DNA of 64,000 nucleotides, from assembly GCA_029253965.1 (NCBI GenBank), contig JAQWYM010000038.1, positions 914-64,913 of the forward strand. The letters run 5' to 3'. Shown here one piece after another: positions 1 to 64,000 of this stretch. Below the pieces are notes generated by a model, which worked only from the letters and a program-made list of their open reading frames with translations, searched no databases and had not been told where the DNA came from. This stretch comes from Gammaproteobacteria bacterium. GTDB taxonomy: Bacteria; Pseudomonadota; Gammaproteobacteria; UBA4575. Position 1 is the stretch's first letter, and each line of letters starts with the position of its first letter. The position numbers were made by a program, and so were the translations under genes.

Positions 1-351
1 CAAGTCGATTACATTAACGCTCATGGCACTTCAACCCCAGCAGGAGATTCTGCAGAGACTGATGGTGTGAAGGCGGCTTTGGGTGATCACGCCTATAAAG
101 TGGCAGTGAGCTCAACGAAGTCAATGACCGGTCACTTATTGGGTGCTGCGGGTGGCATTGAAGCTTTGTTCACCGTACTGGCTATCCATGATCAAGTCTT
201 GCCACCAACGATTAACTACGACACGCCAGATCCTGCTTGTGATCTAGACTATGTGCCAAATGTTGCTCGTGATGCGAAGATTGAATACGCCATTTCCAAT
301 TCCTTTGGCTTTGGTGGAACTAACGGTACGGTTGCGTTTAAGCGTCTCTAA
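1..351 (+). CDS. fabF: 3-oxoacyl-ACP synthase II, C-terminal fragment (5' end lies outside the window)
   Basis: Frame 1 is open from base 1 ([16 protein letters not shown]...). KAS motifs [22 protein letters not shown] and [10 protein letters not shown] are present. The gene sits upstream of pabC-mltG-tmk-holB, as in E. coli. Confidence 0.9.
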
Positions 352-426
352 AGTTCATTCAAATTGCGTGTGGGAATTGTACTTCCCACACGCGACTTTC
401 TCTGTTGCTGTGATAACCTAGCGTCT

Positions 427-1254
427 ATGCTAGTTAACGGTAAACCACAAACAACTATTGCGCTCAGCGACCGCGGTCTGCTGTATGGCGATGGTGTCTT
501 CGAAACCTTCCTCTGCGAACAGGGGCAGCCACTCTTATTCGATTTGCATATGCAGCGATTACAGCGAGGTTGTCAGCGACTTTCATTGAGCCTGCAAGAT
601 AGTGCTGTGATACGTCAGGAAATTGAACAGGTGGCAGCAAATAAAGATGCTGTAATCCGTGTCAGTGTGACTCGTGGAGAACGAGTCCGTGGCTATCGAT
701 ATGAACGCACTGATATGAGTTTTAATCGTATTGTGATGCGGGATGATCATCGTCCTAGCCCTTCGAGCAACACAGAGCAAGGCATCGCACTTTATCTTTG
801 CCAGCACCGCCTGCCACAACATGCGGTGCTGGCTGGTATTAAGCACCTAAACCGATTGGATCAAGTGTTAGCACGCAGTGAATGGGATAGTGACTATGCT
901 GAAGGTCTACTGCTGAATGATCTTGGTGAGGTAATTGAAGGCTGTATGAGTAATCTCTTTGTGCTGCGTGATAATATCTGGACCACACCGGACCTTAGTC
1001 ATAGTGGTGTCGATGGTGTGATGCGTGATTATTTACTTGGGGCTGCTAGTGAGTGTGGCCAAAGCTGTCAAATAGACAAGCTAGAGTTGGTTGATTTACT
1101 CGAAGCTGAGGCAATGTTCCTCTGTAACAGTGTTATTGGTATTTGGCCTGTGCTTAGTTTCCAAAAGCAGCACTACAATAGTGTTCAAAAAGTGCAGCCA
1201 TTCATGCATCACTTGCATGAGAAGCTTTCCATCCTTTATCCCGCAGGCTTATGA
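427..1254 (+). CDS. pabC: Aminodeoxychorismate lyase (class IV aminotransferase fold)
   Basis: Shows MLVNGK..DRGLLYGDGVFET, the IRVSVTRG..RGY motif and a conserved position after fabF. I prefer the ATG at 427 over the TTG at 364 given in the ORF track. Confidence 0.8.
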   Translation: MLVNGKPQTTIALSDRGLLYGDGVFETFLCEQGQPLLFDLHMQRLQRGCQRLSLSLQDSAVIRQEIEQVAANKDAVIRVSVTRGERVRGYRYERTDMSFNRIVMRDDHRPSPSSNTEQGIALYLCQHRLPQHAVLAGIKHLNRLDQVLARSEWDSDYAEGLLLNDLGEVIEGCMSNLFVLRDNIWTTPDLSHSGVDGVMRDYLLGAASECGQSCQIDKLELVDLLEAEAMFLCNSVIGIWPVLSFQKQHYNSVQKVQPFMHHLHEKLSILYPAGL

Positions 1255-2258
1255 AGCAAACGTTTTTTTCAGCTTGGGTTCTCTCTTTACTAGTCATGCT
1301 GTTAAGCACTATTACTCTGTATGGCGGTTATCGTTATCTCATTTTTACTGCCTTAGATGACACTGCCTTGGGCTATGAATTTAGTGTCTCAAAAGGTAGT
1401 GGTTTAAAACAAATCGCGGCTCAGTTATCAGAAAAAGAATTGATTAGAAGTGCGCTTGGCTTTGAGATTTACGCGCGCCTGCAAGGTCGATCCAATCAAT
1501 TGCAGTCGGGTGAGTACAGTTTAACGGCAGCGATGAGTAGTGAGCAGATTTTAGCGCGTTTGGTGAGTGGTGAAGTCGTTCGATATACAATTACTGTGCC
1601 GGAAGGTAAGCGCTTTGCTGATTTTTGGCAGCTGCTTAGAGAGCATCCGAAGATTATCCCTGCCTTAGCTAATCCTTTAGCATTAGCGCAGGAGCTGGGC
1701 CTGACTAATGTCAGCCAATTAGAGGGCCAGTTCCTGCCCGAAACCTTCAGTTTTATCGCAGGGACTGAAGATCGCCATATATTCGCTCAGAGTTATCAGT
1801 TAATGCAGCGCTATGTTAATCAGCGATGGCAGCAATGGGGGCAACAATCAGCCCTGAAGTCAGCACAGGAGGTGCTTATTCTAGCCTCTATAATCGAGAA
1901 GGAGACGGCTTTGCGTTCTGAACAACCAAGGATTGCTGGAGTGTTTCTAAACCGCTTAAAACGCGGTATGCGGCTGCAGACAGATCCGACCGTGATCTAT
2001 GGTCTAGGAGATGACTATCAGGGTGATATTAAATATGAACATCTGCGACGAGATACGCCTTATAACACCTACACACGCTCTGGTCTGCCGGTAACAGCTA
2101 TTGCCCTTGCGGGACGTCATGCCATCGATGCCGTCTTGCAACCACAACAGCATGAAGAGCTATACTTTGTCTCTAGAGGAGATGGTAGCCATGTCTTTTC
2201 AAAAAGCTACGAAGAGCATCAACAGGCTGTTAACAAATATCAACCCAAGAGAAAGTAA
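1251..2258 (+). CDS. mltG: Endolytic murein transglycosylase MltG (YceG family)
   Basis: N-terminal TM segment. YceG motifs ASIIEKET, GVFLNRL..MRLQTDPTV.Y and YNTY...GLP are present. It overlaps the pabC stop by 4 nt. Confidence 0.9.
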   Translation: MKQTFFSAWVLSLLVMLLSTITLYGGYRYLIFTALDDTALGYEFSVSKGSGLKQIAAQLSEKELIRSALGFEIYARLQGRSNQLQSGEYSLTAAMSSEQILARLVSGEVVRYTITVPEGKRFADFWQLLREHPKIIPALANPLALAQELGLTNVSQLEGQFLPETFSFIAGTEDRHIFAQSYQLMQRYVNQRWQQWGQQSALKSAQEVLILASIIEKETALRSEQPRIAGVFLNRLKRGMRLQTDPTVIYGLGDDYQGDIKYEHLRRDTPYNTYTRSGLPVTAIALAGRHAIDAVLQPQQHEELYFVSRGDGSHVFSKSYEEHQQAVNKYQPKRK

Positions 2259-2887
2259 TGTCGGCTTGTTTGATCACATTTGAAGGTATCGAAGGCGCAG
2301 GTAAAACGACCCATATGCAGTTTGCTAGAGACTATCTTGAAAAACAGGGGGTCTCCGTAGTGCAGACTAGAGAGCCGGGTGGTACCGAGCTTGGCGAGCG
2401 TGTTCGCGGCTTGCTACTAGATGATGATCTACCTGCAATGGCAGCGAAAACTGAGCTTATGTTGATGTTTGCTGCTCGTGTTGAGCATATTAATAAAGTG
2501 ATTCAGCCCGCCTTAGAACAAGGCCAATGGGTCTTGAGTGATCGTTTTTACGACGCGAGCTATGCTTATCAAGGCTATGGTCGCGGCATGGATCTAGCGC
2601 TAATTGACCAACTGAAGACATTCTCTGTAGGTGATCTCAAACCGGATTTAAGTCTGCTATTTGATTTAGATCTTGAGACCAGCGCAGCACGCGTTAGTGG
2701 CCGTGGCAAGGCGGATCGTTTTGAACAAGAACAGGCGGAGTTCTTTTCTAGAGTGCGTGCTGGCTATTTAGCATTAGCAAAACAAGAGCCCGAGCGCATA
2801 CAGATTCTTGATGCCTGCCAAACGATCACTGAGGTGCAGCAGGGGATAGTGATACATCTTGCGGCCTTACTGAAAGAGAAAAGTTGA
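2258..2887 (+). CDS. tmk: Thymidylate kinase
   Basis: P-loop FEGIEGAGKTT, the REPGGT motif and the DRF..S..AYQG motif. Start and stop overlap the neighbouring genes. Confidence 0.93.
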   Translation: MSACLITFEGIEGAGKTTHMQFARDYLEKQGVSVVQTREPGGTELGERVRGLLLDDDLPAMAAKTELMLMFAARVEHINKVIQPALEQGQWVLSDRFYDASYAYQGYGRGMDLALIDQLKTFSVGDLKPDLSLLFDLDLETSAARVSGRGKADRFEQEQAEFFSRVRAGYLALAKQEPERIQILDACQTITEVQQGIVIHLAALLKEKS

Positions 2888-3873
2888 TGCAGACTCCCTT
2901 GTATTCATGGCAGATAACCCAATGGCAGCAGTTTCTTCAGAGGATGCAGAGCGATACTCTGGCACATGCTATTTTGTTAACGGGTGTCTCTGGTATTGGA
3001 AAATTACATTTTGCACAAGCCTTGGTAGCCGCTAACTTCTGTCTGCAACTAGACTCAGCAGGCTTTGCCTGCAAACAATGTAAAAACTGTCATTTACTCG
3101 CAGCGGATACTTATCCTGATTTTATCTCTATAAAACCGAGTGAAGAGAATAATAAGACTACCGTTGATGAGATCCGTGGTTTGATCTCAAAACTAGCACT
3201 AACCAGACATTTTGACCGTAAAAAAATCGCCCTTATTCAACACGCTGATCGGATGAATACGAATGCGGCTAATGCACTGCTGAAAACCTTGGAAGAGCCA
3301 CCGCCTGAGACGATACTAATCTTGCTGACAGATAAACCGCAGGCCTTACCAGCGACAATCCGCAGCCGTTGCCAACAAACTAGTTTAAACCTACCTGATG
3401 AGGCAGAAGCTTTGTCTTGGCTGCAAATTCAGAACCCTACTACTCGCTGGGAATCCTTGCTCAAATTAGCGCAGGGTGCACCCTTGGCGGCCTTAGATTT
3501 ATTGCAAAGTGATTTGGTTGAGCAACGACATTTAGTGGTCTCTAGCAGCCTCAAGCTGTTTGAAGGACAGGCGTCAGTAGCCCTGTTGTCAGCCGAATTG
3601 GAATCAATTCCAGTGCCGCAGATAATGGCTTGGCTGCAATCTGTTATTGCTGACCTGATGCGTATTAAAGCGATGGATAATCCACCGAGCCTAGAAAACC
3701 CCGATTTTTATCGTCATCTGTTGGCAATTGCACCCCGTATGACGGTTGCATCTCTACAGCAGCTGTGGGAGTTTCTACTGCAACGGAGTCGTATCTTTGA
3801 TGCCAGTCTAAATCGCCGCTTATTTGTTGAGGATGTATTAATACAGTGTCGTAACGGTCATAAGCTGGCTTGA
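2884..3873 (+). CDS. holB: DNA polymerase III delta-prime subunit
   Basis: HA.LL.G..GIGK box, a Cys cluster (C..CK.C..C), ANALLKTLEEPP and the T.RSRCQ sensor motif. Synteny after tmk supports the call. Confidence 0.85.
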   Translation: MMQTPLYSWQITQWQQFLQRMQSDTLAHAILLTGVSGIGKLHFAQALVAANFCLQLDSAGFACKQCKNCHLLAADTYPDFISIKPSEENNKTTVDEIRGLISKLALTRHFDRKKIALIQHADRMNTNAANALLKTLEEPPPETILILLTDKPQALPATIRSRCQQTSLNLPDEAEALSWLQIQNPTTRWESLLKLAQGAPLAALDLLQSDLVEQRHLVVSSSLKLFEGQASVALLSAELESIPVPQIMAWLQSVIADLMRIKAMDNPPSLENPDFYRHLLAIAPRMTVASLQQLWEFLLQRSRIFDASLNRRLFVEDVLIQCRNGHKLA

Positions 3874-3907
3874 TAACTGAATGGCTTGGAACTGTGTTTG
3901 CTCAAAT

Positions 3908-3978
3908 AGCCCTGTTTAAAAGGTACTATAGGGCAGCCTTAAAAGGTACTATAGGGCAGCCTTAAAAGGGACTATTTA
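3908..3978. repeat. About 23-bp tandem direct repeat, 3 copies (AGCCTTAAAAGGTACTATAGGGC; the outer copies are imperfect)
   Basis: Read directly. The middle copy (3935-3957) shares its last 18 nt exactly with copy 1. Copy 1 carries a 4-nt insertion and copy 3 has substitutions. The array ends 13 nt before the msrQ start. Confidence 0.85.
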
Positions 3979-3991
3979 TCATTAGGACGTC

Positions 3992-4609
3992 ATGCGTTTA
4001 TCTGAAGTAGACCGCTGTTTGCAGCGCTATACCGAGACCCGCTTAATTAAAGCAGCTGTTATAGCCCTAATAGCGATACCGATGTTGCTGCTGTGCTGGC
4101 AGTTTCTGCAAGATGAGCTGGGAGCGAATCCGATTGAAGAGATCACTCATCAGTCTGGCAACTGGGCCTTAATGTTGTTACTTATGAGCTTAAGTGTTAG
4201 CCCGTTACGACGTCAGTTTGGGCTGCATTTTCTACAAAGCTATCGACGAATTCTAGGCCTGGCTACTTTTGCCTATGGCTGCTTTCATTTCAGTATTTAT
4301 TTATTTCTAGATCAATTCCTTGATTATGCAGCGATCGCTGAAGATATTTTAGAGCGGCCTTATATTACTCTGGGTATGACTGCGCTGATGCTGATGATAC
4401 CGCTGGCTTTGACCTCGACAAAGGCAATGCAACAGCGCTTACAGCAGCGTTGGAATCAACTGCATCGTCTGAGCTATGTGATCGCTTTGCTCGCTGTGGC
4501 GCACTTTTGGTGGCTAGTCAAAGCCGATATTCGTCAGCCCTTGATATTTGCTGCGATATTACTCGTCTTATTAGGCTACCGCTATTTAGTTTGGTTACGC
4601 GCAAAATAG
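3992..4609 (+). CDS. msrQ: MsrQ/YedZ-like heme b membrane subunit (ferric-reductase-like TM domain)
   Basis: Six predicted TM segments with conserved His residues (CFHFSIY, VAHFWW), typical of YedZ. No msrP/yedY gene is adjacent. Confidence 0.7.
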   Translation: MRLSEVDRCLQRYTETRLIKAAVIALIAIPMLLLCWQFLQDELGANPIEEITHQSGNWALMLLLMSLSVSPLRRQFGLHFLQSYRRILGLATFAYGCFHFSIYLFLDQFLDYAAIAEDILERPYITLGMTALMLMIPLALTSTKAMQQRLQQRWNQLHRLSYVIALLAVAHFWWLVKADIRQPLIFAAILLVLLGYRYLVWLRAK

Positions 4610-4699
4610 CGTAGAATACAAAGCATAACAGCGCACGGATTTGTCTAGTTGTGACTCCGCTAGTGTTCCTTTAATTTACAGTTCCAGAGCAAATTTATT

Positions 4700-6082
4700 A
4701 TGTCTGCAAGTGATACACCAGATACTTGGAAATCTACACATGATGATCTAGTAAAGCGAGATTTAGCTCATGTCTGGCATCCCTGCACACAGATGAAAGA
4801 CCATGAAGATTTCCCAATTATTCCAATTAAAAGTGGCCAAGGTGTATGGCTGCATGACTTTAAAGGAAATCGATATTTAGACGGTATTAGTTCTTGGTGG
4901 GTTAATCTATTCGGTCATTCTAACCCTGCTATTAGTGAAGCGATTAAGCAGCAAGCTGACACCTTGGAACATGTCTTGTTAGCCGGTTTTTCACATGAAC
5001 CCGTGATTCGCCTATCCGAACGACTAGCACAGATTACACCCGCTGGACTAGAAAAATGCTTCTATGCTGATAATGGTTCTTCCGCAGTTGAAGTGGCACT
5101 AAAAATGAGTTTTCACTATTGGCATAATATTGGTGAAAAGAAAAAGACAAAATTTGTTGCCCTAAAAAACTCTTATCATGGCGAAACCTTAGGTGCCTTA
5201 TCAGTCGGTGATGTTGAGTTATATAAAGAAATATACCAACCACTCTTACTCGATGTGATTACAGTTGAGGGGGCTGATAGTTATGATCAACTAGAAGATG
5301 AGTCTGCAGCTGAGTTTGCTGCGCGTAAATTTGTTGCCATGGAACAGTTGCTCGCTGAGCAGCATACTGAAATCTGTGCGGTCATCGTTGAGCCGCTGGT
5401 GCAATGTGCTGGCAATATGCGCATGTATCCACCTGAATACCTGACACTGCTGAGAGCAGCCTGTGATCGCTATGGCGTGCATTTGATTGCCGATGAAATT
5501 GCGGTTGGATTTGGGCGCACAGGCACATTGTTTGCCTGTGAGCAGGCAAATATTAGCCCTGATTTTATGTGCCTTTCAAAAGGCTTAACAGGCGGGTATT
5601 TGCCATTATCAGTAGTCATGACCACTGAAAAAATCTATCAAGCTTTCTATGGTGACTATGCAGGAATGAAGGCCTTTTTACATTCCCATTCATACACTGG
5701 AAATGCTCTAGCCTGTGCGGCGGCTTTGGCCACCTTAGATCAATTTGAATCACGCGATACCATAAAAGAAAATCAAAAGTTAATAGCTAAGATTAAAGCC
5801 TGTGGCGAACGTTTTAGAGATCATCCTAATGTCGGTGATATTCGTCAGACTGGGATGATTTTTGCGATTGAGTTGGTGGCCGATAAAACAACGCGCGAAG
5901 CCTTTCCATGGCAGCAGCGTCGTGGTCTTCGTGCACATCGATTTGCACTGGAAAAAGAACTCTTATTACGACCATTAGGTAACGTCATATACTTTATGCC
6001 ACCTTATGTGATTACCGAGGCCGAGATAGAATGGGTGTTCGATATTATGGCGCAGGCAGTTGAGGTTGCTGTGCATGACTAA
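4700..6082 (+). CDS. bioA: Adenosylmethionine-8-amino-7-oxononanoate aminotransferase
   Basis: Class III aminotransferase with HVWHPCTQM, SSWWVNLFGH, the ADEIAVGFGRTG motif and the PLP lysine context LSKGLTGGYLP. Confidence 0.88.
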   Translation: MSASDTPDTWKSTHDDLVKRDLAHVWHPCTQMKDHEDFPIIPIKSGQGVWLHDFKGNRYLDGISSWWVNLFGHSNPAISEAIKQQADTLEHVLLAGFSHEPVIRLSERLAQITPAGLEKCFYADNGSSAVEVALKMSFHYWHNIGEKKKTKFVALKNSYHGETLGALSVGDVELYKEIYQPLLLDVITVEGADSYDQLEDESAAEFAARKFVAMEQLLAEQHTEICAVIVEPLVQCAGNMRMYPPEYLTLLRAACDRYGVHLIADEIAVGFGRTGTLFACEQANISPDFMCLSKGLTGGYLPLSVVMTTEKIYQAFYGDYAGMKAFLHSHSYTGNALACAAALATLDQFESRDTIKENQKLIAKIKACGERFRDHPNVGDIRQTGMIFAIELVADKTTREAFPWQQRRGLRAHRFALEKELLLRPLGNVIYFMPPYVITEAEIEWVFDIMAQAVEVAVHD

Positions 6083-6115
6083 AAACCTTACCGCTATCGT
6101 CAATGGAGATCTAAG

Positions 6116-7066
6116 ATGAGATTAATCATAATTTTTTGTTTGCTATCACTGTTTGCCGCCAAGGTCTCTGCTGACACTTATCACTATCAAGTAGGTGATG
6201 AAGTTGTGGGTAATATGGGGATTTATGTCCTCAAAGAAAATGATAATTTCTTGGCTCTAGCACAAGAATTGCGGGTCGGCTTTAACGAATTAGTCGAAGC
6301 CAATCGAAATATCGACCCATGGATACCAGAAGCCGGTGAACGCATAATTGTGCCCACCCGTTATGTCTTGCCTAATGTAAAGCAAACAGGTGTGGTGGTT
6401 AATTTAGCAGAGCTAAGACTGTATTATTTTCACCCAGCAGAGGTGGGTAGCCAGTCACTAGCGGTTAGCACCTATCCGATCAGTGTGGGTAAAAGTGAAC
6501 AGTGGGGAACGCCACTGGCTGAAACCAAGATTATTGGTAAAAGAGCAAAGCCGAATTGGTATCCACCAAAATCTATCCGCGCTGAGCATGAGGCTAAGAA
6601 CGATCCATTACCGGCAGTGGTGCCGGCAGGGCCTGATAACCCTTTAGGTGACTATGCCATACGTCTAGGACTGCCTGGCTACCTAATTCATGGCACCAAT
6701 GTGCCTGATGGTATCGGAATGCGAGTAACTCACGGCTGTATTCGCATGCATCCTAATGGTATTCAGCAGCTTTTCTCAGAGGTAAAGATCAATACACCGG
6801 TACAGATTATCAATCAGCCCTATAAAGTGGGTTGGCATGAAGATCAGCTCTATATTGAAAGTCATGCAGAAACTGAGGAATATCAAAAAGCTGCGTCAAA
6901 GAATTTAACGCAGTTTGTACAGGCGGTTATAAAACAAACTGCTGTTCACACGGCTTATGAAGTAGAAACCGACTGGGAAGAAGCTTATCTGAGGGCGAGG
7001 AATAAGCAGGGCATGCCATTTTCGATTGCTCGGCGTCAGATGAGGGCGGTAGGAGAGGCTGAATAG
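6116..7066 (+). CDS. Periplasmic L,D-transpeptidase (YkuD/ErfK family) with an N-terminal LysM-like segment
   Basis: Signal peptide present. Catalytic motif IHGT....IGMRVTHGCIRM (His and Cys). Confidence 0.85.
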   Translation: MRLIIIFCLLSLFAAKVSADTYHYQVGDEVVGNMGIYVLKENDNFLALAQELRVGFNELVEANRNIDPWIPEAGERIIVPTRYVLPNVKQTGVVVNLAELRLYYFHPAEVGSQSLAVSTYPISVGKSEQWGTPLAETKIIGKRAKPNWYPPKSIRAEHEAKNDPLPAVVPAGPDNPLGDYAIRLGLPGYLIHGTNVPDGIGMRVTHGCIRMHPNGIQQLFSEVKINTPVQIINQPYKVGWHEDQLYIESHAETEEYQKAASKNLTQFVQAVIKQTAVHTAYEVETDWEEAYLRARNKQGMPFSIARRQMRAVGEAE

Positions 7067-7100
7067 GGTTTTAGGTATGACTCTTATAAATTAAAGACGA

Positions 7101-7130
7101 AAAAAAGGCCTCTAGAAGAGGCCTTTTTTA
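7101..7130. terminator. Bidirectional rho-independent terminator between convergent genes
   Basis: AAAAAAAGGCCTCT-AGA-AGAGGCCTTTTTT: a perfect 8-bp GC-rich stem flanked by an A run and a T run. Confidence 0.85.
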
Positions 7131-7151
7131 TACTCAATAAAAAGTTAAGGA

Positions 7152-7466
7152 TTACTTAGCTTTCATTGTGTCGTGGAACATCACGTTAGCACGACGAGTA
7201 TTTGCATCAGCAGTATCCTGAGCCATAGTCGCTAATTCTACTGCTAAATCAGCAGTTTCTTGAGCGCCTAATGCCATGTCTTTAGCAACAGATGCGTTGT
7301 AACCCGCAGTGTTAGCTGTGCGTAGTGCTTCATTCGCAATCTCGCGAACTTCATCTAATGGATTAGCACCATTAGCAGTTGTAGAATTTACAGTACAACC
7401 GGTAGCGATAACAACAGTTCCAGCTAGTGCTATGGCTTGAAGAGATTTCAGTAGCTTTGCTTGCAT
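7152..7466 (-). CDS. Small alanine-rich outer-membrane lipoprotein, Lpp/OprI-like, with a C-terminal Lys
   Basis: Lipobox LAGTVVIATG|C follows the start MQAKLLK (ATG at 7466). The mature part is Ala-rich and looks helical. The protein ends ...TMKAK. The upstream extension in the ORF track has no signal-peptide logic. Confidence 0.6.
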   Translation of the reverse strand: MQAKLLKSLQAIALAGTVVIATGCTVNSTTANGANPLDEVREIANEALRTANTAGYNASVAKDMALGAQETADLAVELATMAQDTADANTRRANVMFHDTMKAK

Positions 7467-7813
7467 TTCTTGACTCCAGGGTTTGTGTATCGTGGATAAT
7501 ACCACTTTATAATTTATTATTAGTATGAAAAATCTAGCTACCAAAGAGATCAATCAAGATCCTATGAAAGATTAATCAATATCATTCTTTCCTTCAGTAG
7601 ATAGCCCCATTCTATGTAAATTTCTAGAAGATACCAATAGTTTTAACTATAAATTCGCCACGTTCTTTAATCTCTGCATAGTTTGTTGTCGCTATTTGGT
7701 CGTTTGTTTGAGCATTTATTCATCAAGTTGTTTGAAACAGACTGCTCTCGAGCCAACAATAAGCATGAATTAGCGTATTATTATAATTATGAGCCATTTG
7801 CTAAGGAGAGGCT

Positions 7814-8236
7814 GTGGGCGAATTTGTTAGTGTCACCAAAGCAGCACATATTGTGGGTATTTCCATTGATCAAATGCACCAGCAGATCAATGATGGTGTA
7901 TTAAGTACCGCGCGAGGCATGATTCACCTTGATGACCTACGCCAGTGCTACCCTAATATTAAGATTGATGGGGTTGATATGGTGGCTTGGGTGAATAAGA
8001 TCAAAGATGGTTCATTAAGCCAAGGATCAGATAAACCACCTAATGAGATGAATCGTTCAGAACTCGTCGCTCAATTGCAAAAAGCACGACTGGAAACGGC
8101 CTACCAGCGTAATCGCGTGAAAAAGCATGAACAGATTTTAGTTAGCCTGCGACAGAGCTTATTACATTTGAAAGAGCATTCAACTGAGCCTAATCAGTTA
8201 CAAAGCCTAATTTCATGGATTAATCGCCAGTTATAG
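7814..8236 (+). CDS. Hypothetical protein with an N-terminal helix-turn-helix-like segment and a coiled-coil C-terminus
   Basis: GTG start. VSVTKAAHIVGISIDQMHQQINDG resembles MerR/excisionase-type HTH motifs. No further family recognised. Confidence 0.35.
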   Translation: MGEFVSVTKAAHIVGISIDQMHQQINDGVLSTARGMIHLDDLRQCYPNIKIDGVDMVAWVNKIKDGSLSQGSDKPPNEMNRSELVAQLQKARLETAYQRNRVKKHEQILVSLRQSLLHLKEHSTEPNQLQSLISWINRQL

Positions 8237-8247
8237 ACTGAGGTTGA

Positions 8248-8601
<354 letters not shown>

Positions 8602-8791
8602 CTACTAACTTGGTTATCAAGCTAATCAGGTTAAAGCAAGAGGCAGCTGAGTGAAAGCGGCTAGGATGTTGTATTGGCTGTTGATAAGTGGTTTCTAGTG
8701 ACATCGATTATTTAATACAGAGTGGCTGCAAAGCTTCAGCTATAGCATTATGGATGCGAAGGTTTTTTAATTTTCTCAGGAAAGTGAGCTC

Positions 8792-10366
8792 ATGACTGAC
8801 AGAATCCGTCTGCACTATTTAATGCACATAGAACTTGCTGATGCTGAGGCATTAGCTGAAAAAATTCTTATTGAACAAAGTGTCGAGACACCATTAGATG
8901 TCTTGAGTGATGACATCAAAGAAAAGATTCTTGGCAGAATTGAGCTTTTAGAAGAGCTCAGCGATCGTGCCGGTTACTGCCGAGTAGTCTTTAGCTTTTC
9001 AGCAGCTAATGTAGGTGAAAGTTTCAATCAACTACTCAATCTATGTTTCGGTAATGTGTCGATGTACCCCGGCGTACGGTTGCTAGATATTGAGCTCCCT
9101 GAGAGTGTTTTAAGCCATTTCCAAGGACCGCGTTTTGGTATTCAAGGTGTTCGCCAGGCACTGGGTGTTTATCAACGTCCCTTATTAGCGACAGCACTCA
9201 AGCCAAAAGGTGAAAGTGATGCCTATTTCGCTGACCTAGCTTATGCCTTTGCTAGTGGTGGCGGCGATATCATTAAAGATGATCAAAATCTGATAGCGAA
9301 TTTTAGCGCCTTTCAGTCACGGACAACTGCGTGCCAACAAGCATTACAGCGAGCAGCAGATGATAGTGCCAGCCGTTGCCTATACTTCCCTTATATTGCC
9401 TCTAAATATGAAGAGCTGGAGCGTCATTTTGCTTGGCTTAAGGAGTTGGGGCTGAAGGGTGTTTTATTATCACCTCTGATTATGGGGCTGGATCACGCGC
9501 GTGGTTTGGCGCAGCAATATGATCTTATCTATATGGCTCATCCTGCTTTTTCTGGAAGTTTTAGTATTCAAGCTTCACACGGTATGTCAGCTGAACTGCT
9601 TTATGGTTACCTCTATCGACTGGCTGGAGTTGATATCTCAGTATTTCCTAATGCCGGTGGTCGCTTCTCTTTTAGTCAGTTAGAGACAGCAGCTATTAGC
9701 CAGCGTCTTCGAGCGCCACTAACAGGGATTGCTGCAGCCTTACCCTGTCCAGCAGGTGGGATGACCTATGCCGATTTGCCAGACATGGGGCTGACCTATG
9801 GTGCCGACTCAGTGTTTTTGCTTGGGGGTTCTTTGTTACAACATAATGCGGATAGCAAAAAATCGACAGCAGACTTTAAAGCAAAGATTCTAGAGCAATT
9901 TGATGAGGAGTTAGTTGCACAGGAAAAAAGTGTTAAGGCAGTTTCTTCCTGCGAGATTGGTGACTCAGCGGCACAAGCGTTTCTAGAGTATCTGCCAGCA
10001 GTAGATTTTGATTGGCAAGATCGTCCGGCCATTCTCTATAAAAAAGATCAGACACTACCTTTTACCGGTGTGAAACGCATAGAGCTCATTGGCAAGCAAG
10101 ATGAAGCATGTTGCTTTGACTTGCGTTATTTTGAAATCGAAGCAGGCGGTTATTCCAGTCTGGAACGTCATCAGCATAGTCATGTCATTATCGGTGCACG
10201 TGGTCGAGGTAAGGTCTTAGTTGCTGAGAAAAACTATTATTTATCGGCGCATGATGTGATTTATATCAAGCCAAACACGGCGCATCAAATACATAACCAT
10301 GAAGATAAACCCTTAGGTTTTTACTGTATTGTTGATCGGAATAGAGACCAAGCAGAGTCTATTTAA
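8792..10366 (+). CDS. RuBisCO-like protein (form IV large-subunit homologue) fused to a C-terminal cupin domain
   Basis: Residues 1-~400 show ALKPKGES (KPK motif), GGGDIIKDDQNL (equivalent to GGLDFTKDDEN, but with Q in place of E204), PNAGGRF, PCPAGGM and LLGGSL. Residues ~415-524 show the cupin motifs G.YSSLERHQHSHVIIG ... IKPNTAHQIHN. Confidence 0.8.
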   Translation: MTDRIRLHYLMHIELADAEALAEKILIEQSVETPLDVLSDDIKEKILGRIELLEELSDRAGYCRVVFSFSAANVGESFNQLLNLCFGNVSMYPGVRLLDIELPESVLSHFQGPRFGIQGVRQALGVYQRPLLATALKPKGESDAYFADLAYAFASGGGDIIKDDQNLIANFSAFQSRTTACQQALQRAADDSASRCLYFPYIASKYEELERHFAWLKELGLKGVLLSPLIMGLDHARGLAQQYDLIYMAHPAFSGSFSIQASHGMSAELLYGYLYRLAGVDISVFPNAGGRFSFSQLETAAISQRLRAPLTGIAAALPCPAGGMTYADLPDMGLTYGADSVFLLGGSLLQHNADSKKSTADFKAKILEQFDEELVAQEKSVKAVSSCEIGDSAAQAFLEYLPAVDFDWQDRPAILYKKDQTLPFTGVKRIELIGKQDEACCFDLRYFEIEAGGYSSLERHQHSHVIIGARGRGKVLVAEKNYYLSAHDVIYIKPNTAHQIHNHEDKPLGFYCIVDRNRDQAESI

Positions 10367-10824
10367 AGAGTGCTGTTCTTCAGATGAAACAGCAGCATAT
10401 TAGTCATGGCTGAAAAGTTTTTGCGGTAAAACGCTTGCAGACATAACACCGTTTTAGGGTCGTCAGCACTGATCGATAGCTGCGTTTGCTGGCTGTCGCT
10501 GAGTAAGGAATCGTAGCCTGTCTGAGTGGCTATGGTTTGGCTGGATGTCGCGTCACCACAGATTTGATTGGCACGTTGCTGCCATAAAAAAGCGAGTGAA
10601 CGTAATGCGTCGCTATTCTCTTGTGACAAGGTGATTAGCAACTTCCGTTTCTTTTCTATTATGTGCTGATCATTCTCTATGTCGCCAGCAGCCGTGTCAT
10701 AATAATGTCCAAATTTAAACAACATTTGTTCTGCGATACGTTCTTCTGAATCACTTTGTCCGCAGGCTATTAGCAGTAGACTAAGCAGCATGAGAATGAG
10801 TGTTTTAAAATGATGGTCGCACAT
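10363..10824 (-). CDS. Hypothetical lipoprotein
   Basis: Signal peptide plus lipobox LLLIAC|GQS. No recognisable domain. Convergent with the RLP gene, overlapping it by 4 nt. Confidence 0.45.
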   Translation of the reverse strand: MCDHHFKTLILMLLSLLLIACGQSDSEERIAEQMLFKFGHYYDTAAGDIENDQHIIEKKRKLLITLSQENSDALRSLAFLWQQRANQICGDATSSQTIATQTGYDSLLSDSQQTQLSISADDPKTVLCLQAFYRKNFSAMTNMLLFHLKNSTL

Positions 10825-11162
10825 ACTCAGAAAGTCTCTTTATCACTGTTATGCGCTGAATGAGTCTCTAGTAAAGTGCTGCGCAAGTACTGGGCTAAGA
10901 TAAATGTTAAGTGTTTATACGTGCATGCTGTTTTAGAAACGCTAATCATCTTTTTTCAGCCCCTGTATCATTGGTTAATTATTGTAAAATTTGTTTACAT
11001 TTAGAAGCTTTTGCGTACACTGGCTATATCTATGAAAGTATATAGCAGGTTTTTCACAGTAGTCCGGTAACCCTTCGGTAGTTTCTCGTTTTATCTGTTT
11101 AACCTAATTCCTGCCTTCTTGCATAGCCAAGTAAATATTTAATTTAATTTCGGAGTTTAGTT

Positions 11163-11369
11163 ATGTCGACATCTATCGGCCACGTAAAATGGTTTAATGA
11201 ATCTAAAGGATTCGGTTTCCTAGAGCAAGAAAACGGAAAGGACGTGTTTGTACATTACAGCGCAATTTCTGGCGCGGGTTTCAAAACCTTGAAAGAAGGC
11301 CAGAAAGTCCAGTTCACTGTCGAAGACGGTGATAAAGGACTTCAAGCGGTAAATGTTGAGCTTCTCTAG
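11163..11369 (+). CDS. Cold-shock protein (CspA family)
   Basis: 68 aa with RNP1 KGFGF and RNP2 VFVHYS motifs. Preceded by a long noncoding region of about 330 nt, typical of csp leaders. Confidence 0.95.
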
Positions 11370-11421
11370 ACGCCTGTGATCTTTAGGCTGGTCACTATCT
11401 GGCCAGTCTACAGATTCAATT

Positions 11422-12384
11422 TTAGTTCGAAGATTCTGTTAAGTGCCTCAATAAGGCGCTCCAATCTAGTGACTCTCGGTGCGGGTTATAATTTTTTTGT
11501 AGCTTAAGACACTGTGCTTTGAGGCGGGAATAAAATGACCTGTCGCGCTCTAATTTGATTAGCTTTTTACACAACATTGCTGTGTCTGATAGCGCGTAAT
11601 AGCCTTCATAATTTTCTCCAAGCAACCCCACATTGCCAGCTACCTTAGATGCCAGTATTGGTAAACCAGCAGTAATTGCTTCACAAATAACATTTGCTCC
11701 ACCCTCCAATTTTGAAGAAATTATCATCACATCGGCCTGTTGGTAGAGTGTCGCTAACTGTCTTTTATTAACTTCACCATGCCAATGATAACGCCGATTG
11801 ACTGCTGTCTCTCTGTGTCCTTGCAAGCCCCATGAGGGGCTGTGAGCACGCCCATAATGATGCACTTGTATCCTACTGCTTGCAGGTAATGATCGTGTTG
11901 CTTTGGCTGCCTGAAATGGATTTTTAACATCACGTAAATGGCCAACAACAAGCGCCAGAAAGTGTTTGTTTGGCTTAACTCTGAGTCGCGGTATAGTGGC
12001 TGATTGCGGGATCACACAGAGACGCTGTTTTAGCTCATAAGGTAGGGCATGGATCACTTGGTGATTAAGCCCGAGTAACACATCAGCCTCATGCATCGCT
12101 TTTAATGTGCTGTCATGATGGCTATTAATATACTGGTAAATATCAGTGCCTGAGAGAACAACGATAAGCTTTGCTAAGGGATTGTGTCGTTTAAATTGAA
12201 AAATAGCCTCTTGGCTTCGCCAAGCATGAATTGCGATCATTAAATCCGCTGTTTCTGCACTATATTTCTCGGCCACGGTGACATCATGACCCAGCTGAGT
12301 TAATAGAATAGCCCAGCGATTGGCACTAATACGATTACCATTAGTTGAGTTTACTGGGGCAGGGGTGACTAAAATGATCTGCAT
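11422..12384 (-). CDS. senB: GT-B glycosyltransferase, putative selenosugar synthase (SenB/TIGR04348-like)
   Basis: N-terminus MQIILVTPAP.NSTNGNRISANRWAILLTQLGHDV and a C-terminal GT1-like E-x7-E region (SKLEGGANVICEAITAGLPILAS). It is divergently paired with a selD fusion gene. The family assignment rests on remembered family features and context and needs an HMM check. Confidence 0.55.
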   Translation of the reverse strand: MQIILVTPAPVNSTNGNRISANRWAILLTQLGHDVTVAEKYSAETADLMIAIHAWRSQEAIFQFKRHNPLAKLIVVLSGTDIYQYINSHHDSTLKAMHEADVLLGLNHQVIHALPYELKQRLCVIPQSATIPRLRVKPNKHFLALVVGHLRDVKNPFQAAKATRSLPASSRIQVHHYGRAHSPSWGLQGHRETAVNRRYHWHGEVNKRQLATLYQQADVMIISSKLEGGANVICEAITAGLPILASKVAGNVGLLGENYEGYYALSDTAMLCKKLIKLERDRSFYSRLKAQCLKLQKNYNPHRESLDWSALLRHLTESSN

Positions 12385-12623
12385 GTTTTAATAATTCTAC
12401 TTAATGTTGTGAGTATGGGTAAAATACTAAGCATCGTTGTAACGTATTATTCTCTCACAAGCTTGAACTGATATATTCAAAGATATCTGACATTGGTCTG
12501 TACTCTGTAAAGAACATTACATTAAAAGTTGAGATAACACCTCTGTAGCTTGCGAGCTCGTTTTGATAGACACCGACCTCAGTTTTAAACCCATTTCTTG
12601 ATAGCCTAGGATAAATACTTGTC

Positions 12624-14894
12624 ATGCAGAAAGTACAGACACCAATTGTAAAAGACTTGGTTCTAATTGGTGGTGGTCATGCACATTTAGCCGTTCTAAA
12701 GAAATTTGCAATGCAACCATTACCCGGGCTTCGACTCACCTTAATTACGCGTGATTTGCATACACCTTATTCTGGAATGCTACCGGGGTATGTGGCTGGC
12801 CACTATAATTATGATGACTGTCATATTGATCTTGCTCGTCTTGCTCGCCTTGCTCAATGCCGTATTTATCATGCAGAAGTAGAAGGCTTACAACTTACTG
12901 AGCAGCGCGTTGATGTGGCTGGAAGGCCATCTGTATATTTTGATCTATTATCCATTAATACAGGTTCGACTCCGGCTGTTTCTAAGATCAGTGGTGCAGA
13001 GCAATATGCGATAGCAGCTAAGCCAATTGATCGCTTTCTAGAACAATGGCGGCAACTACAAGCTAGGGTCTTAGCAGCGGCTGGAGAATTTCCAATTTCA
13101 GTGGTCGGTGGAGGTGCTGGTGGTGTTGAATTAGCTTTAGCGATGCACCATCGACTGTCTCAGTTACAAAGCGAGCAGCCTATAACGCAGAATAAGGCAA
13201 AGGTATCTATTCGACTAATTACCAAAAGTGAAACAATATTACCAACCTATTCCAACAGACTGCGCAAACGTTTTTATACTATTTTGCAGCAACGTGGAAT
13301 TGAGATCATTGAAGGCCTTGGTGTCAGCAAGACAGAAGCTAATAAGCTGTATTTAGATGATCAAACTAAGCTGGCTTCATTAGCTAATATAGTGGTGACC
13401 AATGCTGCCGCACCTACTTGGCCAAAAAAGAGTGGTCTTGCTGTGGATGAGGCTGGTTTTATTCAAGTCAATGCACAGCTACAGTCTCTCTCTCATGAAA
13501 ATATTTTTGCTGCTGGTGATATCGCGAGTTTCGCTCAGCTAAAGCAGAAGTCTGGTGTTTATGCGGTTCGTCAAGGGCGAATATTAAGCGCTAACTTACG
13601 GCATTTTGCGCTTAAAAAATCACTCAAAAAATATCATCCGCAGAAGACTACTTTAAGTCTTATTGGTACAGGCGATAAAGTAGCTATTGCTTCACGCGGC
13701 TTATGGACAGCTTCAGGCCCTTCAGTTTGGCGCTTGAAGAACTGGATTGATCAACGTTTTGTTCGGCAGTACAGTGATCTGCAAGCTATGCAGGAAGATG
13801 AAGTCCCAGGCTTTAATACGAAGTTAGCAGATGAGCAGGCCGCTCGTGAATTATCTACTTTAGCGATGCGTTGTGGTGGCTGTGGAGCCAAGGTTGGTAG
13901 CAGTGTACTGGCTCGAGTAATGCAGCGATTACCACAGCAAAGTCGTGCTGATGTGCTGGTTGGACGAGATGCCCCTGACGATTGCGCTGTTATTACTGTG
14001 CCTGCAGGCAAGTTATTAGTGCAAAGTGTTGATTATTTTCGTGCCTTTGTTGACGACCCCTACTTGTTTGGTGCGATTGCTAGTAACCATGCCTTGGGCG
14101 ATGTTTTTGCGATGGGTGCTGAGGCACAATCAGTTTTAGCCATTGCAACGGTACCCTATGCTCGTGAACGAGTGGTTGAAGAAACACTTTATGATGTTCT
14201 TGCTGGTTGCATGTATATGCTTGAAGGCACTGGCGCCATACTCACGGGGGGCCACTCTGCTGAAGGTGCAGAGCTTTCTTTTGGTTTGAGTGTAAATGGT
14301 TTGGTTAAGGCCGATAGTGCCTGGAGCAAGGCAGGCCTGCAGGCTGGAGACGCCTTTTTACTGACCAAGCCAATTGGTACTGGCACTTTATTTGCAGCGG
14401 ATATGCGCGCACAAGCGAAGGGACGGTGGATTGATTCAGCTTTAGATAGCATGATGCTTTCTAGCCAACAGGCAGCACAATGCTTGATGAACTATAAGGT
14501 CACTGCCTGTACTGATCTGACTGGCTTTGGCCTGCTCGGCCATCTATTTGAAATGACTAAGGCATCAAAGGTGGGTGCGGAGTTATACATTGATCAAATT
14601 CCTCTGCTTGATGGTGCGCAAGAGACAGTTAATGCAGGTATTCTTTCATCGTTGCAGCCACAGAATTTGCGTTTAAAAAGAGCCTTGAATAATCTTGAGA
14701 AAGCAGCACAACACCCTCGCTTTCCGCTGTTATTTGATCCGCAGACAGCAGGAGGCTTGCTGGTAGCCGTACCCTTTGATCAAGCCGAGACCTGTCGCAA
14801 TGAGTTAATAAGATGTGGTTATTCAGATACCGCTATTATTGGCCAAGTACTTGGATCAGCTGATCAAACTCAACCCATTAAAATTGTATATTAG
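12624..14894 (+). CDS. selD: Bifunctional FAD/NAD(P)-dependent pyridine nucleotide-disulfide oxidoreductase (NDH-2-like) :: selenide, water dikinase SelD
   Basis: N-terminal ~390 aa carry two Rossmann motifs (LIGGGHAH; VVGGGAGGVE) and TPYSGMLPGYVAG. C-terminal ~350 aa are SelD-like: RCGGCGAKVG (catalytic Cys and Lys; Cys rather than Sec), DDCAV, the PurM-like fold and TDLTGFGLLGH. Confidence 0.85.
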   Translation: MQKVQTPIVKDLVLIGGGHAHLAVLKKFAMQPLPGLRLTLITRDLHTPYSGMLPGYVAGHYNYDDCHIDLARLARLAQCRIYHAEVEGLQLTEQRVDVAGRPSVYFDLLSINTGSTPAVSKISGAEQYAIAAKPIDRFLEQWRQLQARVLAAAGEFPISVVGGGAGGVELALAMHHRLSQLQSEQPITQNKAKVSIRLITKSETILPTYSNRLRKRFYTILQQRGIEIIEGLGVSKTEANKLYLDDQTKLASLANIVVTNAAAPTWPKKSGLAVDEAGFIQVNAQLQSLSHENIFAAGDIASFAQLKQKSGVYAVRQGRILSANLRHFALKKSLKKYHPQKTTLSLIGTGDKVAIASRGLWTASGPSVWRLKNWIDQRFVRQYSDLQAMQEDEVPGFNTKLADEQAARELSTLAMRCGGCGAKVGSSVLARVMQRLPQQSRADVLVGRDAPDDCAVITVPAGKLLVQSVDYFRAFVDDPYLFGAIASNHALGDVFAMGAEAQSVLAIATVPYARERVVEETLYDVLAGCMYMLEGTGAILTGGHSAEGAELSFGLSVNGLVKADSAWSKAGLQAGDAFLLTKPIGTGTLFAADMRAQAKGRWIDSALDSMMLSSQQAAQCLMNYKVTACTDLTGFGLLGHLFEMTKASKVGAELYIDQIPLLDGAQETVNAGILSSLQPQNLRLKRALNNLEKAAQHPRFPLLFDPQTAGGLLVAVPFDQAETCRNELIRCGYSDTAIIGQVLGSADQTQPIKIVY

Positions 14895-14902
14895 AGGACG
14901 TT

Positions 14903-15124
14903 ATGTTTAGTTATAAAGCAATTGTGCTGTGGTTATTTCTTGCAATCAGCTTGGGTTTAGCACCGTATTTTCCTGAACCTCATATCTATCAAAAAATAAT
15001 CTTAATGGGTGATCCTAGTTTTACTTTCGCGCTGATTGATTGGTTCGATCTTGGATTGCATAGTTTGCCTTGGATTGGCTTGATGATCTGTTTCTATAAT
15101 TGGGTTAAGCATAAGTGTTCATGA
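14903..15124 (+). CDS. Small hydrophobic protein (2-3 TM), hypothetical
   Basis: Starts 8 nt after the selD stop. Hydrophobic segments only; no family recognised. Confidence 0.35.
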   Translation: MFSYKAIVLWLFLAISLGLAPYFPEPHIYQKIILMGDPSFTFALIDWFDLGLHSLPWIGLMICFYNWVKHKCS

Positions 15125-15177
15125 GTATGCCTATAAACCCTTGCTGCCATGGTCTGCTTAATTTGAAAAGAATTCTC

Positions 15178-17190
15178 ATGACTGCTTTCCTACTGCTGTC
15201 ATTAAGCATTTTACTTTTTGATCAAACGGCAAAGGCCGAAGACTTTCCGAGACCGGCTTCATTACAAAAAGATGTTGGCTTCTGGTTGAAGGTTTATACC
15301 GAGGTGACGACACGGCAGGGATATATTCATGACGCTCAGAATTTAGCCGTCATTTATGATCGAATTGAGATGGGTGATAGCCGTCGCAAAAACAGAGAAA
15401 AAATTAAACAGATAAAGAAAGAATATGCTGAAGCCTTGCATAAGATTGCAAACGGCAAGCGCAGCAATCTTAGTCGTAATGAGGCTAGGGTGTTGAAATT
15501 ATGGGGTGCTGAGGTAACCAATGAACGCCTACTGCAAGCAGCCAAGGATATCCGCTTTCAATTAGGTCAAAGTAATCGTTTTAAACAGGGTGTCATCCGT
15601 TCTGGTGAATGGCGTAGCTATATTGATAGTGTTTTTGCAGATATGGGCCTGCCTAAAGAGCTAGCGATTCTGCCACATGTTGAGTCTTCATTTAATCCCA
15701 ATGCCTACTCTAGAGTCGGTGCTGCAGGACTCTGGCAATTTATTCGTGCCACTGGGCGACGTTATATGACAATCGACTATATTGTTGATGAGCGTATGGA
15801 CCCGTTTGCAGCAACTCGTGCTGCTGCACGCCTGCTGCAACACAATAATGAAATCATCCATAGTTGGCCTCTGGCATTGACTGCCTATAATCATGGCCTT
15901 GCGAGTATGCGTAGAGCAGTCAATACCATTGGTACGCGTGATATTGAAGTCATTGTGCGTAACTATAAAGGTCGTTATTTTGGTTTTGCATCACGTAACT
16001 TTTATGTCGCTTTTCTAGCTGCTCTGGAAGTAGATAGAAATCCAGAAAAGTACTTTGGTACCCTGCATAAAAATCAGCCCTATGATTATTCAATGTTTAA
16101 GCTTGAGCACTACATCTCAGCTAAAGACTTGAGCCAGGCCAGTGGTGTTTCAATCAAACAGTTGCGACAGCATAATCGCTCATTATTAGAGCCCGTTTGG
16201 AATGGTAGTAAGCATATTCCTAAAGGCTTCATATTACGTATTCCCAAGACTCGAAAAGCTCAGTCATTACAAAGTATCCTGCTAGCAATGCCTGCGAGTC
16301 AACGCCATAGTCAGCAGACGCCTGATGTTGAACATAGGGTGGTGCGTGGTGATACCTTATCTGAGATTGCTAAACGCTACGGTTATAAGGTTAGTGAGCT
16401 CCGTGCTGTTAACGGTATTGGTCGCAGGAATATTATTCGCATAGGTCAAAAATTACGCCTGCCTGTTGATTCAGCAGAAAGGTTAGCCACTGTCCGTTTG
16501 GCCAAACTCGATCAAGTTGCTGAGGCTGCTGCTAAAGTGTCTATAAGCTCTGATGCTAAGCAAGCCATGAGCGTGACTGATGACGACATAGAACAGAACA
16601 CAGTGGTTAAGAATGATGGCATGATCGACTCAGTGGATTCTGCATTACTCGAGACAGTCGAGCTAGATAAAGAAGAGGCCAGCAATACACCAGTGGCTAC
16701 TGAGGTTGCTGAATCTGATGAAAGTGCAGAAGTAATCGGTGCTAATTTATTATCTGACCCTAGTGATTACACTGTGGCTGCCGATGCAACAATCCAAGTG
16801 CAGGCCTCTGAAACCTTAGGTCATTATGCTGACTGGTTGGATATACGTGCGAGTCGCTTACGTAACATCAATAAGATGCGCTACGGTAAGCCCGTTATTG
16901 TTGGTCGTCGTATTAGTTTGGATTTTTCAGAGGTCAATGTTGAGCAATTTGAACGCAAACGATTGGCCTTTCAACGTCAGCTACAAGGTGAGTTCTTTGA
17001 TCTCTATCGGATCGCTGCAACCTACACGCATACAGTTAAACGGGGTGAATCCCTATGGGTGCTGACCTTGCGTAAGTTTAAGGTGCCGTTGTGGTTGTTG
17101 ATTCAACACAACCCTGATCTTGACCTGAATAAAATTCATCCCGGCATACAATTAGTGGTGCCAGAGCTCGTTCCGGTTGTTGCTGAGTAA
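15178..17190 (+). CDS. mltD: Membrane-bound lytic murein transglycosylase D-like (SLT domain plus LysM repeats)
   Basis: Signal peptide begins at the ATG at 15178. SLT catalytic motif LPHVESSFNPNAYSRVGAAGLWQF. LysM modules HRVVRGDTLSEIAKRYG and HTVKRGESLWVL. Confidence 0.8.
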   Translation: MTAFLLLSLSILLFDQTAKAEDFPRPASLQKDVGFWLKVYTEVTTRQGYIHDAQNLAVIYDRIEMGDSRRKNREKIKQIKKEYAEALHKIANGKRSNLSRNEARVLKLWGAEVTNERLLQAAKDIRFQLGQSNRFKQGVIRSGEWRSYIDSVFADMGLPKELAILPHVESSFNPNAYSRVGAAGLWQFIRATGRRYMTIDYIVDERMDPFAATRAAARLLQHNNEIIHSWPLALTAYNHGLASMRRAVNTIGTRDIEVIVRNYKGRYFGFASRNFYVAFLAALEVDRNPEKYFGTLHKNQPYDYSMFKLEHYISAKDLSQASGVSIKQLRQHNRSLLEPVWNGSKHIPKGFILRIPKTRKAQSLQSILLAMPASQRHSQQTPDVEHRVVRGDTLSEIAKRYGYKVSELRAVNGIGRRNIIRIGQKLRLPVDSAERLATVRLAKLDQVAEAAAKVSISSDAKQAMSVTDDDIEQNTVVKNDGMIDSVDSALLETVELDKEEASNTPVATEVAESDESAEVIGANLLSDPSDYTVAADATIQVQASETLGHYADWLDIRASRLRNINKMRYGKPVIVGRRISLDFSEVNVEQFERKRLAFQRQLQGEFFDLYRIAATYTHTVKRGESLWVLTLRKFKVPLWLLIQHNPDLDLNKIHPGIQLVVPELVPVVAE

Positions 17191-17195
17191 GCGGC

Positions 17196-17984
17196 TTATT
17201 TTTTAATAATGGCTTCTAAAAACACGAGACTATCTTTTCGGCTTTCTTCAAAGGCTGCTTGATTACGTCCTAGCATATGACCTTTATAGGCCTGTATTGG
17301 AATGTTTAAGTCAAAGCTATGGTATGCCTCCGCGTAGACCTTAAGCTCAAGCCCTTGTTGCTGCCGTTGGCCTGATAGTTGTCGGCAGAGTGAGGCCGGT
17401 GTCCAGTCATCTTTTTCACCAATAAGTACCAATGTGGGACTCACCAAACGCGCATTATTATTGAGCATATAACCGCACCATGGGTAGAGAGCAATGGCGC
17501 CACTAAAGCGGCTCTCTGACGCTGCTAGGCGCTGTCCCTCAGTACTAGCACTCAAGAGTGCTACGCTCGCGCCGTTACTTTGACCGAGTACGAAAATATG
17601 TTCACTGATATCGGCTCGAGCTGCAAGGTAGTCATAGGCCATAAAGGCATCTTTATTACGATAGTCTAAAGCCTGACGTAAAAGGTCAATAGACGAACAG
17701 ACGCGACCACCGGATAAACTACGTTTACTGAATGAGTCGACTATTAGCGTTGCATAGCCCTGTTTCTTGAAAAAATTAGCCCAGTCTGTCAAGCCTTCTT
17801 TAACCACAGCAATCAATCCTGAGCAACCATGCATAGCCACTATGGCGGGAAACGGTCCGACCCCTTCCGGTAAATGAAGCTGATAGATAACATCAGAATT
17901 TGACTCATCTGCGATAGCTGTAGAAAAGTTTAATGAAAGACTTAATAGTGCAGCGACTAAATAATATAGGCCGTTATTCTTCAT
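17196..17984 (-). CDS. Secreted alpha/beta hydrolase, dienelactone-hydrolase family
   Basis: Signal peptide, HGCSG, a nucleophile-elbow-like GQSNGA and a C-terminal AYHSF. It ends the minus-strand gene string. Confidence 0.65.
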   Translation of the reverse strand: MKNNGLYYLVAALLSLSLNFSTAIADESNSDVIYQLHLPEGVGPFPAIVAMHGCSGLIAVVKEGLTDWANFFKKQGYATLIVDSFSKRSLSGGRVCSSIDLLRQALDYRNKDAFMAYDYLAARADISEHIFVLGQSNGASVALLSASTEGQRLAASESRFSGAIALYPWCGYMLNNNARLVSPTLVLIGEKDDWTPASLCRQLSGQRQQQGLELKVYAEAYHSFDLNIPIQAYKGHMLGRNQAAFEESRKDSLVFLEAIIKK

Positions 17985-17987
17985 GTC

Positions 17988-18527
17988 TTAACTCCTAGAA
18001 GTATTGGAATCTTTTAAACGCTTTATAAAGTAATAACTTACAGGTAAAAGCAGGGCCCACTCAAGTGAAAACACGAGTAGGGACTGCCATAGCGGTTCAG
18101 CGAAGCTGAGTGCATCAAAGCGGCTGCCAGCATAGTAACTACTGATACTGCCAAAGGCGCCTGCTAACATCGCTATAAGCGGCTTACGATGCAGCCAGTA
18201 GAGGCTGTGTGGCAGACTGACAGCAAATACCATCCATAGGGTTAGTAACCAGTAGGGAATAGCTAAAAATGATGCATTGCTGGCATAAAAACTAACAACC
18301 TCAAAGGTTTGATTGAGTGAGTCAAGCAATAAGCCAATACTGGTGACGCCAACCAGTATTATAAAATCAACAGAGGCATGAGGGCTGAAGCTAAAATGCA
18401 GTGCCAGATAGATGATAGCGGCTATGACACCTAGTGAGGCGTCTTGCTCAACAGCAGCATAGGCACAGGCAGCCCAAACTAATTGTAGACCGATAAAGTT
18501 AAATACAAAGAAAAAGTTTATTTTCAT
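17988..18527 (-). CDS. Multi-TM membrane protein (DUF2878-like)
   Basis: Five or six hydrophobic helices. Overlaps the upstream CFA-synthase-like gene by 4 nt. This is the position usually taken by DUF2878 in such clusters. Confidence 0.5.
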   Translation of the reverse strand: MKINFFFVFNFIGLQLVWAACAYAAVEQDASLGVIAAIIYLALHFSFSPHASVDFIILVGVTSIGLLLDSLNQTFEVVSFYASNASFLAIPYWLLTLWMVFAVSLPHSLYWLHRKPLIAMLAGAFGSISSYYAGSRFDALSFAEPLWQSLLVFSLEWALLLPVSYYFIKRLKDSNTSRS

Positions 18528-19795
18528 CTGTGCAGGTTCAACTCATAGTTACTGCGTGGTTTTTTGAAACATAAATGTTGAATATCAATAACACGCTCTT
18601 CAAAGCCAGCTTGACAGTACTTTAAATAATACTCCCAGAGACGAATGAATGATTCTGGATAACCAAGGCTGATCACTTTTTCATAATTTGTGATGAAGCG
18701 TTCATGCCAGAGTTCTAAGGTCTTAGCGTAACTAGAGGCAAAGGCTTCAGAATGAAATAACGTCAAGTCAGTCTTACGACTTACGCTGTCCAGCATTGAG
18801 TGCATACTGGTAAGACAGCCACCAGGGAAGATGTATTTCTGAATGAAATCCACTGAGCGTAAGTAGTCTTGATACATGTAATCAGAGATTGTAATCGCTT
18901 GTATTAGCATGATGCCGTTTTCCTTTAGACGTTGGCTGCATACCTGAAAGTAGCTATCCATGTATTGATGGCCAACGGCTTCAATCATTTCAATCGAAAC
19001 AAGCTTGTCATATTCACCCTCTAATTCACGATAGTCTTGTTTTAATAGGGTAATACGATCTTCTAGGCCTGCTTTCTTAATAGAATTTTTTGCGTAGGCA
19101 TGCTGTTCATCAGAGATGGTGGTGGTTGTAATTCGGCAGTTATAGTTTTTTGCTGCATAAATGGCAAAGCCACCCCAACCAGTACCAATTTCTAAAACAT
19201 GATCATTCTCATTCAAATCTAGCTTCTCACAGATCACACGCAGCTTTTTTACTGAAGCCTCTTCAAGTTGCTTTATATCCTTACTAAAATAGGCTGATGA
19301 ATACATCATGCTAGGGTCTAAAAATAGAGCATATAAGTCATTGCCAATATCATAATGTGCGCTGATATTCTTTTTTGAACCGATCCTATTGTTTTTACGT
19401 AAAAAATGTAGTGCTGAAAAGGCATAACGCGAAAAGACACCTAGGTCTGCATCCAATGAAAACATGACCTCTCGATTAAGTATGAGTAAGCGCAATACAT
19501 CTATGACTGATTCTGAACTCCACCAGGCATCGACATAGGCCTTTCCTGCGGCAGGTTCACCACCAAAGACGATACTTTTAAAGCAGGCTGGGTTGTCGAT
19601 ACAGATATGTGCATCTAACGAGATGCCAGAATCTTTGCTGCCAAATTCAGTCACTTCATTAGCAAACTCAAGGCGTAAATAACCCTGTGTTATTTTATTT
19701 AACTTGGCAAAAAGTAAATCTTTAGCCAGTCGATCAAGCCAGTTCATATTAACGGTGTTTAATGACTTGCTTTGCTCTTTTGGAATAATAGACAT
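18524..19795 (-). CDS. Cyclopropane-fatty-acyl-phospholipid synthase family SAM-dependent methyltransferase
   Basis: AHYDIGNDLY, the SAM motif VLEIGTGWGG, IEMIEAVG and a C-terminal YLKYCQAGFE. Confidence 0.85.
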   Translation of the reverse strand: MSIIPKEQSKSLNTVNMNWLDRLAKDLLFAKLNKITQGYLRLEFANEVTEFGSKDSGISLDAHICIDNPACFKSIVFGGEPAAGKAYVDAWWSSESVIDVLRLLILNREVMFSLDADLGVFSRYAFSALHFLRKNNRIGSKKNISAHYDIGNDLYALFLDPSMMYSSAYFSKDIKQLEEASVKKLRVICEKLDLNENDHVLEIGTGWGGFAIYAAKNYNCRITTTTISDEQHAYAKNSIKKAGLEDRITLLKQDYRELEGEYDKLVSIEMIEAVGHQYMDSYFQVCSQRLKENGIMLIQAITISDYMYQDYLRSVDFIQKYIFPGGCLTSMHSMLDSVSRKTDLTLFHSEAFASSYAKTLELWHERFITNYEKVISLGYPESFIRLWEYYLKYCQAGFEERVIDIQHLCFKKPRSNYELNLHR

Positions 19796-19808
19796 CGGTC
19801 TCTCTTAA

Positions 19809-20564
19809 CTAAGGTTTTTTATAAGGTACATACTTGATACCTTTGATCCACAATTTTAGTGCCTGCCAATAAATAGCCAAAATAATTTTAAAGCTCATTA
19901 ATGGGAAATTGCATAGCGTGCTGCGCAGGGTTTGCGCATTTAATGATTTTCTCTCTAAGTTCATCTTTGCTGAGAATAAGATTTCGTCTTCAACTAGATT
20001 TTCAATTTGTACCTCTAGCCTTTCAAGAGGCTGGGAAATTTGCCAACGGTATTGCATGTCAGAATGCATGAAAGGTGATACATGGAAGGTCTTCTGGTGC
20101 TGAGCATGAAATACTTCTGCGTTTGATTGGTTAGCACTGAGCACATAACAGTGTTGTTCATTCCATGGTGTATTACTGACTTCAGCAACAATATGTGTGA
20201 GGTTTTCACCGCTCAGATCAAAGCAAAAATAAAGACTTAATGGGTTGAAGGCATAACCTAATAATCTAAACTGAGTTAAGAGCCGAATGGGGCCTGCAAC
20301 TGGTTGCTGGGTTCGCTCTAAGACTAATTGACGAATACTGCTACTCAGTGTTGTTTTGTCACAGCCATAATGATCTTTGCGTCGAAATGAGGCGACATTA
20401 AAACGATCTATTCCCCACAACCAAAAGGGTTTAAAGGTCTGTTCTAATTCATCAAGATCAACATACAACATAAATAGTTGATATTGAAATGAATGAACTC
20501 TGGGTAGGTTACGCTGATGCCAAACGCTGCCCTGATAAATGCAGCTATGCTGTGTTGGCTTCAT
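19809..20564 (-). CDS. DUF1365 family protein
   Basis: IYQGSVWHQR..P..H.F.Y.LFM.Y.DLDEL and the FRRKDH motif. I prefer the ATG at 20564, which overlaps the end of the upstream gene. Confidence 0.7.
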   Translation of the reverse strand: MKPTQHSCIYQGSVWHQRNLPRVHSFQYQLFMLYVDLDELEQTFKPFWLWGIDRFNVASFRRKDHYGCDKTTLSSSIRQLVLERTQQPVAGPIRLLTQFRLLGYAFNPLSLYFCFDLSGENLTHIVAEVSNTPWNEQHCYVLSANQSNAEVFHAQHQKTFHVSPFMHSDMQYRWQISQPLERLEVQIENLVEDEILFSAKMNLERKSLNAQTLRSTLCNFPLMSFKIILAIYWQALKLWIKGIKYVPYKKP

Positions 20565-21813
20565 TACAATTTCTTTTAATTGCGTTGACTGCTTGTAATG
20601 CGCTCCAAACACCATCCTCATGAAAACCATGACGCCAATAAGCGCCACAATAAGAGGTGTTGTTGAGTTGATTCATTGTTGTGAATTGCTGTTGTGCCTC
20701 GATCGCTGCTTGGTTGAATACTGGATGCATATAGTTAACACGAGCATAAACACAAGCCTCATCAATCAAGCCATCATCATTCAAGGTAACGAAATAATCC
20801 TTGTCACTCTCTATTTTTTGTAAAAGATTCATATAGTAAGTGAGCTGCACTCGGTCAGTAGGTTTTTCAGGGATATAGTAGTTCCAAGCAGCCCAGCTAT
20901 TTTTGCGTTTCGGCATCAGGCTGCTATCACTGTGCAGGGTGGCAATGTTGAGTTGGTAGTTGAGGGCTGACAAGCAGTCCTTTTCTAAAGTTGTTGGCTG
21001 CTCTAATAAGCGCAACGCTTGATCACTATGACAGGCGAAAATGACATGATCAAAATACTGTAGATTATGATTACTACTGGTTTCAATTTGAACGCCACTG
21101 CGTGATCTATGTACTGAGCGAACAGCGGTGTTTAGATGAATTTTCTCTCGAAAAGGCTGGCACAAACGACTGACATACTCTTTTGAGCCGCCGACAATAG
21201 TCTTCCATTGTGGGCGCTTGAAGAGATTCAGAAGACCATGATTCTGGAAGAAGTGTAGGAAGCTGGCTGCGGGGTATTCTTGGATACTTGCAGGGCTGGA
21301 TGACCAGATTGCTGCGCCCATAGGTAAGATGTAGTAATTAATAAAAGCGTCACTAAATCTATGTTCTGCTAGAAACTCAGCTAATGTCCAGTGGCTATCC
21401 TTGTTTGCTGCAACATAGCGTTTAGCTTGTTTATTAAAGCGCAGCATGTCGAATAAGATTTGATAAGGTTGCAACCGCCAAAAATTATCACGATTAAAAA
21501 TTAGGCTGGCCAGTGTATTGCCAGCCCATTCAAATTTTGTGCTCTCTGATTTAGCCGAAAAACCCATATCAGAATTATGGATGTCTACACCTAGTGGTAA
21601 AACCATCTCTTGGAAATGTGGGTAGGTCCAATCATTGAATACAATAAAACCTGTATCAATAGGAATTTCTCTACCCGCCTCTTCAACGCTGAGTGTGTTG
21701 GCATGACCGCCAATATGGCTGTCTGCTTCAAAGATCGTGATTTCATGATCCGCTTGTAGGTGGTGTGCTGCTGTTAGTCCTGAGACACCCGCACCAATTA
21801 TTGCTATTCGCAT
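20545..21813 (-). CDS. FAD-dependent oxidoreductase (amine-oxidase/phytoene-desaturase-like)
   Basis: N-terminal dinucleotide fold MRIAIIGAGVSGLTAA..L and GGH motifs, with a C-terminal GAYWRHGFHEDG. Confidence 0.8.
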   Translation of the reverse strand: MRIAIIGAGVSGLTAAHHLQADHEITIFEADSHIGGHANTLSVEEAGREIPIDTGFIVFNDWTYPHFQEMVLPLGVDIHNSDMGFSAKSESTKFEWAGNTLASLIFNRDNFWRLQPYQILFDMLRFNKQAKRYVAANKDSHWTLAEFLAEHRFSDAFINYYILPMGAAIWSSSPASIQEYPAASFLHFFQNHGLLNLFKRPQWKTIVGGSKEYVSRLCQPFREKIHLNTAVRSVHRSRSGVQIETSSNHNLQYFDHVIFACHSDQALRLLEQPTTLEKDCLSALNYQLNIATLHSDSSLMPKRKNSWAAWNYYIPEKPTDRVQLTYYMNLLQKIESDKDYFVTLNDDGLIDEACVYARVNYMHPVFNQAAIEAQQQFTTMNQLNNTSYCGAYWRHGFHEDGVWSALQAVNAIKRNCNEANTA

Positions 21814-21856
21814 TGCTGTTCTCTTTTGCTGCTATATCTGTAAAAAGTTGACACGA

Positions 21857-22648
21857 TTAATGTCTGCTCGGTTTCATGCTGAGTTTGAGTAACGCAAAAC
21901 GTAAGCGCTCAGGGAGGTAGGCTAAAAACTTCAGGGATAAACTCATGCGCTTAGGAAAATGGATTTCAAAGTGATTTTTTGCCATACCATTTAATATTGC
22001 CATACTCGCTTTTTCTGCGGATATTAATGCTGGCATAGGGAAGTCATTACGCGCGGTGAGCTCAGTTGCAACAAAGCCCGGACAAATAACTTGGGTGCAG
22101 ATGTTCTTAGTAGATAAGCTGACACGTAAGGCACTCAGCATATTGAAGATAGCGGCCTTACTTGCACCATAGGCCTCTGATCGTGGGATACCAATATAGC
22201 TGGCAACACTACTCATGCCGACGAGTTTGGCGTGCTCAGACTGTTCTAATAAGGGTAGAGCGCTTTCTATGCCATAAACCATACTAAGGAAATTAGTTTT
22301 TATGAGCTCTTCAAAGACAGTGCTATCAAAGGCATCCACATCAACATATTCACAGCTGCCAGCATTAAGAATAGCCAGATCGAGGCGTCCTTGATGCTGC
22401 TGTATCTCGCTGCAAATAGTTTGGTTGCTGGCTTTGAGGCAGAGATCAGCAGGCAGTAAATGCACTTGAGCCTTACTCGAACATTGACTTGCTGTTTGTT
22501 CTAAGTTCTTCCTTGAGCGTGCGCTTAGGTAGAGCTCGCAGTCGAATTGTGACAAGGCAATGGCCAGTGCGCGACCAATGCCGGAGGAGGCGCCGGTTAG
22601 CCAAATAACCTTGCCTGAAAATGCTTTTTGTAATTGCTTAGCAGACAC
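21857..22648 (-). CDS. Short-chain dehydrogenase/reductase
   Basis: TGASSGIGRA cofactor motif, NAG, and the catalytic Y..SK (YGASKAA). Confidence 0.85.
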   Translation of the reverse strand: MSAKQLQKAFSGKVIWLTGASSGIGRALAIALSQFDCELYLSARSRKNLEQTASQCSSKAQVHLLPADLCLKASNQTICSEIQQHQGRLDLAILNAGSCEYVDVDAFDSTVFEELIKTNFLSMVYGIESALPLLEQSEHAKLVGMSSVASYIGIPRSEAYGASKAAIFNMLSALRVSLSTKNICTQVICPGFVATELTARNDFPMPALISAEKASMAILNGMAKNHFEIHFPKRMSLSLKFLAYLPERLRFALLKLSMKPSRH

Positions 22649-22652
22649 GGTT

Positions 22653-23078
22653 CTAGATCTGTCCCTTAATTTTGCGAATAACGGCGCCTAGAATGGGTAT
22701 CTGTTCATAAACCATAGCACCAAGGTCATAATAGTCGCGTTGATAATGAATTAAGTCTTGGCGGTAGTGCAACACGCTGACACCATTCAAGAGAATGTCT
22801 CGCTTCGGAGCTAATGTCTTATGCCTGAGTCGCATCTCCCATTCTAAGCTGCTCTTATCTGCTGTGCTGATTGATCCTAGTAATTCAAAATGACAAGACT
22901 GCACCCCTGCGTAGATGTCTTCAAAGTAAGTGATTAAATTGGCGCAGCCATGGATACGTTTTACAGGGTCGATAAACTCTGCATCAACATGATAGAGCTG
23001 ATTTAAAATAGTCGATGCCGTAGCAGCATTGATGGCGTTCATTTTCTCTAAAAAATCGGTATCTCTAACGCTACTCAT
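22653..23078 (-). CDS. NTF2/SnoaL-like fold protein
   Basis: 141 aa. The size and the position between the SDR and DUF3429 genes are typical of this conserved cluster. Motif support is weak. Confidence 0.45.
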   Translation of the reverse strand: MSSVRDTDFLEKMNAINAATASTILNQLYHVDAEFIDPVKRIHGCANLITYFEDIYAGVQSCHFELLGSISTADKSSLEWEMRLRHKTLAPKRDILLNGVSVLHYRQDLIHYQRDYYDLGAMVYEQIPILGAVIRKIKGQI

Positions 23079-23152
23079 AAGGTATGGCTTCCGCTATTTT
23101 TGAGTGAAATTTAGGGTTAAGTGCTGCGTCTATTGTATATATCATCATTATT

Positions 23153-23596
23153 TCAATTCGCTATTACAAGGGTTTGGCTGAGGAGACAGGTTACAACGAT
23201 GACACTTATACGTCTGCGTAGAAGGTAATAGTGCGTTGATATGCATTTACTATGCTTGAGATTGCGGTCTATCAACCAAAGTAAACAGAAGATAAGAGCA
23301 TGCAGCAAAAGCGCAAGTTTTTGACTTAGTAAAAGATAAGAAAACCAAGCACTGAGGCTGCAAATATTACTCATAATAAAGAGTTGACTGCTCCACCTCT
23401 GATCCAGGTCTAAGCTTTGTCCCCAATGAACACCAGACATGAAACTAATAATCACAAGGCTATAGCTGAGTAGAATATCCAGCCAAGACAAGCCGACAAT
23501 GACTGTTTCAATTTGAAACGAAATCATCAGCGTGCAGGCGATAAACGGTATTACACCAGCATGAGCTAATAAGGCTGTGGTTCGGTCACGGTCCAT
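23153..23596 (-). CDS. Small membrane protein (DUF3429-like)
   Basis: Four hydrophobic helices with a GVHWG motif. First gene of the lipid-modification string. Confidence 0.5.
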   Translation of the reverse strand: MDRDRTTALLAHAGVIPFIACTLMISFQIETVIVGLSWLDILLSYSLVIISFMSGVHWGQSLDLDQRWSSQLFIMSNICSLSAWFSYLLLSQKLALLLHALIFCLLWLIDRNLKHSKCISTHYYLLRRRISVIVVTCLLSQTLVIAN

Positions 23597-23648
23597 ATGG
23601 TTACTGCATGTCCTAGGTTATACGTTAAAATTTATGGCCCTGTATTCA

Positions 23649-24233
23649 TTAACCCTGCTCTATATACCTAAAGGTTAGATTGATGCGTCCAGTAATAATA
23701 CCTTTCTGTTTTGGTACGCTATGTCGCCAGTATTGTTGGCAGCAGCCAGCCATTAATAGAGCGCTGCCGCTGCTTAGATCAATCTTGCGTAATTCTTTTG
23801 TAGTGACGTGTTGTAGTTTAAATAGCCGAGTAGCGCCGAGGTTTACCGAGGCGATAGCGGGCTGGCCTCCTAACTGTTTTTCATTGTCTCGGTGCCAGCC
23901 CATGCTGTCATTGCCATCACGATAATAGTTGAGTAGAACACTGTTAAAACGGCGCTTAAAAAAGCCTTCGACCCGTTCTCTCAAGTGGCTCAACTCTGCA
24001 GTCCACGGCTGAGCAATATAATCTGCTCCAGAGTAGCGATAATTAGCACCAACATCACCATGCCAAGCTATCAGTCGGGGCTGTAGCATGCGTTTCCCGA
24101 AGAGGGTGATACTGCGCTGCTCCCAGGCGATAGAGTCGCTTAGACTTAAATACAAGACATCACTTTCTTCCACTGTTAACAAAGCAGAGTTAAAATAAAG
24201 TTCGCCGTCATAGGGTAAAAGATTGTCTGCCAT
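23649..24233 (-). CDS. alkB: Fe(II)/2-oxoglutarate-dependent dioxygenase, AlkB DNA/RNA dealkylation repair family
   Basis: WHRDNE (HxD), a distal His (YWRHSVP) and the RINLTFR tail, as in E. coli AlkB (RYNLTFR). Confidence 0.8.
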   Translation of the reverse strand: MADNLLPYDGELYFNSALLTVEESDVLYLSLSDSIAWEQRSITLFGKRMLQPRLIAWHGDVGANYRYSGADYIAQPWTAELSHLRERVEGFFKRRFNSVLLNYYRDGNDSMGWHRDNEKQLGGQPAIASVNLGATRLFKLQHVTTKELRKIDLSSGSALLMAGCCQQYWRHSVPKQKGIITGRINLTFRYIEQG

Positions 24234-24375
24234 GGATTTGTTTTAATTTAGCGTGGCTGCAAAGTAATTTGTACATGAATTGTAACCCCTAAATCTTTCT
24301 TTAAACATAACAGATAATATACAAGCGCTGTTTGAGTGCTAAAATATCTGTACAAGAACTATATGAGATTCAAGA

Positions 24376-24768
24376 ATGTCGGCTAATCAAGCTCTGCGTG
24401 TTTTTTATGATGACCTCTGCCCATTGTGCAGCAAAGAAATTAACCATTACCGCAAATTAGTTAAGCACGTGGCGGTCGATTGGGTTGAGATTAGTCGCTC
24501 AGCAGAATTAATTGAAAGTTTCGCTTTGACGCGTGAACAATTGCTTAAACGCATCCATGTGATTACAGCGGAAGGTGAGGTGGTCAGTGGTGCGCGAGCA
24601 TTTACACTGATTTGGAAGGCACTTCACTATTATCGTGTGCTCGGCGTGATAGTGACTCGATTACGCATGATTGGCCTATTAGATCGATTATATGAGCCCT
24701 ATGCAGATAGTCGCTATAAAAAACGCATGAGCTGTCACGATGATAGTAGTGCAGGCTCTAATCGTTGA
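24376..24768 (+). CDS. Thiol-disulfide oxidoreductase DCC family (DUF393)
   Basis: N-terminal VFYDDLCPLCSKEI motif (D-C-x2-C). Overlaps the downstream photolyase homologue by 4 nt. Confidence 0.75.
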   Translation: MSANQALRVFYDDLCPLCSKEINHYRKLVKHVAVDWVEISRSAELIESFALTREQLLKRIHVITAEGEVVSGARAFTLIWKALHYYRVLGVIVTRLRMIGLLDRLYEPYADSRYKKRMSCHDDSSAGSNR

Positions 24769-26282
24769 GTACTTTCCGTGTTGGTTTAATCTTTCCTAAC
24801 CAGCTTTTTCATGTGCCTACAATTATAGATTGTGATGTCGATCTGTTGTTACTCGTGGAAGATGAGCTTTTCATCGCAGATCATAACTATAAAATCTATT
24901 TTCATAAGCAAAAATTAGCTTACCAACGCTCGTCTATGGCGCATTACGCGCAATACCTAAAAGAAGCAGGGCAGAGCGTACAGCGGCTTGCTTATGATGC
25001 TGAAAAAACCTGTCTGTCTCGGCTGCTGTCAGTAATCAAAGAATCAAAGCCAGATTTGGACCTGAGCCTGCTTGTACTCTGTTGTTATGAGCCGTCAGAT
25101 TTCATCCTCCAAAAACGATTGCAGCGCCTAAGCACTGAACTGGGTTTTAGCATTCAATGGTTATCGAATCCTAGTTTTCTAAACACCAAGGAAGATAACC
25201 GTATTTGGCGTAGTCAGCATAAGCGATGGTTTATGGCAGACTTTTATAAAGATCAGCGCAGACGTCTCAATATTCTTATGCAGGATGCTCAGCCAGTGGG
25301 AGGCCAATGGAGTTTTGACCAAGATAATAGGAAGAAGATTGTAAAAGCTGCGGTGAAAGATATTCCAAAACTCGCTTATGCGACGAATGATGCTATTGAT
25401 GCTCAGGCGATAGAGTCGGTAACAGATGAATTCGTTGATCATTACGGGCAGCTAAATGAAATCATCTATCCGACAACCCATGAAGCAGCCCGAGAATGGC
25501 TGGATGAGTTTTTAATTCAGCGGTTTAGCCAGTTTGGTCGCTATGAAGACGCTATGCTGCCTGATCAATCATGGCTTTATCACTCGGTATTATCACCGAT
25601 GTTGAATAATGGCTTATTAACGCCGGCTGAGGTTATTGCAGCAGCATTAAACTATGCAAAGACACAGGCTATAGCGATGAATAATGTGGAAGGTTTTATT
25701 CGCCAAATTATTGGCTGGCGTGAATTCATGAGGGCAACTTATGATGAGTCATCCGTGTTCATGCGTAATGAAAACGTCTGGCAACACCATCGACCTATGC
25801 CCAAAGCCTTTTATCAGGCGACAACAGGAATGCCACCGGTAGATCAGTGCATCCAGCGCGTTATGGATACGGCTTACTGCAACCATATAGAGCGTTTAAT
25901 GGTGCTTGGTGGATTTATGTTTTTATGTGAAATTGACCCGAATGACATTTATCGCTGGTTTATGGAATTGTTCATTGATTCATATGATTGGGTCATGGTG
26001 CCAAATATTTTCTGTATGAGCCAAAATGCAGCAGGCAGTTTTATGACCAGTAAACCTTATTTTTCAGGATCAAATTATATTCTTAAAATGAGCAATTATG
26101 CCAAAGGTGAATGGTGTCAGGTTTGGGATGGTTTGTTTTGGCGTTGGATTGATAAAAATCAAGCGTCATTAAAAGGCAATCCACGCTGGAGTATGATGTG
26201 TGCACAATTAAACAAGATGGCTCCCGAAAAACGAGAGAGCCACCTAAACGTTGCTAATCAATATCTGCAAGAGCTAAGCTAG
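24765..26282 (+). CDS. Cryptochrome/photolyase-family protein of the CryPro / FeS-BCP [(6-4) photolyase PhrB/CryB-like, COG3046] type
   Basis: 505 aa. LIFPNQLF N-terminus, FYKDQRRR, GGQWSFD.DNRK, the SxLSPMLN.GLLTP motif, FIRQIIGWREF, NHIERLM and FIDSYDWVMVPN. Confidence 0.8.
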   Translation: MSTFRVGLIFPNQLFHVPTIIDCDVDLLLLVEDELFIADHNYKIYFHKQKLAYQRSSMAHYAQYLKEAGQSVQRLAYDAEKTCLSRLLSVIKESKPDLDLSLLVLCCYEPSDFILQKRLQRLSTELGFSIQWLSNPSFLNTKEDNRIWRSQHKRWFMADFYKDQRRRLNILMQDAQPVGGQWSFDQDNRKKIVKAAVKDIPKLAYATNDAIDAQAIESVTDEFVDHYGQLNEIIYPTTHEAAREWLDEFLIQRFSQFGRYEDAMLPDQSWLYHSVLSPMLNNGLLTPAEVIAAALNYAKTQAIAMNNVEGFIRQIIGWREFMRATYDESSVFMRNENVWQHHRPMPKAFYQATTGMPPVDQCIQRVMDTAYCNHIERLMVLGGFMFLCEIDPNDIYRWFMELFIDSYDWVMVPNIFCMSQNAAGSFMTSKPYFSGSNYILKMSNYAKGEWCQVWDGLFWRWIDKNQASLKGNPRWSMMCAQLNKMAPEKRESHLNVANQYLQELS

Positions 26283-26689
26283 CATTGTTCCCAAGGTAGA
26301 TTATGATATCGCCAACCCCCCACTGTGCTGCGTTGGCTTGACTCATCCCTATCTCCCTCAAAACCCTCTGTGACATTATAAATGCGATCAAAACCGTGTT
26401 TAAGCAAATGTTTCCCAGCAGCATTTGAACGATTACCGCTGCGACAGATTAAGACTAGCGTGGCACTATGCTTGGTAAGTTTTTTTCCCTCAATCAAGCG
26501 TGTGATGTCCTGTATAAAGTCCTCATTCTCGATCCAGTTTGGCTCGTCAATCCAAGCGATATGAGTCGCATTGCTTGGATGACCTACAAAGAGGAACTCC
26601 ATGCTTGAGCGCACATCAATGAGTAGTGTTCCAGGTTTGCTTAAGACTAATTCATGAGCATCAAGGCAACTCAAACCACGAACCTTCAT
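26279..26689 (-). CDS. Rhodanese-domain sulfurtransferase
   Basis: Active-site loop CRSGNRS. Single domain, 136 aa. Confidence 0.85.
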   Translation of the reverse strand: MKVRGLSCLDAHELVLSKPGTLLIDVRSSMEFLFVGHPSNATHIAWIDEPNWIENEDFIQDITRLIEGKKLTKHSATLVLICRSGNRSNAAGKHLLKHGFDRIYNVTEGFEGDRDESSQRSTVGGWRYHNLPWEQC

Positions 26690-27390
26690 TAAGGTAACTC
26701 ACTTGTTGACTGTTGCGCCAACTTGCGACTAGTAATCAGATGCTCTAAGGCGCTAATTTTATCTGCTAACTGTCTTTTTTTATTGAAATCAAGATAAGAA
26801 ATATGTTTTTCACTGAGGGATGCATAAGCAATATCTAAACGCTGCTTATAATCCCCCAGTATTGATCTTGGATCCTTCAGATCAGTGCTGTAGCGATTAT
26901 AAAAGGATTTATCTTCATGCAAGGCATAGACTAACGCGGCATAGGTTAAAGCAAAAGTGTTGCTATAGGCCTTGTATTCAGCCAAATTGTTTATCTGGCT
27001 CTGTGCGTCTTTCACACGGGTTGAAAATGTTTGACTAAATCCAGTCAGTTTCTTAGCGAAATCTCCACTGAGCTGATATTCAACAATTAATTCTAATAAA
27101 ATATCAGAAATCTCTAGACGAAGATTGTCATAAGCAAGTAAAGCAGATAAAAAGCTTTCTTCATTGATAGAGGTATTAGTCGTGTTTTCTAATTCACCTT
27201 CATATTTTAACTTCAAAAGATGCGCTTTCTTCAGGCTTATATTCTCTGGCAGGTGCTGTAAGGGCTGATTAAGTGATGGTTTAGGATGAGCAGTTCCAGC
27301 GTGACTGTATGCGCAAAAGTGAATTAAACAAAAACTCAGGATAAAGATTTTGCCAAAGTAATCACAGGCAGAATGAATCTTAGTAAACAT
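26689..27390 (-). CDS. Hypothetical secreted protein
   Basis: Signal-like N-terminus begins at the internal ATG at 27390 (MFTKI..FCAYSHA). Its stop overlaps the rhodanese start by 1 nt (TAATG coupling). Confidence 0.4.
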   Translation of the reverse strand: MFTKIHSACDYFGKIFILSFCLIHFCAYSHAGTAHPKPSLNQPLQHLPENISLKKAHLLKLKYEGELENTTNTSINEESFLSALLAYDNLRLEISDILLELIVEYQLSGDFAKKLTGFSQTFSTRVKDAQSQINNLAEYKAYSNTFALTYAALVYALHEDKSFYNRYSTDLKDPRSILGDYKQRLDIAYASLSEKHISYLDFNKKRQLADKISALEHLITSRKLAQQSTSELP

Positions 27391-27513
27391 TGTATTTTCC
27401 AAGCCCAGAAGGAAAGGGTAAACGTGGCAGCATTCGGGGCTATACAAATGGCGACGCTTTAGCGGAAATTTATAGCTCGCCCCGCAAGTTGTTAGTTAAA
27501 TCGGCGATCAAAA

Positions 27514-27547
27514 TTAAAAAAGCTCGCCCTACTTGATGTCGGGCGAG
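27514..27547 (-). terminator. Rho-independent terminator (minus strand)
   Basis: Reverse complement reads CTCGCCC-GACATCAAGTA-GGGCGAG followed by CTTTTTTAATTTT. It lies about 240 nt downstream of the gpx stop. Confidence 0.55.
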
Positions 27548-27787
27548 AAAGGAGAGTGTGTAAGAAGTCACATCTCCTATAGCAATGAGGAGTAATAAAC
27601 ATTGCGTACGATGAGAATAATATATAGTACTATAAGATAAATATATTATATTAATTAAATGAGTTAGATCCCATCTATTGAGCAAACTGTTTATGCTGGG
27701 CTGGCGTGCGAGAGAATAAGGAGGGATGTGGACTTCTTAACCTTGCTGCTGAGCTAATAGGACTTTACTGGAACTGCCTGAAATTAC

Positions 27788-28327
27788 TTATTGAGCTAAT
27801 TCTTTTTTTAATTGTGTGATAAGTTTTTTACTATAAGGTTTTGTTCTTGGACCAAAATCTTCTATGAGTTGACCATTTCTGCCAATCAAATATTTATGAA
27901 AATTCCAACGAGGATAGGTGCCAGATTGCTCTTCTAGGGCTTGATAAAACGCATGTGCTTCATCTCCCTTAACAACTGTCTTCTCAAACATTGGGAATTT
28001 GACACCATAAGTCAACTTGCAGAAATCTTGAACCTGTTTCTCTGTCCCTGGTTCTTGTCCAAAAAAATCATTGGAAGGGAAGCCAAGCACAACAAAGTCT
28101 TGATCACTATATTCTTGGTGTAGCTTCTCCAGCCCTTCATATTGATAAGTTAGCCCACATTTGGATGCAGTGTTGACTACCAAAATGACCTTGCCAGCAT
28201 AAGCTTCACATAGATTAACCTGCTCATCAGAGGCTAGGCGTCGGAAGTTATGATCTAGTAACTCACTCTGACAAGCCAATGTTAGAGGTGAAAACAAAAG
28301 CAAGATGACGAGTAGGGCGTAGCGCAT
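27788..28327 (-). CDS. Glutathione peroxidase (Cys type), with a signal peptide
   Basis: VNTASKCGLT (peroxidatic Cys rather than Sec), FPSNDFFGQEPG and WNFHKYL motifs. Confidence 0.9.
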   Translation of the reverse strand: MRYALLVILLLFSPLTLACQSELLDHNFRRLASDEQVNLCEAYAGKVILVVNTASKCGLTYQYEGLEKLHQEYSDQDFVVLGFPSNDFFGQEPGTEKQVQDFCKLTYGVKFPMFEKTVVKGDEAHAFYQALEEQSGTYPRWNFHKYLIGRNGQLIEDFGPRTKPYSKKLITQLKKELAQ

Positions 28328-28440
28328 GAGATTCCTTGGTTTTAAACTAACGCCAACTATTTAGTCAGGGTTTACTCGTTCTGACAAGCTGTACAGCATG
28401 ATCTCAGTTGTAGACCTGAGATCATGCTGATGAAGCCTGC

Positions 28441-30510
28441 TTAGTAGAATAATTTCATGCCAAGCTGCACGCTGCGTCCTGCTAGTGGTACGTAGTCTTT
28501 GCTGAATGAGGCATGCTCTCGTGCTTTGATGTCGAAAAGGTTATTGATTTTAAAGTAGACATCGACCGAACTTTTCTCGAAATTAATTTCTCTTTTGAGC
28601 ATCAAGTCAAACTGATTATAGCTATTAGTTTCTGTCTCTAACTTAGCGTTATTAGTTTGCTTGAAGACATGACGCAGGTCAGCTTGAGCTATCCATAGGT
28701 CATACGGTAAAGCTAAACTCATACCGATGCTGGGCGGAGTGATACGCGGTATGTCTTCTTTTCCTGACTCAGTAAATTTGGCACGTACATAATCAGCAAA
28801 AAGAGTCATGTCTAACCTATAGCGGTTATTCACATCCAGCTTCTGATTATATTGTGCTTCAAACCCATAAAATTGAGCATCACGGTTAGCATATCTCACA
28901 GAGAGTAGTTCTCCCTCCGCGTCAAAACTACCATCATGTTCTACACGATCCGCAATGCCATCATTATTGATATCCTCTGATGCAGCATAAATATAGTTAT
29001 CGATATGATTGAAGAAACTAGCAATCTCCCAGCTTCGATCCTTATAGGCTCTGCGAACACCAATCTCAATATTGTGGCTAACTTCTTTATCAATTTTACG
29101 ATTACCCTTCTCGAAGGTACCACTGGCATGGTGCTCACCATAGCCATATAGAGCAAGTTCTTGAGGTGCTCGTTCACTCCTTGCAAATAAAGCATGAGTT
29201 CTTATGCCATTTGCAAAGCTCCAACTTGTGCCAGCTGAGATGGAATAATTTTTGAATGACTTATCTCCTTGGTCACTGGAGTATTCTATGCTGTCAGCGC
29301 GCAGCCCTAACTCCAAGCCCAAATTCTCACCTTGGTGTTGAGCAATACCGAAGATTCCAGTTTGATCTCTATCGACAGGTTGTAATAATGATTCCTCACC
29401 AACAGCAGAGATATCTCTAACATTGCTTTGCAGACCAAGGGCATAGGTCCAAGTTTTCATCATATGACTGCGCAGCTCAATGCGACTATCCCATTCTTCA
29501 TTATCAAAGCGAATCGATACATCACCATCATCAGACAACTCGTCATGCTTATAATCTTTATAAGAAGTACGGAGTAATACTGAGGCTAGATAAGGGTTTG
29601 TCTTGAAGAACTCTGCTTCTAAATCATAGCGTTGTTGTTTCATATCAATCTTCATACCAGAATGTTCTTCCTCTTCCTCATGTTCTTCCTCTTCCTCATG
29701 TTCTTCTTCTTCATGATGTTGTGATGGAAGGCCATACTTATGTTTGGTATCGGTGAGTGCAAAGGCGATTCTAAAAGCATCCGTTATGTAACCTAAACCA
29801 ATAGAAGCAATGTCTTTCTTTGAATGGGAGTTGTTTATTTTGCCTTTATGCTCAGGCTCGTGACTATCAGCATAGCCATCAATCTCAGTATCTTGACTAT
29901 CTTGTTTAAGCGCATCTAAATGCCAAGTAAAATTCTGATAACTACCATTAGTATCTATGCTCAGAGTTTCGCCATTATTAACACTGTCATATTGGCTGCT
30001 TGCTTTCAAAGAAAAGGGTTCTCTCTTCTTCGCTAGGCGTTTGCTAACTATATTAATAACACCGCCACTAGCACTAGGCCCATAACGAAGCGCTGCGGGT
30101 CCACGTATTATTTCAATTTGTTCTGCAGCGTGAACATCCACTGCTACAGCATGGTCATCACTAAGACTGGAAACATCTCCAATATCACTACCGTTGTCTA
30201 AAATTTGTATGCGATTAGCACCCAGTCCACGAATGGTTGGACGGCTACTGCCTGCGACAAAATGTGTTGATGAGACGCCAGGGATGTTACGTAGTGTCTC
30301 CCCTAAGCTGATAGCCATTTCTTGCTCTATCAATGTCCTGTTTAGTACGGTTAAAGCTGGGTTTAGCTGATTATTGAGTAAAGGCTTAAAGATACTCGAC
30401 TCGACTACTATTTCAGGTAATTCTTCTGCAATGCTTTTGCTGCTTAAACTTAACGATAAGAGACTTGTAAATAAAAGGCATTGGAGATGTTTACTGGATA
30501 CTTTAATCAT
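28441..30510 (-). CDS. TonB-dependent outer-membrane receptor, ZnuD-like (probably zinc regulated)
   Basis: Signal peptide begins at the ATG at 30510. Plug domain present (TonB box EIVVES; IRGLG). His/Glu-rich insert HHEEEEHEEEEEHEEEEEH. C-terminal ...GMKLFY. Divergent from zur, with Zur-box-like palindromes in between. Confidence 0.8.
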   Translation of the reverse strand: MIKVSSKHLQCLLFTSLLSLSLSSKSIAEELPEIVVESSIFKPLLNNQLNPALTVLNRTLIEQEMAISLGETLRNIPGVSSTHFVAGSSRPTIRGLGANRIQILDNGSDIGDVSSLSDDHAVAVDVHAAEQIEIIRGPAALRYGPSASGGVINIVSKRLAKKREPFSLKASSQYDSVNNGETLSIDTNGSYQNFTWHLDALKQDSQDTEIDGYADSHEPEHKGKINNSHSKKDIASIGLGYITDAFRIAFALTDTKHKYGLPSQHHEEEEHEEEEEHEEEEEHSGMKIDMKQQRYDLEAEFFKTNPYLASVLLRTSYKDYKHDELSDDGDVSIRFDNEEWDSRIELRSHMMKTWTYALGLQSNVRDISAVGEESLLQPVDRDQTGIFGIAQHQGENLGLELGLRADSIEYSSDQGDKSFKNYSISAGTSWSFANGIRTHALFARSERAPQELALYGYGEHHASGTFEKGNRKIDKEVSHNIEIGVRRAYKDRSWEIASFFNHIDNYIYAASEDINNDGIADRVEHDGSFDAEGELLSVRYANRDAQFYGFEAQYNQKLDVNNRYRLDMTLFADYVRAKFTESGKEDIPRITPPSIGMSLALPYDLWIAQADLRHVFKQTNNAKLETETNSYNQFDLMLKREINFEKSSVDVYFKINNLFDIKAREHASFSKDYVPLAGRSVQLGMKLFY
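29662..29718. repeat. In-frame 18-bp tandem repeat (about 3 copies) encoding (EEEEEH)n
   Basis: ATGTTCTTCCTCTTCCTC appears twice exactly, followed by a 15-nt variant. On the coding (minus) strand this reads GAGGAAGAGGAAGAACAT. Confidence 0.9.
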
Positions 30511-30534
30511 TGTTATGGCTACCGTTGTCTTATA

Positions 30535-30584
30535 GAATGTTATGTTATAACTAATCATACATTAAGTTGTTATAACATAACAAT
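30535..30584. promoter_or_regulatory. Pair of Zur-box-like sites forming a large inverted repeat
   Basis: TGTTATGTTATAAC (30539-30552) and its exact reverse complement GTTATAACATAACA (30568-30581), separated by 15 nt. Each arm contains the GTTATAAC core resembling the gammaproteobacterial Zur consensus (GAAATGTTATAnTATAACATTTC). Confidence 0.6.
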
Positions 30585-30595
30585 AGGTTCTGGCT

Positions 30596-31054
30596 ATGTA
30601 TAAAGACCATTCACATTCAAAATGCATAAGTACAGCTCTAGAGAGGGCAGATAGCCTGTGCAGTAAGCGAAATGTTCGCTTTACGCCAATAAGAAAAAAG
30701 GTATTGAGCTTGATTTTAGAACAACACATGCCAATCAAGGCCTACGATATTCTGGCTAAACTGAGTGATGCGGAACACATTGAAAAACCGCCTACGGTCT
30801 ATCGTGCTTTGGAATTCTTAATTGAGAATCAGCTGATTCATAAAATTGATAGTAGTAACAGCTTCATTGCCTGCGAATTCGATCATAAGCAGCATGAGAG
30901 CCAGTTCCTAGTTTGTGATAACTGCAATGAAGTGATGGAGCTACAAGAGCCACTTCTGAGCTCAGCCTTGACTGAAATCAGTGAGAGTAAGGGCTTCATC
31001 ACACGCCAGAGTCATGTCGAGATTCATGGGGTTTGTGCGGATTGTGCTAATTAA
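30596..31054 (+). CDS. zur: Zinc uptake regulator (Fur family)
   Basis: Close to E. coli Zur along its length: RNVR.TP.R..VL, KPPTVYRAL.FL, C.NC..., HG.CA.C. Confidence 0.88.
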   Translation: MYKDHSHSKCISTALERADSLCSKRNVRFTPIRKKVLSLILEQHMPIKAYDILAKLSDAEHIEKPPTVYRALEFLIENQLIHKIDSSNSFIACEFDHKQHESQFLVCDNCNEVMELQEPLLSSALTEISESKGFITRQSHVEIHGVCADCAN

Positions 31055-31055
31055 T

Positions 31056-31481
31056 ATGAAAATAAATCTTGATCGTATCGCTATCTCACTCTCTGCTTTT
31101 TGTGCGTTGCATTGTGTGATTCTTGCATTAGTTGCTGGAATTCTCCCATTATTCTTTGGCTTAGGGCAGCATGGCCATGGAGTGCACGACTTCTTATTTC
31201 ATCAAGTTATGCTAATTTTGATTTTGCCAATAAGCTTGCCCGCGCTCTGGTTTGGTTATAGAAAACATAGAAGGCTACGGCCGATTCTGGTATCAGTTTT
31301 TGGGCTTTTACTATTGCTGATTGTAAGTATATTCGTTGATGACCTGATTCACTCCGGTGTACTCGCCGTAGAGTATGAAACTTCACTGACATTAGCCGGT
31401 GGTATTATTCATGCTGTCGGACACTGGCTTAATCTAAAAGCAACTGCTGCAGCTGGTTGTACTAAGGCAGCCGCGGCCTAA
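31056..31481 (+). CDS. MerC-like small 4-TM membrane protein with an N-terminal CxxHC motif
   Basis: ATG 1 nt after the zur stop. MKINLDRIAISLSAFCALHCV..., His-rich loop GQHGHGVHD, GHWLN near the C-terminus. A paralogue lies at 54236-54664. Confidence 0.55.
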   Translation: MKINLDRIAISLSAFCALHCVILALVAGILPLFFGLGQHGHGVHDFLFHQVMLILILPISLPALWFGYRKHRRLRPILVSVFGLLLLLIVSIFVDDLIHSGVLAVEYETSLTLAGGIIHAVGHWLNLKATAAAGCTKAAAA

Positions 31482-31640
31482 GCTTTATCTCAGCGAGTCG
31501 TGATGTTTTTAATTCCTCTGCATATCAAGCAGAGACGTTGATATTTTGCCTATGGCATCGACAGTATCGACATGGCCAACTCTGTAAAATAAGTCTCAGT
31601 ATTAGGACTTTCAAAGATTAAACCCATAATCAATATGCCA

Positions 31641-31668
31641 AAAAAAGAGGCGATAACGCCTCTTTTAA
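31641..31668. terminator. Bidirectional rho-independent terminator
   Basis: AAAAAAAGAGGCG-ATAA-CGCCTCTTTT between the convergent merC-like gene and the TonB receptor gene. Confidence 0.75.
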
Positions 31669-31687
31669 AGAACAGTTATAGACTGTC

Positions 31688-33955
31688 TTAGAAGGTATAT
31701 TTTGCAGAGGTGAAGAAGGTACGAGAAGGCCAAGGATGGTACACATAGGCTTCTTCGTTAAAGACATTATCAATGCCTGCTGAAATACTTGCAGAAGCAT
31801 TCATCTGCCATCTAACCTTCAGATTGACAAAGAAATATTCATCTTGTGCACCAAAGACTTCATTGGCGGTGTCACTGTTATCAAGCTCACCATAGCTATT
31901 AGAGGCGTAACGGAAGTTAGTCGTTAGATCTATATTGGCTGTGTGGTGATAAGTGAGTCCCAGATTAGAACGCCATTTCGGTATGCGTGGGAAGCGCTTA
32001 CCTTCAATTGATGTATTTAATGTGTTCTTAGTAATCTCAGCATCGGTGTAAGTTAGATTGAACTGCATGTCTAATAACGGATGGAAAAGCTCAGCTTGTT
32101 GGAAGATGAACTCAGCCCCCGTAGTTTTAACGGTGTCTACGGGTAGGGTGGTGGTGATACTGTCATTATTATTATCCAGTGCTGAGAAGGTGAAAATTAC
32201 ATCATCGACTTCCTCATGGAAAATATTGACCTTGATAGCGCCTTTGCTGAGCTGCTTTTCTAAAGACAAGTTATGATGAATACCATCTTCTGGCTCTAGG
32301 TTAGGGTCTGAATTAAACTGACGGCTTCCTGTCGACTCATTACGGTATAACTCTTCAACAATAGGGAAACGGACTGCACGGGCTACAGAATAGCGTAGGG
32401 TAACGTCCTGAGCAGGGAAGTAACCAATGGAGAGCTTCGGTGACCAAGCAGTTTCATCACGATCTGTGGCTGAGGTTGAGCCACCCTGAGTAAAGGCGCC
32501 ATCGCTGGACCAGTCCTCATAGCGCAGACCAACAGCAACATCAATTTTTTCATTAACGGCATAGCCAAACTGTGCAAATAAGGCCTGAGTTTCTGTTTCT
32601 CCACCACTGTTACCGCGACTAGCGCCTTTGACTCGGTTTACCGCATCATATTTGTAAGGCTTGATAGAGAGCTCATAGTTATCATAATGATAGCCAACAG
32701 AGAGACGTGCTTTAGTGTTACCGAGTAAAGTCTCAGTACCAACCTTGGCGTCAAAGGTTTCCCAGCCGGTATCTTCAGCATCAGTTAAGCGACCCTTATA
32801 AGAAGCATTTTCTGAAATATAATCAGGATCATTGGGATTGCGAGCAGTTCGAATTTCTTCATCTTTGATAATATCGAAGTCACTGTAGTAAACATCAAAC
32901 AGCCAATCACTTCGTGCCACAGGGCCAGAGAAACCGAGACCATAGAGAAGGCTATTGCGTTCTTGATAACGTTCCTGAAAATTAGATCCACTGATGCTGA
33001 AGCTCTCAGCACCCACTTTCACAGTACCATTCCAAATAGTGTTACCTGAGGCATCTTTAGCATAACTATTTAGATTTTTAAGCTCTCGGTCACGGCTTTC
33101 ATAAGCGACTCTAGCGCGTAACTCATACTCACCGAGCTGATAATCAAGTTTGAGCTTAAACAAATCTGTTTGTGCACGCTCTTCGCCATTGTCACCATAG
33201 AAGTAACCAGAGACTTTCTTATTATTAGTGCCAGTCTCGGGGCCGTTAACAGCTGTTGCCGCATTATCAGAGCCAATACTGCTGGTGAAAAAGTAAGACT
33301 GAGGTTGCCCATCATTATCTAAATGATTAAAAGAGGCGTAGATACCGAGGTTACCAATACGATCAGCAAATGACATAAAGGCACTTTCACCGCGATACTC
33401 ATCGCTCGTTTGCAGTTCTTTGTAATCTTGTAAGAACATGCTGCCTGATAAGGTAATCTCTCGTTTGGTTGGGACTTTAGTGCGTATATTGACGACACCG
33501 CCCATGGCATTCCCCGCATACTCTGCTGAAAATGGGCCATAAATAACATCGATTTTTTCGATCTCATTAGGTGAGACTAGTGACCAGCGTGGTGCACCAG
33601 AGTAACGCGTCTGTAGGTGATAATGGATAGGTAAGCCGTCACTAAATACCATGCTTCGGTGCCCTTGGAACATGTTCGAGCCACGGATGCCGATAACACC
33701 GTTTGGGTCACCAATAAAACGCTTTCGAACAACCAAGCTAGGCTGCATTGAAATAGCATCTTCGGTATTAATGATATTCATCGTTTCAATCTGCTCTGCA
33801 GTCACGGTTGATGTCGGAGCGATTGTTGTGGTGTCTTGAAAGAGTTTATCTTCGACTGAGATGCGTGGCAGCTCTTCTGCAAATAAATGTGCAGAGATTG
33901 CGAGCATTAATAGGCAGAAAGCCGAAATAAGCGTATTTTTAATTGGCATCATCAT
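31688..33955 (-). CDS. TonB-dependent outer-membrane receptor (substrate unknown)
   Basis: Signal peptide, plug motifs (IRGS; PFSAEYAGNAMGGVVNI), a long beta-barrel and a terminal ...SAKYTF. Confidence 0.85.
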   Translation of the reverse strand: MMMPIKNTLISAFCLLMLAISAHLFAEELPRISVEDKLFQDTTTIAPTSTVTAEQIETMNIINTEDAISMQPSLVVRKRFIGDPNGVIGIRGSNMFQGHRSMVFSDGLPIHYHLQTRYSGAPRWSLVSPNEIEKIDVIYGPFSAEYAGNAMGGVVNIRTKVPTKREITLSGSMFLQDYKELQTSDEYRGESAFMSFADRIGNLGIYASFNHLDNDGQPQSYFFTSSIGSDNAATAVNGPETGTNNKKVSGYFYGDNGEERAQTDLFKLKLDYQLGEYELRARVAYESRDRELKNLNSYAKDASGNTIWNGTVKVGAESFSISGSNFQERYQERNSLLYGLGFSGPVARSDWLFDVYYSDFDIIKDEEIRTARNPNDPDYISENASYKGRLTDAEDTGWETFDAKVGTETLLGNTKARLSVGYHYDNYELSIKPYKYDAVNRVKGASRGNSGGETETQALFAQFGYAVNEKIDVAVGLRYEDWSSDGAFTQGGSTSATDRDETAWSPKLSIGYFPAQDVTLRYSVARAVRFPIVEELYRNESTGSRQFNSDPNLEPEDGIHHNLSLEKQLSKGAIKVNIFHEEVDDVIFTFSALDNNNDSITTTLPVDTVKTTGAEFIFQQAELFHPLLDMQFNLTYTDAEITKNTLNTSIEGKRFPRIPKWRSNLGLTYHHTANIDLTTNFRYASNSYGELDNSDTANEVFGAQDEYFFVNLKVRWQMNASASISAGIDNVFNEEAYVYHPWPSRTFFTSAKYTF

Positions 33956-34101
33956 TCTAGAAATAGGTCTTTTGTATGAAATTAGGACGTGATTTTAAGA
34001 TAAATAAAGGGCTTTAACCTGCGGCATGATGTCGCAGGCAGTCTGCTAACAAACTGGTTAAAATTAGATTGTAATAATTTAATGTTGGGACAACCCTCAT
34101 A

Positions 34102-35295
34102 ATGAAAGCTCTTATTTTGCGATATTTATTCGCTCTGACCCTGTGTCTCTCTTTTAGCGCATCCACTGCCTCTGCAAAAACACTTTGTGCAGGCCTAACG
34201 GTTGACTGTGGCAGCACGCCTGAGGCGACATTTGATCAACAAGGTCGTCTCTGGTTGGTTAATGTTCATCAAGGCTTTCTTTATGTGCAGTATTCAGATG
34301 ATCTGGCGCAAAGCTTTTCTAAGGCAATAAAAGTCAATGACAGCGCCGAGCGCATTGAGAGTAAGGGGGATTCTAGGCCTCAAATCGCTGTTGATTCGGC
34401 AGGTCGTCTGTTTATCTCCTGGGTTCAGAAGACTGAGGGTAAATATGCAGGCCGTGTGAGATTTACTCGCTCGCTTGATCAGGGCAAAAGTTTTGAGCAA
34501 GTACGTACAATCAATAGGGATGTCGGTCTCATCGGGCACCGCTTTGTGCGTATGCAATTAGACGCTGAGGGAAATATTTTACTGGCTTGGTTGGACAAGC
34601 GTGATCGTGTTGCAGCAAAAAAGAAAGGCTTAGAGTATCGAGGTACGGCACTCTATTCAGTGCGCTCATATGATCATGGTGAGCGCTTTAGTGCGAATCA
34701 AAACTTGGCTGATCACAGTTGTGAATGTTGCCGCTTAGCCAGTGCAGTCGATGATGATGGTGGCATGTATGTCTTTTGGCGAATGATCTTTGATAAGAAT
34801 ACACGGGATCATGCCTTGTTATACCTGCCTAAAAATCAGACAGTCCAGCCTCTAGTGAGGGCTACTTATGACCAATGGCAGATTGATGCCTGCCCGCATC
34901 ATGGCCCCGATATGGACTATATGAATGGCAAACTACATTTAACATGGTTTAGTCAGGGAGAGGCGCATTCAGGGCTTATGTATGCCGCTTATGACATCAA
35001 AAGTAAGCAATTTAGCACCACGCAATCAGTGGATGCGTCACCGCAGGCCTCGCACCCACAGATCGCCAGTAATGGGCAACAGTTATTTCAAGTTTGGAAA
35101 CGATTTAATGGTGAGAACACAGTGGTTCTGAGCAGGGTATCTATTGATCAAGGTCAAAGCTGGTCACAGGATAAGCGATTAACTCAGACCGCTGGTTCTT
35201 CAGATCATCCACTGCTGATTCGTAATAAGAATAAGGTTTTTCTATCGTGGCTGAGTAGCGATGAAGGTTATCAGTTACTGGCCTTAGAGGATTAA
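34102..35295 (+). CDS. Secreted BNR/Asp-box repeat beta-propeller protein (sialidase-like fold) with Cys/His motifs
   Basis: Signal peptide. Asp-boxes SLDQGKSF, SYDHGERF and SIDQGQSW. Unusual CECC (aa 207-210) and CPHHGP (aa 264-269) motifs. Confidence 0.6.
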   Translation: MKALILRYLFALTLCLSFSASTASAKTLCAGLTVDCGSTPEATFDQQGRLWLVNVHQGFLYVQYSDDLAQSFSKAIKVNDSAERIESKGDSRPQIAVDSAGRLFISWVQKTEGKYAGRVRFTRSLDQGKSFEQVRTINRDVGLIGHRFVRMQLDAEGNILLAWLDKRDRVAAKKKGLEYRGTALYSVRSYDHGERFSANQNLADHSCECCRLASAVDDDGGMYVFWRMIFDKNTRDHALLYLPKNQTVQPLVRATYDQWQIDACPHHGPDMDYMNGKLHLTWFSQGEAHSGLMYAAYDIKSKQFSTTQSVDASPQASHPQIASNGQQLFQVWKRFNGENTVVLSRVSIDQGQSWSQDKRLTQTAGSSDHPLLIRNKNKVFLSWLSSDEGYQLLALED

Positions 35296-35297
35296 TC

Positions 35298-35765
35298 ATG
35301 AATCGCCTTATATTATTAATACTCGTTATGTTACTGCCGCTATCCTCAGCTCAGGCTGAACTCTTAGCGTTCAAAGATGACAGTCTTGCAAAGATTGTAG
35401 AGAGGCATGCAGGCGAACATTTTCTCCTTTTTGTGTGGTCTATTGATTGCCCTGCCTGTAAGAATGACTTGGCAAACTTCAATGAGCTGAAAAAAGAAGT
35501 ACCCAATGAGAGGATAGTGTTACTGAATAGTGATGGTGAACTCAGTAGTGAAATGGTGGCACAGACAATTGCAGAGTTTGGCCTAAGTAATTTAGAGAAT
35601 TGGAAGTTTGCCGACAATGCGACAGCACGGTTACGTTATAAACTCGATCAAAGTTGGGCTGGTGAGTTACCACGAAGTTATTTTTATAGCAAAGACGGTA
35701 GACGCCAATCATTCTCAGGAAGTTTAGATACAGATCGATTGAAGCTGTGGTTGCTGCAAGAATAG
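35298..35765 (+). CDS. Periplasmic thioredoxin-fold protein (TlpA/ResA-like)
   Basis: Signal peptide, WSIDCPAC (CxxC). Starts 2 nt after the BNR gene stop. Confidence 0.6.
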   Translation: MNRLILLILVMLLPLSSAQAELLAFKDDSLAKIVERHAGEHFLLFVWSIDCPACKNDLANFNELKKEVPNERIVLLNSDGELSSEMVAQTIAEFGLSNLENWKFADNATARLRYKLDQSWAGELPRSYFYSKDGRRQSFSGSLDTDRLKLWLLQE

Positions 35766-35927
35766 GCGCTTAAAAAACAATGCACTAAAATCAGCTGGAT
35801 AAGGAGTGGACTGTACTCATCCCATTTCAGTGCATTGAGCAAGACACTTTTTAATCAATGAAAGACTTTAAAAGTGCGGTACAAAAAATATTATTATTAC
35901 TAGATTACGTTACTACTTGATGGCTCC

Positions 35928-37223
35928 TTAGCTAAACTTCCAGGTCAAGGCAAAGCCACCATGGTAAGAGCGGACATCAAGCGTAGTGCCAGATCCCTGA
36001 TACTCTCGCTTCTGCGGGAGTTGGTAGGCAGCATGCACATCAAGCGTTATGAATGGTGCTAAAAAACCCTCATAGCTAAAGCCGGTAGTTATACGATGTT
36101 TGTAAATCACCGGTGTCTCCATAGCTTGTAACCAGTTCCAGACCCGAGGTGAATCCAAGCTAAAGCAAGTACCAGCACCAACTCCAGTGCATAAGGCGTT
36201 AAAGCCTTCCAAGGTCTTCCCTTTGGTTATTTCATCGGTGGGGTCACTCGCCCAGCCATAGCCAGCACGTAAGGTGAGAGGGCCTTTTGTCTTGTATTCC
36301 ACACCGAGACTGACTACTTGCTGATCCTCATAAAAATTGTCCCAGAATTTAGCCTCACTCCATTCTTTATAAATAAAGTCACTGGCTATACGTAATTGAT
36401 CAGTCACTTGATGTGAAACACCCAAGGCATAATTTGAAGGCTGCGTTACGGTGACATCCTCATGGTTGAATGAACGATCATCGACATCTGCGATAACACC
36501 AGCACCCGATCTAACACCATTTCTTAACTGCATCATGTTATCAAAGGTATGACTAAGTTGTGTTTGGTAATAAAAACCAATATCAGTCTTTGCTGTGGGG
36601 TGATAATCAGCCCCCAGAGTGCCCCGAAAACCATAATCATGAGATTGTGCAGACGAACCAGCAACACCTGCCTCTAGAGTGGCATAGCTAATCGTCAATG
36701 CTGCGCCAAGGTCTAACTGTTCATTAACGCTATAACCGAGACCAGAGTTGATGCCGAAAACAACATACTCTGCTCCCGCACCCAAAGCGTTAGGGTTATC
36801 ACGCCAGTCAACACCAATGCCTGAAACCACAGATAGGCCAGCGCCAAATACTAGGGGGATACCCAATGCGGCTAGATCTTGCGTGACAGCAATCTGCGGT
36901 ATGGTGAACACCTGCGTATTGGATGAGGTTTCATATGCATTTCCTGTGACACTACCGTCATGTTCTGCATAAGCGTCTGGGTAGTAAAGTGTTGCCCCAA
37001 AAGTAAAGTTAGTGCCACCCTTAAGGTCAGTTAAGTTCGCTGGGTTGCCATAAACCGCCTCAACAGGACCATTGCCTTCCCCCGCAATCGTTGTGCCGGC
37101 CATAGAGGCAGCCTTGGGTGATAAGACGTTATGCAGATCAAAACCATAAGGGCCAGCAAAAGCCGCCGTGCTAGTCAGGTATGAGATAAATGCGATTGTG
37201 ATGTGTTTCTTATGAAAGTTCAT
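35928..37223 (-). CDS. Outer-membrane hydrophobic-compound channel, FadL/OmpP1/TodX family
   Basis: Signal peptide, the N-terminal hatch motif GNPANL, and alternating beta-strand pattern through to ...FALTWKFS. Confidence 0.65.
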   Translation of the reverse strand: MNFHKKHITIAFISYLTSTAAFAGPYGFDLHNVLSPKAASMAGTTIAGEGNGPVEAVYGNPANLTDLKGGTNFTFGATLYYPDAYAEHDGSVTGNAYETSSNTQVFTIPQIAVTQDLAALGIPLVFGAGLSVVSGIGVDWRDNPNALGAGAEYVVFGINSGLGYSVNEQLDLGAALTISYATLEAGVAGSSAQSHDYGFRGTLGADYHPTAKTDIGFYYQTQLSHTFDNMMQLRNGVRSGAGVIADVDDRSFNHEDVTVTQPSNYALGVSHQVTDQLRIASDFIYKEWSEAKFWDNFYEDQQVVSLGVEYKTKGPLTLRAGYGWASDPTDEITKGKTLEGFNALCTGVGAGTCFSLDSPRVWNWLQAMETPVIYKHRITTGFSYEGFLAPFITLDVHAAYQLPQKREYQGSGTTLDVRSYHGGFALTWKFS

Positions 37224-37228
37224 ATGGG

Positions 37229-37444
37229 TTAGGCCTCAGATTTTTTAAACCATTGATAAGGTTTTTCGCCCGCAATTTTGAAATATAGAAACATATTTCC
37301 CATGTGGGTAAGTAGTAATGCTGATGCGATGCATATCGCCCATAAAGGGTCTGCATACATCTCGTGTGCGCCTAAGCAAAATAATCCATATGCTATTGTA
37401 GCCGTCCAAATGGCCATGACACAGATTGCTTTAAATGAGCTCAT
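37229..37444 (-). CDS. Small 2-TM membrane protein, hypothetical
   Basis: 71 aa, two hydrophobic helices, tightly spaced between the GST-like and FadL-like genes. Confidence 0.35.
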   Translation of the reverse strand: MSSFKAICVMAIWTATIAYGLFCLGAHEMYADPLWAICIASALLLTHMGNMFLYFKIAGEKPYQWFKKSEA

Positions 37445-37467
37445 ATTTTCTCCCTCAGTCTTTATTA

Positions 37468-38154
37468 CTAAGCATTAATATGGACGGAATGAATCTGATG
37501 ACTATTGATGTCATCCAAAGAAGGCAACACGTCAGAAGAGGTAAAGTTTTCTTTACTGGTGCTTTTCCTAGTCATAACCTGTGAAAGCCATTGATCGATG
37601 TTAGGTTTCCCAGAAATAAGATTTGCGTGACCATGGATTAAGAGCAAATGAATATGTGAAATCCAATGGATATCAGCCAAGGTAAAGTCACCGACTAGAT
37701 AGGGTGATTTCTTTTTATTTGTACCTAAACTCTCCTCAGCATGACAAAGAGCTGCTTCAATCTTCTGCATTGATACATCAAGATTCTCATTGCCTCCACT
37801 AATCACTTCAGAGATTGCTGGGCCAAGAATATCGGTTGCGATGTGAATCCAACGGTATTGCTGCGCACGAACAATTCCGTTTCGTGGTACTAAGGAATTG
37901 CCGAAGCCTTTATCATCTAAAAAAGACATAATCGAAACAGTGCCATAGATAATAAAATCAACATCTTTTAAGCAGGGTGAAATAGCAAAAGGGCTATGTT
38001 GATTAAATTCAACATTCTCAGATGTCTCGAGGATGGCAATAGCATCAAGGTCTACACCTTTTTCCGCTGCAGTGAATAAGCATTTACTGGTGTCAGCGGA
38101 GGCAACTCTGCCCCATAGTGTTTTAACATCTGAAAGATGATCGCCAATTGACAT
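37468..38154 (-). CDS. Glutathione S-transferase-like protein
   Basis: N-terminal thioredoxin-like segment (LWGRVAS..TSKC...EKGVDLD; SPF..SPCL) and a helical C-terminal domain. Motif match is moderate. Confidence 0.5.
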   Translation of the reverse strand: MSIGDHLSDVKTLWGRVASADTSKCLFTAAEKGVDLDAIAILETSENVEFNQHSPFAISPCLKDVDFIIYGTVSIMSFLDDKGFGNSLVPRNGIVRAQQYRWIHIATDILGPAISEVISGGNENLDVSMQKIEAALCHAEESLGTNKKKSPYLVGDFTLADIHWISHIHLLLIHGHANLISGKPNIDQWLSQVMTRKSTSKENFTSSDVLPSLDDINSHQIHSVHINA

Positions 38155-38228
38155 GGTTAAATTCTCCGTATCCCTATATTTGGGGATGATTAGACTGATT
38201 AAAAAAAGTTAAGTGATCAGCTGTATTG

Positions 38229-39374
38229 TTAATAACCAGCCTTTTTATTAATTTTCTCAGCGATGAGTAACTCACCCTCAGAGGCGAATTCACGGTCCCA
38301 GCTGCGTAGTTTTTTCTTGTAAACGGCATGCCATACAGGGGGGACTAGGGCGATTACAAATTCAGTAAAATAACCCCAACCAGGGTTGGGCGCGCCAACG
38401 TTATCTAGCTCCCAGAAATGAGTTTCACCACGATCATGGTGGTCCGCCTGACGTCCAATTTCGATAAAGAACCAACTGGTGAACAAGCTATCGTTATCCC
38501 AGGAATGGTGATAATCAATCGGCTGACCTTTTTCACGAATGAGGCCGTAATGTTCCATATAATTGAGCGCTTCGAGCTCAAAGTTAGAAACAGTCCAAAT
38601 TAAGAAAAGACAGGCAACGCCATATAAGCCACCAGCCCAAACAAATAAGAAGATAGTTGGCAAGCTCATTAGATAGCCTCGTATCCAACGATTATTGAAA
38701 GATAAAAACGGGCTATTAATTCGCTTTAAACGTTGTGCTTCCATTTGATATAGGAATTTTGACTGGCCCATATGTGATAACCAAAAGTGTCTGTAGATAC
38801 TTCGACCACGCGGTGAGGTTGCAGGGTCATCTTCACTCGCGAGTTCTAGGTGGTGGTTATAGACATGCGCATAGCAAAAGTGTGCTGAGCCACTTAAGCC
38901 CATCATTAATCTTGATATGACAAAACTGAAGCCTTTTGTATGTGCTAACTCATGGCCATAGATGATGCCGATGCCGGCAAAAATACCGGTCGAGAGGGTA
39001 GCCCCTAATAGTTCAACACCGGTGATACCCACTTCGATTGGAATACTATTAAACAAATACATCATTCCTAGCTCAGTAGCTGTCGTGTATTCGTAAAGTC
39101 GATAGATAAAAATTAATTGAAGTGCGATGAATATAGGCAACATCAGATACATCACGCTATTTTGTAGGTTTGCATTGGCGTTTGAATTGCCGTTTTTATC
39201 CATTCCAGCACCTGCTGGATGTAATTTGATGGTCAGTGTGTCAATAACAATGCCGATTACGAACAGAGCAACTCCAGTCCAGACATAAATACCACCAAGA
39301 ACGAGCCCTAATGCGGTGATAATGATTAGCAGTGGTGCCATCAGATAACGAGTATTGATAAACGCCTTGCCCAT
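38229..39374 (-). CDS. Integral-membrane diiron monooxygenase of the AlkB/XylM (alkane 1-monooxygenase) family, divergent
   Basis: HELAH (Hist-1), HVYNHH (Hist-2), DPATSPRGRSIY, NYMEHYGL (the HYG motif specific to AlkB/XylM), HHSWD and RQADHH (Hist-3, with Q where AlkB has H). Confidence 0.72.
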   Translation of the reverse strand: MGKAFINTRYLMAPLLIIITALGLVLGGIYVWTGVALFVIGIVIDTLTIKLHPAGAGMDKNGNSNANANLQNSVMYLMLPIFIALQLIFIYRLYEYTTATELGMMYLFNSIPIEVGITGVELLGATLSTGIFAGIGIIYGHELAHTKGFSFVISRLMMGLSGSAHFCYAHVYNHHLELASEDDPATSPRGRSIYRHFWLSHMGQSKFLYQMEAQRLKRINSPFLSFNNRWIRGYLMSLPTIFLFVWAGGLYGVACLFLIWTVSNFELEALNYMEHYGLIREKGQPIDYHHSWDNDSLFTSWFFIEIGRQADHHDRGETHFWELDNVGAPNPGWGYFTEFVIALVPPVWHAVYKKKLRSWDREFASEGELLIAEKINKKAGY

Positions 39375-39570
39375 AACCTTTCCCCCTCATTTATTATATA
39401 TAGTTAATTAACAATATATTTAACTAACTATTAAATAGACATACGGATAAATACTTATATAATTAAATTATATTTAAGAACAATATTTCAAGTGGTTGCT
39501 AATCATACAAATATCATTCGTTCATGCTAGGAGGATAGTGAAATGGTGCTTAATTTAAATACAATAAAAT

Positions 39571-40251
39571 ATGAATCCAAAAGTGGATAAAATAGAGGCT
39601 TATGTTTTTTCCATGGATGCTTTTATTAGCAATCTATTTGAATGCATGATTAATAGTGATGTTTTGGAATCAGCATTATTTAGTAATCGGTTAAGTCTGT
39701 TTGATTCATTGAGTAATAGTGAAGGTGGGGTGGTTTTACTTGATTTTGATATCGAGGCTAGCAGTGGTATTGAGGTAATTAGGCAGATCCGATCCTTGCA
39801 TGCCTCACTCCCAATAATATGTACAAGCAGTATTGATGCAGTCTGTAAGATCGGTGATGAGTTGAGGATGAATCATTGTAAGTTTGTGTCTAAAAGCATG
39901 CTGGTAACCGATTTTGTTAAAACGGCACAGTCACTATTATTAGATGAAAAAAACGATCAAGATTCAATAAAAGATAAAAATAATCAGCTTATGCTTGAGC
40001 GGTTCTCAAGCTTGACTCCGCGGGAGCTGGAAGTGTTTTCAGGTTTAATTGGTGGTGAGCGGAGTAAGGAGATTGCCTTTGATCTGGGCGTTAGCTGTAG
40101 AACTATTGAGCTTCATAGGGCGCATATTATGAAGAAGTTAGAGATTGGAACCTTGCAAGAGCTGATTAAAATTCTTCTTCTTTGTGATAGCAAAGATATT
40201 TTTGATTTTTGCAAACATTATTTACATCTTGATTATGAGGCTTCAATTTAA
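39571..40251 (+). CDS. LuxR/FixJ-type response regulator
   Basis: Receiver-like N-terminus (VVLLDFD; PIICTSS; SKS) and a C-terminal LuxR HTH (LTPRELEVF..L..G.S.KEIA..LG.S..T.E.HR..IM.KL). Confidence 0.7.
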   Translation: MNPKVDKIEAYVFSMDAFISNLFECMINSDVLESALFSNRLSLFDSLSNSEGGVVLLDFDIEASSGIEVIRQIRSLHASLPIICTSSIDAVCKIGDELRMNHCKFVSKSMLVTDFVKTAQSLLLDEKNDQDSIKDKNNQLMLERFSSLTPRELEVFSGLIGGERSKEIAFDLGVSCRTIELHRAHIMKKLEIGTLQELIKILLLCDSKDIFDFCKHYLHLDYEASI

Positions 40252-40348
40252 ATTTGCTTACTTAAGGATATTTAGCGGATCATTTGGTTATTCCTGATAT
40301 TATAAGTTTTATTTATAATTCACTAAATTACCAGTAAGCGACACACTT

Positions 40349-40909
40349 ATGTTGAGAAAAAATCCATCAGGTTATTACCCGCTAGTTAACGAGGGCGCTT
40401 TCATTGATCCAACAGCGATTATTTGTGGGCATGTGATAATTGAAGATAATGTATTTGTTGGGCCTTACGCTGTGATACGTGCAGATGAGGTTAATGAAGA
40501 GGGTGAGATGCTGCCAATTCTTATCAAGGCGGGCTCAAACATTCAGGATGGTGTGGTAATACATTCTAAGGCGGGTGCTGCAGTAATTATTGGTCAAAGA
40601 ACCTCAGTAGCTCATCGCTCTATTGTGCATGGTCCTTGCGTTGTCGGCGATGATGTATTCATTGGCTTTAATACAGTTTTATTTAACACACGTATAGGTG
40701 ATGGCAGTGTTGTTCGTCATAATTGCGTTATTGATGGGCTTGATCTCCCGGAAAATTTTCATGTGCCTCCAATGATACATATTGGACCAGATTTTGATCT
40801 AGAATTGATTTCAAAAGTACCCGCTGAATATGCATCATTTTCCGAGTCAGTTGTTAGTGCGAATCATGTTTTAGTGCAGGGATATAAAAAAATACTTAAT
40901 GAGTTCTAA
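40349..40909 (+). CDS. Gamma-class carbonic anhydrase-like left-handed beta-helix protein (Cam type)
   Basis: Hexapeptide repeats. IRADE...I.AGSNIQDGVVIH and VAHRSIVHGP supply His ligands with the H-x4-H spacing of gamma-CAs. Confidence 0.7.
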   Translation: MLRKNPSGYYPLVNEGAFIDPTAIICGHVIIEDNVFVGPYAVIRADEVNEEGEMLPILIKAGSNIQDGVVIHSKAGAAVIIGQRTSVAHRSIVHGPCVVGDDVFIGFNTVLFNTRIGDGSVVRHNCVIDGLDLPENFHVPPMIHIGPDFDLELISKVPAEYASFSESVVSANHVLVQGYKKILNEF

Positions 40910-40997
40910 ATGAATTGTTCTTAACATAACAATATATGAGTACTATTACCTATTGTCTGTGAATGTTAATTAAAAAATTAATTATAGATAAAGTCAA

Positions 40998-41729
40998 ATG
41001 AATAACATGAATAAAATTAATACATGTGAATCCTTAGCGACTCCTTATAAAAAAATTAAGTATTTGGATCTTGATAAACAAATGGATAAAGTTTCCTATT
41101 CTTTTACAAGCAATAATAAACTCTCCGCTAAGGGACTTATAACTACCCCATTCGATAATGATTGGAAGTTGTACCCAAAAAGTTCAAAAATATCTGAATT
41201 TGCTTCAGGAATAGACGAATGTGTTGAAAAAGCAATCACAAATGCTTCAGGTAAGTGTTTTATTGATTTAAGCACTTTAGCTGTTTTTGCAGGAAATGCG
41301 ATGAATACTGAAAGTTTAAATCCGAGTATAGAAGAAAAGATCGTAAATTATATAAATAACCTACCTAATACTGTAACACCAATTGTTCGAATGACTTTTG
41401 GAATGCCTACTAGATTACCTGCAAAATCTATTTCCTATTTTACAACATATTTATATGAAAATGTTAAAAATCCAAAAGCCCTGATTTATTTGGCTAATGT
41501 GGCACCATCTACCTTTATTCCATCAAATAAAAAAGATAAAAACAAAAGTAGTATTGTAGACCTACTGATAGATTTATTGGACTTGGCTCAGCAGGAACTA
41601 AAAGGAGCGCATTTAAAAAAAATCCTTTTGCTATTTAGAGATTTAGTAGAATTTGAAAAAGATAAAATTGCAACTTATTTGTCAGCTACAGGATTAAAAC
41701 CTACAGCTTGGAACCATTCTAAAATTTAG
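40998..41729 (+). CDS. Hypothetical protein (AT-rich orphan)
   Basis: 243 aa, Lys/Asn-rich, no signal peptide, no family recognised. Ends ...TAWNHSKI*. Confidence 0.4.
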   Translation: MNNMNKINTCESLATPYKKIKYLDLDKQMDKVSYSFTSNNKLSAKGLITTPFDNDWKLYPKSSKISEFASGIDECVEKAITNASGKCFIDLSTLAVFAGNAMNTESLNPSIEEKIVNYINNLPNTVTPIVRMTFGMPTRLPAKSISYFTTYLYENVKNPKALIYLANVAPSTFIPSNKKDKNKSSIVDLLIDLLDLAQQELKGAHLKKILLLFRDLVEFEKDKIATYLSATGLKPTAWNHSKI

Positions 41730-41807
41730 CTTTTGAAAATATTTTGTAATGACTAACAAGTTGTATAACTAATGGTAAGTAATTATTACCCTCAAGAATA
41801 GCTTTAA

Positions 41808-43928
41808 TTATATGACGGCATAGTCACTGCTATGCTCAAGAAAGTAATTAACAGCATTATCAATATTTACTCCTGCATAACCTAGTGGTGCGTCTCCATG
41901 ATCGGGCGTGTTTGAGACTGTAGGTATTGTGGGACCACCTACTGAATTAATGAATTCAATTGATAGCGTATAATTAGTTGATTTTTTATCAAAACTGTCA
42001 GTATAGATATAATACTGCTCGCTTTCATTTAGAGTGGTGCTTATTTGCAAATCAGCATTACCCCATTTCCACTTATGAAATAATTTTTTACCAGAAGAGT
42101 CTTTAAGCAGCAAATCAACATCTGCATCAAGGTTTGTCAGGCTTATGGTAACCTCCGTTGAATGTTTTACAAAGAAATTGTAAAAATCCTTATCATCTAC
42201 CGCACTTAGGCTTTCAGTTATCTCTAAAAAATTATTGTTTGAGGATAATTTATAAGCGGTATGTCTATCTTCACCAGGGTCATTCTCAGGTGTTATGTAA
42301 TCAATTTCAGGTGTTTCAGTATTTTCTGGTGCTTTCTTGATCTTCGGATTTATTTCAGTGAATTCGATTGTAAGTTTATAATCAGTTTGATTTTTGTCGT
42401 AGCTATTTGCGAGTATGTAGTACTGTTTGTCAGCCTCTAAAACTGTAGTGATCATTAAATCACTATATCCCCAGCTCCATTCATGCGATAGAGTTTTCCC
42501 TGAAGAATCGACTAGGAAAAGGTCTACATCTGCACTAAGATCAGTTAATTCTACTGTGATACTCGTTTTATTTGCTAAGCTGAACACATAAAAATCTTTA
42601 GTATCTTCAGCATTTAGTGAATTATTTATTATTACTTTATTAAGGCTGGGCATAAGTTGATAGGCTGTTATCATGTCTCCACCAGGATCGTTTTCCGGTG
42701 ATATATAATCTATGACTGGTTTATTTGGGGTTATATTAATGCCACCGTTAAAATCTATCGATAAGGCGTAAGCTGTTAATTTTTTATCATAGCTATCTAC
42801 AGCAATAAAGTATTTCTCACCAGCAACTAATGCTTCGGCTAGATCTAAATCTCCATTTCCCCAAACCCATTCTTTTTTAATTATCTCACCTGTTGAGTTT
42901 TTAAGTGCAAGGTCTACGTCGGCATCAAGGTCAGTTAGGCTAATGCTAACGACTGCATTAGTATCTAATATGAATGAATAATGATCGCTTAAGTCTTTAC
43001 TGCTTAGTTTTTCTTTAATAAATATTTGATTGCTTTCAGGTAATAATTCATAGGTATTTGTTATGTCTTCACCAGGATCTTTGTCAGGTGTGAAATTCTG
43101 TGTGTAACCAGCAATTGCTAATGATGACTGTGTTGAAAGAGCTGGCTGATTTGATACTGAGTTACTGCTATAGGTTTCTGGATTAATTTTGTCAGCTGTT
43201 TTTTGAATTAGCTCAAGGAATTGTTCGTCAGAAATCTTATGGCCCAATTTTTCTAATGCAATTTGTTGGATTATGGCTGCTGCACCAGCAATAATCGGAG
43301 CAGCATAGCTTGTTCCTGATAGGAGGTGACCTTTGACGTTAACATTTTGACCTAAAGCTGCAATATCAGTTAACTCACTATGTTTTTGAGACCAGCTAGT
43401 GAATTCATTATTCACAGTGACTGCTGAAACAGCTATAACATTGTCGCTGGCAGCCATTTTGTTAATTCCATCTGTATTGTACTTATTACTATCATTGCCC
43501 GCTGCGACTACGGTGATGATGTCTAAATCATCAAGTTTTTGATACTCATCTCCATGCGTATTGTTGTATGCATTGCTTGTTACATTTCCAATTGCTAAAG
43601 AGATGTTTACAGCGGCTATATTGTATTTTTCTGAGTTTTCTATAATCCACTGTAAGGCAGATTCAATATGATATACGCTTGCCGTAACTGCATTGTCTTT
43701 AAAAACCTTGAGATGAATAATATCTACGCCACTCGCAACACTCTGACTAACTGCTGCAACTGATCCACCATGATGATTTTCGTAATTATTTGCATTTTTA
43801 TCATTATCTGCGAAGTCATATGAATAAATTACGTTATCATTTTTAAAAGATTTGCTAGCCCCTGTATCAATAATTACTATAGATATGCCGCTGCCATCAT
43901 AAATTCCGTTGTAGTTACTAGCATTCAT
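41808..43928 (-). CDS. Subtilisin-family (S8) serine protease with three tandem C-terminal PPC (pre-peptidase C-terminal) domains and no signal or pro-peptide
   Basis: Catalytic triad contexts IVIIDTG (D21), NHHGG (H52/53) and SGTSYAAPIIAG (S206), with oxyanion AAGND. Three ~117-aa repeats follow (PENDPG.D...AY.L ... DFY.F ... LT.L.ADVDL.L.DSSGK ... W.WG..DL ... YYI...S.DK..T.Y.L.I.F). Confidence 0.85.
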   Translation of the reverse strand: MNASNYNGIYDGSGISIVIIDTGASKSFKNDNVIYSYDFADNDKNANNYENHHGGSVAAVSQSVASGVDIIHLKVFKDNAVTASVYHIESALQWIIENSEKYNIAAVNISLAIGNVTSNAYNNTHGDEYQKLDDLDIITVVAAGNDSNKYNTDGINKMAASDNVIAVSAVTVNNEFTSWSQKHSELTDIAALGQNVNVKGHLLSGTSYAAPIIAGAAAIIQQIALEKLGHKISDEQFLELIQKTADKINPETYSSNSVSNQPALSTQSSLAIAGYTQNFTPDKDPGEDITNTYELLPESNQIFIKEKLSSKDLSDHYSFILDTNAVVSISLTDLDADVDLALKNSTGEIIKKEWVWGNGDLDLAEALVAGEKYFIAVDSYDKKLTAYALSIDFNGGINITPNKPVIDYISPENDPGGDMITAYQLMPSLNKVIINNSLNAEDTKDFYVFSLANKTSITVELTDLSADVDLFLVDSSGKTLSHEWSWGYSDLMITTVLEADKQYYILANSYDKNQTDYKLTIEFTEINPKIKKAPENTETPEIDYITPENDPGEDRHTAYKLSSNNNFLEITESLSAVDDKDFYNFFVKHSTEVTISLTNLDADVDLLLKDSSGKKLFHKWKWGNADLQISTTLNESEQYYIYTDSFDKKSTNYTLSIEFINSVGGPTIPTVSNTPDHGDAPLGYAGVNIDNAVNYFLEHSSDYAVI
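41946..43094. repeat. Three ~390-bp intragenic tandem repeats encoding the PPC domains
   Basis: PPC1 spans aa 279-395, PPC2 aa 409-525 and PPC3 aa 545-661 of the protease. The repeats are obvious at protein level and recognisable at DNA level. Confidence 0.8.
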
Positions 43929-44305
43929 AGTATCTCTCTCTTTTAATTATTAATTTTATTATTAATAAAATAAATATTTATAATCCAAATTTTTTTTACA
44001 AAAATACCGTTAACTCCATTTTATCAAGATAAGTAGATTGGTCACTTCCATTAAAAGTTCCTTTTTTGTTATTTATGCCTCGAACTTTCCCTCTCCCGAC
44101 ATATGGCTAATTAATATAATAATTTATTATTGTTAATATAATACAAGTCAAATAAAAACAAGCATATATATTTATATTAATAAATACAATTAGATTTGAT
44201 TATTAAATCGTATATTCATGTCTTTACGCTGGAGATTTTACGTATCGTCTGATTTAGCTGTAAAAATAGGGGGCATGATGAGCATGCTATGAGGCTAATA
44301 ATTGA

Positions 44306-46120
44306 TCATGCGTTCAATATAGATGAAAAAATTGAGTAGTATTTATCTAGTTTTTTCTCGCCAACGCCATTTATCTTTAGGAACTCAGCTTCATTTTTTG
44401 GCTTGATTGATGCGATTTCATAAAGTGTTCTATCATTGAATATTACAAAAGCTGGAACACCTTCCTGTCGTGCTACCTGTAATCTAATGTTTTTAAGTTC
44501 CTGTAGTAGGTGTAGGCTATGTTTATCAAGTTCATTTTTCGCTGCATTATTTTCTACATAGACCCTCTTTTTCGGCTCTTTTTGATGTTCATCAGCTCTT
44601 GCCATGAAGGCTCTTTCACCACTAATAATGGCATGGCATGTTTCTTTAATTTCTATTGCACCATATTTTTCTAGATTGACTCGAAGTAAGTCAAAAGCGA
44701 TCATTTGGCGTATTAAGGTTTGTAGCAATGGTTTCGAATACTTTGCAGCGGTGCCAAAACTTTTTATCAAATGATGTGATCGAGTTTTTATCTTTTCATT
44801 TTCAGAGCCCCTAAGTACATCAATAATATGCACTACGCCAAAGCTTTGACCTGTCTCTCTTATGCTCATGATGATGGACCTTGCAACCTCTGAATAATCC
44901 TCCACTTTGGGTGGATTGATACAATTGTCACAATTACCACAGGGCTTTGATTCTTCATCAAAATACGATAAAAGTGCCAATCTGCGACAAGAGCTTGTTT
45001 CACAATAACCGACTAATGCCTGTAATCTCTTATATTCCAAGAGTTTAAATCGTTCACTACTGCTACTCTCAAATATCATCTTTTGGCGTTTTATTAGGTC
45101 TTGTAAACCATAGTACATCAGTGTTTCTGAATCATGACCGTCACGTCCAGCACGTCCTATTTCTTGATAAAAGGCCTCAATACTCGATGGTAAGCCAACA
45201 TGTATCACATATCGTACGTCTGGTTTGTCTATGCCCATGCCAAAAGCAATTGTGGCTGACATAACCACATTTTTTTCAGTCATGAATTTGTCTTGGGCAT
45301 TCTTTCTGTATTCAGGAGATTTTCCTGCATGATAGGCAACGGCATTAAAGCCATTTTGTTGCAATAAGTTAGCTACTTCTTCAGTCTCTTTTCTTGATAA
45401 GCAGTATATGATTCCACTTAAATCTTTCTTTGGCTCTAGGTATTCAAGCAATTTGTTTTTAAATCCAGATTTTGCTTCCACCGCTAGTGATAAGTTAGGC
45501 CTATCGAATCCAGTTAAGGTGACATCACATTCTTTGTTGAAAAGATTGGTGCAAATATCAGCACGTGTAGCCTTATCTGCAGTGGCTGTAAATGCTGCAA
45601 GTCTAGCTACTGGGAAATGTGTCTTTAACTCGGATAAAGCCTCATAAGCGGGTCTAAAATCTGCCCCCCATTTTGAAATACAGTGGGCTTCATCAACAAC
45701 AAACATACCAACATTCATTTTTTGTAATGAAGTTATCATGCGCTCTGTCATTAAGCGCTCAGGGCTCAGATATAAAATCTTTGATTTCTTAGAAGAGAAA
45801 CGTTTCCACTCTTTCACATTGTCTGCATATGATTGAGCTGAATGTATTTTGCTAACCTCAATGCCACTTTGTTCTAGGCTAGCCGCTTGATCATTAATTA
45901 AAGCGACTAACGGCGAGATAATAATCGTTGATGTGTCTGATAAAACAGCGGGTAGTTGATAGCATAATGATTTACCAGAGCCTGTAGGCATGACCACTAG
46001 AACAGGTATGCCAGAAAGTATTTTTTCTATGACAGGTAACTGTTCATGTCTGAAACTGTCATAACCAAAATATCTCTTTAATTCGACTTTAAGTTGCTCT
46101 TCATTATGGCTGCTCTGCAT
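44306..46120 (-). CDS. recQ: ATP-dependent DNA helicase RecQ
   Basis: FGYDSFR..Q, MPTGSGKSLCYQLP, DEAHCISKWG.DFRP, the zinc-binding Cys cluster (CRR...C.NCDNC) and a C-terminal HRDC domain. Confidence 0.93.
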   Translation of the reverse strand: MQSSHNEEQLKVELKRYFGYDSFRHEQLPVIEKILSGIPVLVVMPTGSGKSLCYQLPAVLSDTSTIIISPLVALINDQAASLEQSGIEVSKIHSAQSYADNVKEWKRFSSKKSKILYLSPERLMTERMITSLQKMNVGMFVVDEAHCISKWGADFRPAYEALSELKTHFPVARLAAFTATADKATRADICTNLFNKECDVTLTGFDRPNLSLAVEAKSGFKNKLLEYLEPKKDLSGIIYCLSRKETEEVANLLQQNGFNAVAYHAGKSPEYRKNAQDKFMTEKNVVMSATIAFGMGIDKPDVRYVIHVGLPSSIEAFYQEIGRAGRDGHDSETLMYYGLQDLIKRQKMIFESSSSERFKLLEYKRLQALVGYCETSSCRRLALLSYFDEESKPCGNCDNCINPPKVEDYSEVARSIIMSIRETGQSFGVVHIIDVLRGSENEKIKTRSHHLIKSFGTAAKYSKPLLQTLIRQMIAFDLLRVNLEKYGAIEIKETCHAIISGERAFMARADEHQKEPKKRVYVENNAAKNELDKHSLHLLQELKNIRLQVARQEGVPAFVIFNDRTLYEIASIKPKNEAEFLKINGVGEKKLDKYYSIFSSILNA

Positions 46121-46286
46121 TAGTTCTGATCACATGTAAATCTGTTGGTACGAAGAGGCTAAAGTACAACTAGCATCACTGATGGTATTTTGATCATGCC
46201 TATGATCACTTTGCAGGTTTATTGTCTCACAGTTGAATGCGTCAGCCTGTTATTATGCCCGATTGTTTTGGCACAAAAGGGTAGCT

Positions 46287-48023
46287 ATGGAAAAGACGCT
46301 TATCAAGGGTAAAGATAGAGATTTAGAGTCAAGTATTGCCTTTATGCTTGAACAATTGGCATCGCTGGGATTTCACATTGAAGAAGTCTCCTGGCTTAAT
46401 CCTGTTGACGATGTCTACTCGGTCCATATCCGTGATAAAAACTGTCACGCCTTATTCACGAATGGCAAAGGTAGCTCAAAAAAAGCCTGTTTAGCCAGTG
46501 CCTTAGGTGAGTTTTTTGAACGTCTAAGCTGTAATTACTTTTTTGCTGACTATTACTTGGGTGCTGCTATTTCAAAGCAAACTTTTGTTCATTATCCAAC
46601 TGAGCAATGGTTTCAAGTGACTGCCAATCAACGACCAGAAGGCTTAATGAATGAGGCCTTGTGGGCTTATTTTGATGCAGAAGGTAGTTTGGACCCGGCG
46701 AGTCTATTTGATATTAATTCTGGGGTTGGTGAGCGTGGTATCTGTGCGATACCTTTCCTGCAACTATCGAGTCAAAAGATCTGCCATATCCCCGTTAACG
46801 TGATTGCAAATATCTTTGTTAGTAATGGGATGTCAGCGGGTAATACCTTGGCTGAGGCTAAGGTACAGGCCTTGTCAGAGATATGTGAACGCTACGTTAA
46901 GCATCGAGTCATCTCTGAAGGTTTATGTCTGCCAGATATACCACAGGCAGTGATTGAGCGTTTTCCTAAGACTGCCGCCTCGATTCGAGCAATTCAGGAC
47001 TATGGTTACCACCTTAAGGTTGCTGACGCCTCTCTGAACGGCGTTTACCCTGTGGTCAGTGTCACCTTGATCAATCCTAAAGATGGCTCTGTGTTCGTTT
47101 CATTCGGCGCTCACCCCTGTTTTGAGGTGGCTTTAGAGCGCACAGTGACTGAGTTACTGCAAGGACGTGAACTCAATCAGATGGATGTCTTTCAAGCTCC
47201 CATCTTTGACTTGGAAGCTGTTGCCTCAGCACAGAACATTGAAATGCATTTTATTGACTCTAGTGGCGACATCTCGAATGATTTTTTCCGTTCAAAGCCA
47301 GATTATGAGCATTCTGAGTGGAATACTGAGGCCTCAACAGATGAGGAATATCAGATGTTAACTGCGCTTATACATAAACAAGGCTATGAAATATATTGTG
47401 CAGAATATAGCCATTTAGGTCTGCCAGCATGTCGGATCTTAGTCCCTGGCATGTCGGATATTTATCCTGTTGATGAACTGCTTTGGGAAAACAATAATGA
47501 AGGCGCTATCTTTCGAAAATCGCTGCTTAATCTTAAAAAAGGCTGTGCTAATGAGTGGCAGACTTTGCTCGATGCTTTAGAAGAGGGGAGCTATAACGAT
47601 CAGATGCTGGTTGCACAGTTTATTGGATTACTACCAGACATGGGCAGCCGCTGGGCAAAATTACGTCTTGGTGAGATTAAGGCGATGTTATCTCTAGCGT
47701 TACAAAAAGAAGATGCTTTAGACTGGGTTGACTGGTGTTTGGCCCTGGAAGAGTTAACTGAAGAGGAGCTTAAGCACTACCGTTGCGTGAAGGCTTTATT
47801 AGAAATCAAATGGCATAACGATCGAGACTATACTAATTATATGGATGGACTTACCCTTTTATACAGTCAAGAAACTGTAGAGAAGGCGATGGCAGTGGTG
47901 CAGGGCAAGAGTCAGTTTGAAGGGCTATCTGACCCGAGTTTAGCGCTTAAAGGTATGCAGCAGCATAAGTTGCTATTAAAGGCTTATTCAAAGTTAATTG
48001 ATTTGAAAAGTACTATTCAATAA
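46287..48023 (+). CDS. ycaO: YcaO-family protein (E. coli YcaO-like, standalone)
   Basis: GKG.S...C.ASALGEFFERLS, SNGMSAGNT..EA..QALSEI.ER, length of about 580 aa as in E. coli YcaO. I prefer the ATG at 46287. Confidence 0.78.
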   Translation: MEKTLIKGKDRDLESSIAFMLEQLASLGFHIEEVSWLNPVDDVYSVHIRDKNCHALFTNGKGSSKKACLASALGEFFERLSCNYFFADYYLGAAISKQTFVHYPTEQWFQVTANQRPEGLMNEALWAYFDAEGSLDPASLFDINSGVGERGICAIPFLQLSSQKICHIPVNVIANIFVSNGMSAGNTLAEAKVQALSEICERYVKHRVISEGLCLPDIPQAVIERFPKTAASIRAIQDYGYHLKVADASLNGVYPVVSVTLINPKDGSVFVSFGAHPCFEVALERTVTELLQGRELNQMDVFQAPIFDLEAVASAQNIEMHFIDSSGDISNDFFRSKPDYEHSEWNTEASTDEEYQMLTALIHKQGYEIYCAEYSHLGLPACRILVPGMSDIYPVDELLWENNNEGAIFRKSLLNLKKGCANEWQTLLDALEEGSYNDQMLVAQFIGLLPDMGSRWAKLRLGEIKAMLSLALQKEDALDWVDWCLALEELTEEELKHYRCVKALLEIKWHNDRDYTNYMDGLTLLYSQETVEKAMAVVQGKSQFEGLSDPSLALKGMQQHKLLLKAYSKLIDLKSTIQ

Positions 48024-48141
48024 GAATAATACATAGCCCAATACATGAAACAAAAGATTTTAATAGGTAAAAAGCATGCCCCGTAAGTTATTGGTATTCA
48101 TGTATAGTAGCGACGCTTAATACGAATGAAATGATAATGAT

Positions 48142-48483
48142 ATGAAAAACACAGATGACATTAAGTTGGATGCAAAGATACCAGCAGATCACCGCCTAGT
48201 TGAAATAACAGATGACTCTGTTGAGCTTTATAAAATACTAAAGTTCGAAGGTATGGCCAGCAGTGGGGGAGAGGCAAAGGCGTTGATAGCATCAGGTCAG
48301 GTGATAGTGAATCATGGCGTTGAAAGACAGAAACGAAAAAGGATTGTGCCTGGTGATGTAATCGAGTTTGATAATGATAAGATTTATATTCAACTAAAGA
48401 CGATTGTGACAAATGATATCGCCAGCAAACCAGAGTGTGCAGAATCAAGCTTAGAAGATAAGCTAGGAAAGGAATCTTCCTAG
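48142..48483 (+). CDS. S4-domain RNA-binding protein (YbcJ-like) with a C-terminal extension
   Basis: VELYKILKFEGMASSGGEAKALIASGQVIVNHGVERQKRKRIVPGDVIEF aligns with E. coli YbcJ. Confidence 0.7.
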   Translation: MKNTDDIKLDAKIPADHRLVEITDDSVELYKILKFEGMASSGGEAKALIASGQVIVNHGVERQKRKRIVPGDVIEFDNDKIYIQLKTIVTNDIASKPECAESSLEDKLGKESS

Positions 48484-48533
48484 ATTATCACTGATAAACC
48501 AAGTATTAATGTGCAGATAAAGGAATAGAAAAA

Positions 48534-49058
48534 GTGAGAGCTAATGATTGTCTAAGACGAGTACGTTACATTCTTGATTTGAGTGATGACCAAATGATTG
48601 CAGTATTCTCTGAAGCTGAAAAAGATGTTACACGAGCACAAGTAAGTGCATGGTTAAAGCAGGAAGAAGACTCTGATTATGAGGAGTGTAAGGATGTTGT
48701 TTTTGCAACTTTTCTAAACGGTCTGATTAATACATTACGGGGTAAAAAAGAGGGGGCTCAGGCACTGCCAGAAGAAAGGCTGAACAACAATTTAATTTTT
48801 AGGAAACTGAAAATAGCTTTCGATTTGCAGGCGGATGAAATCTTATCTTTGCTAGCAAAAGTAGACCTAACAATAAGTAAGCATGAGTTATCAGCATTCT
48901 TTAGGAAGGCAGGTCATAAACACTATCGTGAATGTAAAGATCAAATATTACGAAATTTTCTAATGGCGCTGCAGATTCAGTATCGAAATGATGAGAAAGA
49001 TCAGGATGATCAAGAAGGGAAGTCAGATAATACCTCAGCTGATGAAATCAACAAATAA
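48534..49058 (+). CDS. DUF1456 protein (YehS-like)
   Basis: GTG start. Duplicated motif N..LRRVRYILDL.D..M..F / N.IFRKLKIAFDL..DE....L, typical of YehS. Confidence 0.65.
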   Translation: MRANDCLRRVRYILDLSDDQMIAVFSEAEKDVTRAQVSAWLKQEEDSDYEECKDVVFATFLNGLINTLRGKKEGAQALPEERLNNNLIFRKLKIAFDLQADEILSLLAKVDLTISKHELSAFFRKAGHKHYRECKDQILRNFLMALQIQYRNDEKDQDDQEGKSDNTSADEINK

Positions 49059-49521
49059 GTTAATGGCGAAAGGGGATCTATTTTTGTTTTGATCTTAAGT
49101 CAACATGCATAAAAAGCCTTGTGCTTTAATGGAATGAATTCACTCTCAACTGCCACAATAAAAGACAAGTTACTAAGTATGATCCACCAATAATACAGTC
49201 TTAATAGACACATCAATAACGCTTATAAATGAGCAAGAAAAAATTATTAGAATAACGCTTCATTATACTAAGGTGATGACTTTCACCGTTGTATTCATCT
49301 CTAGATATAAACAGCGCTCTCTCGACATCAAAACATACGAAACTAAATTTAATATCCGACGAATTTTTTTATTAAGCATTCTTCGTAGATTATTTAGTGT
49401 CTCCATGCTCTTCTAATTGGATTTATGTGGTAGTGCTGCAATTCATTTAAATAATTAATAGTTGTAAAAATTATCTAGTGGGCTATTATATTTATGCTCC
49501 CTTGCTAGGTTGTCGATTAAA

Positions 49522-50943
49522 ATGCAGTTAAAAATAATATTGTTTGTAGTAATAATGTCTTTGATGCAGAAATTAAGTCTTGCTAGTGAATCAGCAGATT
49601 GTCCTATTGATGCGCAATGGCTGTTTAATCCTGCGTTACCTGATGACGTGAAAAATGACCTGTACCCAGATAAAACTTTTGATTTTTGTGGTTTCTATCA
49701 GTTTTCAACACAAGCTTTTCTATATTTAATGTCACCTTCTGATGACAATAATCATCGTAATTTTCTATCTGATAGACTATATCCGTTATTGGAATCTTAT
49801 ACTGATGGAAGTCCTGCTGACTCTTGCAATAATTATAGTGATGGCATTTCAATTCGTACGAGCCTGAATAAAAATGATTTATCTATAAAACAGGCGGGTC
49901 ATGGCTCTACAATATATGCTCAAGATGGCAATGTGATTTACTATAATGTTAGGTTTGGTAAATCTCTATGCAACTTGACTGCTAAAGCAGAGGAAATGAA
50001 ACAGCAGAAAATAAATAACTTCCCTCCTGGCAGTATAGAATTAAAAATGGCATGGAAAAAACTTTCTAGTGATGAACAAAGTTCTAGGAGATTCATCACT
50101 CAAGAACATTTTATTGAAGGCGAAATTGTCCAACTTGGTCTTGTTGGTTTTCATATTGCTATTGCAACTAAAGATCATCCGGAATTCATTTGGTCGAGCT
50201 ATGAACACAGAAGTAATTCACCGAATTGCTCGGCTAACAATGAGGCCAATGAATGGACATTTGCTAATGCAGAATGTACTCAAAAATTGCCTGAATCAGC
50301 TGAGATTAACAACAACTGTTCTTTCAACCAACCCAGTAATCACAGTTCTTTAACAACAGGTAGTCCAACCAATATCTGTCGTGTGTTTGTAAGTGGGACA
50401 GGGGTTGGTGATTTCAGAGATAAAGTAAATATTGCTATTATCGACCAACAGAATAAAGAGTTATTCCAATTACTCAGTAGCCCTGACGTTGATCCTAGAA
50501 TGAAGCCGCTGATGAACTACTTCAATGTGGGTGCAATCTGGGTTGGTAAGATATCGAATAATAGTTCTGTGCAAAATCAGCGCGGATCATTACGATTGGC
50601 TAGCTCCGTTTCTGAAGCTGATTTCCAAAATATAGACATTACAAAAAAAGGTTTTGTCAGTAATTGTTTCGGTTGTCATAACTTTAATGGTACTCATGAA
50701 GTAATCAGTAATAATATTAGTTCTCATAACCTCAGTCATATTTTTAAAGAAATAAAAGTAGGTCAGGGTGAGGATATTGATATTACCGCTAAAACTGCCA
50801 TTCATAGTGATTTAGAAGCAAAAAGTATTTGTAAAATGACCTGTAAATCAAAAGCCAACTATCTGGCATGGAACGGAGATTGGAATAGTAGCAATTCAAC
50901 TGCTGGTTCTGTTTGTGGCTGCACTTTAATGAAAATTAATTAA
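49522..50943 (+). CDS. Secreted Cys-rich hypothetical protein with a single CXXCH motif
   Basis: Signal peptide MQLKIILFVVIMSLMQKLSLASE. CFGCH at about aa 385 of the ORF-track protein. C-terminal CKMTC..WNGDW..SVCGC module. AT-rich flanks. Confidence 0.5.
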   Translation: MQLKIILFVVIMSLMQKLSLASESADCPIDAQWLFNPALPDDVKNDLYPDKTFDFCGFYQFSTQAFLYLMSPSDDNNHRNFLSDRLYPLLESYTDGSPADSCNNYSDGISIRTSLNKNDLSIKQAGHGSTIYAQDGNVIYYNVRFGKSLCNLTAKAEEMKQQKINNFPPGSIELKMAWKKLSSDEQSSRRFITQEHFIEGEIVQLGLVGFHIAIATKDHPEFIWSSYEHRSNSPNCSANNEANEWTFANAECTQKLPESAEINNNCSFNQPSNHSSLTTGSPTNICRVFVSGTGVGDFRDKVNIAIIDQQNKELFQLLSSPDVDPRMKPLMNYFNVGAIWVGKISNNSSVQNQRGSLRLASSVSEADFQNIDITKKGFVSNCFGCHNFNGTHEVISNNISSHNLSHIFKEIKVGQGEDIDITAKTAIHSDLEAKSICKMTCKSKANYLAWNGDWNSSNSTAGSVCGCTLMKIN

Positions 50944-51436
50944 CGTGGTGATTCAACATTATTAACCCTGTTGCTTGTAATGCAAGACTCAATTATCTGA
51001 TACATGCCTGCACTGATGAAACTGCAGCACCATATACATTCAATAGTGATGAGGTCGGATAATTAATTTTTATGAGATGGTGCGTAATAATGCCATCTCT
51101 TATAGTGCTTAAGTCAGTCATTAATCCAACTAATACTCAACTAGAGGCATTATGATGACTGACTGTTTTATTTATTATCAGCATAATGATAATAAAGGTT
51201 AGAGAGACCATGCCTATATATGCTCGCACTTCTTCGTTTGTAGCACAATAAAGCCACACTCATAGGCTGTCAAAAACATATAAAATAAGTGCAGTAAAAT
51301 TTTCTTTTCAATACAGTTTAATACCTGGTTATCGAAACCTTGAGATTTGTAATGTAATTTTTATGCGGTTTTTTTTATGTCATTCGCTTTTAATATGGAT
51401 GACTATTCTACCTATGCTCTATTGAATTGCTCTCAA

Positions 51437-52675
51437 TTAGTTAACCTTAGCTTGACGATAGCCGCCCATAGATGGAATCACAGCAATTAGGAGTGAGGCA
51501 CTGATTAACGCTAAAAATACGTAGAAACTACTTTGAGTTAGCAGTTTAATCTCTATATATAGTCCATAGTCTGAAACAAGATAATCACGGAAGAGTAATA
51601 AACAGAGCGCTAAGAAGACCCCGCCAATAATACAGCTCAATACAGTAATCAGTAAGGCTTCTAATTGAATAAGAAAGAACAAGAAGTAGGGTGGCGCACC
51701 AATGACACGAAGTAACTGAATTTCTCCATTTCGTTCACGAATTGATGAAAGCAGCATCGCACATACTCCCAAGCAAGCGGCGATAAAAACCAAGGTCGAC
51801 ACTAACAATAAGATGTTTTCCAAAAGGCTCATCATCTGCCAGAGCTCAGATAAGGCGACCCCTGGAAGTATCGCCATCAAAGGTTCATCTGCATAGTTAT
51901 TGATTGCTCTATGAATTCGAAATGTTGTCACTTTTGATTTCAGTCCAAGCATGATTGCAGTAATGCTCTTTGGTTGTAAGGTGATGTCTTCACGCGCTGC
52001 TTTTAATGTATCACTTCCCGATGTTTTAGTGTCCTGTTGCCAGTTGCTATGGATCGCTTCTATAGCCTGCAGACTCACATGTAAGGTCTGATCAACGGGT
52101 GTGCCAGTAGCTGCAATAATGCCGACCACGCTAAATGGCCTATTCTTATGCAGGCTGAAGCTGGTAGCTGCAATGCCGTGAGCCAATATCAGTTCATCAC
52201 CTATTTGGTAGCCTAGTTTTTCTGCAACTTCTGAACCGAGTACGACATCAAAAATATTCTCAAACTTTCTCCCTGAGCTGAAAACTAAAGACTGTTGCCT
52301 GCCATAGCTAAAATACTCAAAGTAATCTTCGCTTGTACCCAGCACACGATAACCCTTGTGTGAATCCCCCAAAGAAATTGGAATAGTCCATTTCACATGG
52401 CTATTATCTGCAATGGATTGGTAGGTATCCCAATGGATATTATTAGTCGGAGAGCCGATCCTAAAAACAGAATACATAAGTAAATTAATGCGGCTTGTTC
52501 GTGCACCAACAATTAGATCTACACCTGAGACAGATCGGGAAAAACTTTCTTTGGCTTGATGACGAATATGTTCAACACCTAAAAAGATAAAGATGCTGAC
52601 GCTCATGGCTAAAACTGCAAGCGCTACTGAGCCTTTTCGGTCTAGCAAGCTTTGCAGGGCAAGTTTGCTAAACAT
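51437..52675 (-). CDS. ABC transporter permease, FtsX/MacB-like (ZrgC-like)
   Basis: N-terminal TM, a large periplasmic loop and three C-terminal TM helices (FtsX topology). The ATG at 52675 overlaps the ATPase stop (ATGTTTAG). Confidence 0.7.
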   Translation of the reverse strand: MFSKLALQSLLDRKGSVALAVLAMSVSIFIFLGVEHIRHQAKESFSRSVSGVDLIVGARTSRINLLMYSVFRIGSPTNNIHWDTYQSIADNSHVKWTIPISLGDSHKGYRVLGTSEDYFEYFSYGRQQSLVFSSGRKFENIFDVVLGSEVAEKLGYQIGDELILAHGIAATSFSLHKNRPFSVVGIIAATGTPVDQTLHVSLQAIEAIHSNWQQDTKTSGSDTLKAAREDITLQPKSITAIMLGLKSKVTTFRIHRAINNYADEPLMAILPGVALSELWQMMSLLENILLLVSTLVFIAACLGVCAMLLSSIRERNGEIQLLRVIGAPPYFLFFLIQLEALLITVLSCIIGGVFLALCLLLFRDYLVSDYGLYIEIKLLTQSSFYVFLALISASLLIAVIPSMGGYRQAKVN

Positions 52676-53351
52676 TATGCTGGGCCCCGTGATTGATGTC
52701 AGATAAAGACTCAATCTTATTGAAATACTGGGAGAGTGATAAGTCATGGCTGACAAACACACAAGTAATACCATTAGCTGCAACGATTGACATCAATAAG
52801 GCCATAAAGGTGTCTCTATTAGCAGAGTCTAGTGATGAGGTTGGTTCATCAGCTATGAGTAGTTGTGGCTTATTAACGAGTGCACGCGCAATGGCGACGC
52901 GTTGTTGCTGTCCGATACTCAGGTTGCGAACCGGATTATGCCAGTCATTTTCGCTAATATTCAAAGACTGAAGTAGGTGCTTTATTTCATCATTCGATAC
53001 GGATTTATGTTTTTGCTGGGCAAATTTATTTGCTAGCCGTGTATTGTCGATGGCATTCAGATAGGGGATTAAATTAAACTGCTGAAAGACATAACCAATA
53101 TGGTTAGCTCGAAAGTTATCCCGTCTGCGACTGTTCATCTGGCTTAGGCGCTGGCCAAGAATATCAATGTGTCCTTCAGTAGGTTGAATTAGGCCGCTGA
53201 GTAGATTTAAGAAGGTTGATTTACCACCACCAGAGGGGCCATGAACAAACACCTGCTTGCCTGTAGGTACACTCCATGAAGGTATATTCAGCACAGTTTT
53301 ATCGGGCTGTTTAGGGTAGTGAAAACTAATATTTGTCAGCTCAATAGCCAT
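52668..53351 (-). CDS. ABC transporter ATP-binding protein (ZrgB-like)
   Basis: Walker A GPSGGGKST, Q-loop, signature LSIGQQQR, Walker B LLIADEPT and the H-loop. Confidence 0.88.
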   Translation of the reverse strand: MAIELTNISFHYPKQPDKTVLNIPSWSVPTGKQVFVHGPSGGGKSTFLNLLSGLIQPTEGHIDILGQRLSQMNSRRRDNFRANHIGYVFQQFNLIPYLNAIDNTRLANKFAQQKHKSVSNDEIKHLLQSLNISENDWHNPVRNLSIGQQQRVAIARALVNKPQLLIADEPTSSLDSANRDTFMALLMSIVAANGITCVFVSHDLSLSQYFNKIESLSDINHGAQHNV

Positions 53352-53396
53352 TGTGTTCCTTCATGCTAGCTCGTCTTATGTTACCTGTTAGGCCTT

Positions 53397-53419
53397 GAAA
53401 TGATACAATGTAACATCGT
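53397..53419. promoter_or_regulatory. Zur-box-like site in the divergent promoter
   Basis: GAAATGATACAATGTAACATCGT compared with the consensus GAAATGTTATAnTATAACATTTC. Lies between the ABC ATPase gene and the DUF3299-like gene. Confidence 0.5.
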
Positions 53420-53450
53420 TGACTAAAACCAGTTATTTTGATTAGGCCTG

Positions 53451-54122
53451 ATGAGAACTAAACGACTACTATTAAATTTTTTGCTGCTGAGCATTACCAT
53501 GCTGCCACTATGGGCTTCTGATAATCTGCCTAGTGACGAACTTAATAACAAGCTAAAAGCAGATGAGAGTACGCCGCAAGCAGACCTGAGGCTGGAATCA
53601 GCCTCATTACCTATAGCTGAATTTAAAACAGTAGAGTGGACAGACCTAATACCCGAAGAAGATCTTGATGCGTTGCTCAACCCTCCCAGTTATCTAGATG
53701 ATATCGAAGATGGTTCCTTCGAGGACTTTTCCTTCGAGGATCAAATCAGCGCTCAAATTCAAAACAGCCTTGCTGCAGCCAATGACGATAGTTATCAGCT
53801 GGCATTATCATCAACACGAGTTATCGAAGCTATGGATGGTCAAGCCATTCGCATTGCTGGTTTCATTGTGCCGCTAGAATTTGATGATGAGCAAACCATC
53901 ACACAGTTTTTCTTGGTACCATTTTTTGGTGCTTGTATTCATGTACCGCCACCGCCACCCAATCAAATTATTTTTGTGAATTATCCGCAAGGATTAAAAC
54001 AAGATTCTTTATACGATCCGTTTTGGATTTCAGGGGTTTTGAATACGTCACTAGTTGAAAACGATATGGCAATGGCTGCCTATAGTATGCAAATGCAATC
54101 ATACGAAGTTTACACAGACTAG
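53451..54122 (+). CDS. Periplasmic DUF3299-like protein (ZrgD-like)
   Basis: Signal peptide. GFIVPLE.D......FFLVP..GACIHVPPPPPNQ motif. Confidence 0.55.
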   Translation: MRTKRLLLNFLLLSITMLPLWASDNLPSDELNNKLKADESTPQADLRLESASLPIAEFKTVEWTDLIPEEDLDALLNPPSYLDDIEDGSFEDFSFEDQISAQIQNSLAAANDDSYQLALSSTRVIEAMDGQAIRIAGFIVPLEFDDEQTITQFFLVPFFGACIHVPPPPPNQIIFVNYPQGLKQDSLYDPFWISGVLNTSLVENDMAMAAYSMQMQSYEVYTD

Positions 54123-54235
54123 ATTCTAATCGATAGCATCGCTATAGGGCAGGGAAGACTTGCCTGAGTTGTCGATAGCGGCATAGGTTGATAGCAGGCG
54201 CTGCTAGGCTGCCTAATGATAAAGACGCTGTCTGT

Positions 54236-54664
54236 CTATGATGCGTCGCTGTACTCATCAGTGGTGCAGCCGCAGTCTTTATGACTCGGTGTCTGGCAAA
54301 GACGGTAATTAAACCAGTGCCCAATGACAATGCAAGCGGAACCGATAACAGTCATTATTTTTTCACCAGACTCTCCAATTTGCTCTTCACCCAGCAGCAG
54401 CGCTAACACCAGTAGTGTGACTCCAGTAAAGCCCAAAATAAGCAATTGATAACGTTTGTGTTGCTTGCAGCCTAGGCTTAACGCATAAGCACTGCTTGGG
54501 ATTACGGCGATAACCATCCACAGATGAAACGCCTCATTATCAAGCTGTAAGGCCGCCATGCTCGGTAATAACACCAGTAGTATGGGCAACAGCAGGCAAT
54601 GAATAGCGCAAGCGAGCGATAAGCCAATGGCTAATTTATCAGTCAATACTTGTGTGGTCTTCAT
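54236..54664 (-). CDS. MerC-like small 4-TM membrane protein (paralogue of 31056-31481) with a Cys-rich C-terminal tail
   Basis: ATG at 54664. KLAIGLSLACAIHCLLLP, GHWFN, tail CQTPSHKDCGC. Confidence 0.5.
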   Translation of the reverse strand: MKTTQVLTDKLAIGLSLACAIHCLLLPILLVLLPSMAALQLDNEAFHLWMVIAVIPSSAYALSLGCKQHKRYQLLILGFTGVTLLVLALLLGEEQIGESGEKIMTVIGSACIVIGHWFNYRLCQTPSHKDCGCTTDEYSDAS

Positions 54665-54753
54665 GCCATGCTTTTCCAATTACTAAGGCACTTGGCTAGG
54701 GTGACGTTGTCAACTGTCTGAGTCTTTCTATTAGTGTGTGTCATCAAACAGAC

Positions 54754-55374
54754 CTATTTTAATTTGATAGTGCGATTCTTTGAAGTCAGTGTTACACCAC
54801 CTTGATGAGAGGTACTTATCCACATGACATCAAGCTTATGAATGCCTGAAAAAGAATCAAACACGTTAACGGTGATAGAAGACAGGCTGGTAGTGTTCTC
54901 ACAGCGGTATTGATAAGTGGCGGTCACGTCACTGTGCTTGTCAGCTTCTGCATGATTCTCATGATGGTGTTCACTTTCACTTTCATCTTCATCATGTCCG
55001 TCATGCTCATCTTGATCAGAAGCGGAGGACTCAGTGCGTTCAATAAGGTCTGATACATCGACCGTTGTCATGGTATGAACACATTGCTCATTCGACAATA
55101 AAAAAAGAGCCTCATGGTTGTGAAGCTGTGACTCGCCATGTTCCACAGCAGCGCGTTCTTCTTTGCTACTAGCCTTATGTTCAAAGCCAAGTAGATTCAT
55201 TGCTGGCGATATCAGCTGAATTTCAAGGGTCTTACCCTCCGTGGCGATATTAAGCTCGGCTAAGCCGTGCACGTGAGAACCTAGTTCTATTGCTTGCTCT
55301 GACGCCTGTGATGACGGCAGTATGATGGCTAATATAAGGCTAGCTGTGAGGACGTTAAGTCGCTGTGTTTTCAT
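54754..55374 (-). CDS. Periplasmic His/Asp/Glu-rich metal-binding protein (ZrgA / DUF2796-like)
   Basis: Signal peptide. HVHGLAELN..., acidic/His stretch DQDEHDGHDEDESESEHHHENHAEADKH. Confidence 0.6.
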   Translation of the reverse strand: MKTQRLNVLTASLILAIILPSSQASEQAIELGSHVHGLAELNIATEGKTLEIQLISPAMNLLGFEHKASSKEERAAVEHGESQLHNHEALFLLSNEQCVHTMTTVDVSDLIERTESSASDQDEHDGHDEDESESEHHHENHAEADKHSDVTATYQYRCENTTSLSSITVNVFDSFSGIHKLDVMWISTSHQGGVTLTSKNRTIKLK

Positions 55375-55517
55375 GAGTAACTATCCATTGTTGCCTAATT
55401 GATCTTAATCAGAGCTGCGAAGTCGTATGAGCAATTATCATGGTTACTCATAGGGTGGTTAGTAAGTGAAAATTAACCCTCAGCACTGAATGACGCTTGC
55501 GGTAATAATTAAAAACG

Positions 55518-55539
55518 TTGATATGTTATAACGTATCAA
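55518..55539. promoter_or_regulatory. Zur-box-like imperfect palindrome upstream of the zrgA-like gene
   Basis: TTGATATGTTATAACGTATCAA. The palindrome has the GTTATAAC core seen at 30535-30584. Confidence 0.5.
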
Positions 55540-55572
55540 TAATATTTGCTAGTCAGTCTTGCTGTCTACTCA

Positions 55573-55612
55573 ATATAGAAACCCAATTCATTATATAGAA
55601 ACCCAATTCATT
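55573..55612. repeat. Perfect 20-bp tandem duplication (ATATAGAAACCCAATTCATT, 2 copies)
   Basis: Read directly. Intergenic, between the zrgA-like promoter region and the 3' end of mgtC. Confidence 0.9.
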
Positions 55613-55870
55613 GTTTGTGGTCGGCGCTGCTTCGTCGAGGTGGCTACTTTGGTAATGAGTTTGTGAGAATTAAATAAAGAGGAGCAGCGTTGAATTTTTC
55701 GGAGTAATCATTCCTATGCACTTGAGATGACTGAGTGACTTATTTGGATGATGTGTTTTTTTGGATCTAGTTAAATTGAAATTATAGTCTTTGAGCAACT
55801 TTTTCTACGCTCTTTAAGATGGGTCGACTTAATCCTCTTCCATGAGTTTAAAAAGGTGCTCATGAAAGCA

Positions 55871-56320
55871 TCACTCAGCCTGTCTATTGATGCCTAACCG
55901 CTGCATCAGTTTGTCGAAATTAACATAAAGAACAAGCATCATCACCACAGTTGCCTGTAAAGCAATGCTGTATTGTCCAGCGCCTATGCAGGCACCTATT
56001 AAGCCACAGCCCCATATTGTTGCAGCAGTAGTTAAGCCGAATAACTGATGAGTGTCTGACTGGCGCATAATAATGCCACCGCCTAAGAAGCCGAAACCAG
56101 TAATCAAACCAGCCAATACTCGACTAAAGGCATCAGGATGACTTCCTGCTTCATTGCTTATCAGCATCATAGTCATTGTTGAGGTAACCGCGACCACACA
56201 ATAAATCCGAATACTTGCATTTCTTCGCCTATACCAAGAATCAAACCCCACCAATAAGCCTACAATAATAGCTAATGCTAAGCGCAGTAAAATCTGCTCT
56301 TCCGTAATCTGTTCAAACAT
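55871..56320 (-). CDS. mgtC: MgtC/SapB family membrane protein
   Basis: 149 aa. LRLALA...G..VG..R, GLTTAA.IW and G...G motifs with 4-5 TM helices. Confidence 0.78.
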   Translation of the reverse strand: MFEQITEEQILLRLALAIIVGLLVGFDSWYRRRNASIRIYCVVAVTSTMTMMLISNEAGSHPDAFSRVLAGLITGFGFLGGGIIMRQSDTHQLFGLTTAATIWGCGLIGACIGAGQYSIALQATVVMMLVLYVNFDKLMQRLGINRQAE

Positions 56321-56716
56321 TGACTGCTCCCAACAATTAACAACACTCCCTGTTAAGAAGTTAAATATTCGGTAATAAAGTGCTCATAGCAAAGCACCTT
56401 CGAGCCTATTTCTAATAAGCTGCAGATATTATTATTTTTTATGGTCGCTGGCTATAGTACTGATCTATGCGGCACACTCAAATGCAGCGTTAGAGGGGTA
56501 GGGCTGTAGCGTATAGATTGTTGTCTTGAACAATCTGCCTAAAGTAATAAAAGTCTGGAATACGAGGTCAGTGCGAGTGCTAATATTTTATTATTATCAT
56601 CTGAGATGTATTAGACCTCTTCGAATCTAAGCCGCTTTTAGACACACTAGGGCCAATAGAGTAAATATTTTCTTAGAACATAAGGCCCCAGTGCTCTGTG
56701 TACTCATTACTTAAAG

Positions 56717-57586
56717 CTAGCGTGCGATTTTAGATAGGAGATCAGGATTTATAACAAGATTTCTTACACCATGAGCATGCTTTTCAGCAAACACATTCCC
56801 TCCACACCATTGAGCCACAGAGCTAATGTCTGTCTTGGCGACTTTAGGGCGAACGTTCCAGGTGACCTGAAAAGGCGAGCCGTTGTCGTTATAGCTAGGT
56901 CCTGTTGTCGAGCCGGCATATTCAACAGCGGTGCCGGTATGACTAGGGATATTTAATGCCTGATAAAAGCCATTGTTTTTGTCGTACTGAGTTAGCTCGT
57001 TAAAATCTAATGCTTTTCTATCATTGACGAGCACATAAACCTGCGACTCCACGCGTAGTTGTGGGTTCTTAATAGAGTCACTTAAACAGGCAGCTAAAGT
57101 TGGACCAGGTTTAACCTGTGACGTCGAGTAAACATAATGAACTTCGATGGTGTCGCCAGAGAAAAGACGTCCATGCTCACCTGAACATACCTCAGTATTG
57201 ATTGGTTTTAACTCATTCATACTCAATAATCCAGAATACAAATAACCGCTTTGATATGCACCCGTATTACTAGTTGCTATTTTTGTAAACTCCCCACCTT
57301 TATGTTCAGCATTTTTATGAAAATGTATATTGCATAAATTCATTGCTGAGGAAGCTGGAGCGCTGTTAAAGGCGATACGATTAGAGCCGATATGTGAATC
57401 AATATCGCGTGGTGATTGTGGCCCAAATCCTTTGCCTACAGTCTTTTTTTTAAGCATAAGGCGTTGGGCGCCCATGTCTTTATCAAAAGTCTGTTGATCA
57501 ATCTCCGATACATTATTATTAGCGATTACATGAGTTGGTGCTATTAATGCAATGTAGATAAATAGGGTTAGTCTATTTATTTTCAT
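56717..57586 (-). CDS. Periplasmic protein with an alpha/delta-carbonic-anhydrase-like His motif (tentative)
   Basis: Signal peptide. NIHFHKNAEH ... IEVHYVY is reminiscent of the alpha-CA zinc site (HFH...EH...E.H.VH), but the spacing differs. Confidence 0.35.
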   Translation of the reverse strand: MKINRLTLFIYIALIAPTHVIANNNVSEIDQQTFDKDMGAQRLMLKKKTVGKGFGPQSPRDIDSHIGSNRIAFNSAPASSAMNLCNIHFHKNAEHKGGEFTKIATSNTGAYQSGYLYSGLLSMNELKPINTEVCSGEHGRLFSGDTIEVHYVYSTSQVKPGPTLAACLSDSIKNPQLRVESQVYVLVNDRKALDFNELTQYDKNNGFYQALNIPSHTGTAVEYAGSTTGPSYNDNGSPFQVTWNVRPKVAKTDISSVAQWCGGNVFAEKHAHGVRNLVINPDLLSKIAR

Positions 57587-58092
57587 CTTATTGCCTTCGA
57601 TACAATAGTTTAATCAGAAATACTAAGTTATTTTTTATAATTATATGCTTATACAATGGAATCACAAAAAGCTAAACAAAAAAAGAGTTTTTCAAATAAT
57701 AGTCATTCGTTTAGTGAATGGTTTCGTGTAAATAAGGTAATTCTTTGAGCTAGACATTGAGTGAACATCTGGAGTGACTTATAAATAAACTTTTCTTGAG
57801 CAAGGCGTAGAGATGACAGTGATGAGCTGCAGGCAAGAAACCAGATAGTCTAAGGCAGTGAAAAATGAGAGAAGTGGACTACATCAAATAGATCCTTGTA
57901 AGGTGTTTTATCTCAGAGTTTACTTTCAGCTGTTCATTTTAGGGCTTGTCAGTGCAAGGCCTAGGCTTACAGCTAGTCTCAGCAGACGCATCAGTACTAA
58001 GGCTGTATAAGTTATAAATGTTATAGATTGAACTTAATTGATGTGTATTTGTCTTTTGTGAAAGCTTTTTAAATTAGTAGTCTCAGCAATGG

Positions 58093-58491
58093 ATGATTCT
58101 CTTGAGTAAGTACAATACATTTATAACCAGTTCGCTTTTATTGTCATTATTAGTGCACTCAGTCGCTTATGCGGGTTTGTCGTGCCTAGATATGGGTATG
58201 CAGAATATGGGCATGCAGGATATGACGATGACTGAGATGAATCACTCTAATCAGCATCAGCACCATCATCTGTCTAATGATAATCTTGATAAGGGTTTAG
58301 ATAATTGCTGTGAGAGTGATAGTGGTTGTTTTATGCCTGCCTGCGTTGCTTTTGTCTCAATTTTAGAAGCTAACCTTGAGGTCGACTCGACCCTAGTTTC
58401 TGCAGTAATTTATCTCCCACCAATGGTGCTCTTTAGTTTTTCTGGAATCCCTATTTATCACCCCCCAATTTCCCACTTAATTACAAAGTAA
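58093..58491 (+). CDS. Small secreted Met/His/Cys-rich protein, hypothetical metal-binding
   Basis: Signal peptide. MGMQNMGMQDMTMTEMNHSNQHQHHH, then CCESDSGCFMPAC. Immediately upstream of cusCBA. Confidence 0.45.
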   Translation: MILLSKYNTFITSSLLLSLLVHSVAYAGLSCLDMGMQNMGMQDMTMTEMNHSNQHQHHHLSNDNLDKGLDNCCESDSGCFMPACVAFVSILEANLEVDSTLVSAVIYLPPMVLFSFSGIPIYHPPISHLITK

Positions 58492-58648
58492 TTCCATCTC
58501 AAGTTTGCTTGTATCATAAGATTAAAACCAGCTTGCGAGCACTAATAGATGGGTTAAGTGGGAGTTATTTAATCTAATTGATGGTAACTCTCCCGATTCA
58601 GACCTAGCTTCTTTATCAATTGATGGGGAAGTGTTTCAGGAGGGGGCT

Positions 58649-60115
58649 ATGCATAAGCAACGCCAATCTTTTTCTCAAGTATTACAGTATAGATTTAATC
58701 ATCTGCTAACTAGCAGAAGGATCACTAATGTTTTTATAACAACTACTTTTCTCTTGTTATTTAACAGTCTATCGCTGCAAGCGAACCAATATGAGGCCAA
58801 GCAGAATAAAATGCCTCTTAGCCTTGAGCAGGCCATTAAGCGTGCTCAACAGAATGATCCTTGGTTGCAGGGTAGTTTGTATCGACAGCATTCAATGGAA
58901 GCGCTGAGTGCTGCTGCCATTAGCCTGCCGGATACAAAATTCTCAGTCGGCGTAGCTAATCTCCCCTTTGATAGTTTTGCCTTTGATCAAGAACCAATGA
59001 CTCAATTCAGAGTAGGTGTTCAACAAGCATTTCCGCGAGGTGATACGTTAGCATTGAGGCAAAAACAGCTAAGTCTACGCAGCACTCAGCATCCATTTCA
59101 ACGGGCTAAGCAAAGAGCTGAGGTTGCGGTTATTGTATCCGAATTATGGCTGGATGCCTTTGCCGCAGAGGAAAGTATTCGTATAACTCTGGAAAACCGA
59201 GAGCTATTTGATTACTTAGTCGATATAGCAACGTCTAACTTAGCCTCAGGTCTGAAAAAGACACGGCAACAAGACTTAATTCGTGCTCGCTTAGAACTCA
59301 CTCACTTAGATGATCGATTAATCGTCTTACAGCAACGCCATGACGTCGCTGTATTTAAGTTGTGGCAATGGTTACAAACCGCAATACCTCAAGTTGCTGA
59401 TAATCTGGCATCAATTGATGCGCAGCATGATCGGATGAGATTACTTAATCACTTACCTCATATTGAGCTCAAGCATGCTGAGCTATTGCAGAATGCGTTA
59501 CCACTGAGTGCCCAAACCTTATGGCCTTATGTGGCAGATCATCCATCGATTCGCAGTATTGAACAAAAAATAATTGCAAGCCGAGTCAATATTGATCTGG
59601 CTAAACAAAAGTTCATGCCACAGTGGGGGGTGAATGCAAGCTATAGCTATCGAAATCAGGATTCTAGAGGTCATAACGCCGCTGATCTAGTCTCATTAGG
59701 TGTCACCTTCGATCTCCCTATTTTTACTCATAAACGCCATGACCATGAGTTGCAGTCTGCAATCTCAGATAACGATGCAATAGAAACTGAAAAATGGTCA
59801 TTAGTACGCAACATGCTAGCCGCCTTAGAGGCTGCTAGAGGGCGTTTAATACACTTAAGTAAGCGCCAGCATCTGTATGAGTCTCGATTGCTGAAAGAGA
59901 CGCATTCTCAAGCTGAGGCGGCTCTGATCGCATATACCCATGGTGATGCTGAGTTTGCTGAAGTAATGCGTGCGCGTATCGCCAGATTAAATGTGCAAAT
60001 TGACGCCGTGGCTATTGTTATTGAACGAATGAAAACCATCGTTCAATTGAATTACTTTTTCATAGGCAGCAACGCTATGGAAAATAATATTCAGTTAGGG
60101 GGAGATCATGAATAA
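58649..60115 (+). CDS. cusC: Outer-membrane efflux protein (TolC/CusC family)
   Basis: OEP repeats. The ATG at 58649 is preceded by AGGAGGGGG. Overlaps the downstream adaptor gene by 8 nt. Confidence 0.8.
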   Translation: MHKQRQSFSQVLQYRFNHLLTSRRITNVFITTTFLLLFNSLSLQANQYEAKQNKMPLSLEQAIKRAQQNDPWLQGSLYRQHSMEALSAAAISLPDTKFSVGVANLPFDSFAFDQEPMTQFRVGVQQAFPRGDTLALRQKQLSLRSTQHPFQRAKQRAEVAVIVSELWLDAFAAEESIRITLENRELFDYLVDIATSNLASGLKKTRQQDLIRARLELTHLDDRLIVLQQRHDVAVFKLWQWLQTAIPQVADNLASIDAQHDRMRLLNHLPHIELKHAELLQNALPLSAQTLWPYVADHPSIRSIEQKIIASRVNIDLAKQKFMPQWGVNASYSYRNQDSRGHNAADLVSLGVTFDLPIFTHKRHDHELQSAISDNDAIETEKWSLVRNMLAALEAARGRLIHLSKRQHLYESRLLKETHSQAEAALIAYTHGDAEFAEVMRARIARLNVQIDAVAIVIERMKTIVQLNYFFIGSNAMENNIQLGGDHE

Positions 60116-61349
60116 AACAAAGAAAAGTCTTTTGCTTTATGCGCTGGTGGTGTTGCTCGCTATAGTTTGTCTGAACTTATTTTTGAATAACGAGATGACT
60201 GCTAAGCATAATGAAAGTAGTAACGGGTTGAGCAATCTAGAAAAAGATATTTTATATTGGGTGGCACCTATGGATCCTAACTACCAACGTCACAAGCCGG
60301 GTCTATCACCAATGGGAATGGCTCTTATCCCTGTCTATAACAAAGCGACTATAAGATCAGCTGACGCCGGTAACATTAAAATTTCGCCCGCCGTGGTTAA
60401 TAATCTTGGAGTGCGCACCAGCAAGGTCATGATGCAATCTTTGGACATGCAAATTAAGACGGTTGGTTATGTTCAATATGATCAGCAACGCATAATGCAT
60501 ATGCACCCTCGTGTTGAGGGCTGGGTTGAAAAACTCTATATCAAGGCAGCGGGAGATCCGGTAGTTAAAGGTCAGCCAATATATGAACTGTATTCACCGC
60601 AGTTGCTGAGTGTCCAAGAAGAGTTTCTTTATGCCTTAAAAAATGGCCAACCCAACTTAATTAAGGCAGGAGAAGAGAGATTGCTTGCCTTTCAGTTTCA
60701 TCGTTCAGTCATTGAAGAATTAAAAAAAAGTAGAACTATAAAGCAGAGCGTTACATTCCACTCGCCTCAAAACGGGGTAATTGATGAGCTCAATATGCGT
60801 CAAGGCTCTTTTGTAAAACCAGATAGAACTCTGGTAACGATAGTTGCATTAGATGAAGTATGGGTTGAGGCTGAGGTGTTTGAACGTCAATCTGCCGGTG
60901 TTGAAGTTGGCTTAGCGGTGACCATGAGCTTAGATTATAGGCCGGGTATGCAATGGCTGGGCACGGTGGATTCTATCTATCCGTCTCTGGATGCCGCAAA
61001 CCGAACGCTGCGTGTACGTCTACGCATTGTCAATAAAGACGCCATGCTAAAGCCAAATATGTTTGCACAAGTGATTATTCACGTTGCAGCAGGGGCGCAA
61101 AGTATGCTGGTTCCCCGAGCAGCAGTGATCCGCACAGGTGCCCAAGATCGAGTGGTACTCGCACTCGGTGACGGCGCTTACAAATCGGTTGCAGTGCAGC
61201 TTGGCAAGATGAATGATCAGTATATAGAGATTTTAGATGGCTTAAGTCTCGATGACAGTGTGGTGACCTCTGCCCAGTTTTTACTAGACTCTGAGTCGAG
61301 TAAAAGCGCCGACTTCAAGCGCCTCCATCATGGCGAGGTAGCACCATGA
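60108..61349 (+). CDS. cusB: RND efflux periplasmic adaptor (CusB-like)
   Basis: N-terminal Met-rich metal site (YWVAPMDPNY...GLSPMGMALIP) plus barrel-sandwich and beta-barrel adaptor motifs. Confidence 0.82.
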   Translation: MNKTKKSLLLYALVVLLAIVCLNLFLNNEMTAKHNESSNGLSNLEKDILYWVAPMDPNYQRHKPGLSPMGMALIPVYNKATIRSADAGNIKISPAVVNNLGVRTSKVMMQSLDMQIKTVGYVQYDQQRIMHMHPRVEGWVEKLYIKAAGDPVVKGQPIYELYSPQLLSVQEEFLYALKNGQPNLIKAGEERLLAFQFHRSVIEELKKSRTIKQSVTFHSPQNGVIDELNMRQGSFVKPDRTLVTIVALDEVWVEAEVFERQSAGVEVGLAVTMSLDYRPGMQWLGTVDSIYPSLDAANRTLRVRLRIVNKDAMLKPNMFAQVIIHVAAGAQSMLVPRAAVIRTGAQDRVVLALGDGAYKSVAVQLGKMNDQYIEILDGLSLDDSVVTSAQFLLDSESSKSADFKRLHHGEVAP

Positions 61350-64000
61350 TTATAAGAATTATTCATTGGTCTATCGATCACCGACTTTTTGTCATGCTAG
61401 CTGCCGTTATGATTGTCTTTGCCGGCTTGTTCGCTATAAAACACACGCCAATAGATGCTATTCCCGATCTATCTGATGTACAGGTGATTATTAAAACCAG
61501 CTACCCCGGACAAGCACCACAGGTTGTTGAGGATCAAGTAACTTATCCTTTAACCACTGCCATGCTTGCAGTTCCCGGCGCTGAGACGGTTCGTGGTTTT
61601 TCTTTCTTTGGTGATTCTTATGTCTATATTATCTTTGATGAGGATACTGACATTTACTGGGCGCGTAGTCGCGTATTGGAATATCTCAGTCAGGCTTCAG
61701 CACAGTTACCGCAAACTGCAAAGCCACAGCTGGGCCCAGATGCGACCGGTGTCGGCTGGGTTTATATTTATGCATTAATTGATCGCAGTGGCGCTCACGA
61801 TATCAGTCAACTGCGTGCTTTTCAGGACTATTACTTAAAGTATGAGCTGCAAACCGTATCCGGCGTCTCGGAAGTGGCCACTGCTGGTGGCATGGTCAAA
61901 CAGTACCAAGTGACGATAAATCCAGAAAAATTGCGTGCCTTTGGCATACCACTAGCCCATGTCGAAACAGCGATTAAACGTGGTAACCAAGTGATCGCTG
62001 CTTCGGTGGTGGAAATGGCTGAGGCCGAGTATATGGTGACTGCCTCGGGTTATATTAAAAGCCAAGAAGATCTTGCCAGTATTCCCCTTGGTGTTAATCA
62101 AAATGGAACCGCACTACGGCTCAAAGATATCGCTGATATTGGGCTTGGACCGCAAATGCGACGTGCTGTTGTTGATCTCAATGGTGAAGGTGAAACGGTC
62201 GGCGGTATTATCGTGATGAGCTATGCAGAAAATGCTCAAACTACGATTGACGGCGTTAAGCAAAAACTCGAACAACTGGCACAGAGTCTTCCTCAAGGTG
62301 TCGAGATAATTACGGTTTATGACCGCTCCGAGCTGATTGAGAATGCAGTGCAAAATCTTTGGCATAAATTGCTAGAAGAATTCATCATTGTGATCTTAGT
62401 CTGTGCGGTGTTCTTATTTCATCTGCGTTCTTCCTTGGTTGTGATAATCACCGTACCAGTAGGTATTTTAATGGCATTTATCATCATGTACCTGCAAGGC
62501 ATTAACGCCAACATCATGTCACTCGGTGGTATTGCTATTGCTATAGGTGCGATGGTTGATGGCGCTATTGTGATGATGGAAAACATGCATAAACATATTG
62601 AGAAAACGCCGCTAAGCGATGAGAGTCGTTGGTCTATTGTTGCAAAATCAGCCTCTGAAGTTGGGCCTGCTCTCTTTTTCTGCCTATTAATTATCACCAT
62701 TAGCTTTATCCCAGTCTTCACATTAGAGGCACAAGAAGGGCGAATGTTTTCTCCTTTGGCATTCACCAAAACCTATGCAATGGCAGCCTCTGCAGTGCTT
62801 TCAATCACGCTAGTGCCAATCTTGATGGGTTACTTTATCCGTGGAAAAATACGGCCAGAGCGGAGTAACCCGCTGAATCAATTATTGCTATCTTTATATG
62901 TGCCGAGTTTAAAAAAAGCGCTGCAATATCCGTGGTTGGTGCTGCTTGTTACTTTGCTCCTATTGAGTACGGTGCTCTGGCCTCTAGACGAAATCGAGAG
63001 CGAGTTCATGCCCTCATTAGATGAGGGTGGCCTAATGTATATGCCAAGTACCTATCCTGGAATTTCAATTGGTAAGGCGCGTGAACTGTTACAGCAAACT
63101 GATAAATTGATTCGCACAATACCGGAAGTAAAAACAGTCTTTGGGAAATTGGGTCGTGCTGAAACAGCAACCGACCCTGCACCATTGACGATGATGGAAT
63201 CGTTCATTCAATTTAAGCCGCGTGAGCAATGGCGAGCTGGAGTTACTCCGGAGAGTTTAAAAGCAGAGATGGATAGCTTGTTACAGCTGCCGGGTGTGAC
63301 TAATGCATGGGTCATGCCAATTAAGGCGCGAATCGATATGTTGGCAACAGGCATAAAAACGCCAGTAGGCATAAAAGTTTCTGGTCCTGAATTAGCCACT
63401 ATTCAACGCATTGGTAAAGATTTAGAAAACATCCTAAGCGATGTGCCAGGTACTGCCTCAGTTTATGCTGAACGAGTAGTCGCTGGGCGCTATATTAATA
63501 TTGATATTGATCGCGAACGAGCGGCACGTTACGGATTAAATATTGCTGATGTGCAAGAGGTGATTGCTGTTGCCATTGGTGGCGTTAATGTCACTGAAAC
63601 TGTAGAAGAATTAGAGCGCTATCCGGTCAATATCCGTTATCCACAAAGCTATCGTGATTCTCCAGAGCAAATGTCGTTACTTCCAATAGTTACCGCAACG
63701 GGTCAACAGTTTACCTTGGGTGATATTGCTGATATTGGAATAGAGCAGGGGCCAGCAAGCATTAAAAGCGAAAATGCGAGAATTACTGGTTGGACTTATA
63801 TCGATATTGATGATGTAGGCGTTGGTAGTTATGTAAAGACTGCAAAAAAGGCAGTAAGAGAGCATTTAAAACTACCGGTTGGTTACTCTATCAAATGGGC
63901 TGGTCAATATGAATATTTGCAACGCGCTAAGAAAAAAATGAATTATGTTATGCCATTGATGCTCTTCATTATTGCCTTATTACTATTTATAAACTTTAGC
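61346..64000 (+). CDS. cusA: Heavy-metal (Cu(I)/Ag(I)) RND efflux pump CusA, N-terminal 885 codons (3' end lies outside the window)
   Basis: The ATG overlaps the cusB stop (ATGA). I translated the first ~200 codons, the Met-triad regions and the last ~35 codons; these stay open and align with E. coli CusA (PDLSDVQVIIKTSYPGQAPQ..). The rest of the frame was not read codon by codon. Met-triad equivalents are conserved (LMYMPST, LTMMESF, RIDMLATGIK). Not listed in the ORF track because there is no stop in the window. Confidence 0.9.
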   Translation, partial: MIIRIIHWSIDHRLFVMLAAVMIVFAGLFAIKHTPIDAIPDLSDVQVIIKTSYPGQAPQVVEDQVTYPLTTAMLAVPGAETVRGFSFFGDSYVYIIFDEDTDIYWARSRVLEYLSQASAQLPQTAKPQLGPDATGVGWVYIYALIDRSGAHDISQLRAFQDYYLKYELQTVSGVSEVATAGGMVKQYQVTINPEKLRAFGIPLAHVETAIKRGNQVIAASVVEMAEAEYMVTASGYIKSQEDLASIPLGVNQNGTALRLKDIADIGLGPQMRRAVVDLNGEGETVGGIIVMSYAENAQTTIDGVKQKLEQLAQSLPQGVEIITVYDRSELIENAVQNLWHKLLEEFIIVILVCAVFLFHLRSSLVVIITVPVGILMAFIIMYLQGINANIMSLGGIAIAIGAMVDGAIVMMENMHKHIEKTPLSDESRWSIVAKSASEVGPALFFCLLIITISFIPVFTLEAQEGRMFSPLAFTKTYAMAASAVLSITLVPILMGYFIRGKIRPERSNPLNQLLLSLYVPSLKKALQYPWLVLLVTLLLLSTVLWPLDEIESEFMPSLDEGGLMYMPSTYPGISIGKARELLQQTDKLIRTIPEVKTVFGKLGRAETATDPAPLTMMESFIQFKPREQWRAGVTPESLKAEMDSLLQLPGVTNAWVMPIKARIDMLATGIKTPVGIKVSGPELATIQRIGKDLENILSDVPGTASVYAERVVAGRYINIDIDRERAARYGLNIADVQEVIAVAIGGVNVTETVEELERYPVNIRYPQSYRDSPEQMSLLPIVTATGQQFTLGDIADIGIEQGPASIKSENARITGWTYIDIDDVGVGSYVKTAKKAVREHLKLPVGYSIKWAGQYEYLQRAKKKMNYVMPLMLFIIALLLFINFS

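Follow-up and report, generated by a model that had tools for sequence, protein, structure and literature searches.

Among the RuBisCO-like proteins (RLPs), the DeepYkr type comprises 5-methylthioribulose-1-phosphate (MTRu-1-P) 1,3-isomerases, e.g., Rru_A1998 and R. palustris RLP1 (RPA2169; homologue structure 3qfw, 100 % identical to P0121). Their partners are 1-methylthioxylulose-5-phosphate (MTXu-5-P) methylsulfurylases of the cupin type, i.e., Rru_A2000 (3jzv), the R. palustris proteins RPA2170 and 3kgz and the H. halophila protein 3ibm, which stand alone and are encoded immediately after the RLP. The isomerases of this type convert MTRu-1-P to MTXu-5-P, with MTRu-5-P as a further product. 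Rru_A2000 has been described as an MTXu-5-P sulfurylase (PMC4958253), and for R. palustris the in vivo roles of MTRu-1-P isomerase (RLP1) and MTXu-5-P methylsulfurylase (the cupin) are documented (PMC5893883). The thiol-dependent conversion of MTXu-5-P to 1-deoxyxylulose-5-phosphate (DXP) and a methylthio adduct is a known activity in R. rubrum and R. palustris, and a mechanism with glutathione has been described for this cupin step (PMC4334135, PMC5893883). A further RLP group, YkrW/MtnW, has the same RuBisCO fold and likewise a role in MTA and methionine salvage, where it acts as 2,3-diketo-5-methylthiopentyl-1-phosphate (DK-MTP-1-P) enolase (B. subtilis; G. kaustophilus, 2oek).

Mergers of consecutive pathway enzymes are known from Tetrahymena MtnBD, which joins methionine-salvage enzymes (PMC3698126), and from CPR bacteria, where one polypeptide holds a form III-c RuBisCO and an R15P isomerase (PMC6389311). 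Both support coupling by fusion, although their domains and reactions differ from those of an RLP-cupin fusion, which neither paper mentions; the GOS paper reported only novel branches. Here, we describe such an RLP-cupin fusion. It is a fused form of an already known enzyme pair, i.e., the coupling itself is not new. According to the first-pass annotation of this DNA, the fusion as such is not known to have been characterised, and we found no mention of it in the full-text searchable literature, a set that does not extend to Erb 2012, Warlick 2012 or Tabita 2007.

The fusion gene and its surroundings

The window, i.e., the whole analysed stretch of 64,000 nucleotides from a gammaproteobacterial contig, contains the following genes at the locus.

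8248..8595, minus strand: HIT-family gene, neighbour of the fusion ORF
8792..10366, plus strand: complete RLP-linker-cupin fusion ORF (ORF list and sequence; ATG start, 524 aa plus stop)
10363..10824, minus strand: 153-aa ORF with a lipoprotein-like N-terminus (LLIAC), downstream of the fusion

The first-pass annotation had placed a 524-aa ORF with both domains exactly at these coordinates, with hinT and a lipoprotein gene as neighbours, and we find the same arrangement. Pfam detects both domains in the ORF (RuBisCO_large at residues 116-351, E 1.9e-20; Cupin_2 at 446-514, E 4.6e-11), and these matches are far above chance level. The AlphaFold2 model of the 524-aa protein has a mean pLDDT of 92.7 and a pTM of 0.78. 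All motifs named beforehand could be located, i.e., LKPKG (136-140), IKDDQN (161-166), MAHPAF (248-253), PNAGGRF (286-292), PAGGM (320-324) and LGGS (344-347) in the RLP half as well as GGYSSLERHQHSHVIIG (453-469) and PNTAHQIHN (494-502) in the cupin half. The GC3 of the fusion gene (0.35) is in line with that of its neighbours (0.34-0.39), which speaks against an artefact.

The 153-aa ORF at 10363..10824 yields no Pfam match. For the 64-kb window, Pfam labels were taken from a near-identical contig, and the other large ORFs were run through hmmscan; no mtnA, mtnP, mtnN, mtnK or O-acetylhomoserine sulfhydrylase gene is found among the ORFs of at least 100 aa labelled in this way. Upstream of the fusion, no SAM or Met riboswitch is detected at Rfam gathering thresholds; the sole weak Rfam match there is a chance snoRNA match. 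Promoter and terminator consensus scans stay at background level.

The RLP half

8792..9889, plus strand: RLP domain, residues 1-366 (N-terminal alpha/beta domain and TIM barrel), DeepYkr-like 'KDDQN' subtype (phmmer, Foldseek)
9053..9055, plus strand: codon N88, at the RuBisCO N123 position and at Lys98 of MtnW enolases (N in 121/121 fused proteins)
9200..9202, plus strand: codon K137, equal to RuBisCO K175 and G. kaustophilus MtnW K147 (motif alignment; invariant, 121/121 fused proteins)
9275..9289, plus strand: codons K162-D163-D164-Q165-N166 (motif alignment of 121 fused proteins)

The RLP half does not have what MtnW enolases and true RuBisCOs require. Its best phmmer match in the PDB is the R. 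palustris DeepYkr RLP 3qfw (E 3e-63, query residues 16-365; 217.6 bits), while the other clades reach at most 134.6 bits (YkrW 120.7-134.6, form III 107-124, Photo 105-106, NonPhoto 76, form I/II up to 83). Foldseek agrees: the modelled RLP half matches 3qfw with a target-normalised TM of 0.94 and an rmsd of 1.9 A, compared to TM values of 0.81-0.85 for MtnW. That is, the RLP half is closest to DeepYkr in sequence and in predicted fold. Architecture and length fit as well, since DeepYkr RLPs have the two-domain RuBisCO large-subunit fold, without a small subunit, and about 366 aa, and the unfused homologues of the RLP half end at about 366-370 aa.

Fused and DeepYkr RLPs have the motifs EQ[ST]VE, FGN, LKPxG, KDD[QH], [FY][PT]NxGGRF and PxP[AG]GG in common, all of which are absent from MtnW; they also agree in AHP and GG[SA]L. 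MtnW has KDD and AHP in common with the fusion, whereas the latter shows an insertion at KPxG and GGRF in place of YGSV. The identity of the fused RLPs is 34-40 % to R. palustris RLP1 and 34-43 % to cupin-linked DeepYkr RLPs. In pairwise blastp comparisons, the cupin-linked RLP of H. halophila obtains 222-272 bits with the fused RLP domains and 208-240 bits with R. palustris RLP1; versus MtnW, all three (fused domains, H. halophila RLP, RLP1) obtain 100-180 bits.

Within the active site, K162 occupies the position of the RuBisCO carbamate lysine K201 and D164 that of the metal ligand D203, while Q165 replaces E204. The K, both D and the N of KDDQN are each found in 121/121 fused proteins; at position 165, 116 of them carry Q and 5 carry H. 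The cupin-linked unfused DeepYkr RLPs (R. palustris RLP1 included) read KDDHG instead, and MtnW reads KDDE. A further difference concerns the K177 position, within KPxG, which is R/K in fused RLPs vs. Q/L/M in validated or cupin-linked DeepYkr RLPs. Since these changes sit at active-site positions, specificity could differ.

By sequence, the fused RLPs form a distinct 'KDDQN' subclade that includes cupin-less members. Further architectures in this subclade are Inositol_P+RLP and RLP+Transketolase_N. None of the four nearest stand-alone KDDQN RLPs has an adjacent cupin, and two of the four adjoin unrelated dehydrogenase genes; neighbours of stand-alone members are either SDR and Ldh_2 genes or a GAPDH pair with xanthine-dehydrogenase-like genes. 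We also considered a single fusion event. In neighbour-joining trees, which were built with one outgroup only, the fused RLPs were monophyletic in 182/200 replicates with few unfused sequences included. This support fell to 0/100 once the nearest stand-alone RLPs were added, and we thus dropped the claim.

The cupin half and the linker

9890..9991, plus strand: inter-domain linker, residues 367-400 (about 35), the least conserved part and partly disordered (conservation, pLDDT)
9944..9955, plus strand: semi-conserved linker motif S385-S386-C387-E388 (pattern [STA][STAG]C[ED])
9992..10363, plus strand: cupin domain, residues 401-524, MTXu-5-P methylsulfurylase type (phmmer against PDB, Pfam Cupin_2, alignment with 15 stand-alone members)
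10163..10183, plus strand: cupin motif 1, E458-R-H460-Q-H462-S-H464, presumed metal-binding residues (E458, H460, H462 and H464 each 121/121)
10283..10288, plus strand: cupin motif 2, H498-Q499 (H 121/121, Q 120/121; kept in all stand-alone members)
10325..10327, plus strand: codon C512, family-wide conserved Cys in the strand GF(Y/L)C(I/V)V (C in 120/121 fused proteins)

When the cupin half is compared with the PDB via phmmer, the methylsulfurylases lead (3ibm from H. halophila 3e-26, 3kgz from R. palustris 1e-19, 3jzv, i.e., Rru_A2000, 8e-18). Generic cupins follow with E values of at least 9e-8, at least 10 orders of magnitude behind. The comparison of the cupin by HMM and structure proposed along with the first-pass annotation thus places Rru_A2000, 3kgz and 3ibm far ahead of generic cupins. 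JGI names close stand-alone homologues 'S-methyl-1-thioxylulose 5-phosphate methylthiotransferase'.

The alignment to the stand-alone methylsulfurylases covers their full length, except for their C-terminal tail of about 20-30 residues, which is absent from the fusion. Identity to the R. rubrum and R. palustris cupins is 34-36 %, and across stand-alone methylsulfurylase cupins it is 34-43 %. As an alignment of 15 stand-alone with 21 fused members shows, the fused cupin retains every position that is conserved in the family (W408, Y416-K417, RYFE, ExHxHxH, HQ, GFxC and RD(R/K)P), and within 121 fused proteins these residues are conserved to 99-100 %. The ExHxHxH pattern of motif 1 is also present in Rru_A2000, 3kgz and 3ibm, and C512 aligns with the Cys of GFLC in the same three proteins.

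The linker shows a mean column conservation of 0.38-0.46 (121 fused proteins) and a pLDDT below 50 at residues 381-391 of the AlphaFold2 model. The [STA][STAG]C[ED] pattern is found in the linker of 84/121 fused proteins, while the RLP C-termini and cupin N-termini of R. palustris and H. halophila do not carry an SSCE-type motif.

Occurrence and gene order in other genomes

An assembly or frameshift artefact at the junction, named by the first-pass annotation as a finding that would speak against a real fusion, can be ruled out given that 80 or more species-level MAGs across several phyla encode full-length fusions, on independent contigs and with conserved sites. The carriers are uncultured bacteria, namely Gammaproteobacteria from the sea and from soil, Planctomycetota, Acidobacteriota, KSB1 and others; examples of complete or near-complete MAGs are OZ245760.1, OX638335.1, CBDHFH010000008.1 and the one holding CALSUC010000002.1. 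The architecture, a survey of which had been proposed, is thus widespread. The identical protein is encoded on 2 contigs and a 99 % identical version on 15 contigs from independent samples. The best 120 homologues have 500-591 aa and cover 94-100 % of the query; precomputed Pfam annotations assign both domains to 113 of them and RuBisCO_large alone to 7. Across 121 fused proteins, the catalytic positions of both halves are 95-100 % conserved, which indicates that both are under selection.

Unfused RLP and cupin genes are found on the same strand and in the same order as the fused domains in R. palustris (overlap of 14 nt), in H. halophila (gap of 4 nt) and on the JGI metagenome contig L092, where the genes overlap. 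With respect to DeepYkr systems, fold, RLP length, partner family and gene order are the same, and the fusion differs, among other things, by the covalent link, through a linker often holding S-[SA]-C-E.

Next to fusion genes of other genomes, further genes of the pathway are encoded. In a gammaproteobacterial MAG (L016), mtnA (TIGR00512, 407 bits vs. cutoff 279) starts at 2197 and overlaps the fusion ORF, which ends at 2200. Nine Acidobacteriota loci show the order mtnA-tsaD-fusion on one strand (for L081, mtnA obtains 434 bits and tsaD passes TIGR03723). Linkage to mtnA is thus observed in 10 of about 80 loci, nine of which represent one closely related lineage with fusions of 80-97 % identity. 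Two KSB1 loci encode speE immediately upstream of the fusion on the same strand (NF002010, 284.6 and 284.5 bits vs. cutoff 260). Finally, in a Fimbriimonadaceae MAG a stand-alone cupin gene overlaps an O-acetylhomoserine sulfhydrylase-type gene by 4 nt (TIGR01326, 618 vs. 495 bits). The linkage to mtnA and speE, seen in three phyla, points specifically to MTA-derived MTRu-1-P.

All-vs-all clustering of the flanking ORFs of 72 loci revealed no family common beyond close relatives, i.e., no conserved operon partner. In high-GC loci, mtnA escaped the clustering, as the real genes had probably been displaced by spurious long ORFs; the linkage was recovered by targeted tblastn. Neighbours from Cys/Met metabolism at two further loci (L069, L051) were rejected as context, since they lie on the other strand at a distance of about 4 kb and reach none of the curated cutoffs.

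At first pass, mtnA, mtnP and mtnK had been noted as missing next to the fusion, and this holds for the labelled ORFs of the window. This is no counter-argument, since these genes are also unlinked to the RLP and cupin genes in R. rubrum and R. palustris (PMC4958253, PMC5893883).

Alternative explanations

[quoted passage not shown] This is the single-polypeptide enzyme pair suggested at first pass; those of the proposed checks that we ran all speak for it, and at the level of sequence it is supported by the affinities of both halves, gene order, spread and the mtnA/speE context. A paralogous two-step module with the same folds but another substrate is unlikely in comparison: here, the KDDQN RLP would act on a different (thio)sugar phosphate, isomerising or otherwise converting it, and the resulting product would be handled by the cupin. 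The Q/N for H/G exchange after KDD and the R/K at the K177 position fit this idea, as do the RLP identities of only 34-43 % to validated or cupin-linked DeepYkr proteins, the unrelated neighbours of stand-alone subclade members, the Inositol_P+RLP and RLP+Transketolase_N architectures of the subclade, and the lack of MTA genes among the labelled ORFs of the window. On the other hand, every family-specific methylsulfurylase residue is kept in the cupin half, and fusion genes elsewhere show linkage to mtnA and speE. Moreover, the fused RLPs and the cupin-linked RLP of H. halophila are equally distant from R. palustris RLP1.

The cupin fold also occurs in classical methionine salvage, as MtnD (acireductone dioxygenase) is a cupin, such that the protein might be a fusion of an MtnW-type DK-MTP-1-P enolase with MtnD. 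The best curated NCBIfam matches are indeed MtnW models, but their scores (NF007095 187.3 bits vs. cutoff 409; TIGR03332 143.6 vs. 513.6) are far too low, and no NCBIfam model reaches its cutoff on the fusion protein. Lys98 of MtnW (G. kaustophilus numbering) reportedly has a catalytic role in the enolase; the motif alignment shows FGN in fused RLPs vs. FGK in G. kaustophilus MtnW, and the invariant N88 at this position therefore excludes MtnW-type chemistry. Given that motifs and fold are nearer to DeepYkr as well, and that acireductone dioxygenase is absent from the Pfam matches (E up to 0.1) and from the 22 PDB matches of the cupin (E up to 1e-3), this explanation is effectively refuted. 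It is also very improbable that catalysis is confined to the RLP half, with the cupin attached for ligand sensing or regulation. Pfam does report an AraC_binding match for the cupin half (E 3.1e-6), but the protein has no DNA-binding domain, the closest relatives of the cupin are catalytic methylsulfurylases, and the presumed metal ligands E458, H460, H462, H464 and H498 as well as C512 are 99-100 % conserved, which is typical of an active enzyme. The data refute both a frameshift or assembly merger of two genes and a true carboxylating RuBisCO, even though JGI and some NCBI records name the proteins 'ribulose-bisphosphate carboxylase large chain'. The reading frame is the same on many independent contigs and in 80 genomes, with a linker of 36-50 residues in all homologues. 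With regard to RuBisCO, the E204 position is Q/H and the R295 position P, the positions equated with H327, K334 and S379 are mostly N, R and A (121 fused proteins), and rubisco_III yields 137 vs. cutoff 497, with the other NCBIfam RuBisCO models far below cutoff.

Proposed function and implications

According to the shunt reading, the N-terminal RLP domain would bind MTRu-1-P at a metal site formed by K162 (probably carbamylated), D164 and Q165 and isomerise it to MTXu-5-P. The C-terminal cupin would then strip the methylthio group by means of its His/Glu metal site and of a thiol co-substrate, which is glutathione in R. rubrum, yielding DXP for isoprenoid synthesis and a methylthio-thiol adduct. 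The latter would give methanethiol that is re-used for methionine. The analysis directly shows the identity of the two domains, the conservation of family-specific residues, the collinearity with unfused pairs, the wide occurrence and the linkage to mtnA, speE and OAH sulfhydrylase genes in other genomes; we infer which substrates and which thiol are used, whether there is channelling, and that this organism has the upstream enzymes. The fusion probably originated from the merger of an adjacent, translationally coupled RLP-cupin gene pair, and it probably keeps the two activities at 1:1 stoichiometry and near each other. The first-pass annotation regarded it as Rosetta-stone evidence. This stands insofar as the fusion confirms and extends the coupling of RLP and cupin; it does not reveal it, because the functional link had already been established experimentally.

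Rather doubtful are two more far-reaching versions, namely a channelling machine with its own thiol, in which C387 of the linker and/or C512 would accept the methylthio group independently of glutathione, or a KDDQN RLP with a different isomerisation that feeds new cupin chemistry. A built-in thiol, if true, would suit lineages that may lack glutathione, such as Planctomycetota, Acidobacteriota and KSB1.

Coming back to the isomerase-methylsulfurylase assignment, if it holds, the MTA-isoprenoid shunt would be far more widespread than thought, as its demonstration has so far been confined to R. rubrum and R. palustris. By means of the fusion, its carriers would obtain methanethiol independently of oxygen and DXP independently of DXS. 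It also provides a natural single-chain two-step module for studies of substrate hand-over. Public databases name fused proteins as RuBisCO large chain or subunit, the second form being 'RuBisCO large subunit C-terminal-like domain-containing protein'. Surveys of metagenomes in which RuBisCO is counted through family matches will mistake the fusions for carbon-fixation genes, and a correction of the databases is due.

Fusion gene and its distribution

The RLP-cupin fusion is encoded by a single open reading frame:

8792..10366, + strand: RLP-cupin fusion ORF, ATG start, 524 aa

All motifs quoted in the first-pass annotation are found in this ORF. Two Pfam domains are recognised, RuBisCO_large (residues 116-351, E 1.9e-20) and Cupin_2 (residues 446-514, E 4.6e-11). 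The neighbours are also as described there, i.e., an upstream HIT-family gene on the opposite strand and, downstream, a 153-aa ORF in convergent orientation whose product has a lipoprotein-like signal and no Pfam match.

We find the identical protein on 2 contigs and a version with 99 % identity on 15 contigs from independent samples. The best 120 database homologues are 500-591 aa long with 94-100 % of the query aligned, and precomputed Pfam annotation reports both domains in 113/120. We furthermore scanned one genome per species, which returned 373 related loci; all of the best 80 hold a full-length fusion (judged by record title, ~44 Gammaproteobacteria, 18 Planctomycetota, 9 Acidobacteriota, 2 KSB1, 7 others; MAGs in every case). 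The architecture, for which the first-pass annotation had proposed a survey, is widespread. About 25 representatives of a library clustered at 50 % identity are full-length fusions, and the GC3 of the gene is that of its neighbours. Given the repeated contigs, full-length homologues, 80 genomes, library representatives and GC3 fit, the in-frame junction is genuine; an artefact is effectively excluded.

Domain assignment

Among solved structures, the RLP half matches best, by a wide margin, the R. palustris DeepYkr RLP 3qfw (E 3e-63, 217.6 bits), which is 100 % identical to the 368-aa R. palustris RLP P0121. MtnW enolases (120.7-134.6 bits), form III RuBisCOs and, lower still, RLPs of the Photo (~105 bits) and NonPhoto (one protein, 76 bits) types follow. 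The AlphaFold2 model (117 homologues as input) is confident (pLDDT 92.7), with disorder at residues 381-391 only, and its predicted fold is closest to 3qfw (TM 0.94, rmsd 1.9 A) versus 0.81-0.85 for MtnW. Thus, in the clade comparison suggested earlier, DeepYkr 3qfw is nearest by sequence and predicted fold. Pairwise scores are 222-272 bits between fused RLP domains and the unfused cupin-linked H. halophila RLP, 208-240 bits between the latter and R. palustris RLP1, and 100-180 bits for all three against MtnW. Judged by sequence, this shows the fused RLP domains to lie inside the divergence range of cupin-linked DeepYkr RLPs. Both groups share EQ[ST]VE, FGN, LKPxG, KDD[QH], [FY][PT]NxGGRF and PxP[AG]GG, in which MtnW differs.

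MtnW membership is excluded: Asn occupies the position of MtnW Lys98 in 121/121 aligned fused proteins, and NCBIfam MtnW models score far below their own cutoffs. Lys98 was reportedly found to be catalytic in MtnW by Imker et al. in 2007. A true RuBisCO is likewise excluded, since in the 121 fused proteins the E204 position is Q/H and the R295 position P, while most of the proteins carry N, R and A at the positions equated with H327, K334 and S379.

Residues 395-524 match, over their full length, the cupins of H. halophila (3ibm, E 3e-26), R. palustris (3kgz, 1e-19) and R. rubrum (Rru_A2000, 3jzv, 8e-18), followed by generic cupins (TM1459 9e-8, DddK 2e-5). Acireductone dioxygenase is absent from the Pfam and PDB matches, such that of the two comparisons proposed for this half only that with the R. 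rubrum methylsulfurylase gave a match. Rru_A2000 is the MTXu-5-P methylsulfurylase (PMC4958253, PMC4334135), and the R. palustris RLP1-cupin pair has the same function in vivo (PMC5893883). In an alignment of 21 fused and 15 stand-alone cupins, the fusion keeps all family-conserved positions (W408, Y416-K417, R445-Y-F-E, E458-x-H-x-H-x-H464, H498-Q499, G-F-x-C512, R518-D519), which are 99-100 % conserved in the 121 fused proteins. Two close stand-alone homologues carry the JGI name 'S-methyl-1-thioxylulose 5-phosphate methylthiotransferase'.

Subtype, relatives and origin

On sequence grounds, the fused RLPs are a distinct subtype: KDDHG and KP(Q/L/M)G of the unfused cupin-linked RLPs correspond to KDDQN and KP(R/K)G in the fusions. 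Once the nearest stand-alone RLPs of the representative search are placed in the tree, several that share the KDDQN states fall in between the fused RLPs, and none of the four looked up has an adjacent cupin. There was thus more than one fusion or fission event, and the RLP subtype is by itself no guarantee of the function. The closest stand-alone KDDQN/KDDHN-type RLPs, all without adjacent cupin, are at three loci:

L087 2713-3870
L090 5001-6134
L091 2114-3247

Their neighbours (SDR and Ldh_2, or a GAPDH-like gene pair and a xanthine-dehydrogenase-type cluster) hint at other functions inside the subclade. Library proteins P0385, P0502 and P0380 of the same subclade show three other architectures, each with a single representative and possibly a gene-call artefact: Inositol_P (IMPase-like) plus RLP (726 aa), RLP plus Transketolase_N (730 aa; DXP_synthase_N also matches weakly), and RLP plus two Cupin_2 stretches (781 aa).

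Unfused RLP and cupin genes follow each other on the same strand with a 14-nt overlap in R. palustris (CP000301), a 4-nt gap in H. halophila (CP000544) and an overlap on a JGI metagenome contig. Loss of the RLP stop codon plus an in-frame intergenic stretch would yield the fused architecture. The linker (36-50 residues) is the least conserved stretch of the fusion. Within this otherwise variable, disordered region we find one semi-conserved motif, which neither the C-termini of the unfused RLPs nor the N-termini of the unfused cupins of R. palustris and H. halophila contain:

9944-9955: linker motif S-[SA]-C-E, residues S385-E388, in 84/121 fused proteins

Genomic context

Among the Pfam-labelled ORFs of the 64-kb window (>= 100 aa) no MTA-salvage gene was found, nor was a riboswitch upstream of the fusion gene. 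This absence carries little weight, as R. rubrum and R. palustris, too, have mtnP and mtnA apart from their RLP and cupin genes (PMC4958253, PMC5893883).

The flanks of fusions in other genomes provide positive context evidence. In a gammaproteobacterial MAG (L016), the start of mtnA (TIGR00512 equivalog, 407 bits vs. cutoff 279) lies 4 nt ahead of the stop codon of the fusion. In 9/9 Acidobacteriota loci, mtnA, tsaD and the fusion gene follow one another in this order on the same strand, mtnA lying 1.1-2.4 kb upstream of the fusion; as the nine fusions share 80-97 % identity, we count them as a single association at lineage level. In KSB1 (2/2 loci), a same-strand speE, whose product yields MTA, precedes the fusion by 57-78 nt and scores above both curated cutoffs. 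A stand-alone cupin provides a further link:

L093 4001-5709 (Fimbriimonadaceae MAG): stand-alone methylsulfurylase-type cupin and O-acetylhomoserine sulfhydrylase-type gene, 4-nt overlap, translationally coupled

The latter (TIGR01326, 618 bits vs. 495) is of the type by which the published shunt makes methionine from methanethiol; no RLP lies within 4 kb of this cupin. An MbnB/TglH/ChrH-family gene follows the pair (6307-7755). Genes for the MTA producer, the maker of the RLP substrate and the user of the cupin's sulfur product are each found beside the module in separate lineages.

Other features of the window

Further observations from the window are:

12624-14894, + strand: 756 aa, Pyr_redox_2 (NADH-dehydrogenase-like) and AIRS/AIRS_C, i.e., a SelD-like selenophosphate synthetase fused with an oxidoreductase domain
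17196-26282: cluster of DLH hydrolase, DUF2878, cyclopropane-fatty-acid-synthase-like methyltransferase, DUF1365, then SDR, SnoaL_2, DUF3429, 2OG-Fe(II) oxygenase, DCC1-like thiol-disulfide oxidoreductase and photolyase-related protein (DPRP)
28441-33955: two TonB-dependent receptors
30596-31481 and 51437-55374: two MerC paralogues, one after a Fur-family regulator, the other adjoining a zinc-uptake-like cluster (ZrgA, DUF3299, ABC/FtsX transporter)
46233-48023, + strand: 596-aa stand-alone YcaO and YcaO_C protein, no obvious partner or precursor gene nearby
56717-57586, - strand: 289 aa, matches CA_like PF10563 strongly (E 9.5e-76), the delta-carbonic-anhydrase family, known mainly from diatoms

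Discussion

Based on the observed domain identities, residue conservation, collinearity and context, the fusion is probably (about 0.7) the RLP isomerase plus methylsulfurylase cupin of the MTA-isoprenoid shunt. For the substrates, the thiol used, channelling and the upstream enzymes of the window organism, we infer the following course. MtnA would convert MTR-1-P to MTRu-1-P, which the RLP domain would isomerise to MTXu-5-P. With a thiol as co-substrate, the cupin domain would then take off the methylthio group, leaving DXP and a methylthio adduct that would release methanethiol. The isomerase and cupin chemistry follows the known shunt (PMC5893883, PMC4334135).

The main rival, suggested by the active-site differences of the fused RLPs and by their cupin-less relatives, is that the two steps belong to a paralogous module with a different substrate; we regard this as rather unlikely. 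Reading the protein as an MtnW-MtnD fusion, or its cupin as regulatory, is effectively excluded.

Covalent RLP-cupin fusion is not mentioned in the full-text literature covered by the search; an earlier mention elsewhere is possible. Database names of the fusions are only RuBisCO large chain or 'C-terminal-like domain-containing protein'. What would be new is the fused form, while the enzyme pair itself is known; since RLP-cupin coupling is already established experimentally, the fusion is no conceptual surprise. It is useful for tracing the pathway's distribution, for annotation and for enzymology.

Follow-up and report, generated by a model that had tools for sequence, protein, structure and literature searches.

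The locus described here, in which a predicted selenosugar synthase gene is transcribed divergently from a gene for a flavoprotein–SelD fusion with no senA beside them, raises the question of what such a two-gene selenium pathway makes. To our knowledge, only three dedicated bacterial selenium small-molecule products are known: selenosugars, which are intermediates, selenoneine and ovoselenol. The locus lies within a 64-kb stretch of DNA (the window), and rechecking of coordinates, strands, spacer and sizes confirmed the initial annotation of its layout in all details. Its features are as follows.

11422..12384, minus strand: senB, 320 aa, predicted GT-B Se-glycosyltransferase (selenosugar synthase)
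12385..12623, no strand: divergent spacer of 239 bp shared by senB and senC
12394..12423, minus strand: candidate senB promoter TTTACC-18-TAGAAT, from a consensus scan only, ending 9 nt before the ATG
12624..14894, plus strand: senC, 756 aa, NDH-2-like flavoprotein::SelD fusion
12651..13772, plus strand: flavoprotein (Ndh/TIGR03169) domain of senC, residues 10–383
13866..14885, plus strand: SelD domain of senC, residues 415–754
13872..13892, plus strand: catalytic loop C417-G-G-C420-G-A-K423 of senC, the CxxC...K motif of Ndh–SelD fusions
14903..15124, plus strand: orf73, small membrane protein, 73 aa

The proposal that these genes form a senB–senC pair is supported on both sides, with SenB clearing a curated equivalog threshold and the SelD being complete. 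The 320-residue protein, whose N terminus reads MQIILVTPAPVNSTNGNRISANRWA, matches the NCBIfam equivalog model TIGR04348 at 355.5 bits (cut-off 300) over positions 1–309 of 310. SenBs of other members of its clade score 366–374 bits, placing the whole clade (355–374 bits) above the cut-off. It also matches the V. paradoxus SenB structures (E 4e-41), and is only 34% identical to that characterised enzyme. Mutagenesis of V. paradoxus SenB has defined the catalytic Lys158 and the UDP, sugar and selenophosphate ligands N20, T23, H58, R61, T83, T85, R155, E231 and E239 (PMC10891094, PMC10702425). All of these are kept in the window protein, the sole changes being T-to-S at V. paradoxus positions 23 and 83: residues N17, S20, H53, R56, S78 and T80 align with N20, T23, H58, R61, T83 and T85, and D81, Q127, R151, K154, E227 and E235 align with D86, Q131, R155, K158, E231 and E239. 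The sugar-donor motif reads EGGANV rather than EGGAHV, a His-to-Asn variant common to the SenBs of two bona fide gammaproteobacterial sen clusters (L006 and L007). These sequence comparisons make the protein a true member of the SenB family of selenosugar synthases, with a predicted Se-glycosyltransferase activity. The earlier label ‘SenB-like’ was correct as to family and too cautious in its second half, the equivalog cut-off being passed and PGAP already naming the protein SenB (MDG0996194.1).

The product of senC has the architecture first claimed for it, an NDH-2-like half with two Rossmann motifs joined to a complete SelD carrying CGGCGAK, and both the Pyr_redox_2 and SelD models match. 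In the N-terminal half, Pyr_redox_2 covers residues 10–318, TIGR03169 scores 457.9 bits (cut-off 310) and two GxGxxG motifs lie at residues 16–21 (GGGHAH) and 162–167 (GGGAGG). The closest solved folds are type-II NADH dehydrogenases (9pxk, 4nwz, 5na1), FSP1 and AIF, with 8yo8 also among them. As in these proteins, a two-Rossmann FAD/NAD(P)H core is present without a redox-active cysteine pair; no cysteine of the domain is invariant (C66 occurs in 33 of 54 fusions), and H67 is. Unlike them, senC encodes no C-terminal membrane or quinone module and has SelD fused in its place. The C-terminal half matches TIGR00476 (SelD) at 294.2 bits (cut-off 125), AIRS and AIRS_C, and aligns with E. coli SelD (3u0o) at 156 bits. 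C420 corresponds to Cys17 and K423 to Lys20 of E. coli, which we take to be the catalytic Cys and Lys, and D453, D470, D493 and D631 align with D51, D68, D91 and D227, presumably the Asp ligands. C417, C420 and K423 are invariant in all 54 fusions, and the CxxC has been described as a hallmark of the SelD loop in Ndh–SelD fusions (PMC2398784). Assignment of the 756-residue protein to TIGR04369 (‘fusion_not_SelD’) was rejected at 477.9 bits, below the cut-off of 700, so that its C-terminal half counts as a genuine SelD.

The fusion is no peculiarity of this locus: in gammaproteobacterial sen and ovs clusters it is the usual form of SenC. It accompanies 55 of the best 80 loci among GTDB species representatives that encode an NHISS, the C–Se bond-forming iron enzyme, and it adjoins NCBIfam-validated SenA in L006 and L007 (505 and 514 bits, cut-off 420). 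The same senC architecture stands beside senA in these two loci and in L090, and beside OvsA in L050. The ovoselenol cluster that carries the fusion is a bona fide one, its NHISS sharing 96% identity with crystallised OvsA. With the Ndh–SelD fusions described before (PMC2398784, PMC4561486, TIGR03169) the window protein shares the N-terminal flavoprotein, the Cys-type SelD, the invariant CxxC and a marine habitat, consistent with its initial description as a SelD joined to an uncharacterised flavoprotein of the NADH-dehydrogenase-like kind. In those accounts the role was open or linked to Sec, whereas the window and most of its sampled relatives place the fusion among genes for selenosugar, selenoneine or ovoselenol synthesis.

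What is new here is evolutionary, namely the loss of senA and egtD from an otherwise shared frame and the keeping of the remaining pair. In Variovorax paradoxus the selenoneine cluster is senA-senB-senC (Kayrouz & Seyedsayamdost 2022, bioRxiv 10.1101/2022.04.13.486033); a locus of this kind calls for a SenA/EgtB-family selenoxide synthase co-localised with senB and senC, taken as within 5 kb in that study. Like that cluster and those of gammaproteobacteria (L006, L007, L043, L090), the window has a SenB orthologue, a SenC to supply selenophosphate and senB divergent from the senC operon. Unlike them, it lacks senA (selenoxide synthase) and egtD (hercynine synthase), both at the locus and throughout the 64 kb: tblastn returned no senA- or egtD-like sequence in any frame (best E = 2.9) and a domain scan found no DinB_2 or FGE-sulfatase ORF, as had been claimed for senA. 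Eight sister lineages (L043, L052, L053, L055, L090, L033, L123 and L114) carry senB on the minus strand facing senA-egtD-fusion on the plus strand. The flanking genes HIT, RLP-cupin, CSD, orf73 and SLT-LysM are common to these lineages and to the window clade, which comprises four sub-lineages on contigs of up to 487 kb and shows the identical frame minus senA-egtD. No SenA-type gene lies within 10 kb on the full-flank clade contigs (L003, L091 and L093–L096), nor on the shorter pair-spanning contigs. In neighbour-joining trees, the only kind built here, the clade is monophyletic (200/200) and nests inside senA-linked sequences. Because the sisters share the flanks and the divergent frame and retain senA-egtD, the locus reads as a shortened selenoneine cluster that has been retained for making selenosugar, very probably a functional senB–senC cassette that arose by deletion of the two genes.

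The flanks also clarify the standing of orf73. Its position 8 nt past the senC stop was correctly noted (it overlaps the start of the next gene at 15115), and its homologues come after the fusion in L043, L052, L053, L055 and L114. In L090, two other genes separate the orf73 homologue from the fusion and the homologue is still beside SLT-LysM. orf73 has a dN/dS of 0.125 and no Pfam or NCBIfam match. It is a conserved syntenic neighbour travelling with the SLT-LysM gene and not with senC, and its membership of the module finds no support here.

The pair left behind has been maintained. On at least nine independent contigs from four sub-lineages, some 240 bp separate senB from the fusion, and all pair-spanning clade contigs (L001/L002, L003, L091 and L093–L097) keep both genes and this spacer; the pairing is not chance. 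Measured against L003, senB has a dN/dS of 0.12 and senC one of 0.076, approximate values given that dS is saturated (above 1.2), and similar to those of housekeeping neighbours. These values of about 0.1 indicate long-term purifying selection on both genes. The spacer, whose claimed divergent position and 239-bp length at 12385–12623 were confirmed, occupies the site of senA-egtD in the sister lineages, and no remnant of either gene was found in it at the protein level. Its length is 239 bp in both the window and L003 and 230 bp in L091, three sub-lineages in which blocks by both start codons are conserved although dS is saturated. The TTTACC-18-TAGAAT site lies within a stretch that is also conserved in L003 and in L091, and may serve as the senB promoter. 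SenB itself has evolved faster since the loss (clade root-to-tip distance 0.85 versus 0.70 ± 0.03 for 48 others), with clade-specific changes, D155N and R158Q, adjoining the catalytic Lys. These changes, with the 34% identity, set it apart from the V. paradoxus enzyme.

Taken together, the locus is best explained as the selenosugar-forming half of a sen cluster, left in place when the other half was lost. With NAD(P)H and FAD, the flavoprotein domain of SenC may reduce selenium bound at Cys417-x-x-Cys420 of its own SelD; by family membership, the SelD domain would then convert selenide to selenophosphate with ATP. SenB, judged by family and conserved residues, would join a UDP-sugar, probably UDP-GlcNAc, to selenophosphate, with Lys154 hydrolysing the Se–P bond to yield a 1-seleno-β-D-sugar. 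In the sister lineages the senA and egtD products would convert this selenosugar to selenoneine. In the window clade, the selenosugar, or a derivative formed by an enzyme unrelated to SenA, would now be the most likely physiological product. The free selenosugar or unknown metabolite suggested in the initial annotation gains credibility from the in-situ deletion of senA-egtD, the long purifying selection and the near-universal adjacency of sen-type NHISS and senB elsewhere. Split systems exist, as in Marinobacter, and we therefore hold a selenosugar end product at roughly even odds. As a whole, a cassette left by senA-egtD deletion with a selenosugar or a derivative as its product is the best explanation, to which we assign a probability of about 0.5.

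The foremost alternative is a split pathway, in which a C–Se enzyme encoded elsewhere on the chromosome, either OvsA with OvsM or a relocated SenA with EgtD, leads to ovoselenol or selenoneine. OvsA-type enzymes are typical of aquatic gammaproteobacteria, the group to which the window organism belongs. A stand-alone pair is also not a new arrangement, a precedent missed at first: in Marinobacter, senB and senC stand alone, with OvsA at another place in the genome and ovoselenol as the product (Kayrouz et al. 2024, PMC11030361). That study describes senBC and ovsAM at separate chromosomal sites and a ΔovsA mutant that accumulates SeGlcNAc; a split pathway here would resemble the arrangement of Marinobacter vinifirmus. 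Two Marinobacter loci in our set (L173, L174) likewise place senB beside an Ndh–SelD fusion, and no NHISS lies within 10 kb of either pair. Unlike the window genes, which are divergent and have no transporter, those of Marinobacter are convergent beside an ABC importer, and its partner enzymes are known elsewhere in the genome; in the 64-kb window neither OvsA nor OvsM was found. The ovs-type SenB and SenC of L050 and the Marinobacter/Halomonas pair form a group of their own (200/200, neighbour joining), and the nearest relatives of the window clade are sen-type, so that the clade would have had to gain ovsAM alone. A relocated senA is countered by linkage: a sen-type NHISS adjoins senB at all 76 informative loci from genomes and at 51 of the 53 from metagenomes (127 of 129 overall), and no NHISS-only locus occurs among the best 80 NHISS loci of GTDB species representatives, which include sister lineages at 57–59% identity. 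The loss of egtD along with senA also speaks against relocation. The faster evolution of SenB was counted on the same side, and could also mean relaxed constraint. We consider a split pathway possible, at clearly less than even odds; that the genome encodes no SenA- or OvsA-type partner anywhere is an even bet, given that 64 kb of one MAG and related contigs were inspected.

Two further readings detach SenB from the fusion. The fusion might also feed selenocysteine or selenouridine synthesis, or be kept mainly as the housekeeping selenophosphate synthetase of that route, with senB a hold-over of little or different role; Sec machinery is found in genomes with NADH–SelD fusions (Mariotti et al. 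2015, PMC4561486), a fusion without a senB neighbour exists (L092) and SenB is the faster-evolving partner. Against this, SenB has a dN/dS of 0.12 over saturated dS with its catalytic residues all intact, every clade SenB exceeds the equivalog cut-off and senB holds one and the same position with respect to senC across four sub-lineages. In agreement with the initial annotation, SelA, SelB and SelU domains were not found among the approximately 50 ORFs scanned in the window and the Gpx at 27788–28327 is of the Cys type (NTASKCGLT); the window contains no tRNA, including tRNA-Sec, and no Rfam match. A housekeeping role therefore appears improbable. An ordinary GT4 glycosyltransferase lying by chance next to selD, with no functional link, is effectively refuted by the TIGR04348 score, the catalytic residues and the tree position: SenB also matches generic Glycos_transf_1 domains, but other glycosyltransferase models score far below their own cut-offs, the pairing is conserved and SenB nests among cluster-linked SenBs.

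Should an OvsA or SenA gene lie elsewhere in the genome, the locus would be another split cluster, of modest interest. Under the preferred explanation, a lineage that dropped the selenoneine genes yet keeps the selenosugar pair under selection is a natural experiment, suggesting a function for selenosugars in their own right, such as redox buffering or the storage or export of selenium, or alternatively that they feed an undiscovered enzyme. Tentatively, and with the odds against it, a widespread uncultured marine gammaproteobacterial clade may have turned the selenoneine pathway it inherited into one that stands alone and stops at a selenosugar such as SeGlcNAc, or at a product made from it by an enzyme unrelated to EgtB-type synthases; this would be the first natural bacterial pathway ending at a selenosugar. 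In 2008, when its role was open, the Ndh–SelD fusion accounted for about 40% of the Cys-type SelDs known from ocean metagenomes (Zhang et al. 2008, PMC2398784). In the loci compared here it regularly serves as SenC for selenoneine or ovoselenol, and some of the SelD signal from the sea may therefore stem from small-molecule selenium metabolism and not from selenoproteins.

The locus is a divergent gene pair followed by a small membrane ORF, laid out in the window as follows:
11422-12384, minus strand: senB, encoding a 320-aa glycosyltransferase (TIGR04348)
12624-14894, plus strand: the Ndh-SelD fusion (senC), encoding 756 aa (TIGR03169 and TIGR00476)
14903-15124, plus strand: orf73, encoding a 73-aa small membrane protein without family assignment

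Everything that the initial annotation had said about the sequence of this locus was borne out. The coordinates of the two divergent ORFs and their spacer of exactly 239 bp were reproduced, as was the placement of the 73-aa ORF 8 nt 3′ of the fusion, where it also runs into the start of the gene that follows. Consistent with the reading that the window holds no senA, tblastn with SenA and EgtD in any frame gave a best E value of 2.9. Searches of the window for tRNAs and for Rfam families found 0 of each.

The proposal that the 320-aa protein is a SenB held up in HMM searches, in which it scored 355.5 bits against the SenB equivalog model TIGR04348 (cut-off 300) and fell far under the respective cut-offs of the remaining glycosyltransferase models. 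It also matches the solved structures of Variovorax paradoxus SenB at E 4e-41. Mutagenesis of SenB has implicated N20, T23, H58, R61, T83, T85, R155, K158, E231 and E239 in UDP, sugar and selenophosphate binding and in Se–P cleavage (PMC10891094, PMC10702425). By alignment, the window protein retains all of these residues, with T23S and T83S as the sole changes. Homology shows SenB to be a predicted synthase that would make a 1-seleno-sugar from selenophosphate and a UDP-sugar. An identical NCBI protein, MDG0996194.1, comes from a MAG with the label ‘Gammaproteobacteria bacterium’ and bears the PGAP name ‘selenoneine biosynthesis selenosugar synthase SenB’, and the fusion is MDG0996195.1, ‘selenide, water dikinase SelD’. 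The gene names are therefore not new, and the components of the locus are already known and annotated.

Both predicted halves of the fusion were recovered with family models: the flavoprotein domain by Pyr_redox_2/TIGR03169 (457.9 bits, cut-off 310) and a full SelD by TIGR00476 (294 bits, cut-off 125), with AIRS and AIRS_C also matched. Because the protein scores 478 bits on the ‘fusion_not_SelD’ model, under its cut-off of 700, the C-terminal half is a true SelD. The CGGCGAK catalytic context noted earlier corresponds to C417-GG-C420-GA-K423, in which C420 and K423 align with the catalytic Cys17 and Lys20 of Escherichia coli SelD; D453, D470, D493 and D631 align with its D51, D68, D91 and D227. 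Homology likewise shows the SelD domain to be one that would make selenophosphate.

The flavoprotein domain carries two dinucleotide-binding motifs, and a structure-database comparison places type-II NADH dehydrogenases, FSP1 and AIF as its closest solved relatives. We considered a redox cysteine within this domain and rejected it, as no Cys is invariant: C66 occurs in 33 of 54 sequences, and it is the adjacent H67 that is invariant. On the basis of this alignment, a thiol-disulfide reductase mechanism inside the flavoprotein domain is unlikely. C417 and C420 of the SelD loop, by contrast, are invariant in all 54 fusions, and this combination led us to propose an electron chain that runs through the CxxC loop. 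In this proposal, selenium bound as an adduct to the CxxC loop of the SelD domain would be reduced by NAD(P)H and FAD, and selenide would then be released straight into the SelD active site. We infer that the flavoprotein domain delivers reduced selenium.

In gamma-proteobacteria, SenC ordinarily takes the form of this Ndh-SelD fusion. Used as a protein query, the fusion drew more than 8000 matches; the best 120 were inspected, and all share its architecture at ~753 aa. In Motiliproteus (L006) and on a 375-kb MAG contig (L007), the layout is senB(-), NHISS(+), egtD where present, and fusion(+); NHISS, the C–Se bond-forming iron enzyme family of SenA and OvsA, scores 505 and 514 bits in these loci on the SenA model (cut-off 420), and EgtD is additionally present in L006. 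We also scanned a genome collection with a chimeric SenB+NHISS alignment in which both search patterns were drawn from the NHISS half, so that the resulting sample, the best 80 species-representative loci by similarity to that SenA, is NHISS-centred. Within it, senB adjoins NHISS in 76 loci, the other 4 being truncated contigs, and an Ndh domain lies beside SelD in 55 of the 80. A Halomonadaceae locus (L050) encodes a methyltransferase, senB, the same fusion and an NHISS that shares 96% identity with the H. utahensis OvsA that has been crystallised. As this fusion occurs both in the selenoneine (sen) clusters of L006 and L007 and in the ovoselenol (ovs) cluster of L050, it serves both pathways. 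The fusion was known by 2008 as ~40% of the Cys-type SelDs in ocean metagenomes, all with CxxC (PMC2398784). The initial annotation had called it an architecture without a characterised function, and neither PMC2398784 nor PMC4561486 assigns it a role; our literature search found no paper tying it to SenC.

Several loci from Planctomycetota, Poribacteria, Polyangiales and Gemmatimonadota (L073, L075-L078, L082, L083 and L088) have SenA and SenB collinear on one strand, match the chimeric query end to end and lack SelD in their flanks; these represent another cluster layout, or possibly a fusion.

The closest relatives of the window fusion (L003, L091 and L093-L097; 82-99% identity) have the whole neighbourhood in common with the window, including the absence of NHISS. 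Sister lineages (L090, L033, L123, L043, L052, L053, L055 and L114), whose fusions are ~60% identical to that of the window and whose SenBs are 47-61% identical to the closer of two queries (the window or L006), are arranged as CSD and senB(-), then senA, egtD, Ndh-SelD, orf73 and SLT-LysM, an MltD-like gene. In L043 the HIT gene and the RuBisCO-like/cupin (RLP-cupin) gene are found upstream as well. The window clade keeps this frame, and at the sen locus the only difference is that senA and egtD are missing. In neighbour-joining trees of the fusion and of SenB alike, the clade falls within the senA-linked radiation, with monophyly in 200/200 replicates and with L090 (fusion) and L053 (SenB) as the nearest sequences. 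The most parsimonious explanation is a ~2.3-kb deletion in a vertically inherited locus. A search of the spacer for protein-level senA or egtD remnants, as a deletion scar, gave only chance-level matches.

Two further features of the sister loci were observed. In L043, a complete-chromosome MAG, an 11-bp tandem repeat (AAAACTAAGTA, at least 6 copies, 12252-12333) fills the egtD-senC spacer. In L090, a CARME-like gene of the carnosine N-methyltransferase family (1-936) lies ~4 kb from a complete senB-senA-egtD-senC cluster and could encode an enzyme that N-methylates the imidazole of a selenoneine-type product.

To gauge how unusual the arrangement is, we sampled 80 metagenome loci centred on SenB. 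NHISS is missing in 5/5 clade members; outside the clade it lies directly upstream in 51 of the 53 loci whose upstream flank spans 600 bp or more, at a median gap of ~135 bp, and the two exceptions (L132 and L159) also lack SelD. Identity to the window SenB falls from 67% within the clade to at most 48% beyond it. Because nearly all outside loci carry NHISS, the NHISS-less senB-senC pair appears unique to the window clade within sen-type systems. L132 and L159 are orphan SenBs at GC ~0.65, with neither NHISS nor SelD in 10 kb upstream or in 6.3 and 2.6 kb downstream, respectively.

The two remaining genes, senB and senC, are maintained. In the comparison of the window with L003, synonymous sites are saturated (dS 1.2-1.5), and dN/dS (senB 0.12, fusion 0.076, orf73 0.125) falls within the range of flanking housekeeping genes. 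The senB-fusion spacer measures 239, 239 and 230 bp in the window, L003 and L091, with conserved blocks beside each of the two start codons. A promoter-like TTTACC-18-TAGAAT pair (12394-12423, minus strand) sits in one of these blocks, which L003 and L091 share; as only 9 nt separate the pair from the senB ATG, it suggests a leaderless or near-leaderless senB mRNA. Clade SenBs score 355-374 bits, all over the equivalog cut-off, compared with 378-413 bits for sister and ovs-type SenBs, and their root-to-tip distance is 0.85 versus 0.70 ± 0.03 in 48 others. Six positions at least 90% conserved elsewhere are replaced clade-specifically, and two such changes adjoin the catalytic Lys: D155N (Asp in 73/73 others) and R158Q. 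The characterised V. paradoxus SenB has Ser and Thr at these positions, so D155 and R158 are not essential for activity.

Two neighbouring genes were examined as possible parts of the module. The RLP-cupin gene, two genes upstream of senB (8792-10366, plus strand), encodes a 524-aa RuBisCO-like protein with a C-terminal cupin domain, whose best NCBIfam match, MtnW-type enolase, is at 187 bits far under the cut-off of 409. It is conserved across the clade and in L043 (51% identity), where it also stands alongside a complete sen cluster, and was rejected as a senA replacement. Homologues of orf73 (L043, L052, L053, L055, L090 and L114) are ~73 aa long with a conserved motif, LGLAP..PEPH...IDWFDL..H..PW. 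They are often directly 3′ of the fusion and always just upstream of SLT-LysM; in L090 orf73 is apart from senC yet still precedes SLT-LysM, and it was set aside as a module component.

Elsewhere in the window, metal-homeostasis genes are concentrated at 30596-31481, 51437-55374 and 58631-61349: a Fur-family regulator overlapping a MerC-family gene, a second MerC, ZrgA, DUF3299 with a MacB-type ABC system, and an OEP and CusB-like (HMBD) efflux pair. A carbonic anhydrase of the delta class, known mainly from diatoms, is encoded at 56717-57586 (minus strand; PF10563, 254 bits). Two low-GC stretches (40000-46000 and 48000-52000; 0.34-0.37 versus 0.42-0.45 elsewhere) may be acquired DNA; they hold a PPC-domain subtilase (41808-43928) and a 477-aa ORF without a Pfam match (49510-50943). 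A stand-alone YcaO with YcaO_C, a 113-aa ORF (48142-48483) and a DUF1456 protein follow one another at 46233-49058 (plus strand).

The fate of the selenosugar hinges on whether an EgtB-family C–Se enzyme is encoded elsewhere in the genome. We put the probability that the genome has no SenA/OvsA-type partner at about one half. A split pathway, with the C–Se enzyme encoded at a distance, is possible but doubtful. Its precedent is Marinobacter (L173 and L174), where senB(+) is convergent with an Ndh-SelD fusion(-) beside an ABC importer and, as in the clade, no NHISS lies within 10 kb; an NHISS-less pair is thus not unique overall. This arrangement is the published split ovoselenol system, with ovsA and ovsM encoded apart from the pair and SeGlcNAc accumulating in a ΔovsA mutant (PMC11030361). 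Also in favour of a distant partner, the same paper states that the four ovs genes occur together consistently. Against a distant partner in the clade, egtD has gone along with senA, linkage of sen-type NHISS genes to senB is nearly invariable, the best 80 loci of the genome collection include no NHISS-only locus, and SenB has evolved faster in the clade. The ovs-type pairs of L050 and Marinobacter form their own group (200/200), apart from the window clade. An ABC importer with a phosphonate-type binding protein adjoins senB in the Marinobacter, Motiliproteus and Halomonadaceae loci (L173 8297-9816, L174 8262-9784, L006 4496-6048, L050 8993-9850) and is probably the selenium oxyanion transporter of Kayrouz 2022; neither the window nor its clade has it.

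Two attempts to find an unlinked partner were set aside. L072, a candidate NHISS without sen neighbours at similar GC, shares its flanks with the usual L059-L071 arrangement, and its upstream sequence spans just 96 bp; matching NHISS loci to the window by tetranucleotides and GC picks relatives that all have their own senB and is uninformative. That SelD serves mainly Sec or SeU is improbable; the initial annotation had seen no selA, selB or selU in the window, and a domain scan found none among the scanned ORFs. The nearby glutathione peroxidase carries Cys, as had been read.

What is new is the evolutionary context. An abundant, uncultured clade of marine bacteria has retained a selenoneine cluster in truncated form, as a selenosugar module of two genes. 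The interest of the locus, moderate at present, would be considerably greater if NHISS proved absent genome-wide.
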